From Tubiluchus corallicola (taxonomy: Eukaryota > Animalia > Priapulida): a DNA stretch of 64,000 bases. The notes under the pieces are model-generated. The model searched no databases. It was not told the origin of the DNA and was given only the letters and a program-made list of their open reading frames with translations. The position numbers and the translations under genes are program-made. Positions 1-64,000 of this stretch are shown here, piece by piece. How positions within the stretch are numbered: the stretch's first letter is position 1; each line of letters starts with the position of its first letter. The stretch covers positions 124,001 through 188,000 of the forward strand of contig JAQGDQ010000376.1 of the NCBI GenBank assembly GCA_030141605.1. The letters are read 5' to 3'.

Positions 1-1181
1 GTAACAATAAATAAGTTGCATAGTGTTTTCACGTTATTTGTTGTTAGGTAACAAAAATATGAGTTATGCGTATATATGGTAAGTTCCTAATTGCATAAAA
101 GTTGCTAACCATGGGTAATAGTTTAAGCTGAGGGCAAACTTATAGCTTGGGAATTTTAAATGACAGATAATCTAGAAATTCACAAAAAAAAATTCAGAGG
201 ATTTTACTGAATTAATTGAGATGAATTATTTCGAAGACACACTTAGCCTGTCCTTTTTTGTGCTTTTACTTGCATCAACAAAATTTGTGCTAGAGTGTAG
301 CAGCTATTATTCTCGACTATTATACGAGTTTTACAAATTTATTAAGCAAATAATCTGTATGTACATTTAATTTTGATGCCATTTTGCAAAATAATGCGTC
401 TTTAGAAATAATCAAGGCTTGGGATTCTATTATTTCCTATTGAAAATTGTTTTTGCTTATGGAGGAATGGAAAAAAGCATTTTTTGTGTTTAGGCTTTTT
501 GGAGAGTCGTCAAAAGTAAAGGAATACTACTTGAGAAAGTTGCACTTATTGTAACTGAATCTGACTGTTAGAAGAAAAACAACGTATTGCAATTAATTCA
601 TTGTACTTGTTTTGTTGATGACTGTATGAAATCTAATTTGAAACAAAATTAATAGTTTAAGACATGTCTAAAACGTGCATATAATGGTATGCCTCATTAA
701 GGTGACTCAAAAGCTAGTAAACCTCATGCGAGAATAAATTAAATCACAGTCTGACTGCAGGATCAGAAACTGGCAATTTAAAAGTTGGTGTGGCATTTAA
801 TTTTGAAATCACAAACAGCCATTGTGGGACTACATGGCTTGATTAGAATTTGCAACTGTAAGCTTGTTTTTGCTATTTTGAATGATGTTTTAGTTTACAA
901 TGGATTCTGGTATTGTCTGCGATTTTTACAATGCAAATCGATAAGGTATTTAAGTCCTTTACATTTGATGCTGCTGCTGCAATTTTTAATATACATTTTT
1001 AATAGTTGTGCTGAGTGTGAAAAGTAAAAGGATAGGTGCCAGGAAAATTGTTTTTAACATATTTCATTTGCCGTACAGAGGAATGAGGTAATAGGCTTGC
1101 AGTATGTTAAGCTGATATTTGCTATATGTGCCTGGAAGCTGTTTCATAAATCAATGTGCAATTTCTTTTTCTTTTTTACAG

Positions 1182-4100
1182 CTCTGCCTGAAACGGTTGC
1201 TACTAATGAAGAAGTGGTGCAGAATGGTGGCATTGAAAAAGGAACAACATCTCCGAGCAATACTTCAGTTATACGTCCGTCAGTAACCTCTCCTCCCCCA
1301 TTCAATCAACTCACGGCAATCACTCCTTGTATTCATGACTTTACGTGGTAAGCCATTAATAATTTATTTCAAAGGTCTCTTAAAATGCACAAGATAGCGA
1401 TGAGCTTTTAATAGATTAATCAAATTACTCGAGATTACAACCATGTATAAATCGATATAATCAGCTATTGAACAGTAATTCACTTAATCGAGAGCAACAT
1501 ATACATGTTACACACTGACTAAAAGGCAGCATTTTAGCACAAATGAATGGAATTCTTGCATTTTTTCTTCGTTTTTCTCACCTTGCATGATGCACACAAT
1601 TCCAAAGCACAGTGTTGCAAACTGGCGCTTCTTATTCACTTTCACATGACGTGTAGTTTATATAATGATAGAGTAGTTAATGAGTGTACGTGCATATAAA
1701 AATAGTTTGCGAGTATGAAAATAGCGACGAAAGCCATGACGAAGTTTATAGGCTATATTTCAGTGCTGCAATGTTTGAAAAATATGGCTAAAACACTAAA
1801 AAATTACTGCTAAAGATTAATCGCGATCTCGAATTACAAGAACAAGATTGTTATAGAATTAGGAAATTTCAAAATCACTTGTTACTAGCACAAGAGTATG
1901 CTCTCTGATTATGTGTAGTTTATACGGTTTGCTGATCAATTCATAACACACAGCCAGATGTCGATAGTGCTGCATTTATGAAGTTTAGACTTGTACAAAC
2001 TAACAGGGGTATAGTTATCAATATGCTAATTAGGGTGCTGTATTTTGAGGGCGTCAAATTTTAGGGCCTATTGTTAAAAATTCTGATTCTCGGAAATTGT
2101 GTGTCGTTTCATATTCTGTAATTACAAAGCGTGTATTTTATAATACTGAGTTCACTTTTATATAATCGCTGTATAACAAACAAATACAACGATTATAAGA
2201 GTCGTGCAGCCTGCTTAGATATAATGTAATTAAAAATTAACAATAACCATGTGCGTACTAGATAATAGTTTCATTTCATAGTACTAAGTAGTACTTTAAC
2301 CCAGTAAAAATGCTAGCTACTAATATACCATAAGTAATTCAATGCCTCTCTTCATATATAAACAACCATAAATCCTTAAACTAAAGGGATACTAAACTGG
2401 AAAGAAGTATATACTCAGAACATTTGCTGTGTCTTATAAAAGTGATTTCATCAAAAATTTTCAAGCTGTATGCTTCACGAACTTCTAAAGATGAATTTTT
2501 ATGTATAAAAATTCCAGCTTTCACAATGTGATCAGCTCTAGCAAGCGCTATGCCATCATTGGTACATTTCTTCCCATAATGCATACATTATGACATCATC
2601 TCGTGCTCGCGTGTTTGGCCTGGGCAACTAAATACATACGCAAAGAAGCGGGACAGTTTTGCATTGTTTATAGGGAATGATGCCTAAGGTGGCTGCCAAA
2701 AAGCGGGACATATAGTAAACAGCAGGAACATGCAAAGTAAGGATAATTTTACTAATTTTTAAACAGTAGAACTGTAAAACCTTGATTTTTTCTGCTGGAA
2801 TTGATTTTTCGCATACGTTTCTCTAGCTAACAACATTCATGCAGCTTTTTGTCCCGTAATACAAACTTACCCCTCTGTGCCAGCTGCATTTAGCTGCATA
2901 TATTAGGTGAAACTCATAAAGCAATTTATGCAAGAATTTCTCGTCATTACATTACGCTCGGCACTCCATTTTCGAGTTTCTTGCATGCACAACAGAAAGT
3001 AGCAACCAGCTGGCCAATATTGACTTATTCTCAAGAAAATAATATGATGATTGAATGTTAGCCTCATTTGAAAACGTGTGACACAAAATTTAGAAAATAG
3101 GGAAAAATAAAGCATTTTTATTAACTGAAGCTTCCTGGCATAAAATAACTGAAAATTATTAAATCTGTAATGATGATCATTCTTTATCTATTGATCTTAA
3201 ATAATTTTATGTTGTTTTTTCTGCATCCGAGGCATTTTGGAGGCTTAAAATGAGATCTAAGTTAGGTTGCATTGGCTTGTCTAAATGTCAAAAAGCTGCT
3301 CAAATTTGATTTATATCAGATCTGTTTTTTTAATAAATGTCTTGGGATAATAGAATGTAGTACTATATGTGATCTCTGCAGTGGTGCAAACATATACATG
3401 CAATGCAATATGTGCCTCAAAATCTAAAGCAAAGGGTGACTTTGCAATTTAAGTGTGCCAAAATGAAGCCCTGCCTGCACACCAGGCTACTATTAGTAGC
3501 TTATCATTCATTGACAAAGAGAGTTGAAAAGTATGCCTATGACAAGTATCGCCAATTTTTTTGCTTTGAAATTAAATTATAACAAGAAGATTCTGTATTT
3601 TAGGACCTACATTGCAGAATATGAATAAGTAAAAGCAGTGCAATTAGCTAAAAATAATTTGCACTTTCTTGATATTTTTCATTTTTGTGCCGTTTATATA
3701 CGAAGTTGGCGCTCTTGCAGAAATGTTTTACAAGTGGGGTAATTGCCCTCTGCCTCCCCTGCCACCGTGCCACTGTTCTTAAATTACACGAATACACAAA
3801 AATATTAGACTGCTACTAAATTATCAATTAATTAATTCATGAAAACTCAGGAGTTTAATCTTGCATGTAGCTGCTTATGTTGGTTGATATAAGGGCTGAT
3901 AAATTTTTTGTTCACGGATCTCTAAATTTTTTCTCGCTTTTATGATGTGTTACAAGTTCATCTGTAGCTGCTAGATACTAGAAACTTGGAAGCTGACACA
4001 CTGCCAACAGATACTTCTGCATCTGTGACCTATTTATTAGACAATTTAGATAGGCCTTACTATATGGCTGATTGCATCACTGACTTCTTCGCGATAAAAA

Positions 4101-7100
4101 GCAGATTCATTTAATTTTTGCCTTTCCCAGACTAGCACAGTTAATTGCAACAATAGTAAAAGTAATGCATGCTCGTTCTACAAAAAACTACAGAAACAGA
4201 GTAAATCATGCTCATTCTACAAAAAATTTCTGAAACGGAGTACATTAACTAAACTTTGCGTCAATGATTATTACACGATTGTTCCAAGCATACAGTGTAC
4301 ACAGAATTGAGCTCGTAACTATTTCGAGGTTCAAACACTATTATAAATTACAAACCAACGAACAGATCATTTAGCACCGGTAAGCCAAACAACAAATGTA
4401 AAGAATTTTTTCAAATTGCTGTGTGCAAATGACTCAAAGCATGCGTTTCTGATCAGCTGTTTACGTATACTCGTACTGCATGCGTTGATGTCAGGACGAG
4501 ATGATGTTTTCTTGTGCAAACGTGGCCACCGCTTGGTTAACTGTTTATTTTTTGGTAAAAAACAACGTATTATACCTTCAGTGAAGATATTCGCATAGTG
4601 CAAAGTCACAATATGTTGATAACTTTTAATAAATAAATTAAACTTAAGTTGTATTACAGTTTAGAATCGCCTTAATGCAGATGGGCAGGACTGAACTATT
4701 GGCCTAGGGCATTGTAATGTCTTGATATGCCTCTGTAAACTAATTTAAATTTGCTCCACTTATTTACTGGAACTTTGGTTTTTGTTATAAGAATGCAAAA
4801 AAACGAAAAAAAATTAAGTTTGCTATTGAAATTGATCAGTGCTGTATTTGCTGTAATGTGCTAAAATGTTACAAAAATATTGGTGAGGTTATAACATCAT
4901 ACTACTTTGCAATTTGAGCATATTACATGATGGAACTGACGTTTACTTGTGAATATGTGGATTTATAGTGCCTGTATGGTTAAGTTTTGCTTATTGAATA
5001 TCAGTTTAGTGAATTAACTTCAAAAGTTAAACAGTGTCAAGCCTGGTCAGTGAATGATGAGTGACCACTGAGAAACTTCTTGCTGTTTTCATATGCCTCT
5101 GGCTATTTTCCTCATTGAAGGACGGGTGTACAGTATATTCTTCTGAAAGTGGCTAACACCGCTGTAAGTTCATTGTATTGTCTTAGAGGACTATCCTTTA
5201 TAATAATCAGTGTTTCAGTCATGCCATGAGTAATCTTCAACAATAAGTCATAACCCCTGCTGTGCATTGAATGATGGCTTGCAACTTGCAGTGTGTCACT
5301 TGTATAAAAAAATGTTGAACTTTTAGTATGCTTTGGACTACCTTTAGTCTATAGGTCATTCAGTGACTAGGAAAAATCAGTAACTAACTAGTAACGCAAA
5401 TCACTAACAGCAATTTCCTAAATTGGGAAAAGGTGAGAAACTTCACTGTGTATATTTCGTTATCATTAATGTACAATCAATTTCGGCAAGCAGTGAAATG
5501 GTGACTATTTTAAAAAAGATGAAAATAACATTCTGAATCACAGAACTTATGATAAATAAATTTCTTATGACAAATGGTAATATTTCCATAGATTGCACAG
5601 TATAACACCATTATAGCGAACATGGTTCATTGCTTACACACAGATAATGCAAATTCACAAAAGAATGCAAACTTTCATCGTTTATTTAACTAGTATAATG
5701 ACATTGAATACAGTGTACTTGGTTATTGTGTGTTGTGGACTTTTTGTTGGGCCTATTGCATGCATTAATATGTGTTTATAAGTTCTAATTGTGCACTTTA
5801 CCTTTATTAGCCGTTTGCAAATTAATTTACAGTTAAATTTAACTGGTCATTCTTGGTTGTGGAAAACAGTTGTTGGCCATGCAGCATGTATAATTGTTAA
5901 CTTGTGTTGAAAATTTATTTTGTCTACCAGCTGTATAAAAACAGCGAGTCACTCAGGGACTTGGCACCCAGCTGTTTTAGGTGAGTACATTGGCAGCTCA
6001 TTCCCGAGACGTTATGTCAAGTGATGAACCGTATTGCAAAAACGTTTTACACGGGAACAAACAGAAATTTTGTGCAAACAAAAGTAACTGATCTTTTTGT
6101 ATCTCATTAACTTTGCTGAACATGCCACATAAATTTTTAAGTTGTTACTGAATGTTTACATACAGTTTAATATGAAACATTCATTAATTTTTAATTTATT
6201 GAGATCAGTTAAAATCATTGAATTTGAGTATACTGCAAAGTAACTGATACTTGTTAACATTTTTGAAAAGGACTTTACATCTTCTGAAGACGCATATTGT
6301 ACATTATTATTTATGCACTTTTATTAATTGTTATCTAGTAGTCATATACATTAGTTGCACGTGCTTATAGAGTGCCTTAGTTATAGACCATTTTGGGGGG
6401 TCCCTAGTACAGTTGCTATAATGATGTTATACTGTGCTGAAACATTGCACATTAATTGTGAGTTGTAACTGAATTACTTAACTTGGTGTGCAGAGGCATG
6501 GCATTTTAAGCCGTTTCCCTGTTTGTTTCAGGTTTCCAAATGATATTAAATCGTTACTTTTAGGAAAGAGTATACCGGAAAGTGAAGTGTTAACTCCAAA
6601 TGTCATTAATCTTTATGTTAGTGCAAATGCTGCAGGTAAGTTAAATTGTGAGACATAATTTAGTATAGCGAACTAAAACAAGTCTTACAAAGGTGTGACT
6701 GAGTCAATACCGGAGCAGAAGTAGTGTAATAAAATTCGCTGTCCCATATGAGAAGCATTCATGTGTTTGCTGTCACCTATTTTCTGTTGAATATCATTTC
6801 TTTTTCAAGTTTTTGCAATAAGCCTTTTTATAGTTCCAGCGATTGATGATGGTCGTCTCAAGCTATTGTAATAGTAACAGTTTTAACAGCTAGCTAGAAC
6901 CTTTCCTGGTTCATTTTTCTTTGTTCCAAAGCCAGGTCCTTGTGGTAAATCACACTAATGCATAATTAAGTAAAGTCCACGTAAAACGTTACTGAAGTGA
7001 TGCAGCTGACGGCTTTGCTTTACCCATGTGTCACGTGACGGTTCTAGTTAAGACTCGTTATTGTGGTACACTTAACCTTTGACCTACAGCAACTGTGTGC

Positions 7101-10100
7101 GTGCATAACAAAACTGTGAAGGCTTATTAATTAATGATAGAACTGGTTGCACCTTGTTGATCCATTGATGATATCATACAAATGATGAAAATTTCATAGA
7201 ATAAAACCTGAACCAAAGATAACATTTAAGAAATGATATTTCAGCATTATGCTTGGAAGGACAAAAATTGCACCTTATTTGAGAATAATCATCATAAGTG
7301 TACAAGTTTTGCAATATTTTAATGTGAAAATAATTAACGAAAAAATAAGAGGTTATACAAGAAATTGAGGCTTTTGTTGTTTTTGTTTCTGCAAGAATAA
7401 CAAGATATGACTCGCATAGAAAATGTTTTGTGCTTGTCAAAGACACTACTATTTTTCATTGTTTCTTTAGACTCTAGCATTGAGCGCAGTTACTTGTACG
7501 AAAGAGTTTATCCCAAGCTATCCTTGTACTGTGCCGAAAGAGGATATCAACTCCATGTAATAGACCTTCACTGGGGTATTCAGTCTGAAGTGAATCATTT
7601 GACTTACCTTCAAAGATTGTGCTTAGCTCAGCTCAGTCAGGCTCAGAAGTTGCCATGTATATTCACGGTAATTGTTACTGGTTTTCTTGTTTTGTTACAA
7701 TTTTTCCTTTGTACTCTCTTACAATTGTCTCATACAAGACTAAGGAAATAAATTTTTGATAAGGGTAATTCTTGTTAGTTCCTAAGATTCACTTTGAGAT
7801 TTAAACGATCCTAAACGAGCTGTCGGAATGCGGCCTCCGGACAAGCTTAAAAATCACCTGTTAATTGGTGTTCCTGTTAAGGGACCTTATCAAAGATACT
7901 AATGTTTAGAAAGCGATTAAGCCTTCTTTCATAACAGCAGCATTAAGGATTTGACAGTAATATAATGTATGAGAAACTTAATGCTTACAAAGCCCACAAG
8001 TAATTATGGAAGGTTTGAGATCACTATCATCTGTTTGCGTCATACATTACATTGAGAAAACTGTTAATTGACCTTTTTTGGTGATTGTTCTTTCTGTTTG
8101 CTTTTCAGTGCAACAGTAAAATTCACAAAAAGTTCCACAAGTCAAAGACTAAAAAAGTGATCCCTTAATTTTGGAACTAGGGCTGCACTACACAAGCTTA
8201 AGTAGCTAAGTGCTATTGTATGTAACAAAAACAAATAATTAAAATGTGTAATTGTAATTTCTTCAATTTTGGTTTCCAGCTCTTCCTAAATGAATTGTAT
8301 GGAGTTGTATTACCCCCTTGCATATCTAAGGATGATTTTAACCAAATCATTTCGTCAGTAAAATCGGATGAACAAAGTGAGATGTTGAAAAAATGGTATA
8401 AAATAGATCACAATATAACACCGTCCACATATTGCCTAGCAGATTCACCCTTAGACAGGAACACATCAATAAACATCATGGATGCACTTTTCAAGAACAT
8501 GACATCAGCTCAGCGTGAATCATATCTTTGTTCAGGTGAGATTGTAATGCATTAAACAGAGTTTGGACAATAAATATATGCTACATTGTATACACTCAAA
8601 AAGCTGAATTATAAATAATCTTTATATGCAGGAAAGCTGCAAAAGAGAATTTTTTATTTTAAAATGTTTGCAGTAGCCTCCGTAATATATTCTAATGTCC
8701 TATAGGGAGTACATATATTACACAACTAGCTGTATGCAGAATTTTTTTTGTAATACATGCTTAATGCACTCAGCCACAGTGCTGGATGTTGCTATAATAT
8801 AGACAGTCAGTGTTATGATGGTGTATTGCTATTCGGCACCGTAAGTGACGTAAATAATAGCAACTTTTTATAATATAATAAGTCTAAACTGCCTAAACAT
8901 CATTCACATTCTATGCCTATATCACCATTACCAGCATTAGGCAGTCTTTGGTTAGTGTGCTTTACTGTGATACTTCTGTGCCCTAGTAATTTTTTAATTC
9001 CTATGTTAGTATCTGGCAGAAGAAGTTAACCAAGTAGCTTCTAGACGTGATATATTAACTGATATATACAGCGGTTCTCCTATAACTATCTTTTAGAATC
9101 TGTATAAATAGTTTGTTATTATAATTTTTCGTGAGTGTTTACTTTGAGTTCCTGTTCAATATTTCAGTTATGGAACACGAAATCAGGCATGGAATCTTGC
9201 ACGATAACTTTGATCCTGACTCCGTATTGTGGGTTAATAGAACATTCAGTAATGTCGGTGAAAACAATCCAACACTTTTCAATGATTACATAGACAATTT
9301 TGCTAACCACAGTGAACTAGGTCAATTTATTCAAGAACGTCTTATGCAGCTACGCAATAAAGTACACCATCGGTTGCTGATGAACCGCAATAGTGCTCTG
9401 AAGTATGAAGTGAAATGGAGTCATGAGGGTTTTAACCCTGAAAAAGTTGCTGAGCACTCGGAGTATATTGATCGATTGTGTGGTCAGTTTGAGGACAGTA
9501 TAGTTCGTATTATTGACAAATTGATAAGAGATTGTCAAGAGAAAGACGATGAAAAACCATATAAACGTAAGTGTATATATTTTTTTGTAATTATGTTTGC
9601 AAACTTAGTTTGTATTTACCCATGGTTTTACTTATAAAGTCGGAGGTATGTTTGTTTGTCTGACTACACAAGTCTGGAAAGGTATTGATACATTTTAGAG
9701 TAATTCCGTGAGGGGATAGGCTGTGGGTGAAGGAAGAGATTTTGTCATGAAAAAAGAAAGATTGGAGTTATTTTTGTTTTATAGAGTGCCCTTTGTAGCA
9801 CTACATTTTTATTAATATAAGCTACTCGTGCCCTGTGATTTTGTCAATAATCTTTCAAAAGTGTTTTCTGTATCATGGAGATGAGTGCAGTGGCATCAAA
9901 GGTGCAAATGTGATTATAGCATCTTCCTCGTGCAGGATGGAATCACCTTTTGGCTTACAGGTAGTGATCCTTTACGAAAGCTTTATATGGTTTTTATGAA
10001 TACATACATTTGTTGATGAAAGCAGTACCTTATTCTGTTTGTGTTTCCTTTGGATAGCTTGGCATACATTTGCAATGTATGGCACTCATTTGTAGCATAC

Positions 10101-13100
10101 ATTTGCATTAATGGCACAGTGATGGCATGATCATCTCATAGCTGAACACTGATTTGTCTAATTTAAGAGTGTAAGCATTTTTTAGCAGCATTTCCATAAA
10201 ACTTTTTGCTTAATGCAGTTAGTACCTTTTGCAGACTGTATCTAATCCTTGTCTATCCAATCCGGACTATAGAGTACGATTGTGTTTGACAAACTAGGAT
10301 CCTTGACAATGAACAATGTCATCCATTTTCCATTTGTCATTATTGCAGCACCAGTTTTGTTGCTGTCGTCGTCACATATGTTGTTTGTCCATCACTTGTT
10401 GATGTTTCACTCAGATTGCACATTGGATCTAAAAGCATTTGTAATGGTCAAGATACAGTATAATATAAATGTTTTTCGGCATTTTTTTTAATACCTCGCT
10501 TAGCCTGTTTAGAAGAGAGACATATTGTAAACTAGAAAATGTTTTGTGAAAAAGTGAGCTAGATTTTTGAGAATTGAGCTACAAGGCATTTTTTGTTAAA
10601 AATTACAATCAATTAAAAGATTGAAAATTAGAAAATCTCAAAATTGCATAATTTGAAAGCAATATGTTTTTTAAGTCAAACTACAATTATATGGTACGTA
10701 GACAATAATTTCATTAAAACAACAAGTCTTAAATTATCTAAAACTATTATTTCAAATATGTGAGATTAGGAAGGAGATGATAAAAAGTAAATTTTTTCCA
10801 TGGGATCGAGATCATCTTTGATGTTATAATTTATGTTGTGAACTTGTTGGTTTTGTGAATCTGTTGTTCTATAATTTAAGGGTATCAGGCCGAAGAAAAC
10901 ATTTTTATTTAGTTTATATGTTATCTGAAGGTTAGGTCTTGAAGTTCGGATAATGTGGCTAGGAAGAAGTGATTTTAGTTTTAGTGTTGTTGTAGGATCT
11001 ACATTTCATTCTTAGCTGTAAAAATCAAACAATGAAGACAGGGATTAAAATATTATAATAGACTATGATATTCATTGCACTGAATGCATGGTGAATGGTG
11101 ATAGATAACAAATTGGTTAGACGTCGCATTATGAATTATCATATAATTTCTACGTTTTAACTGCAAAGAAACAACATTTTAGTTTATATAATTTAGCATT
11201 TTTAATTGTTACATTTTACATAACTAACTGCTATGCACGGACAAATGGGAAACAGTTATATGCCCTGTATCAAATGATAACTGTTTTCCAGGAAGAAACT
11301 CCCTGAGCAAGCTTATATATATCATGTATACTGGTAAAACCAGTTTAACTAGGATTGAGGAATCACTTCATGACCAATTACGAAGTTAGTGGGTTGTAAC
11401 ATTCAGTGTACTATGTAAATCTCTTATTTTATATGCCTTTAAATCATTCTAGTGTAGTCTATCACTTTTATAATACACCTTAACATACAGTATTGGCAAA
11501 ATAATTAATTGCATTCAGAATGCTCTTTCCGACACATGGAGCAAAACTATTTTTATAAAGGGAAGTTTTGCACCTTGATAAATGAAATAGTTTTAATTGT
11601 CAAATGTTGCAAGTGTTTGTGTTTGTATTCCTGAAATGATATTTTACAATGCAGAATTCTAAGCGAATTACACAGATTGCGAATTTACATTTGCCTAACG
11701 TAATTGACTACCAGCTGAACAACAAAATTATATAATTGTAAACAAAACTAATGGTGTGGATAAATAAAACTAGCACCACTGTCTTTAACTGTATGATGAT
11801 AACTTATTTGCATTTATAATTATTGACTTTGATTTTTCATCATTAACCCTTTTACTACGTAGTTACTTTTTAACTGGGCCTTATTGTGTTTTGCACGTTT
11901 GACAGTAACTTCTCGTGGTGTGTTACTAAAACAGAATCTTATAAATAAACAAATAGTCGTCTGTCATTAAACACTAATATTGAATATTAATTTTATTTGT
12001 ACACATTCTCACACATACGTGCACACATGTATTTACTCACGCATGTGGAAATCTTCATAAATAAATGCGTACTTATATTTAGAAACCAATTTCCACAGAA
12101 GTTATAATACTAATCCATATTATGCAATCATTTTATAAGAAATGCAGATCAAACCCACTAAACACACATTTCACCAACCAATCAAAAAGTGATTTTGCGT
12201 GATAACGTACTATATAATACAGTATTGTGAAATACACCTGGCTTCAGATGCTAATTGGCTGGTTAGTGTTATTTGTTGCGAAGCGAGCCTAATCCCACGG
12301 CTATTAAACTTTTCCACAATGTTTTTGCATGACTGTAGCAGCAAAATAAACTGACCTGAATGACTGCGCTTAGTGCTGAGCTTGGGCGGCAGTCTACCGC
12401 CTTCTGTAGTGAAAGTGTTAAACCACTGCTCTACAAACACTTGCTCAGTGTAAACGAAGCGACAAAAGTAGGTGATGTCTTTCATTTGCTGATCACTTAT
12501 GCATGTGCCGGTATGTGTTATGAGTAGTATTATCCAGCATTTTATGGACAGGCCTAAACTGAATAAACTGATGCATCATCAAACAAGGTCGACATGCTGC
12601 TGCAAACTGCCATTATGCGACTTAATCACTAATATCTTATGCAACTGGTAATTATTGCATCAGGCCTTCCTTGCAATATATGTAAACATTTTCAGCACAC
12701 ATTAGTGTTACAGTTTACAGTATTAATGAATTAATATAATAAGCTGTACTCATTGCATATTAAATGCTGTATGTGAATTTGTCTATGTTGCCATTGATTT
12801 TTGTGTGAAATAAATAACTCTGTGAGTCCCAGCAAATGCTTTTTTGTAAGCCATTTTTCATTTTTAAAATTGCTTTAGGACATGTGCATTCATTTGATTT
12901 TAGGTATTTCTGATAAGTTATATGAGGATTTGTCAAATAACTACATCTACTGCAACAACTTGGGGCAACAAAGTCTCCTACAGCGCACTGAGCCACTTCA
13001 GCGTATACAGGACTATGTGACTGATAGTAAAAGTAGTCATGTTCTGATAATACATGGTAAACCAGGCAGTGGCATAGGAACAGTTCTTGCTCATGCAACA

Positions 13101-16100
13101 CGTCATTGCCGTATGTGGTTGCAAGATAGCATCTGTGTGTATAGGTAATGCTTTGTTGAAAATTTCTATTGGCTGCACATATTAAAAAATTCCAATTTGT
13201 CTGATTTTATGAAAAATGTGCTTAATATTGATATTTAAAGAAACCCTGCAGTTCTGACGTTATATTTTGATCGCTGTCAGTAAACAAGTGGAAATGACTG
13301 AAATGCATAATTTCTGTGTTTTCTGAAGGTTATGTAATCTGCTAACCCTAAGTTACTGCATACTTTGGTAGTATGCATTATTTGCTATACTTTTTATACA
13401 GGTTGAATATAGTAATGCTGGTTCTTTAATGCTGGCAAAACAGTTTGGTGGGCTTATAGGCCTTATACTTAAAAAAATAGAAATGCGATTTGTGGGCGAG
13501 AATATAAAATTCGCCATTGTTATGGAAATTTAAGGCATTTTACACTAGCTTGCTAGTAGGTAATAATCTGGCGCGTAGATTCACGACCTACTGGTATTTT
13601 TTTATTTAATTTGAATATGTTAGCATTACTGATATATGTTGATATGCCTTGTGAGAAAATATTGTCTAGTATTACATTAATAATTTACTATAGAAATAAG
13701 AGCACTAGCATTGTTTGTATCGCTTAAGAAAACTTAGTACAGCAGGATCCAAGTACTTTAGAAAAGTAGACGCCTGCTGTTGAATAATCTGATTAAATGC
13801 TGTAGTTTAATACTTGATTTCAGACAGTTTCAATAATGATCAGGTTTTTGAACTGTTTACGGTGTTTAGCATGACTGAATTTGCAATTGGGATCAGGTTA
13901 CTTTAATTCAAATTCGAGTTCACATTAATAGTAACCTAACTTAAGAACTAACCAGAAAAACAAATCTTTTTTTGGTTCAAATTGATGAAAGTCTTGAGCT
14001 TGTAGTTATGTTCTATGGAAAAAGATAAAGCAGAATGAGCAATTTGTAAAAAAAGCGCAAAACTACAGCTTCTACAATATAACACTTTTCAACATATAGG
14101 ATAGCAGAATCAACAATGGCATGATCGTTTGGTTGAGGGTAGAACTACACATATTAGAATGAAGTGTGAACTGTTGTGATTACAATAGGACGATGTTAAT
14201 CAGATATTGTTAAAATTCAATAGTATCATTTTGATAATAATTTCATAAAATGTCTTCACAGCAAACATCCAAATACAATTTGACAACAATTACAATGACT
14301 AATAACAGGACTCACAATAATCGCTAACAGGATTGATTGCTGAAAATGATGATCAAATTGGCTGTTTTTTCTTGTTGGATGCCTATAAATAGATTGTTCC
14401 GCTGTTCCATTACAAATGCATTGAAGCTATTTTACTCATTTCATATAGGTTTGTGAAAGTATCTGATGGACAAAGCTTAGGAGATGCACTGCGCAGCATT
14501 TGTGAGCAAATTGCTATTCTCTATGACTTACCCGTTGGATGGCAAATGAAGGTGAAACTTTTCTTATCCATCTTTTACAATCCTTTATCATTTGCTTTTT
14601 CAAGGTTAGCTTTGTGAATGCATCATTATCTACATACAAGTTACATTTTTAACCACAGTTTCACGTTGGCAGTAGTGCTTGTTATTTGTTTGTATATGAT
14701 TGTTTTATTTTTATTTAATTTATTGCTCTTGTTTTCTGTCTTCAGTAAAAGTAGTTATAGCTGTTGCATTGCACAATATACAAATAACAATGTTAACATG
14801 TCTCACAATGCTAACATATGACATCCTTATAACTTATGTTGTCGAACTGAGTTTACTAGACAAGAAAACCGCTATGCCTAGTCAATTTTTAGTATCTTTT
14901 TAAGAAACTAAATTTCCTAATTTTGGAGAGCTGATTGTTTTGTGCCTTTTAGGATGTTTCCACAGTAGAGAGGTTAAAGTATAGATTAATATTTTCTAAA
15001 TTTGCTACAAATGACTAAAAGGCAAGAGGCATACTACAGGTATTTAACTGTCTCAGTCATGTATTTAAGACGACCTGTAGACATTATGCCCATATTGAAA
15101 CATTAATTTTAAAACATTATTAACTGACCATTATTTAATCCATTTTGCCAGTCTTTTTTGAATTAAAAAAAGTATTTTTAATAAAGAGTTTAAAATAGAT
15201 CTTTTTAAATTATCTACTTTTATAGGAATCTCTGGCTGACGTAATTCACCGGTTACCACCAAGCAAAACATTGGTCATATTTATAGATGATATATCTGCA
15301 GAAAAAGCTTATGATGATGTACATGGATTAGACTGGATTCCGGGATCTTTACCATCTACTGTCAAACTGATTTTGTCTGTGCGCAATGATTCAAAGTGTT
15401 TTTCAGATTTAAAGGTGCAGCTAAGCTTCAGTTTTATTTGTAGCCTTTAAGTTTGTTGCATGTGTGCTAACGCTTTCACTTTGGAAGAGAGCTCTGAGCT
15501 TTTTTTAATGGTTAAGATTTTTGATAATTTTTCTTGCCAGTAAAACATGTTTAGTAACATAAAATGTTTCTTAGCTTTTTAGTTAGGGTTGAATTGATTG
15601 GTGTTTTTACATATTAGTTAAGTTGTGTTCAATGGAAGTGGCAAGAATTTTAGCAAGTTTTCCTGCTAGGCATATCTCGTTTCTTCTTAAAAGATATCAT
15701 TTCATAAACAAATTATCCAATATTTAGTGTAACCAAGTCAGAAGAAAATGTGCACTGTTATTCTACTTTTTAAATTAACTCTTCCATTTTTAACTTAGTT
15801 TGTTTCTAGCGAAAAATAAGGCAGTCAATTTTTTTCACCATTGAAAATTTGATGAAAATGAAAGCACATTTATGACTTCTATGATATTTATGACATCTTG
15901 CAGTGCATATATTGGTCTGGCACTGCATTTTTCTACAATACATGATCACTGCTGATAATTGTATGTCAGCTTTTGTAGTCACATTTTATTACTCCGTAAC
16001 AAGTACAACAAACAGCACAAAATTTTTGTAATAGCATTTTTAATTTTTAATTTTTTAACTTTTTAAATTAACTCTTCCATTTTTAACTTAGTTTGTTTCT

Positions 16101-29500: not shown

Positions 29501-32500
29501 ATGCCATTTGCTGATTTTGTAACAAATATCCCAGATGCAGACTTGCCGGGCAACTTCCATCAACAATTAGCAGAGACAATTGCAGCAATGCTGGGAAAAC
29601 CACCTGACGTATGGTTATGGTTTGTTATGTTGTATTTGGATCATTTATTATGTCGTATTTTTGCATTAGTAAAAATACAAATGTGATAGCTGCTGCAATA
29701 GATTACATTAATAATCTTGGACTACTGTTGCAATACCATTGTGCCTAGAAATTTTTGTACGCAAACAAAGAAACGTCTACGTCTTATGAGAGTTAATAAA
29801 CACCTTATAAAATGTCTAATTTGAGATCTAACAATTACTATTATTTTTGTAATAATATTCTGCGTCGTGTTCAATCGATTTTAATAAACAAGGAAAAACA
29901 AACTTACCAACTTGAAAAAATATTTTTGCACAATCTGTTGTTTTAGTCCCCTTCTTAGAATTCTTTTTTTGGAGTAACCAATTGTTTTAGCATCTCTCCT
30001 CACCGATATTTTTGTCGGTGTTTTCATTACTTTTAGGGTATGGTTTTTATGTAAAAATAATGAAATCTCTGATACAAAAATCAGTATCCAAATTTTTTTA
30101 TCTGGGAAACTAAAATGATAACTTGTCCTTTTTGGAAATCCACATCTCACTTTATTTCTGGAAACGTTTTAAATAAAGTTTGCTATAAAATTAGTTTTTT
30201 TCCTGAGCTCTGGTTTCGCAGTGCACAGTAAAAATGGCTCAGGAAAAAATGGCTCAAATGGAAAAGTACATAAAAATGGCACAAATGGATAAGTAATCAA
30301 AAGTGGCACATGTGTTTTTTGATGCATCTGTTTTCTATAATAAAACTAGAATGCGCTTAGTAGGAAGTAGCTCTGCTAAAACCGAACAATCCTACTCGTA
30401 TTCGTCTGTATCTTTTGATTAAAACATATTAGTGCAAAGATAAACAAGCAGACATACCAAAATGTACATGTGTATTTGTATTATATAGACCGGGGGTGTG
30501 CAAATTGCGGCCCGCGGGCCACTTGCGACCCGTGGAGAGAATTTGTGCGGCCCGTGAAGAGATTTGTCAACCTAATGAAAGTGCGGCCGTAGTAATGATA
30601 TACGCAGGTCGGTTGCAAAAAAAAACACGTTATTAGGCCTTTCTGTACTTGACTCCTTGATCAAACTGCCTGTGGCCCGCACGAATTATTGGAAAGTTTA
30701 ATGTGGCCCGGCTAGTCAGATAATTTGCACACCCCTGATATAGACTAAGAAAAGACTCAAAATACTTGTTCATTAATTGGGTTTATATTCAATAATGCAC
30801 GAATGCTCCACATAGTGTTTATCTACCTTTTTAATTTTTAATCCTTCATAATTTTTCTGAAGGAGACCCTGAAACTTTGTGCTGCTGGCTTCGCACATTT
30901 GACACTTAATTTTGCCCTCTCCCCACTTTTCAGAAGTGATATGTATTTATGACTACTGTCTGCTGACTTTGCAAAGTGCATATTGATTTATCTATAATGC
31001 AGTATCATTTAGCAGTTCTAGCCTCTTAGATATTGTTGTCACAGCAACACAAGGCTTGCTGTGTTAGCACTAAGATAGCTTTTCTTTGTTTTCTGTTTTT
31101 CAATTTTGTTCTTGTCAGCTGGTTTCTTTCTTTAAATTGCCTTGATAACGTTCCCATTGCACCCATGCCTGACTTGTTGCAAAATTTAATGATAATTGGC
31201 ACTAACAATTGACTGTCCTAGTATAAGTTTAAACATTTACCTGAAATTATGAACTTTTAATATTCTAATTCATTTTGCTTTCCACTAAATAGAGAGTGGT
31301 AGTGTCAGTAAGAGGAGGTGCAACGATGTGGAGAGGAGGAGAAAGACCAGCTGTTACAATGAATATCTACTCCTTCAATGTCTTTACTCCTGAAAAGAAT
31401 ATCGGGTATTCAAAAACTTTGCACGAATTTGTCACAACAAAGTTGGGTGTTCCCAGTGACAGGTATGTTATGCTTACATAGCTTAACATTATGGAAGTTG
31501 CACTATGTAAGAATTTTTTGTCACCAATGTTGTACATCATACTGTTTGTATATTGGGGTGTGATGTGTCACTGAAAATATTTTATGATGCAATGTCTCAA
31601 GACGTACAGGGAATGCAATAAAGTAACATGTAGCTAGAATATTTATAGGAGTACTCAGCCACTGTAAGCTTCTTTTTGGGCACTAATGGGCCTCACTGCA
31701 AGCTACCAATGTAATTACTGCATTTTAAGCCTTTTAGGACTTTCAGAAGCCAATTTTGGAACACTTTAATTTTTTTGTTTTCATTTGCCATTAATTTGTC
31801 AATTAACCACAATTTTGGCCTTGGCATATTACCAGTTGTCAGCCAAATGGACTAACAAGTTGTTTTTATTTTTTGTGGACCATTTAAGTGGTGAATATGG
31901 GAAACTTTTTAATTTATAATTATTGACAAAGTTCATACATCAGTTTTTGGTTATCATGGTATAAATTGTGCTGTGCACAGGGCCAGCTGTAGATAGTTTA
32001 AAGTCCTAGGCAGAAGTATTTTTAGCATCCCATCCTCAACGGCAACCTTTCTTCCATTGTTCCCACCACAACACCAAAATTGAATTTTTCTTGTATATTA
32101 TTACAATAAAGTATAACGTTACCTGTGTGTTAGGCTTTACATGTACTATAGTGCACTAACATGTTTTAGTGTAGATAACTAGCAATCTAGTTGAAATTGA
32201 ATTTATGATCCAATTGTATGCAATTTCTGCTACTATTGGCTAAATTTTTCTTCATCAGCCTTTTCACCAGAAAATTTTCAAAATACTAACTCGTCTTTTT
32301 CATGTATACATCCATTTCACTACATAGTCTTGTTGCGAATACTTTATTAGAGATTCATAATTTTTGCTGTTCAATGTTGCCACTTGCCATCTTTTTTACC
32401 TTTCATTTTTGAAAACTTCAAATCTCATAAGTTTATCTGCCTTAATTAGATAAGGGTTATTGTAAGAAACTTTTTTATTAGTGGAAAGATCAGCATTGTA

Positions 32501-33522
32501 AACACTTCCCTAGCTCTCCTGCTCTATGTGTGCAATAGAAATTGCAGGTAAAAAGCAGAGAAATGCAGTATAGTGTCTGAGTGAAATGATGAAATCTTAG
32601 AAGACCAGATAAAATAAAAATAACTGTGGGAAGTCACTTGCTAGTGTTGATGAATCGCCGAAAAATAACAAGAGTAGTTTGTCTGATTTAATTGAGGTGT
32701 TGTTATTACTTACGCCATAAAAATTAGACAATTACTTCCAGAAGTTTTCCGTCCTAGGCAATTGCCTAGTTTGCGTAGGTAGAGCCAGCCCTGGCTGTGC
32801 ATCAAGATTTGTAGACATCAGTGACAGCACAAAGAGAATTTTCATTGATATATCTCATGCATTTGCAAGCAGCTTCTTTCATAAGACAAGATGAGCCTAT
32901 AAAAATGGGTGTGGATTAATTTTCTTTTGTTGTCTAATAGGAGTGTGCATAATTTGTCAGTAATAATAATAATTATAATAACAGTGCCTGATTAATTAGT
33001 TGGCATTTGTGACCTTGGAGTTAATTTTGGCATTTTCAAACAATAAAATGACTATCATTAAAAATTTATTTCGAAGATTCTTTTTTTATTTATAGTATAT
33101 GAGAAGGGTGTTTCTTTGGGGCCGCATCTAAATTGTCCCATAATTAACCTTTGTAAACTTCTCTAAACTGCCTTACAAGTATTTAAATGGGAGTGCTATT
33201 ATTGTGAGAATTTGACAGAAAAGCTGTTGGTATATTCTATCGTTTAAAACTACACTAGCTTCCTTAGTTTATTAAAAATTTTATTAGGTGGTGAGTCTGG
33301 TGACACTAGTGCTATAACACAAGCATTAGTATATTATGCATGAGATGCAGACGTTTTCTCACAAGAATGAGGAAATACATAAGCTGGTGTTCCTTTAAAC
33401 TGTTGTGTTGAATTTTCAAGATACTAATTTTATTGTGTTTTAGGTTTTTGACAGTTTTCCACGATGTAAAACCAGAATTTGTGGCTTACAAAGGAACAAC
33501 TGCTGCAGAACTCTTCAAATAG
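29501..33522 (+). CDS. MIF: Macrophage migration inhibitory factor / D-dopachrome tautomerase family protein, 118 aa
   Basis: Exons 29501-29608, 31293-31462, 33444-33522, all AG/GT and in phase. Protein: MPFADFVTNIPDADLPGNFHQQLAETIAAMLGKPPDRVVVSVRGGATMWRGGERPAVTMNIYSFNVFTPEKNIGYSKTLHEFVTTKLGVPSDRFLTVFHDVKPEFVAYKGTTAAELFK. Catalytic Pro after Met, TN motif, GKP (Lys32), LGVPSDR and the family's three-exon layout. MIF versus DDT/MIF-2 orthology is not resolved. Confidence 0.92.
30226..30310. repeat. Short imperfect tandem sub-repeats (aaaaatggc(t/a)ca), probably a transposon end remnant
   Basis: About four copies of aaaatggctca / aaaatggcaca / aaagtggcaca. Confidence 0.5.
30491..30737. mobile_element. 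hAT-superfamily MITE, 247 bp, in MIF intron 1
   Basis: 16-bp TIRs CGGGGGTGTGCAAATT / AATTTGCACACCCCTG (one mismatch). Perfect 8-bp TSD ATATAGAC at 30483-30490 and 30738-30745. Internal GCGGCCCGCGGGCC / TGTGGCCCG sub-terminal motifs. Confidence 0.93.
31978..32793. mobile_element. Non-autonomous hAT-like DNA transposon, 816 bp, in MIF intron 2
   Basis: Termini CAGGGCCAGCTGTA and TAGAGCCAGCCCTG form an imperfect TIR. Perfect 8-bp TSD GCTGTGCA at 31970-31977 and 32794-32801. Sub-terminal GTCCTAGGCA near both ends. Confidence 0.85.
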
Positions 33523-36500
33523 AAATTGCATTTAAAGGTTGTTAAAAACTTGATATTCCAAGTGTGACTCATTACTAAAGTAGGTAATTTGGACAGGATA
33601 TATATTTTTGGACAGCGTAAGATGCACAGCATATATTGTAGCTCGGGTAGCATAGATAAAAAGTCTGTTATTGCTGAGATTAATTTTTGATAGTCTATAA
33701 ATTATTCTTAATAATGAAGCTATAATATAACTATAATAATTTATAATAATAGTTTTCTCAATCAATCAATGATGTAGCTCAATTGAGAAGTTTGGTTTCT
33801 CATTATTATTATTTAGAGCATTTTATAAATTGTTGTAGTTTTTAATGTAGGTTAATTGTGTGTGTAGCACCATTTATTTAAGTAATTATGTATATAGGCT
33901 CTGCAGGCCCTGTGAACCACTGTCTATCTAGGTTTTAGTTAAATCTGCATAATACACATTAAATTTTTAGCTTTGTAAACCACTAGTGGTCATTGCCAGA
34001 AGGTTAGGAAATGTAGACTGACAGCCCTTGTTTAGAACAAAATGAGAATTTCACATTTCTCAGCCACCAGAAAATATTTCAAGGCCACGTTAATACCGAC
34101 AAAGGTGTGTAATCAGATCCCTACATAAATACAGAAGGAACACTACCTTATCGCATTCTTTGGTCACTAAACCTACGTCATATCTTTGAATATTTTACTG
34201 CATTAGCAAGTGCAGCACTGAGTTTACAGATAAAAAATTATAAGAATAAAATAATCAGAAGACATTTTTTATTTAGCAAATTAGTCGAGTTAGTTGGAGT
34301 TACGTTCCTTTTTTAAATAGGCCTCCAGGACCTAACACAGGCCATTTTTCCATAAAAATGATAAATTTCAAGCCAGGTAACACACATTAAAAATATTTAG
34401 CATTAGCTGACTTTCTCATTTTTGCCTATATGAAATCGTGGAGAAAGTCTATACTATGGCAATAGCGGCCCTGGGGTGAGAGCACACCTCACTGGGTTGT
34501 AGTTACCATTATACTCAGAAGTAAGTGAAGTACAAAAAGCTAAATGACTTATAAAGACGATTAAAAAGATAATCATTTAAACACAGAAGATATATACTAG
34601 CTGCTGCATGGTAATAAGATATAACTAAATACCATATTTTTACACCCCATTTCTGGTGACCAAGGGTTCATTAGGATTTGATCATAAGTTCTATGCTTAG
34701 ATGCTACATGCAGTCTGGTCAAGTTTCTAATTCAAGTTGCTGCTGTTAATTATTATTGCAGATCTGGATCCACAAGAGACTGGTTTATACTTCTCTAGGT
34801 AGATGTTAAAATTTACTAAAGATACTAAACTAACCAAGTGGCAAGTGGCATTATCATTTTAAGTTCAACCTCCTCCACCTTATGGTGCCCTATGTATTTA
34901 GGCTATTGCCAAAATTGCATATTGTATTCTGTTCAGCTAGCACAGTTTGTGAGAAAAAATTTGATATTTTGGAATCTTATATATAGAAGTTTTTATTCGA
35001 ATAATGCTACAATGTACTATACGTTGTTATGTAGTTAGAGAAAATTATTTTCTAGTTGATTTATAAGAGAACGGCATGTTTTTTGCTTGTCTTTTGCTGA
35101 CAGAATTTGCTCAGCTGCTTGTTGCTGCAGGTCGTTAGTTAATAATCGATCATTGAAACTCTGCAATTAAAATTCCATTAAACTTTTTATTTTTACAATT
35201 TGTTGTTAATTACTTTTACCAGTGATAAAAATTTTGATAGTGCAGCATACTCGCTAGTTGTTTTTTGGAAATGCTTTTGAATTCATTGCGTGTTACAATT
35301 GTGCCTTGATGTAACTTAGTTATTGCTCGTGGTAGTTATTGCTCAAACTATGAATCATTTGTATGAACCAATAGCTTTTCTTTGTCTAATTTTTTGCTAT
35401 TTTTGACTGCATTGTTGATCAGCTTTGATACATATAATTTTCATAACAATCACCACAATGTCACTCCATTGAAAAAATTTAATTTTAAACACTAGAACTT
35501 AAAACAATCATCTTATAATTATAGTGCTTTTAATGATAGTACAATTCCACATCTTTAACAATATTTAGCACATGGGCAACTAACAAGAACTTTCTGAGTT
35601 AGAATGTCAGTTTTTTATTCTCTCTGTCTCTCGCACACACAGTCACACGCACAGGCACGGATGCACACGTGCACAATTTTGTAAAGTGTAAAGTGTTTCA
35701 TGAAAGTCTGTGACCTTCAATGTACTTGTTTTGCATTTGATTCACCAACCAAAAATTTGCAAAAAATATAATTTGCTTCAGAATACTCAAAGTAAATTTT
35801 GCTACACACTCATTCGTTGTAACAAGTTATCTGTAGTATTAATGTTCTGGTCGCACAGTTAATCTTGGTTAGTCTTAGGTAATAATTATCACAACACAAT
35901 GTACACGTTAAGAATGCCTAACAGTATCTCAAAAACAGATCATAGACAAAAAATCATGAGGCAAGTTCAAGTGCTCATACTATTGACTTGAGATTCACTT
36001 ATAATAACATCAATCATGTACTCCAAAAATTTTGACTGCAGCAATCTTAACTACCTGCGAAATAGCATCGATTTGTACCAGGAATATCAAACGCAACAGA
36101 CTCTTTGTTGCACTTTCATTCTCATGCAGCTGCAGTCTGAATAAATTTCATTAAAATGTTATCAAAGATGGCCCTTTGCTCAGCAACTTTCTAAAACTGA
36201 CCTGGATAAAGCAATTATTATAACTCTTTACCTCAATATTTTTTGACAACAAATTCATGATTTTTAACACTCATTGCTTAAATACACTATAATGATAATG
36301 TAACGATAACAGGTTAATGTCGAGTATTATAGGATTTCTAAATCTATACCCTATACTTGACTATAGATACTTCTGACATTATACTTAATACTTATTTTTA
36401 TATGCCAATTACTGAGTATTGTATACATTCTTGCTATAAGCTGACATTAAAACACAAAATAACTCATCTAAATTTATGCTACCTAAGGCCTAGCTACATC

Positions 36501-37053
36501 TAAACAATCGTATTATAAAGTAGTTAATGGTGAGTAGTAAACGCTGTATGCATATGAAATCTGAATAAGATATCAGAACAAGTGTCACACAACATACAAG
36601 AAAGAGTTAAATAACTTTACCAAGAACATACTTTTGTTACATACTTTTAAAAACGTGGCCCAAGTGGTGCGTTTTGTCACTCATTGTCATTGATGTGGAC
36701 AATCAAAGTGCAGTGTACCTTACTTATGTACTAGTCACTGGGATTACTTATTTTTGAAAAAAAATTATAAACAGTTTATAAACTATTAAGTACAATAACG
36801 ACTGGCCGGCCAGAGAAATGCGACAATTGACTAATTATTTCACTTTGTCTCAATAATGCTAGTTTCAAACAAACTTCACCGAACTTGTAATTGTAACATA
36901 TCAAGTTGATAGCATCATTCCTCCAAAGAAAAGTTTAAGTACAATGAAGATACAAGAAAATATTTTATGATTTGTTACCAATAGTATGAATAAATATGGG
37001 TATATAGCACATAGTAAACCTAATACTGTTAACAGAAAGCTTGTCATAGTCCA

Positions 37054-39546
37054 TTAAATGTGCGTAATCTCCACAAAGTCACTCTGTTCGTCAGCTGTTT
37101 CTTTTTTCTCAACACCATTAGCTTGTTCAGTTTTGCTAAACAGTTGCCAGGAATAATTAATTAGCAGTTCTATAGCACGGGTTTGGTACTGTGTTTCCTG
37201 TAAATAATGCAGGGGTTCACGTTCACAACTACGCAGCAGCGTTGGACCAAAAATTATGCCTAGGTTTTCTGCAGACATTTGATTTAAACCTCTATTGTTG
37301 TGAACCTTGTTCAGATGTAGAATCAATGCAGCTGTTGTTTTGTAGTTAGCTCCAGGCAGTTGGCCAGTGATTTTTTCAAGCTGCTGTAAGGTTTCTTCAT
37401 GTCTTGAGGTCTCCTCCTTGCCGTCATGAGGAAGCACTTGGCAAGGATAGTCCTTGGCTAGCTGTATGAAATCATCGTACAGCTTGTAAGTAAGCAGAGG
37501 TTCTGGAAGCTGGCGGAGATATAACTTGAGCACATTTGCTACGACAATTGGACTTACTGCTTCAATGTCAACGTCTGCGCTACCACTTTCAAACTCTTGA
37601 CACAAGTGTTCAACTTTGGATTTTACACCTGACAGTCTATATATGCCCTTCATGGCGAGACCTCTAGCATCAATATCAGCAATGCACTTCTCTACAATCG
37701 GGGGCACTTCTGTATGTGTTTGCTGCACATGAGCGCCAACATCAACACCGAATGTTGTCATCCGGCGATACAGACCTTTGTTGCCGCACTGTATGGCCAG
37801 TGTTTCCAAGCAATTCTTATGACAAGACAACCCACATTTTGTGCATTCATAACCTTGAAAAAATACGTAACTGTCACATTCTCTACACTTTGATGCTCTC
37901 TCTAATTTCTTGAAGGTGTGAGTGGCAGCAGCTCGAGACACAACAGTTAGACTCCGACCTTCGCCAGATTCTGCTTTTGGTAAGGGCTTGCTACTCCAAG
38001 GACTAGGAACTGGTGATCCATTACCAATGCTACTGTCACTCATGCTGTCTGTGTCACTCCAGTTTTTTCCATCTTTTTCACCAGGCATGTAACGTAAGTA
38101 CATAGGGAGTTGCTCCATTAGGTCACGCGAGTCATCTGATATTTTTGTGCGTGAATAAACACGACTGATTTCACTGTATGGTTCAAAAACAAACTTTTCC
38201 GGTTCCCTATTAGGCAAATTCACTGGCAGCTGTTTGACAAATTCCATATATTGGGATCCAGGCTCATATAATCGGGAACTCTCCCATAAAATTTGTAATT
38301 GAATGGGCACAGGTGTCGCCAGAGTGTTAAGCAGTTGAAAATAAGAAACGGTTACAGCTTTCATTGTTTGGTCACACTGGCAGATTAGCTCTCTTATATC
38401 TGACAGGATGTTTAATTTAATCTCATTCAGACCAGCATGTCGAAGATTTGCTTCAGCAACGCAAGCTTTGTACGTAGTTTCTGCTTCAGCAGCTTTATAG
38501 AGCATATCTTCTTCAACTTTCTTTTTCTTTTCGATCTTACTGCTGCTTTGTTCATCAGCTTTTTGCACTGCATCCCTTGCCTTTTCATACTCCTGCTGGC
38601 GTTGAATATATGCAGAACGAGCTTTTCTGAGATCGGTTGCCGCTTCTTGAAGTTTCTTCACCTCTTTCATCCAGGTGTCACGCAAGGTTTTACGAACTCT
38701 CTCGTGTTCGACAATTCGTGCTGCTAGCGGCTCTACAAACTTTTGTGTTCCTAGTAAATTATAACTAGCTTGACTCATACCAGCATGTTCAAAGTCTTGA
38801 TCCAAAGCCGTGCAGTAAATCGATTGAAAAGGCAGAAAGCTCTCTTCTTTGATCAATGGCTTTATCGTCTGTGACAGAGCTGACAATTTCTTGGCATGTT
38901 CTGTATCTATTTGTACACGCTTTTCAACAAATGTGATAATGTTTCGTGCATAACGAGTCCACACCTTTGCACGGTGAAGTGCTATCTCTACTCCATTGTC
39001 ACAAGCATGTAAACTGGCATCAACTTGCTCGCTGTTGAGAGAAGTACGTGTCACATCACTCTCTATGAGATTTTCATCAGAGGTAAATTTATTTGTCATC
39101 ATGTCTATGTCGCCAAGTAAGTATCCAGATAGTCGGCTGCTGAATGACAGTGCCAATTCATCAATACCTTGTAAGACTGCTGCTGCATCACTAGAACCAT
39201 TAACATAGGAATAAGCTTTGATAGCAGTGATAAGTTTGCCTGCAGAAGTCAGTATTCCTACAGACTGTATGGCATCATACTTCTGAAGGACATTCTTCAG
39301 TATAGACAACACTGCAGCTAAACCCTCATGAGCTTTGACTTTCATGAGGTCTGCCTCTCCTTTCTGCTGAAAAGTTGTTTTCAGTGCAGACAGTGCTTCT
39401 GAAAAACGCCGAACGCAATCGCTCAGCTGCTGAATGTCCTCTTGATCCACCATAGCAGCATCCGACGAATCTGTTCCTAAGCTAGAGATAGAACCAAACA
39501 TATTTGGAGTTTTGTTAGTATTAAACGTAGCTGTTGAGGAGTTCAT
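37054..39546 (-). CDS. Rho GTPase-activating protein of the ARHGAP29/ARHGAP45(HMHA1)/GMIP family, 830 aa, single coding exon
   Basis: N-terminal helical domain (DIQQLSDCVRRFSEAL), F-BAR region (GVEIALHRAKVWTRYARNIITFVEKR), C1 zinc finger (HTFKKLERASKCRECDSYVFFQGYECTKCGLSCHKNC), RhoGAP domain with arginine finger (GIYRLSG) and NQMSAENLGIIFGPTL. In-frame TAA three codons upstream of the ATG. Confidence 0.95.
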   Translation of the reverse strand: MNSSTATFNTNKTPNMFGSISSLGTDSSDAAMVDQEDIQQLSDCVRRFSEALSALKTTFQQKGEADLMKVKAHEGLAAVLSILKNVLQKYDAIQSVGILTSAGKLITAIKAYSYVNGSSDAAAVLQGIDELALSFSSRLSGYLLGDIDMMTNKFTSDENLIESDVTRTSLNSEQVDASLHACDNGVEIALHRAKVWTRYARNIITFVEKRVQIDTEHAKKLSALSQTIKPLIKEESFLPFQSIYCTALDQDFEHAGMSQASYNLLGTQKFVEPLAARIVEHERVRKTLRDTWMKEVKKLQEAATDLRKARSAYIQRQQEYEKARDAVQKADEQSSSKIEKKKKVEEDMLYKAAEAETTYKACVAEANLRHAGLNEIKLNILSDIRELICQCDQTMKAVTVSYFQLLNTLATPVPIQLQILWESSRLYEPGSQYMEFVKQLPVNLPNREPEKFVFEPYSEISRVYSRTKISDDSRDLMEQLPMYLRYMPGEKDGKNWSDTDSMSDSSIGNGSPVPSPWSSKPLPKAESGEGRSLTVVSRAAATHTFKKLERASKCRECDSYVFFQGYECTKCGLSCHKNCLETLAIQCGNKGLYRRMTTFGVDVGAHVQQTHTEVPPIVEKCIADIDARGLAMKGIYRLSGVKSKVEHLCQEFESGSADVDIEAVSPIVVANVLKLYLRQLPEPLLTYKLYDDFIQLAKDYPCQVLPHDGKEETSRHEETLQQLEKITGQLPGANYKTTAALILHLNKVHNNRGLNQMSAENLGIIFGPTLLRSCEREPLHYLQETQYQTRAIELLINYSWQLFSKTEQANGVEKKETADEQSDFVEITHI

Positions 39547-39590
39547 GACATCTTACTCCAGTCTTACTGCTATATATCAGATGCGAACAC

Positions 39591-42500
39591 TTACTTATGC
39601 TTCAACTGAAAATAATGAAAAAATTAAACAAATTAATAACATGATTGAAACAGCTAGAATCAGTACATATTATTTAGCAGTTTGTTTAACTTGCAAGTGC
39701 TCAGACTGGCTGAGGGGAAGCATTACTATAATGAAGACAAAACGTTAAATAATTTGAACAATCTTATTGAACAAAATACATTTAAGCCAGAAATTTTGCA
39801 AGTGAATCTATAAAAAACTTTTCAAATCCCTTCCGAGTCATTAGAATAGGTGATTGTATTTCACATCTGCCCTGCTCAGACTGAATGTTAAAGTTGATAA
39901 ATTATTACCAGCTGTCAATTTGTCATCTGAAAAACTAAACATCTGAATATTACGTCAGTGCATTTCTTTGATTCAAATTGCAAATATAAAGAAAACGTAG
40001 GTTTTTAACTTGGGACCTTTCATTAATGGTAATCACTTTTGTTATAACTACTAATTACTATAATTTGTAAATATCCACTTGCATTAGCAATTTGACATAA
40101 ATCTGTTTTTAATATAATAATTACTATATTTTGTAAATACAGTGATTATTATATTAAAAAGAGATTTTTGTCAAATTGCTAATGCAAGTGGATTTTAATC
40201 TACATTGATGGCTGGCCGCAAGTACAAAATGTTTATCTAAAAATGTACAGGTACAAATGTTCATAATAAAGAATGTCTGAATGTCTTGAAGAAAAAATTA
40301 CCAATATGTATGCAGTTAGTAGTCATACTCAACTGCCTGGATTTTCTTTGTATTTGGGCTAGGAAACAGCAGACAAACTGCACTTGTGGTTAACACACTT
40401 GCTTGAGTTATCTAAAACTTGCATTGTTTGCCTTTGCAATGTTGTATTATTAAGCTTAATTCATGATGCAACAGTTAAATTTATACATGTAATTAACAAT
40501 ATTTAGGAACAAAAGATACATAACTAATCATTAAGCCGCGTATACCTATATGCTTCAAGTGATAAAAGCATAAAACCTATCTCTTCATATAATTTACTTA
40601 GGTGCTTGTCATATGTTTTATTCTTAAATATAAATTAGCTGTCTCACGAATCAACAACTTTTTGTACTGTTTGTTATTTACTACCTATGTGTTACACAAG
40701 CATGTTTAAATACCCGATAACACATTGTTTTTACAAAACAATTCATAGCTATACTAAACAATATCTGTTTTGAAGCAGCAAACCATCAGGCATGGCAAAG
40801 TGATGGTTATAGCAATGCTAATGTATAACGTAAAATGGCCTTTCGATTATGTACATTAGCGGATGGTGATAAGCGTGAATGACATTACTGCCTATAGACA
40901 GTTAAAGGAAAACACGTTGATTTCTCTTATCCTAATCCACTTTGAAGTACGGTAAAAAGTGTGCATTTTAATACCTACAATAATGCCAAAGCATTTCTGG
41001 TTGTTAAATAAAAGTTAAAAATTTAAATAACAGTAGGTGAGCCCAATTAATGGTGACACCACAAGTGAACATAATTTTCAATAGTGCAAACATTCTATGA
41101 ATGTTTTGTACATGTTTGTGAAAGCAAAATTTAAAGTACGGCGCTACTGTACAACGTTTAATGTGACAAACAAAAACTCTGCAAGTGTTAAGTTTGAAAT
41201 TTCAAGTTTACTGCTGTTCTCACTCATGAGCTCTCGAACATGTGTACTATGTCACAAATGAACAACTCTGAACTGAGAGGTACAGCACCTGATTTTAGTG
41301 CAATGCATTTCCAAAATGCAGGTATTAGTGTCCATCTAGCTAGCGATTGCAAAATACATATAACAGCAAAGAACTAGCTCCAGAAACATGAAATTACATT
41401 TATGTGGTAATCATTCTTACACACAAGTCCTTCTTGAAAAAATAATACATTCCCTTTCAAATATCTTATATCTTTTGGGCTATAGTTTAAGACTGGGTGC
41501 AGTTTTCCTTTTAACAATTAACACATTACAGAAATCAAGACAGAGCAAAAACTGGTGTATGATGAGGTTTGTACTGCAAAGGTTCAAGGTTTAATAAGTT
41601 ACTCTAAGTTTTAGGTTTTATCCAAGGATAACACCTAATCTAATCTAATACTTATTTCCAAGGCAGTCCCATTTATTATTATGCGTATTGATAAATTTAC
41701 GTGCTTGGTAAAAAAAAACAGCAGTACCGTTTTCTAAGTTTTTGGTATGGCTCGGCCGGGAACTAAAACTGCAACCTGCTGACCTGTCTGGTGGGAAGTG
41801 AGTGCGCCATTACTGTCAGAACTATACCCCCGTGTATCACTTTAATATGTGTGTAAGGAAGTACTAATCTTTAATTTCTGTATACATACCTACTTACATT
41901 TATAATCACGTAATGTTAATATTTATCATGAGTGTAGTACTCACAGTGCGGTTTAAGCATTGCTTCAGTGCTTCCATTTCTGTTGCACAGCAGCCACGAG
42001 TCAAATCATCATTTGCAGAAATGCACTTTCCGTAAGCAGTTGCCTAAAATAAAAGGAAGTTTGGAATGACAACTCTACAGTAGGCACCGTTTATTAGATT
42101 CACGGTTCATAGAATCAGTCGCCTAACTGACTCAAAAATGTCTGGTATATGGGTCACTTCTATTCAAATGTATATAAAAACTGCCAATAACAGACTGAAA
42201 TAACTTCGCATAATTGGACTCAATATTTTGCTTCATGTGCTTCAATGAGACACTCTTGTGTGACCAATTAGCTTTTACTACTTTTATATCATGTTCATTC
42301 ACTTTCCTGCTCTAATAGAAACAATCGTGTTAAGTACTGTTTTGTTTATAAGCAGGAACGTTTATCATATGCTAATATACTAGCCTAGCGGTTTGCATTG
42401 ACCCACCCATCCACTGCAATTAACCTCGTTACCCAAGGACTTCTGGAAGCTAAATATTTAATCACTTGCCTAGCGGTTTGCTTTTGAAGCTTTCCCTGTC

Positions 42501-45500
42501 TTTCATAGAATGTTTAATCAGTTAGCTGTTGCAGTTATGCCAGGGATACAGGTACAATACAACAAGGTGTTGCAAAGTTGCCGGTAGATTAACATGTAAA
42601 CTTGAATACTTGGACGACTACTGTGTTGTTTAATGAACGGTTAGTGAAACGGGATGCGCGCTTAAAATTGCTTTATCGGCCTTTCGTAATGGGCTGAATT
42701 TACACTAAAATTTGAAAGTAGCCAGGTCTTCAGAGAGCGCAGTACTACGCACGTTACCAGCGTCACTAACAAGGCGTGGCTGGCGGGCCAGTCGAATCAC
42801 TTCTTTACGCAAGAGTGGTTACACTACTATCAAAACTACATGGAATGAGAGGCACTATCTTATAGGCCTTGTGCACACTGTACATTGTACAATATGTATC
42901 AAATGTCATCAAGTTAAAGCAGTAAAATAAAATAATACTTTTACATTGCCAAGCACAACAGACTTTGATAAACTCTGTATTTTAAATACACGAAAATGTG
43001 AACTTATATTAAAATTTATGAAAGTTAACAATAAAAAGACGTTTAACAATAATGAACGATCACTCTGTATACAAGAAAACTCTATTAAGAGCCGATTGCG
43101 GGGCTTTTTATGCATTTAGTTCCTTAGTGTATGAAGTTAATACGCGCTAGCATTTATTCTAGAAACCATAAGAGTTGTAAAATTTATGTGCAGTTACATT
43201 AAGCAAAATGTATTACGGCTGCCTAAACGTCACACTCTATTTCAGTTCAGTATTCATAATCTGTGCCTAGTTTTTAGCCAAAGGGTTTATTACGGAAGTG
43301 TTAGTCATCAGAATTGAAGCTGCTGCTTCACCACAAACTCGTGCGGAATGTGCTGTATTTGAACTTAATTATACTCTCTTTGAGATTCTCTTGCTTTCTA
43401 TCTGTTTTGGTTATCTCTCTGTGTATGTACTCTTATGAATTGAAGTTAAACAAAAAGCAAAAAAAGCTACCGAAATACATTTGCTACATTATTAATTTGT
43501 TTATTAACGTTTAATAAAATAATAAATCAAAAATGTCAGAAAACTGCTGTTTCAAGCACCTGTCATTGTTTCAGCCTCTATGACAACTAAACTAGGTCAT
43601 ACAGGTTACAAACTCGGGTGTGTGAAGCAAGCCTGACACACGATTTAGAATAAACAAGCGGGTCATAACAGTGCCTCTATTTTGTCTCTCTCTCCCTTCT
43701 TTTCTCTATCTCTCTCTCTCTATGTGTCCCTTTTCTCTCTTTATCTCTCTCCTTTCTTACCGTAATTGTACACTGAGCTGTAATCTTTTAATGTAAATGC
43801 TTTGTAAAAACAGAAATAAACGGACCACAGGGAAAGTGCAACTGCCCAGCATGCCGATTATAGTAAACATTAGTTTGCCTGAAGCTATAACTACTGCCAA
43901 AACATATGTATAACACTCCATGTAATTCATTATTTTCATCGAGATTTTTTCAACATACTGACCCATAAGAGCTAACTCTAACACATCAATTATAAATCCA
44001 AACTTTAATAAAACAAACAATTTAAGTATAACATTTAAATTTTTCACGATTTTCTATAATTATATTGCCAACACTATATATGCACTTTGCCCAAATTACC
44101 ATAAACAATGTAAGAACAGTTGAGTTGTCAAGTTCCTAGCCAAGCCTAGTTATTTAATGGGTGGGTGCCTGGTGAACGATCTCTAGGAAAAGCCTCTTAA
44201 GAAATATGTTCTAGCACAAGTGGTTAAGCGATCTCTGTCAGTTCAGTCTTTAATGAACTATTATGATTATAGCATTGGTAATAAGCTAACTAGAGGCCTG
44301 CCACAACTACCACAAATTTTTAAATTTTTTTAGGCCCCAAAATTGTGAGTGCCGAACTTTTATCATCATCATCAATTTTTCTCAGAACAGTGACATTCAT
44401 AAAAACTGATTACAAAAATAAGGTATAATCTGCAGACATAGACTTATACTTAGTCGAATGAATGTGCAGTCAGTACCAAGGCAAGCATTTCTGGACTTTC
44501 TTGCATTTTTTTGGTATATACTAGGCTATATCCATTGCAACGTACTGTCTATTCACCTGACATGTTTAGATCTGGTCAAAGTTCCATGATGTCACAGCTT
44601 CTACAATTTTTCCTACAGAAGTATGAAATGCTTTGCTGTTCATTCCATCTTTGTTTATAATCCTTTCCAACTTACAAAGTCAGTACTCGACTTCACCACA
44701 GCACAAGTACTCCTCATAATCCTCATTTCACCAAATTGGTCATGTTTCAAAGTCAGCCAGTTTTTTATCAATCAGACATTGCACATATATTATACTTTTT
44801 AATGCAGGTATAAGAATATTTAAAAAACTGCCTTATAATTGTGGTTGCTAGTAACGCAATGTAACACAGCAGCCAAATTAATCAAACATTTGTTTTAACA
44901 CACATATGGAAATGTCCTGAAGCCTGAAGGTCAACTGTAATAATCTGAAAATAAACCAAAAATTACAAATATCTTTAACATACAGTATTTTGTATTTTGT
45001 CATAAGCCAATTATTTTTCCTGAAATGGCAATATTCTGGCACTTAAGCGTTCTAGTCCCGGTTGGCCAACAGTTTTTCAGCGCTCGCTTCAATAAATTAG
45101 CGGACACAACTAATCAACAACAGTTAATTTATTCTGCTATAATTACAGCAATAATTTGGTACGAGTAAAATTTGTCTCATTACAAAATAACTGCAACAAC
45201 AACAGCAGCAAAATAACAAATGTAACAAGGACAACAATGGTGACTATGCTGAAGATGATAACAATGATGAGGAAAAGAGAAACAGCATGCAAGACATAAA
45301 CATACAGCAAAAATAACAACAATCGCAAAGGTGTTATTTTGTGCTGAAGACAGCTGGTGGTTTTGATTGCCAGTCTAAAATGACTGAACTATAAGGCGAG
45401 CGAGAAGTGTGGCATTTGTTCACTGCTTCATGGTGTACATATTGTTACTTTGCAATAGTTTATACTGTAGACAGTACAATATTCTGTACATAAATTATAA

Positions 45501-48500
45501 TTATTGTTCTACTTGGCCCGCAGTTGTTCACAGACATGCAAGTTCTTCAAGGGGCTCAAGAAATTTCTGCGATATTTATAGTGCAAAGTAATCTTTGAAC
45601 AACATTACAATTTGTGCAGTGTTGCAAAGTAAGCAAAAGCAAAGTAATTGATGACAAAATTAGCTAGAATTCAAGTACGCAAGTTGCAAAAAATGAAGAC
45701 GAAATATTATGCATGATTTTACTGATATAATATGTCACTAATTTAGTGCACAGACATGCAGTCAACAGGTGAACCTGCTTGCATTGATTCATTTAAATAA
45801 AAACTAAAATTATTTAGCTGCTTTAATAAGAACTCCTTACTTCAGACCATTATTACTTTTCTCAAATTTTCAAGCTCCAAAAATATACTCAATAGCGATA
45901 TACCCAAACAAAGTTAATAATTTACTCGAAATTTCCACGATCATATTTTACGGACAAAAAAGCCCTAATATTACTGCTCCGGGCAACCAAGGAAGATAAG
46001 TGAAGCCCATATGTGAGTCAGTGTACAAGACATTTCGGCAAATCCTTATTTTTGCTGTAGTACGAATTCTAAGAAACCATGCCATTATAGTTATGCAAAC
46101 CCAGCGAGTCAGTGCAAAAGACGTTTTGGAAAATTCTTACATACTTTTTCTATACTACAAGTTCTAACAAATTATGCCATTATAGTACGTGTAGGCGTTA
46201 ACTTGTCTTGTAGGCTGTATACCAGTACAACTTCTTAGTTTTTTCTAAAACTAATTAAGGCATGTGAACAAAAAACTAAAATTTTAATATAGTTGAAGTC
46301 TTTACCTTGTTAAGCTTGACAGAATGAGTCCATGGAGTGTTCGGTTAATAAGGCTCCCACTACTTGTGTTGTAAATTGCACCACCAGCATTGGTCACTTT
46401 GATATAACACTTTAAGTGACAAATTATTATGCAGCAATTTAAAGCATCAGATCTTTAAAATTATAACTAAATATTGCACACAAGCACCAAAAAATTTACG
46501 ATACTTATCAGTGTCAATGTCAGCAGTCTGCATACACGTGCAAGCAGCCTTCTGTTTACAGTAGAATATATCAAGTTGTGGTGCATTATTTAATTGGTTG
46601 CAATTCAAAACGGCGAGCGTAACTGCATATTATGGTGGTGCATAATAAGATAGTAAATTCCAGCAGTAAAACAGACATTCTCTGCCAGGGCCCTATAGGC
46701 CATGCCAGCGGGTACCTCTACTGTGGCCATATCTGTTGACTGAAAACGACACTAATCCACGATAATCTTACTTTAAAGTGAAACGTTTTACGGGTATGCA
46801 ATACCCACAAAGTCAACGCATCACAAAAGCACATTAAAGTTGTGTTTTACCAGTTCATTAGTTAGACTCAGTTTCTCAGTTAAGAGCAAATAACCTGGCT
46901 AAAAAAACGAGACTTCTGAATGCACTGCACTTATTGGTTATGTCCTAGAGTAATGTTACTAAACACATGATTCGGAACAGCATCACTCATGTGAATAAAA
47001 CGGGTGAAATTCTTACATTGCAAGAGAGAGGCCTAACTGCACAACCTGACAAATAACGAGTTTGAAAAGTGAACTGAAATTCGGCTACAGGTCACCTCCC
47101 AATTAACCTATGATAAAATCGTCACGATAGCAAGCGGGCTTAGACGAAACTATAGATGAAGACACTTACGGGGAAACACGGACACCACCAATAGTTCAAG
47201 CACGCCAATCACTAAGTATTTTGTGAGAATTCGTCCATTATACAATAACAGATTTTCAACAATTTTATCATTGTTAGAACTTTGTGATTGAACTTCTTCA
47301 CAAAAAATGAAGCAGCTGACCTTGGAGTCTTTTTGTAATTTTTGTAAATAAACAGGCCAGTGTGAAGTTTAGAAAAGTAAATTTTTTATTTTTTTAATAA
47401 CTCACTTTATAAACTAACATTTTTGAATACCGGCATCGGAATTCAGGCATTACTTTGTTTCTAAAATTCATCAAAAGTCTTTGCAGTGCATCGTAAGTTG
47501 ATGATTCATACTTCAACGTTAGTAACACTACACCTGTCGGTTAACTGGGTCAAAACACTTCTGTCCAAATTGAATTTATTAAGCGGCGCCTGCTGTACAT
47601 ACGTGTGAAGCACAAGTACCCGTTTTTTGTATGCTGTCAAAATCTGTAGGTCCTCATAAATTCACAACTGATAACAAATGCTCACTCACTGGCATGTGGT
47701 GCAAAAAAATGCAACTAATGTATGCCAAAGTTTAGACAACAATTGGAAGCAACCATCCCATAAAATTGAAGTTTCTTAGCACGATACGGTAACGTATTTA
47801 CTTTTGGCTGCGAAAATTACAAGTTTAAAATTTTAGTAGTTTTTTTAGTTATGGCTGAAAAAGTTGTGCGTGCTAACAATTTAAATGCGGGAACAATGTC
47901 AGCTTATCATCAATAATTAAAAAGTAGCCATGTCCGTATACATAAAGCACTCAATAGAAGGCAGCAAAACAACAAAGAAATCAAAGAGCTTACATTGCTA
48001 ACTAATTTTCAAAAACTATTGATAAAAATTTTTTCTTTTTATTAGTGAATTTGCAACAGAAAATGCCACTTATTATGTGGACCTCCAATTTTGCATGCCG
48101 ATGGTAAATGGACGGAATTTACGGAAATGGGCAACTATAGTGGTAAAAAATGGAATTAGCCCAATTTGCCAACTTTTATGCAAATTTAATGTACACTAGA
48201 GATGGAATTTACTTCATAAGTTACTAAGGAGTTTCTTCTGTATTTCTCGGCCTTTTTAGAAGTCCTCCTTCGAGTTTTATTTTTTATGCAACTTAGGCAC
48301 CCATTACATCGTTTCACTCTGTTTTTGCATTTGCCATGAGTAGCGAGAAATGTATACAGGAAGCTTATAACGAACAGTAATACATTTGTGGAGAGGTTTC
48401 CTCTGTTCACACAAATGGCACGTGGCCATGTCTTCAAATGTTTTTGCATTTAAAATCAATTTTTTAAGCTCTATTGCTTTTTGGTCTCATTTGAAGTTTA

Positions 48501-50284
48501 GTTAGTGCAACATTTAAAATGGATGACAGAAGATGATGTGCGGTGAAAAAAGCAAATGATGTGCACCAGTTGTGCATGTGACAGCTGGGGAAACAGCCAG
48601 AAAGCGTGTAACGATGCATCGTAATATCTTTTGTAACGTCACGTGTCTTGTCAAAATGCACCAATATAGCGATGATTGAACATTCAGTGCATTGAGCGCA
48701 GCATTAGCAGACTCGACCTTAACACAGGCAGACCTGCTGTTAGCAGCCAATGAGAAGAGGTTGAAAGTGCAATGTGTTCATGACAATGTATAGTAGGCTA
48801 ATTACGTTTTTGCTTATAAGTTTTTGAAATGGCTTGCAGCAAATGTGGACTAGAAAATGCACCATATTTTAAAAGACAGGATGATTTTTCATATACTACC
48901 CCATTTTCAAGTCCAATGAAAAGTATGCATTTTAACACAATTAATACTGCAATAGTATTTCTGATAACTAAATAATAGATTAAAAACTTGCGAAAGCGAA
49001 AAGTGAAGTACAGTGCTAGTGCAATACATTCAGTGTGTCGTACTAAAACTGGGTAAGCTTTAAGATAAAAATTCAAATTTCAAATTTATCGCTATGCTCA
49101 CATAAGAGCTGTCAAACGTGTGTGATTCGTCACTGTTTTTTATGCAATGCGTTTCCGAAGTGCAGGTGCTAATGACCGTGTAACTAGCGAATGGCGAAAT
49201 GCATGTGACAGTGAAGAACTAGTAGTGGGAACACGAAATTGGGTTTGTGTGGTAATAATTCAGTTTTGAAAAATACTGTGTTTGCTTTCAGTATTTTAAA
49301 CAGTGGATTTTTGATCTTCAGTTTAAGATTGGGTCTGGTTTTGCATTAAATGAAAAGTATTGAAATGTTTTGCATTTCTGGTGGCTTACCATGCAAATAA
49401 TACAAAAGTATGAACAGAAATCAAATAGTTTGCTGAATTATTTTAGCACTTATCAATCTTAAAATTGTTTGATAAATTTAACAGATAAATAAAATATGTT
49501 AATCTAGTTTTTTTTATAAAAAGCCTGCAAACATTAACTCGTGTATCGTTATACGTGTCATATCAGGAGGTTAGTATTGTGGGTATGTAACGTGACTTAG
49601 ACCAGGCAATCTCCCGATGATCTGTACGAAGATGACAGTATATTGTTCTGTAAATTCTATGTACAAATTAAATGTTGGTTTTCATACGTTATGTTAAACT
49701 ACACACAAATGCCGAATACATACTTTATTCATGTATAAAAATTTAAGTTTGTATTAACGATCTATCACACATTACATAATTTATGACTAATTTAAAGAGC
49801 CATTCGCTTCTAATTTCTGTGAAGCGTAATTGAAACAGAAATGACAATTCTTTGACATGTATGGAATTTCGTCAATTTTAAAACGAAATATCGAAGGTCC
49901 TAATTATGCGTTCGGGGCGCGGCATTGCTTATTCTTTCATGTAGTGGCGCACCAAAGAATGGCGCACATGACTAAATGATATTGTACGTGACAGGCTCAT
50001 CACTAAAACGGAGATCATAGAAATGCGAGATCGCTTAGCGTGTCAAAAGGCTTGCCTTTCGAAACTAGTATATCCATGGCAGTCCGTGAAATAAACAGAC
50101 TCTATTAAAAATAAACAATATTATTTTACTTTCGAATTCCTACGAGTACATTAGTATGCTAACGTAATGGTCTAACTAGCGTTACCTCAATTCTGCACTT
50201 TGTAAATGCAAATGGAATACGCGAAAACCTCTTAAATCTAGTGAAACCAACAGACGTTGCACTACTGTAAGATACAGGCTTCAT
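39591..50284 (-). CDS. NDUFAF8: NDUFAF8-like (C17orf89) mitochondrial complex I assembly factor, twin CX9C protein, 70 aa
   Basis: Exon 1 50284-50186 (ATG...ATT GAG|gtaac), exon 2 42043-41945 (ttttag|GCA...ACT|gtgagt), proposed exon 3 39605-39591 (ttttcag|TTG AAG CAT AAG TAA). Protein: MKPVSYSSATSVGFTRFKRFSRIPFAFTKCRIEATAYGKCISANDDLTRGCCATEMEALKQCLNRTLKHK. Two exact CX9C motifs, the first formed only by the exon 1-2 junction. Resembles human NDUFAF8 as recalled (RAFPERLAACGAEAAAYGRC...CAREFEALRSC). Exons 1-2 are well supported, exon 3 less so. Confidence 0.85.
40073..40193. repeat. 121-bp inverted repeat / hairpin in NDUFAF8 intron 2
   Basis: atccacttgcattagcaatttgaca pairs perfectly with tgtcaaattgctaatgcaagtggat (25 bp), and pairing continues inward with few mismatches to a very short loop. 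Confidence 0.9.
41735..41816 (-). mobile_element. tRNA-derived SINE head remnant
   Basis: Plus-strand ttttggtatggctcggccgggaactaaaactgcaacc...gagtgcgccattactg resembles the reverse complement of a SINE A/B-box head. Confidence 0.35.
43684..43756. repeat. Degenerate (CT)n polypyrimidine microsatellite
   Basis: tctctctctcccttcttttctctatctctctctctc...ttttctctctttatctctct read directly. Confidence 0.8.
46012..46185. repeat. Diverged tandem dimer, unit about 93 bp
   Basis: gagtcagtgtacaagacatttcggcaaatcctta...ttctaagaaaccatgccattatagt recurs as gagtcagtgcaaaagacgttttggaaaattctta...ttctaacaaattatgccattatagt. Confidence 0.7.
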
Positions 50285-52283
50285 CACAAAAAACAAGCAG
50301 TAACTTAAAGCAACTTTGTTTCTTGAGAATCAGTATAGGATTTCCCAAAAAAGTTAGACTATTTTATTACATATGGTGCAACTGCAGTAGAGCGCCACGT
50401 ACCACCTAAGCCCGTAACATCCTCCAACTCCCAAATGTCATAATGATACCGCAAATGTGCTAAATTTGCGGAGAACCGGTGTGGCAACTTAAATGTAATT
50501 TTGCTAATCGAAAATTGGATGTATTTAGTATTATTTATGATGACACAATAAAGCATAGAACCAAATTTGTTTAAGGAAAAAACTAACTTTATAATGATGA
50601 CGGATAGCCCTTGACAATTACATACAATAATATTTATAAGTAAAATGTTTACACGGGCTCCATTAACTTCAACATAAAATTACACCAAGTATCTATAAAG
50701 AGGACATAATCACATAATTATTATTACATAAATAATTACAATTTTTTAAAGGAAACGCATGTCGACCATGCAAGCCTTTATTAAACACAACCAAATCATG
50801 AGAATGGAATATACTTGGAAACACGCAGCTCGATCACAAGGCTGTAAACGTCAGCAAGCATGCTTTCAATACTTAGAAAAGGCAAAGACCCTCCAAGATT
50901 AATTTTAATGATCCAGTATTGTTTATAATACAATTTTTTGGAGAGGAGGGGAACAACTTAGCACCAATAGCCATATATTGTAAAAGTTTGAGGAGTAAAT
51001 GACTCACTAGCCTGTATACTGTACTAAGAGGGTAAATGGCTCACCACCAGGCCAGCCCATGTACCACAATTATGCTGTAAAATTGTAAATGTATCACCAG
51101 CCAATACACCAAACATAGGAGAAAAATAATGTTGTACAAATAGGTAATGAAATTGACCACGTACTACGTATGCAGCCAGCAAAATAAAGATGAAATATTT
51201 TTGCGAAACGTTGGGTTTGCCTAAAAAGTCAGTCTGTTGCATTTCAGAAAGATTAACTCTTGAAATCATCTCATCTGTGTGGCTCAGAATTAATATTATT
51301 TTTTAAAGAATACACAATTTATCTTTTTAAAATATAATTAAAAATGCAAATATACAATTAATTTTTTAAAATATATTGACATTTTAAATTATTTACTAAA
51401 CGAACAAGGAGAATGGAAGCTGGTATTAAAAAATAAGTACTGCACCCTGTAACTTTTGATTCCTGGGCTACTGTGGTATATGGCGCCCAACAACTGCAAG
51501 GTTTTACAAGCCTTGATTCGAGTTATTTTATTTATAAGTATCAGTAACCGACCATGAAACACGCACCCCAAATATGCGCTTACACCTTCAAGCCCCCGCA
51601 AACCCACAAATGAAGCCCAAAACGCTAAGGGTGGCATCGAACGTACGAATTCGATTCCTTATTATTAAAACGTTTGAAACATCATGCAGTTAGCACAATT
51701 TAGCAAAAAATTCTGCACACAGTTTTTGAACAAATTATATTGTAGTGGTTTTGCCGCAGAACAAAATTAAGTAAAAAGCATAATAATTGCAAGATTTGAG
51801 GCTACAGCTTTGATAAGGGACCTATTCTCGGCGAGCCGCATAACAATTGAAAGGTCTTGATCGAATTGAATCAGGCCCATCGAGAGGAACGGCTTGAAAA
51901 ACCTCCAAAAATGGCATTTTCACCCGTTTTTTGCAAAACTTATACTTCTTATTTCTAGAGAATGGGAATGTTGTAATAGTGGAAATCTTTTGTTGAATCA
52001 TGCACACTAAGGTGATTACCCAAGGTCGTTCGTGCAACCACACCATCTCCCCTCTCCAAAAACGTGTTATGGGATAATAGGATTAATGCATATCATCAAT
52101 ATAAACTAGGTAACTAACAAAATCTGTTCAAAATACTACTATAACAATAATTTCGTTAATCATATTGTAGAACTTAACATTGCTGCATTTGTACTAAATT
52201 AATGTTAATTCAGACTGATTGATAACAAACACTTTCAAAAATTTTCAAAGAATATTCACAAGTCCAATTTGAGTGCAAAAAGT

Positions 52284-53640
52284 TTATAACACATAGTCTT
52301 CACTAAAACGCACCTGTTGATTTACTTTCTGCCGTGGTCTAACAGAGTGACCTTGTGGACCGGCAGAAGGACCTGCCCTACTAGCATCATGGCTAGAAAT
52401 CTCTTGTTCAGGTGGTGAAACCACGAGATGCCAACGATTATGACAAATGTCTGAACCTGTAATAGTTTTCTGCCGATCCAATGTGTTGTTCGTCGCTGTT
52501 ATTCTTCATTTTTGTGTTTGATCAGCACTCTATTCTCTTCATCAAAAGTCTCTTTTCTGTTTCTAGCTCGCTGCTGTCGATTGTAAGATACTTGCTGTTT
52601 CTGTTTATGTCTATACAGCTGCTCACAAGCCTTCAGTTTTGGCAGATCAGAAAGCTAGGGCTAATTGTAAGGGCACAATTGGCAGGGTTCTACACAACTG
52701 ACCTCCCATTAATAGCTGAGCAGGAGACTAACCATTCTGCATCTCGAGGAGCAAGCAAGTCCAAGTACGGATGAGTGACATTTCTTTTTCAAGATATCTT
52801 TGAGTGACTGAACACAGCGCTCAGCTTGGCCTTTGCTTTATGCATATTCAGTTCTGCCAGTCGCACATGTAAAGCTTCATTCAGTTGCAAACGCGTAGAA
52901 TTGGTGTGAAACGGTCCATTATCACTTCTAACAATTTCAGGAATACCGTGTCTTGCGAATATGGATTTTAGATCATTAATGACAGCAGAGGCACTTATTA
53001 ATGATAACAATGACATTTCAAAGAATCGATTGCAGTAGTCCACATGCACAAGCTGCGATTTTTTCATAAATTTACAAACATCTGTGCCGAGCACTTGCCA
53101 AGGTCGTTTAGGAAACTGTGTAGGCATAAGTAGCTCTGCTTGATCGCCTCGCTGTTTCACATTTCTTTTACACATTGGTTTATATTTCTTTCTATGTCAG
53201 ATGCCGTATTAGGCCACCATTTAGTGATGCCTAGGTGACCAAAATGAATTTTTTGCAGCATTTTATATTATTATGAATTTTTTGCAGCATTGCCTCATAT
53301 TGGCCAGAATGACCACACAGTCACCTTCTGTAAAAAACCCATCAATTACAGACATCGAAGTTGCTTCTTTATGGAATTTATTAAGATCGGATGGACGTTT
53401 TTCTCTAGGCCAAGTGATTTTAACGTACTCCGTAACTGGGATACTCCATAATATACTCCATAACATAAGACTGGATCATGTTCTTGCTTTGATTTAGTTT
53501 CCTGTAATAAACTTTACGAAGATATTCGTGTTTTTTCCAAGTTTATCCTGCAGATCCACGTCGAGTGCTTTAACTGATGATGTTTTAGACAAAGCATCAG
53601 GTGCAATTAGTTGTATGCCTGGCACATGTGAGTTTGTTTA
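52284..53640 (-). mobile_element. Decayed Ty3/Gypsy LTR retrotransposon pol remnant (RNase H end and integrase)
   Basis: HVPGIQLIAPDALS, integrase zinc-binding HFGHLGITK, core PKRPWQVLGTDVC..VHVDYCNRF..LKSIFARHGIPEIVRSDNGP, C-terminal NRWHL and SVRPR..RFSEDYVL*. Frameshifted; no LTR pair found. Confidence 0.9.
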
Positions 53641-53883
53641 ACTGTTGCTGAAACAAGTGCCGTTACGAGTTATCATTAAGAATGCCTGGGCTAACAGTAT
53701 ACTGTCTGATATACCGCACATCTGGTGTGCTCCAACAGAGCGGCAGATGCTTGAAGAATTGCCTCCATTGACCTTAGGTTCTTGTGAACAAGCCTTTACG
53801 TGCTTAGTCAGACCTGCTCAGCTCTAATAGTGCTTCTTAGAGATTCAAATGCTTCTGTTAATCTTGCCACATGGTCCAACCTG

Positions 53884-54437
53884 GCTATATTTTTTCCTGT
53901 CTCTGTGGATGGTGAGATCTGGTTGCAACTAGTATTGGTATAGATTTGTGACAACCATGACATTCACATTTTCGTATGGCTTTCAAGTTTTTGTCAAACT
54001 CGAAAATTGCGACCATAGTAGACGCTGCCCTAAATCCTTGACTTTCGAGGCCTATAATTATATTATAGATACTGCGATATCTGCGTTTCAAAATGCAGTA
54101 TAGCTTCGGCCATCTTGGAAGCCATCGTGAAATTCTGCATAAGGTGATGTTCATAAGTGTTTTGCGATTTCAGATATGGATTACTTGACCTTGAAAACCT
54201 ATAAATTATTCAGACACCAAAGCCATCCACAGTAACCATATGGCCTTTAATTAGGCCAATATCACTTCAATATGTAGTCATCTAGCCTATCATCTTGAAA
54301 ATAGCGGCCATGTTATACAATTTTTGATTTCCTCATATTCAAAATTAATCACTTTGATGGGTTTTAGCACTGTGCAAAGTTTTATAACTTTTAGACGAAA
54401 TGAGTCAGTTTTTCGCTATTCTGCCAATTAGACTATA
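53884..54437. repeat. Interspersed repeat with (G)CGGCCATCTTG motifs, probable non-autonomous DNA element next to the Gypsy remnant
   Basis: Recurrent cggccatcttgga / gcggccatgtt / tcttgaaaatagcggcc motifs and gaccttgaaaacct, a pattern common in invertebrate repeats. TIR and TSD not established. Confidence 0.35.
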
Positions 54438-57400
54438 GATTAATTCTGGGAATCCAGTGACCAATAATTTTTGTTGTTGCTTATTAATTGAACTGCTTGA
54501 GTCGCTTTGCATCCTTTTTGGAGTCTGTATTAGCAGCCTTTTAGAGTCACCAATGGGCAAAGGTCGAATAGAAATAAAAATAATTTGCTTTTTGCTTTTA
54601 CAATGAATTTTACAAGTGAAACATTTTATTGCATGATTGGCATAATTGCATTTTGCGTGGCAACAATTCTGAAGACAGTGGCCACAAAGTAAAGGAAATA
54701 TTTTTTTATGGATTCCTTACGTCCAATTACTCAGGGATAAATGTCATAATTACTTCTTGATATTAATTTTCTCTGAATTTGTTTTGATTTAGAAAGTTTT
54801 AGAAAAAACCGCCTCCAGGGTTCCATTTATGAAGATAAGACTAGTCTGCCACTTAGTCCTACATAGATTTTAATAATTATGTTTCCGAGCTAATGACTGT
54901 ATGACTGAACTAAGTAACTTGGTATTTTAATGTTAAAAGAGCACTAGTTTCGTCTATTTGGAAATAGATGTCATCACGTCACAATAAACAATTATTGGAA
55001 CACAGATTGCCAGTACACTCTTTACTCCCTGATCATTATTGAACTACATTTTTAACTGTGTCATTTATGTATCTATATTAATATACGTATATATACACAC
55101 ACACACACCAATATGATTCACCTTCTGACCTCATAGTCAGAAAACTGTAGTGTAGGAAAGTGCCTTTGAATCTCATATTATACCACACTTCATAAACAAC
55201 AGCGCAGGATACAAAAAATGTTAATGAGATTTTGTTTGCATGAGCGCGCCCGCGTGTGTGTGCGGTTGTGCGTGTGAGCCAATTTTATGTGTAAGATGAT
55301 TTATTTACATTTTATTTTTAAACCTACCACATGCTCTTAGTATTCTTGCGCTGCAAGTTACAATACGTCTATAATTACCACAAAATACATAATTATTTGC
55401 TCATAAAATGAATAATACAATTTATATTATTATTCTTTTCTTAATTTAATCGAATTTTGAAAAAAAATTGTGTAACTGAGCAATCTTTTTCTTGTGTATA
55501 ATGAAAGAAGCTAGTCCGATATTAATTTTATCTTGTTCTTTTTGCACTATACTATAATTATATGTCCTTGTATAATTACAATGGCATAGCAATTTCATTA
55601 TGGCATGTAACAAAGCTGTCCAGAAAAGTACACCAGAAACAATTATGCCCGCAGAATAATAACACGTACATTAGAAACTATAATAATTTATATATCCACA
55701 ATATAATATTACAAGGTGGTGCTACTGTGACTTGCGGATGCGTTTTGGGGATGGTTATACAAAAAACGGCTTATAGTGCTTTCAATGCATCAGTTTATGC
55801 TTCTGCGGATGTAGTTTTTTTCAGTAGATTTCCTATGGATTTTTTCGCAGTGTGTCCCTCAGGTGGAAAACGCATTCGGAAATTACATAAACGCCACTTA
55901 ACACTAAATCATGTGCAACAAATTATTTACGTTATTAACTGATCACAGTCTGTAAAAGTAAAAGAAATATCCAATAATAATACTTCATATTATTCCCACT
56001 GCAGGTAAATCATAATTATTATTCATTAAATTCCCACGAATTTATGAAATTAAGCAATAGAGGTAAAGATAGTCTCGCAAAAATACAATGCAAAACCATT
56101 GCGTACAGCTCAGTTATACCTAAACAATTTAATTAAATTCATGTTAAAATGCAGCAGGAGCAGCAGTAATTATTAGCACTAATAGCAGCAAGAACAACAG
56201 CGCTGATATTATATTAATGTTGTAAATCTTTCAATAATCTTACTCCTACTCTTTCACTCCATTTGTCCCACTGTCCTTTCTTTTCTTTTTCACTCCCCAT
56301 GGTAATTTTTAATTTTCTTTTCAAGCAACCTTATTATCTAGATGCCAGACAAGAAATCACTGCCAAGGCACAACAATGTGCATTGTACATATACTAACTT
56401 ATCAATAAAAGATGGAAATGGAATGTAGATCTTATTTCTGTCCGACAGATGAATCAGTCTAAAGATTTTAAAAAGAAATCTTCAGAATGACTGAATAGAG
56501 TGAATTAGAATAAAGACCAATAAAAATGTCAAAAAATGAGGTATTTAAAACTTATAGGCCTACATGTTTATACTTATTTATATTCGTATGTATTTGTGCT
56601 CAGTAAAACAAAATACTTATAGGCCTATACATTTATGCTTATTAATAAATTTGTAAACGGATCTGCAACAATAGTTAACAAACATGCTGGATCCACAGCA
56701 CCACAAGCATTTTTGGTCCGCGAATTACCATATCAGCAACCACGTATCTCTGCTAGATAAAGTAATCACAAGTAGATGTAAACATATTTTTTAATATTTT
56801 AATCATTATGATATTTCTTTTTAATATTTTTAAAGCTCTTTTTACTCATTGAGGAGAAATCAAAAGTTAACAAGGTAAGAAAAAGAAGCGAGTAAAGACC
56901 CATTCCCATCAAGAAACCAATGTGAACCATAACCCTGTTCAATATGTTTATTTGTGGACATCAGTGCTGCGAATAACAGCAGTAGATTTTTAAGATATGT
57001 TCTTTCTTATCTCAAAATTAAATGCATTTTATAATGGTTTCATCAGTTTTTATCTATGCTTTTTGGTTTCTTCTACACAGTGAGGCGTAAATACCCTGAC
57101 AGTCCATAGCAACAGTGTGTAAATTCCAGAAGTCCAAATTATAACATCCTTTACTAAAAAATTGTGAGTCTAACAAGGCTCAAGCCAAAGACCCAGGCAA
57201 ACATATAAATACTTTTAGATATACTTTTTCTAATTTCAGAAATTCAGAAGAAATAATGACGATGGCCTATGTTTACTGTTTGCAAACATGTCTATAACTT
57301 TGCCAATAATTTGATGAGCATGAACTTGAAAAGTAAAGTATATAAAGAACATATGGTTTAGTGAACTATGTTTTATAGCAGGCATAATGAGTGACTTTAA

Positions 57401-58065
57401 ATTATTAAAAGTTAAAAACGTTTCACCGTGCAGGAAACACTTTAATTTTAGCCAGTAAAAAGAGGGGTGCAGTATTTAAGAAATTCTTGAATATTGAAAT
57501 CTTAAATTTTTAAATTTTAAAATTGATTTGCCGCCAAAATAACCAGATTTTGCCCTGAAAATGTACCTAGAGATACAAAGGTATACCAGAGGCAGCATTC
57601 CCTCCTCTCCATTTGCTTTTTATCATGCAGTTTCCCCTATTTAGCTTCATGTTTTAACTTTTGACTATTCTTTTTTGCTATTTGTTTTTTTATGTTTTTG
57701 CTATTACTACAGCTATCACTGATTCTTTGCCTATTGCTATTTAACTTGACTTTTTTTGACTTATTAACCTTATTTTTAATTTGTTACTATTGCTTTATTT
57801 GACTACCTTTTATTTTTGCTTCGTGCATACACCTGAATTCCCAAAAATATTCAGATTAAAATCGTGCATAAAAAGAATAAGAAAAATGCTATAATTTTTC
57901 ATAACAACTTTACAAGTGCCATACTATATCAAAGTAATATTTCTGCATATGTTTAGACTTAAATACTGCTAATAACAATAACAATAATTATAGTAAGCAT
58001 AATAGAAATTTATGAATATATCACAGTATATTTAAGTGAAAAAACTGGAATGGAATGCAACGTTA

Positions 58066-61000
58066 TCAACAATAACCTCCTCTAGCCAATCCATGCCAGT
58101 GATCTGGGACACACTGGAAGTACCTATCCATAGCCTCTAAGAATCTACTCCGATATAATTCAGGTGAGACTACTGTTGGCATCTTGCCTTGACCACCGAG
58201 AATTCCTGAAGATTTCACATACATCTCCATTTTTTTGTCCCACGTGAATGTTCTCATGTAGTCAATAATTCCAACCACAAGTTCGGTTTCGTCCATTCCA
58301 ACAAGTAAGGAATAGTCCATAATTCGGTGTTGGGACAACAACTGAGTGTCACTGTATATGGCCCATCCAAGGACTGTCTTTGAATATTGGCGTATGTACA
58401 TAGGGGTGTCACATGATATCTTCAACAGGTTCTCATCAAGCAACACAAGATCGCCTTCAATTTTGCCCGTAGTTGCTGCCAGCCTGTTGCGAATTGATCC
58501 TTTAAGATCAAAAATCTGAGTTATCTTTCTATTGTAAAACAAGTTTTCCATGACTAGTAAGTCTTGTTTTGATTCAGTGCTGTTCTGAATGTTTCTGTAG
58601 CCAATCCTGTAGACACCAAATATTTTAGTGAGTACAGTTGGCTTTCTCTCAGCTAGGGCTTTCTGCATGTAAGCAAAATAAGCAGGAGCAAAGTCCAAAA
58701 ATGACAAAATTTCAAATCTGTTTAGCTGCTTTAGGATAAATCTATCATCATGCGTTTTGCAGAATGTAGACCCAGATCGACCACCTTTAGCCTTCCATTG
58801 TAAACATCTGCATATAAAAAGTTACAGCAATTAGGAAAAATTATAACTCCTGTATACACTCATTATTCATGCTGACCTCTAGCTAAGCCCACAGAAAGCC
58901 GAAATATGCATTTGTTAACTACAAGTCGTGTATTCTGACTGTTCTCATCCCTGAGTAACTTACTCTTTAAACTGTTCTACGAATGTCATATTGACTTACA
59001 CCTTAGAAAGAGAATAAAGATCCTCACAAAAAATAAACTGTCACTGTTGTTTTTCATACACTAAATCAATGTAGACAAGTAAAACTAATTTGTATGATAC
59101 AAACTATTTTTAGTAAGTATTTTTACTTCCTCTACAGACTCACTTATGTGCTCCAGATGCCAAAAACATTTCTTAAAGAAAAAAACTGAGCTTTAGTGAG
59201 GTCTAAATAAATAGACCTCAAATACACACTTTTGAGGACCCAAAAGCAATTTTGTTTCAGTTTGTAAAGTTTCTTCTGACACCCTGAACACAGATCTTCA
59301 AAATGTAGATACAGGACCACATGACATGGTGAATGCATAATTGCAGCTACCAATTAGTAACTGTCGCAATTAAATGGTTTTACCTGTACAAAGATCTCAA
59401 AAACATTCTTGTTCTTGCATCACTTAAATATTCTTACCTGCACAAAGATCTCAAAAAACGTTCTTCTCCCTGAGGAAATGTGAGTTTTCTTATCTTCCTG
59501 AACTGTTCCGCAAAGTAGACACGACAAAAGAAACGTGCAGTGTTGTCCGAAAACTGCAATTCAATATGAAGGTTTATGCCTTGTGATTTGGCATTGTCCG
59601 TAGCTTTGGTGTTGGCAAACTGAAAACCATCAGCTTGATCTTGATCAATAAAACTGTCAGCAGCACCTAAGCATTGCATAAATGTGATTTACAATTTTAC
59701 AGTGAAGTACGTATTAAAACTACTGCAGCTTTGACATAAGTAAACAGATCAGACTGATCACTGATACATACGTCCAATGCCTGTTAAAATCACTTAAAAG
59801 ACTTATTTAGATATCACTGAGGTTTACACTTCTTTTACACAAATTGTTTTCACTAAGGTGTTCGGGATTGGGGTCGCTATGATACAATTACTGAATTTAC
59901 GAAATTTATGAGTTATACTATCTGAAAGGAAATGTGAAGTGGTCAGAACTGAACATGGTTTAAACATACAGATGGGATGAATCATGTCGCCATTATCAAT
60001 ATTAACTGGGTTTGGCTAAAAGTGTGGAATTTCGTTGTTTTTTTATACTGTTTACCGATAATTATATTTATCGTTTGAAGTCGGCAACCCCAGCCTGAAC
60101 TTCGATCCTGATCACTTGATCATGAACCCTGAAAAATTGTCTCCCCAATCTTAATTAATGTCCCGAATCTCGATCATCCTGACCGGAACTATGATCTCAT
60201 CCCGAACCTTGAACATAGCTATGTTTCACAACATAACATTCTCTCAACTTCCATGACCTGAATATAAACGACCAGATTAAATTGAATTGCACCAGTTAAA
60301 TGATAGCAAGGATAAGTTCTTTGTAATGTCTGGCAGCAGTTAGCACTTATTGCTACATACAGGCCACCTACCCAGATTGAACAAACTGGAGTGGGTACTT
60401 CATACTATTATTTCTTGCTGACAAAAGACTGACAGTAAAAATCCTTGCAATTGATTAGATACAGACATATGTGATAGAAAAGGGATAGGCCTTCGTGCCT
60501 TGAGTTTGTTACAACATTACCATAACTTATAATAACTATAATTTTTGATTTTGTAAATATAAGTCCATTAATGCTTGGCCATCATTTACTAAATGTTAGC
60601 AAATATTAACGAAAATTATGTCTTATTTAACTAATGAAAAATCTGTTGTAGTGCAAATGAAAGTGATAGAAAAGAATTTTTGAATGAATTACTACTAACC
60701 AGGAATGTATTGCACAGAGTCTAAATCCAGATGTGAATCGGATCTGTTCTTCTTAGGTCCAGATTTTGGTGACTTTTCCACATCTCTGTTTACAGAACCT
60801 CGGAAAAATGACAACATTGGCGATTTGTTAACAGAGTCGGTATTATCATTTTCGTCTTTGTTTTTCCGCTGTGCCTTTCCACTTGCAGCCTGAGCGAGGC
60901 ATGTTTGCAGCTGCATTAATTGTTTGTTATACTCAGAAGAGGAAAGTGCAAAAGCTATGATAGAACTTGGCTCACTGTCGTATATCACCACAGGGAAAAG

Positions 61001-64000
61001 ACACTGTTCAGATACCAAGTAATGCTCGTCTAAGGGGAATGCAAGAGGAAGAGGACAGTATTCAGGCCCTGTAAGAAGTTGAGCAAAAATTGTCTTGACA
61101 GACACTTTTTGATCAATCTGATCTTTCTCACTGGTTGACATTGTAAACTGTGGTCTTGCATCTAATGCAGATGTGCTGTTATCATCTATGTTTTTACTGT
61201 CATCATCATCTGCCATACTCTGCACCTGTACAACAGAATACATTTGAAGGCTTATAATGAATTCTAATAATATGTATTAGGGTATATAAGGTTGATATAT
61301 CCTGCAGGAATAGTGCAAGTGCATCCTCTAGTTATGAAAAACATTACAAAATGTTCCTTACCTCTTTAGGTGCTCGTTTACATACAGCAAATTCCGAATC
61401 TGGACTAATTTGTTGCCGAAAAATTGCTGACATACCAGCTTCAACACAAACGACTAGATTATCATCACTTGAGGTACCAGTACCTAAAAGACTTATTTTC
61501 TTAGCTACAAGCTTTAGTTCAATTAATTATTATAACCTTAATATCAGGATTATTCTTAATGTTGATACAAACCTACAATTAATTCAATTCTGATACCAAA
61601 CTTTAAAGACAGAAAATATGAAAAAGTTGGAATAAAACCTAGATTTGAAGCAGGGAATTTTGCCCTTAAGGCAGATACGTTAGCCCATTAGGCCACCATA
61701 CTCTCCTGTGATCAAGACAATTCAAAGGTCATCCCTTAAAAAGGGATGGTAAAAGCTGGCAAAAAGAATAGGTTAGATTTTTCACACTAGAGTGATTCTA
61801 ACTAATTAGATTAATTTCTTTATTTTGATTAATTTTGAGTCTCAAAGTTCTGTGGGTAGTTAACTGTTATTATAATGATTATATCAAGATTGTTATTTAT
61901 GATGGTCAATTGTTATATATGACGACCAAACTTAATTTTAAATTATAGGCTTGCACCATCACGTAGTATAATTTTAGACGAATATTTTTGACATTAATTA
62001 AGGTGCTCGTTACCAAAAAAATTATGCAACAGTTACTACAAAAAACCACAAGACAATGACTCACCAGCAGATAATGTAGAACCAGGATCACAACTTGGTG
62101 TAGGGGAACACCTAGAATCTCCAGCAGTAGTATCCATAGTAGCACTAAGCACTTCTAGTTGGTTCAGTGTTGCTTGACAGTCTTCAGACATACAGGGATG
62201 TGATGGAGGTTCTTGAAAGGCACCAGAAGGGTCTTCAGTAGCATCACCATCATGCACAAATGCCGGAGAATCGTCACCACGAACAGTAGCCTGTGACTTT
62301 GTGTTTTTTGACTTTGCCTTCTCTTCCAACCTTTTTGATGTGAGAAAATCTTGAATTCTCTGATTCCAAGAATTCACGGCATTTGCAATATTTATCTTTA
62401 ATAGAGTGATAGTGTCTAACACTTGCCATAACAAAAGTTCAGCTTCTAAAGTTTTACTTTTAACTCCTCCCAGCTGCGGAGCAACTAACTTGACTTGTAT
62501 CATGCCCAACATCTGTTGAAATAATCCTTTCTCTAACTCATGGAGAGATATATACTCCTGCATAGCATCGACATATTTTGTACTATGAACAGCATCTTTT
62601 AATGTGCAAAGTCTATCATAAATTGAACCATAAACTCCATATCCTTTTACTGTCAAATATTTAACATTTTCGATCACATTTGTAAGTTCAACACTCAGTG
62701 AACTGATGTTAATAACCAATGGAGGCAATGACACTTCTCTTAATACAACTGGGGAATACTTAAATGAAGCAACAATGTCACCTTTACCAAAATATTGGTA
62801 AAAATCATGATGTAAAGAATGTGCACAACTGGCTTCTTGTAATGCACGACACAGGTACTGTCCTCCATGAAAGCGCAGTTCCAAATATTTAGCAAATGAC
62901 ATTGCCCATGCTGATGACGATAATGACACAACAGGCGTTACAAGTTTGCACTTTCTGCACCAACTCCAAACTAGTACAGAATCTCCGTGTGCAGCAGGAA
63001 TAGCTTGATCTAATTTTCTCAAGACAATCTGTATACAGCCATTATCATGAACAAATTTACGAATGTGATCTAGCATGGGAGTGTCACACGATTCATTTGG
63101 GCATTGATACGAAGAACGAAAACAGTACCGTTCTAGAAATGATCCAAGAGTTATATCATTTTTACCATAAAAGTCCATGGAAACTAGCCAAGGATTGACA
63201 CAGTAATTTGGAGCAGTGCAGGATACGTATGAAAAGCTACCAAAAAGTACTGTTATACGTTGGAGATTTTGAGGATCAAGACAGTCGTGCTCACCAGATA
63301 AAGTTGTTTCAGTTTGCAGGTTTTCAGAGTTTGATCCAGTCAGAACCTGGCACTTGCAAGGCACCTGATTTTGAATATAACATGCTCTAAAAATTGCAAG
63401 AAGATTTTGCATGTCGTCGTCATTAATGTGGCCTGTAATCTTGTGGTTACCAAACTCGCAGTTTGACTGGTAGGCTTTCAGAGATGTCACTTGCTTTTCA
63501 CAAAAGTCACTGCCAAACTTCTGTTTAGTTGTTGCCTTCGTTTTTTCAAAATGGACAGACATATACAATTTTGGTGGAAAAAACCTTCTTAGCTTACAAT
63601 TCTTGCCCATTTCCGTTTCTAAGTATGGTAAGGAGTATTTTATAACTGGTGAAATTGATAAGACAACATCTTCTAGAGCTTTGCGAAATTGATTCATCTC
63701 ATGTCTAACGGCCTTCATTACTAGAGATTCATCAGAAGACTTAAAAATTGATTCGTCTCGCGACTGTAAGTACTTTCTTAAAGGATCTTCATATTGTTCG
63801 AAACTTTCACCTTCCTCAGTAAAAGTAGGTAATTCCGTCACTAATTCTCCATTAGGTAGAGTGCTAGTTCTTGTACGACAAGACTCACTGCTTCCTGGTT
63901 TATTCAAGAGGCTAAAGTCTAAATGATCGAAAACAGAACCATCTGCCTCAGGATAATGATTGCTTTCACCTGGCTCACTTTCTTCATCACTTGACATGTA
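58066..64000 (-). CDS. PIKFYVE: 1-phosphatidylinositol 3-phosphate 5-kinase PIKfyve/Fab1, 3' portion; gene continues past the window end
   Basis: Exons in phase: beyond 64000-62065, 61483-61362, 61225-60700, 59666-59438, 58807-58066 (TGA). Cys/His-rich CCR domain (DFYGKNDITLGSFLERYCF, WSWCRKC, MSFAKYLEL), EPSSIIAFALSS, and PIPK domain (GGRSGSTFCKTHDDRFILKQ, DLKGS, MDYSLLVG, GIIDYMRTFTWDKK, PTVVSPELYRSRF). Confidence 0.97.

What the first reader, a model, noticed from the sequence alone, without database searches (positions are those of the whole stretch)
37054..50284. Predicted bicistronic NDUFAF8-RhoGAP mRNA: a mitochondrial twin-CX9C microprotein as the upstream ORF of an intronless F-BAR/C1/RhoGAP
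Seen: NDUFAF8-like exon 2 ends in a strong phase-0 donor (ACT|gtgagt, 41945). The strongest downstream acceptor I found (ttaattttttcattattttcag, exon from 39605) supplies LKHK-stop and completes a normal-length 70-aa protein. The 830-aa RhoGAP ATG (39546) follows 44 nt after that stop in the same exon and in another frame, with an in-frame TAA just before it and no AATAAA in the spacer, so a fusion protein is excluded for this exon. Known: animal bicistronic mRNAs pairing a small upstream protein with an unrelated ORF exist (PYURF-PIGY, MIEF1 uORF, ASDURF-ASNSD1). I know of no NDUFAF8-ARHGAP29/45 pairing but cannot search for one. Inference: one transcript encodes both proteins, with RhoGAP made by leaky scanning or reinitiation.
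Basis: partly seen in the sequence, partly recalled or inferred. Interest (0 to 1): 0.88.

Follow-up and report, generated by a model that had tools for sequence, protein, structure and literature searches.

The report
Predicted NDUFAF8–RhoGAP shared mRNA, unconfirmed
In a likely priapulan worm, an intact intronless Rho-regulator gene lies just downstream of two coding exons of a small twin-CX9C, likely mitochondrial, protein, and splice signals predict that one mRNA encodes both, a known kind of arrangement that no transcript here confirms.

Summary
The anatomy is as described: two 99-nt exons of a twin-CX9C microprotein (NDUFAF8-like), an acceptor at 39605 that adds four codons and a stop, a 44-nt spacer, and an intact intronless 830-aa ARHGAP29/45-type RhoGAP. 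New support: the exon-2 donor sits where the human NDUFAF8 intron does (last Cys+4, phase 0), so a third exon is expected. 39605 ranks 1 of 470 acceptors by a crude score. Intron 2 has gene-body, not promoter, CpG content. The two rival acceptors are weak. The RhoGAP groups with a Priapulus protein in the ortholog position. No transcript evidence for the junction was obtainable. Five extra ATGs argue against plain leaky scanning, and neighbouring genes also have long exons, so retroposition is unproven. Best reading (0.55): one promoter, one mRNA, weak downstream translation; the main rival is a separate RhoGAP-only isoform. The design is known (STREMI-SLC35A4, PYURF-PIGY, 159 fly dicistronic pairs); this pairing was not found in print. 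Verdict: plausible new member of a known kind, unconfirmed.

The parts
49501..50700 (-). CpG-rich, promoter-like region around exon 1 (inferred single promoter of the unit)
   Evidence: CpG o/e 1.42 and 1.28 in 600-nt windows starting at 49501 and 49801 (1.42 is the highest in the window); 1.11 over 49900-50700; window median 0.525
50186..50284 (-). Microprotein coding exon 1 (ATG; basic N-terminus; first Cys); GT donor, phase 0
   Evidence: net charge +5 in first 25 aa; its last 24 residues align to the N-half of homolog P0159 at 29%
41945..42043 (-). Microprotein coding exon 2 (rest of twin CX9C); donor ACT|gtgagt four codons after the last Cys
   Evidence: Pfam CX9C E 0.0012, below cut-off; 48% identical to P0159; intron position equals human c.195
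39606..39635 (-). T-rich acceptor (…ttttcag) of the predicted terminal exon
   Evidence: rank 1 of 470 YAG sites at 36-52 kb
39591..39605 (-). Predicted exon-3 coding part: LKHK + TAA
   Evidence: predicted only
39547..39590 (-). 44-nt intercistronic spacer; no polyA hexamer; in-frame TAA at 39555-39553; possible second acceptor AG ending 39567
   Evidence: the X1 contig ends at 39566
39543..39551 (-). Met-Ser-stop mini-ORF (-3 A) whose stop overlaps the RhoGAP ATG
37054..39546 (-). Intronless ARHGAP29/45-type RhoGAP, 830 aa: RHG29_45_N 38-143, GMIP-like F-BAR 184-439, C1 545-589, RhoGAP 615-773; second in-frame ATG (Met16, 39501, -3 A)
35614..35619 (-). First AATAAA downstream of the RhoGAP stop (candidate 3' end, about 1.4 kb UTR)
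   Evidence: not tested
40856..40891 (-). Rival exon 3 (11 codons; AATAAA at 40622); its T-tract overlaps the end of a repeat copy at 40909-41416
   Evidence: high X2 depth on the matching copy near 48.9-49.3 kb

Best explanation
A promoter near 50.3 kb likely drives one transcript in which exons 1 and 2 of the NDUFAF8-like gene are predicted to splice to a terminal exon starting at 39605, so that one mRNA would carry the 70-aa twin-CX9C microprotein first and the intact 830-aa RhoGAP 44 nt later. Shown: the two exons, the donor, the acceptor, the closed frames, the intact RhoGAP ORF and its orthology. Inferred: the splice, co-transcription, and translation of both ORFs from the same molecule. 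The microprotein would be the main product and would act in complex I assembly like NDUFAF8 (by homology). The RhoGAP would be made at a low, uORF-repressed rate, most likely by reinitiation and possibly from Met16 (39501) after the Met-Ser-stop mini-ORF, not by plain leaky scanning. The RhoGAP coding sequence probably came to lie in the microprotein gene's last exon by retroposition or by translocation plus intron loss; this window cannot tell which.
For: (1) Human NDUFAF8 has Cys 25/35/51/61 (PMC10174193), three exons, and an intron after c.195 = codon 65 = last Cys+4, phase 0 (PMC7042492). The window donor lies after codon 66 = Cys62+4, phase 0, so a third exon is expected. (2) 39605 is the best of 470 acceptors at 36-52 kb and lies 59 nt upstream of the RhoGAP ATG with all frames closed. 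(3) CpG o/e of intron 2 is 0.47, like the PIKfyve (0.46) and NWD (0.51) gene bodies, against 1.11 at exon 1: no promoter signature directly upstream of the RhoGAP. (4) Rival acceptor 40891 overlaps a repeat end; rival 30101 lies inside an intron of an opposite-strand MIF gene and its match is reached by 436 of 2000 permuted tails. (5) The RhoGAP is intact and constrained: of 36 codons with listed differences in the related run X1, 21 are synonymous, and 24 of 39 changes are at third positions (only the listed subset of differences). P0001 shares the short N-terminus and the short tail. (6) Precedent: 50% of human bicistronic downstream ORFs are intronless (PMC13303939); exclusively polycistronic fly loci have spacers of -34 to 319 nt (PMC4528330).
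Against: No transcript shows junction 41945>39605 or both ORFs together. Five ATGs lie between the two starts with no depletion, three of them with a purine at -3, plus the -3 A mini-ORF start counted among the five making four, and the uORF is 70 codons while reinitiation-permissive uORFs in mammals are usually under 30 (PMC5972666); efficient RhoGAP synthesis from this mRNA is therefore hard to explain. The one homolog tail available (P0159, 8 aa) does not favour LKHK (BLOSUM -3, against 3 for 40891 and 9 for 30101). AATAAA at 41677 and 40622 would allow microprotein-only 3' ends. Of 159 fly dicistronic loci only 45 make both proteins exclusively from dicistronic transcripts. Neighbouring PIKfyve and NWD genes also have uninterrupted frames of 1.8-2 kb, so 'intronless' does not prove retroposition. 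The acceptor score is crude and my own.
Confidence: 0.55

Rival explanations
1. Two adjacent genes with mostly separate mRNAs: the microprotein ends by read-through of exon 2 or at 40891 with an intronic polyA site, and the RhoGAP is translated from an isoform whose non-coding first exon (own promoter, or a shared promoter with alternative splicing) joins 39605.
For: PolyA hexamers at 41677 and 40622; 40891 ranks 3 of 470 acceptors; donor-like sites exist in both introns; a CpG-rich patch at 42601-43200 (o/e 1.11); it avoids the five upstream ATGs; most fly dicistronic loci also have monocistronic isoforms.
Against: Intron 2 lacks a promoter-like CpG signal; the 42.6 kb patch overlaps a high-depth repeat bin; the 40891 tract overlaps a repeat end; the conserved donor argues against read-through as the main form.
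Confidence: 0.3
2. Operon-like unit: one pre-mRNA resolved by spliced-leader trans-splicing at 39605, giving separate mature mRNAs.
For: A strong acceptor 59 nt before an ATG with closed frames is what a trans-splice site looks like; SL trans-splicing occurs in nematodes and copepods (search listing).
Against: No report of SL trans-splicing in priapulans appeared in the 20 of 850 papers listed or in passages of PMC2566580; the microprotein would still need a third exon; Rfam found nothing at gathering threshold in 30-58 kb.
Confidence: 0.07
3. CMC4/MTCP1-like nesting: the RhoGAP sits inside intron 2 and the true last exon lies beyond it (candidate acceptor 30101, six codons).
For: 30101 gave the best match to the P0159 tail among 39 strong acceptors; a twin-CX9C gene hosting an unrelated inserted gene has precedent (PMC8566464, passage).
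Against: 436 of 2000 permuted tails score as well, and a plus-strand control site scored higher (12 against 9); the site is inside intron 1 of an opposite-strand MIF gene.
Confidence: 0.05
4. Fusion protein: an 11-nt exon (39605-39595) splices from the donor-like site at 39594 to 39481, putting the microprotein in frame with the RhoGAP.
For: GTAAGT at 39594 and an in-frame AG ending 39482 exist.
Against: The X1 contig runs unspliced across 39383-39566 (X1 is only guessed to be RNA); the FGS motif upstream of 39481 is conserved in P0001; a mitochondrial import signal fused to a cytosolic RhoGAP makes little functional sense (inference).
Confidence: 0.03

Closest known systems
STREMI-SLC35A4 and the 'gene symbiosis' class (PMC13303939; abstract, sections 7, 11, 13, supplement search)
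   Same: Mitochondrial microprotein upstream, unrelated intronless ORF downstream, both older than their pairing; downstream ORF repressed by the uORF.
   Different: There shown by long reads, ribosome profiling and reporters in vertebrates; here only predicted, in a likely priapulan, with different partners. NDUFAF8 occurred in that paper's 11 searchable supplements only in expression tables.
PYURF-PIGY, MIURF-MIEF1, ASDURF-ASNSD1 (named in PMC13303939 section 7)
   Same: Small conserved upstream protein and an unrelated second ORF on one mRNA; in PYURF-PIGY the upstream ORF is spliced and the second ORF lies intronless shortly after its stop (supplement row).
   Different: Different genes; experimentally established.
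Drosophila dicistronic loci (PMC4528330; passages)
   Same: Short spacer within -34 to 319 nt; small proteins over-represented.
   Different: 159 pairs annotated from cDNA and RNA-seq; only 45 exclusively dicistronic. The paper's supplementary file 1 could not be searched, so a fly pair involving the NDUFAF8 ortholog is not excluded.
CMC4/MTCP1 locus (PMC8566464; passage)
   Same: A small Cx9C gene lends its promoter to an unrelated inserted gene.
   Different: There the inserted gene lies in intron 1 and two distinct transcripts share a 5' UTR; here the predicted layout is one terminal exon.
NDUFAF8 (PMC7042492, PMC10174193; passages)
   Same: About 70 aa, twin CX9C, basic N-terminus, three exons, last intron at Cys+4 phase 0.
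   Different: Inner Cys spacing 12 here and in P0159, against 16 in human; no tool returned the name NDUFAF8 for this protein.
ARHGAP29/ARHGAP45 family
   Same: RHG29_45_N, GMIP-like F-BAR, C1, RhoGAP in that order; 141 relatives, about 35-58% identical among the 120 listed.
   Different: No intron in the coding sequence; lacks the C-terminal tail of 70-590 aa seen in most of the 38 compared rows.

Membership tests
Bicistronic mRNA, gene-symbiosis type | Both ORFs on the same mature RNA (long reads) | not testable with these tools
   No RNA holder listed; only contigs of two runs, no joint across 41945>39605 among the rows shown
Bicistronic mRNA, gene-symbiosis type | Ribosome footprints or peptides for both ORFs | not testable with these tools
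   No such data on hand
Bicistronic mRNA, gene-symbiosis type | Both ORFs are near full-length homologs of known proteins, non-overlapping and not fused | tested here: met
   holds for the predicted splice form
Bicistronic mRNA, gene-symbiosis type | Purifying selection on both ORFs | tested here: inconclusive
   RhoGAP: 21 of 36 listed changed codons synonymous against X1. Microprotein: no close relative found
Bicistronic mRNA, gene-symbiosis type | Intronless downstream ORF | tested here: met
   One 830-aa ORF with all domains
Bicistronic mRNA, gene-symbiosis type | Origin by retroposition | tested here: inconclusive
   Ortholog position in the tree; neighbours also have long exons; no genome to look for a parent copy
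Leaky-scanning bicistron (green-algal type) | Few AUGs upstream of ORF 2 | tested here: not met
   5 ATGs in 254 nt against 5.2 +/- 2.1 in 5000 shuffles; criterion from PMC11892635
NDUFAF8 | Twin CX9C in a protein of about 70 aa with a basic N-terminus | tested here: met
   Cys 30-40 and 52-62, net +5 in first 25 aa; human features
NDUFAF8 | Last intron four codons after the last Cys, phase 0 | tested here: met
NDUFAF8 | Orthology by a named database match | tested here: inconclusive
   Pfam, PDB and Atlas return only CX9C/CHCH-level matches; the name rests on gene structure, size and recalled sequence likeness
NDUFAF8 | Binds and stabilises NDUFAF5 | not tested
   No NDUFAF5 sequence from this organism on hand
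ARHGAP29/45 | RHG29_45_N + F-BAR + C1 + RhoGAP, and tree placement | tested here: met
   Arg637 in the arginine-finger motif (motif recalled)
SL trans-spliced operon | Spliced leader on the downstream mRNA | not testable with these tools
   No 5' ends available; literature listing gave no priapulan case

The most novel reading that the evidence does not exclude
An independent, non-vertebrate case of gene symbiosis: the sole ARHGAP29/45 ortholog of priapulans lost its introns and tail, moved into the last exon of NDUFAF8, has no promoter of its own, and is translated only by reinitiation behind a complex I assembly factor, so that Rho signalling is coupled to mitochondrial or integrated-stress status; the shared short form in P0001 and the Priapulus protein would make the arrangement phylum-wide and ancient.
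Probability: 0.15. Interest if true: 0.65.

Novelty: new member of a known kind. Interest (0 to 1): 0.4.

Why it matters
[quoted passage not shown] It would also be a test case for how a large signalling protein is translated behind a 70-codon uORF with five further ATGs. In practice, annotation pipelines would miss the 70-aa gene by treating it as RhoGAP 5' UTR. It is not a new mechanism.

Tried and rejected
No whole genome is held, so no search for a parent RhoGAP copy. Run search: no RNA holder listed; two runs only. X1 (RNA by guess, about 92-95% like the RhoGAP exon) gave no cover of exon 1 or 2 at 85% or of exon 2 at 80%; it also leaves holes inside the RhoGAP, so this blank is no evidence either way. 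Its 5'-most contig ends at 39566, right after an AG: perhaps a second acceptor, perhaps a chance break. Two metagenome scans for RhoGAP loci found no relative (80 and 361 pattern matches, 0 confirmed). Microprotein homolog searches: none, one real hit of 4 (P0159; the other three are repeat proteins), only P0159 itself; so the plan to see whether a microprotein shares P0001's 4835-nt contig failed. Cluster look-ups gave no names for the Logan proteins. MAFFT misplaced exon 1 in three-row alignments; the misaligned A5 was used. The maximum-likelihood tree did not finish; FastTree was used on 39 rows, a hand-picked 38 of the 120 listed homologs, with P0069 cut where it stops aligning. tblastn of 155 stored proteins found no further RhoGAP exon in the window (34 hits outside the ORF, none with E below 0.09). 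Rfam: nothing at 30-58 kb. Earlier findings: nothing in 3 look-ups. Literature: NDUFAF8 + bicistronic gave 1 paper, whose passages concern other genes; one search listed 25 of 747 papers, one holding NDUFAF8 and both ARHGAP names (listing only, a mouse expression study); one search listed 12 of 317, none on this locus. Rejected: plain leaky scanning, exon 30101, the fusion, and 39926 as acceptor (rank 55 of 470).
Full report
Observation. Exon 1 (50284-50186) and exon 2 (42043-41945) are 99 nt each with canonical splice sites. Splicing exon 2 to 39605 adds LKHK and a stop, giving 70 aa with Cys at 30, 40, 51, 52 and 62 and net charge +5 in the first 25 residues. The RhoGAP ORF (39546-37054, 830 aa) starts 44 nt after that stop, has no intron, and carries RHG29_45_N, GMIP-like F-BAR, C1 and RhoGAP domains above Pfam cut-off. 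All three frames from 39605 close before the RhoGAP ATG. A DNA run has an identical 436-nt contig across acceptor, spacer and ATG; it may be the assembly's own source.

The RhoGAP. The search found 141 relatives. The closest are an unnamed Logan protein P0001 (58%, 856 aa) and a partial protein named for Priapulus caudatus (P0069). In a FastTree tree of 39 rows these three form a clade with support 100, sister to the arthropod rows. That is where the ortholog of a priapulan-like animal belongs. The window protein and P0001 both start shortly before a shared FGS motif and lack the long tail of most relatives. Against the related run X1, 21 of 36 codons with listed differences are synonymous and 24 of 39 changes are at third positions (only the differences that searches listed). 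The gene looks functional. Whether it is a retrocopy is open: PIKfyve and the NWD-type gene in this window have uninterrupted frames of about 2.0 and 1.8 kb, and no genome is held to look for a parent.

The microprotein. No tool returned the name NDUFAF8. Pfam, PDB and the Atlas give CX9C/CHCH-level matches only. One real homolog was found, P0159 (67 aa, 48% identical over exon 2, same Cys spacing). The best test was gene structure. Human NDUFAF8 has Cys 25, 35, 51, 61 (PMC10174193, passages), three exons over 225 nt, and an intron after c.195 (PMC7042492, passages), that is four codons after the last Cys in phase 0. The window donor is four codons after Cys62 in phase 0. This supports the name and means a short third exon should exist.

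Which third exon. By a crude T-tract score 39605 ranks 1 of 470 YAG sites at 36-52 kb; 40891 ranks 3 and 39926 ranks 55. The 40891 tract overlaps the end of a repeat (40909-41416, matching 48873-49261), although it has an AATAAA 269 nt downstream. A site at 30101 matched the P0159 tail best of 39 strong acceptors, but 436 of 2000 permuted tails did as well, and it lies in intron 1 of an opposite-strand MIF gene. Against my reading, the P0159 tail does not favour LKHK (score -3). Read-through of exon 2 would give 78 aa with an AATAAA at 41677.

Does the RhoGAP have its own promoter? CpG o/e is 0.47 in intron 2, like the PIKfyve and NWD gene bodies (0.46, 0.51), and 1.11 around exon 1. Reading this as methylated body against unmethylated promoter is an inference from general invertebrate biology. 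A CpG-rich patch at 42.6-43.2 kb overlaps a repeat bin but could still hold an alternative start.

Transcript evidence. None was obtainable. No run is on record as RNA. X1 contigs cover most of the RhoGAP exon and run unspliced from 39383 to 39566; no X1 joint was listed, and one search showed 15 of 109 joints, all from X2. A contig break at 39566 falls just after an AG, which may mark a second acceptor; splicing exon 2 there would give an immediate stop and leave the mRNA bicistronic.

Mechanism. If the predicted mRNA exists, five ATGs lie in the 254 nt between the two starts, as many as shuffles give (5.2); four of the five have a purine at -3. Green-algal leaky-scanning bicistrons show AUG depletion, and added AUGs cut ORF 2 output (PMC11892635, passages). 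Reinitiation is usually efficient only after uORFs under about 30 codons in mammals (PMC5972666, passages). So RhoGAP output from this mRNA should be low, as SLC35A4 is behind its 103-aa uORF (PMC13303939, sections 7 and 11). A Met-Ser-stop mini-ORF overlaps the first RhoGAP ATG, and Met16 (-3 A) lies just before the conserved FGS motif; 2 of 3 listed X1 changes before Met16 are non-synonymous, against 0 of 5 in codons 16-42. Met16 is thus a plausible start, on thin numbers. All of this is inference. The same difficulty is the best argument for the rival, a RhoGAP-only isoform.

Comparison. The layout matches the gene-symbiosis class of PMC13303939 (abstract, sections 7, 11, 13 read): 14 human bicistronic transcripts, 50% of downstream ORFs intronless. 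Drosophila has 159 dicistronic pairs, 45 exclusively so, with spacers of -34 to 319 nt (PMC4528330, passages); its supplementary file 1 could not be searched and may bear on the novelty of an NDUFAF8 uORF. CMC4/MTCP1 shows a Cx9C gene sharing its promoter through separate transcripts (PMC8566464, passage). I found no NDUFAF8-RhoGAP pairing; the library is limited to open papers and long result lists were seen only in part.

Verdict. Observation confirmed; interpretation partly supported. Bicistronic mRNA 0.55, separate isoforms 0.30, trans-splicing 0.07, nesting 0.05, fusion 0.03. New member of a known kind, unconfirmed; interest 0.4.

Noticed in passing
window 29504-29613 and 31293-31463, + strand: MIF-family gene (Pfam MIF on both exons), converging on the RhoGAP 3' end; third exon not found; CpG-rich patch at 27.3-28.2 kb may be its promoter.
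   Followed up: partly
window 58066-64000, - strand: 3' part of a PIKfyve-like gene (Pfam PIP5K on the last exon; name from recalled likeness) with an open frame of at least 1.96 kb and the whole kinase domain in one exon of about 750 nt.
   Followed up: partly
window 7401-22734, + strand: NWD1/2-like WD40 gene with a 602-aa uninterrupted frame at 16533-18341.
   Followed up: partly
window 40070-40196: 127-nt hairpin, 62-nt arms 92% complementary; likely a small transposon remnant.
   Followed up: no
window 40909-41416 and 48873-49261: Two diverged copies (69-74%) of a high-copy repeat; X2 summed depth above 9000 at 48.6-49.2 kb.
   Followed up: partly
window 52789-53196, - strand: Integrase core fragment (Pfam rve, E 0.00045, below cut-off), probably a decayed retrotransposon piece between PIKfyve and the microprotein gene.
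   Followed up: no
window 39594 and 41897/41889, - strand: Extra donor-like sites: GTAAGT 11 nt into the predicted exon 3, and two sites 47-55 nt past the exon-2 donor; the latter could splice a read-through form to 39605.
   Followed up: partly
protein P0069: The Priapulus protein stops aligning inside the C1 domain and lacks the RhoGAP domain: an annotation gap or an intron there, which bears on whether the gene is intronless across priapulans.
   Followed up: no
window 39088-39093, - strand: An AATAAA inside the RhoGAP coding sequence could end a microprotein-only transcript about 500 nt after its stop.
   Followed up: no
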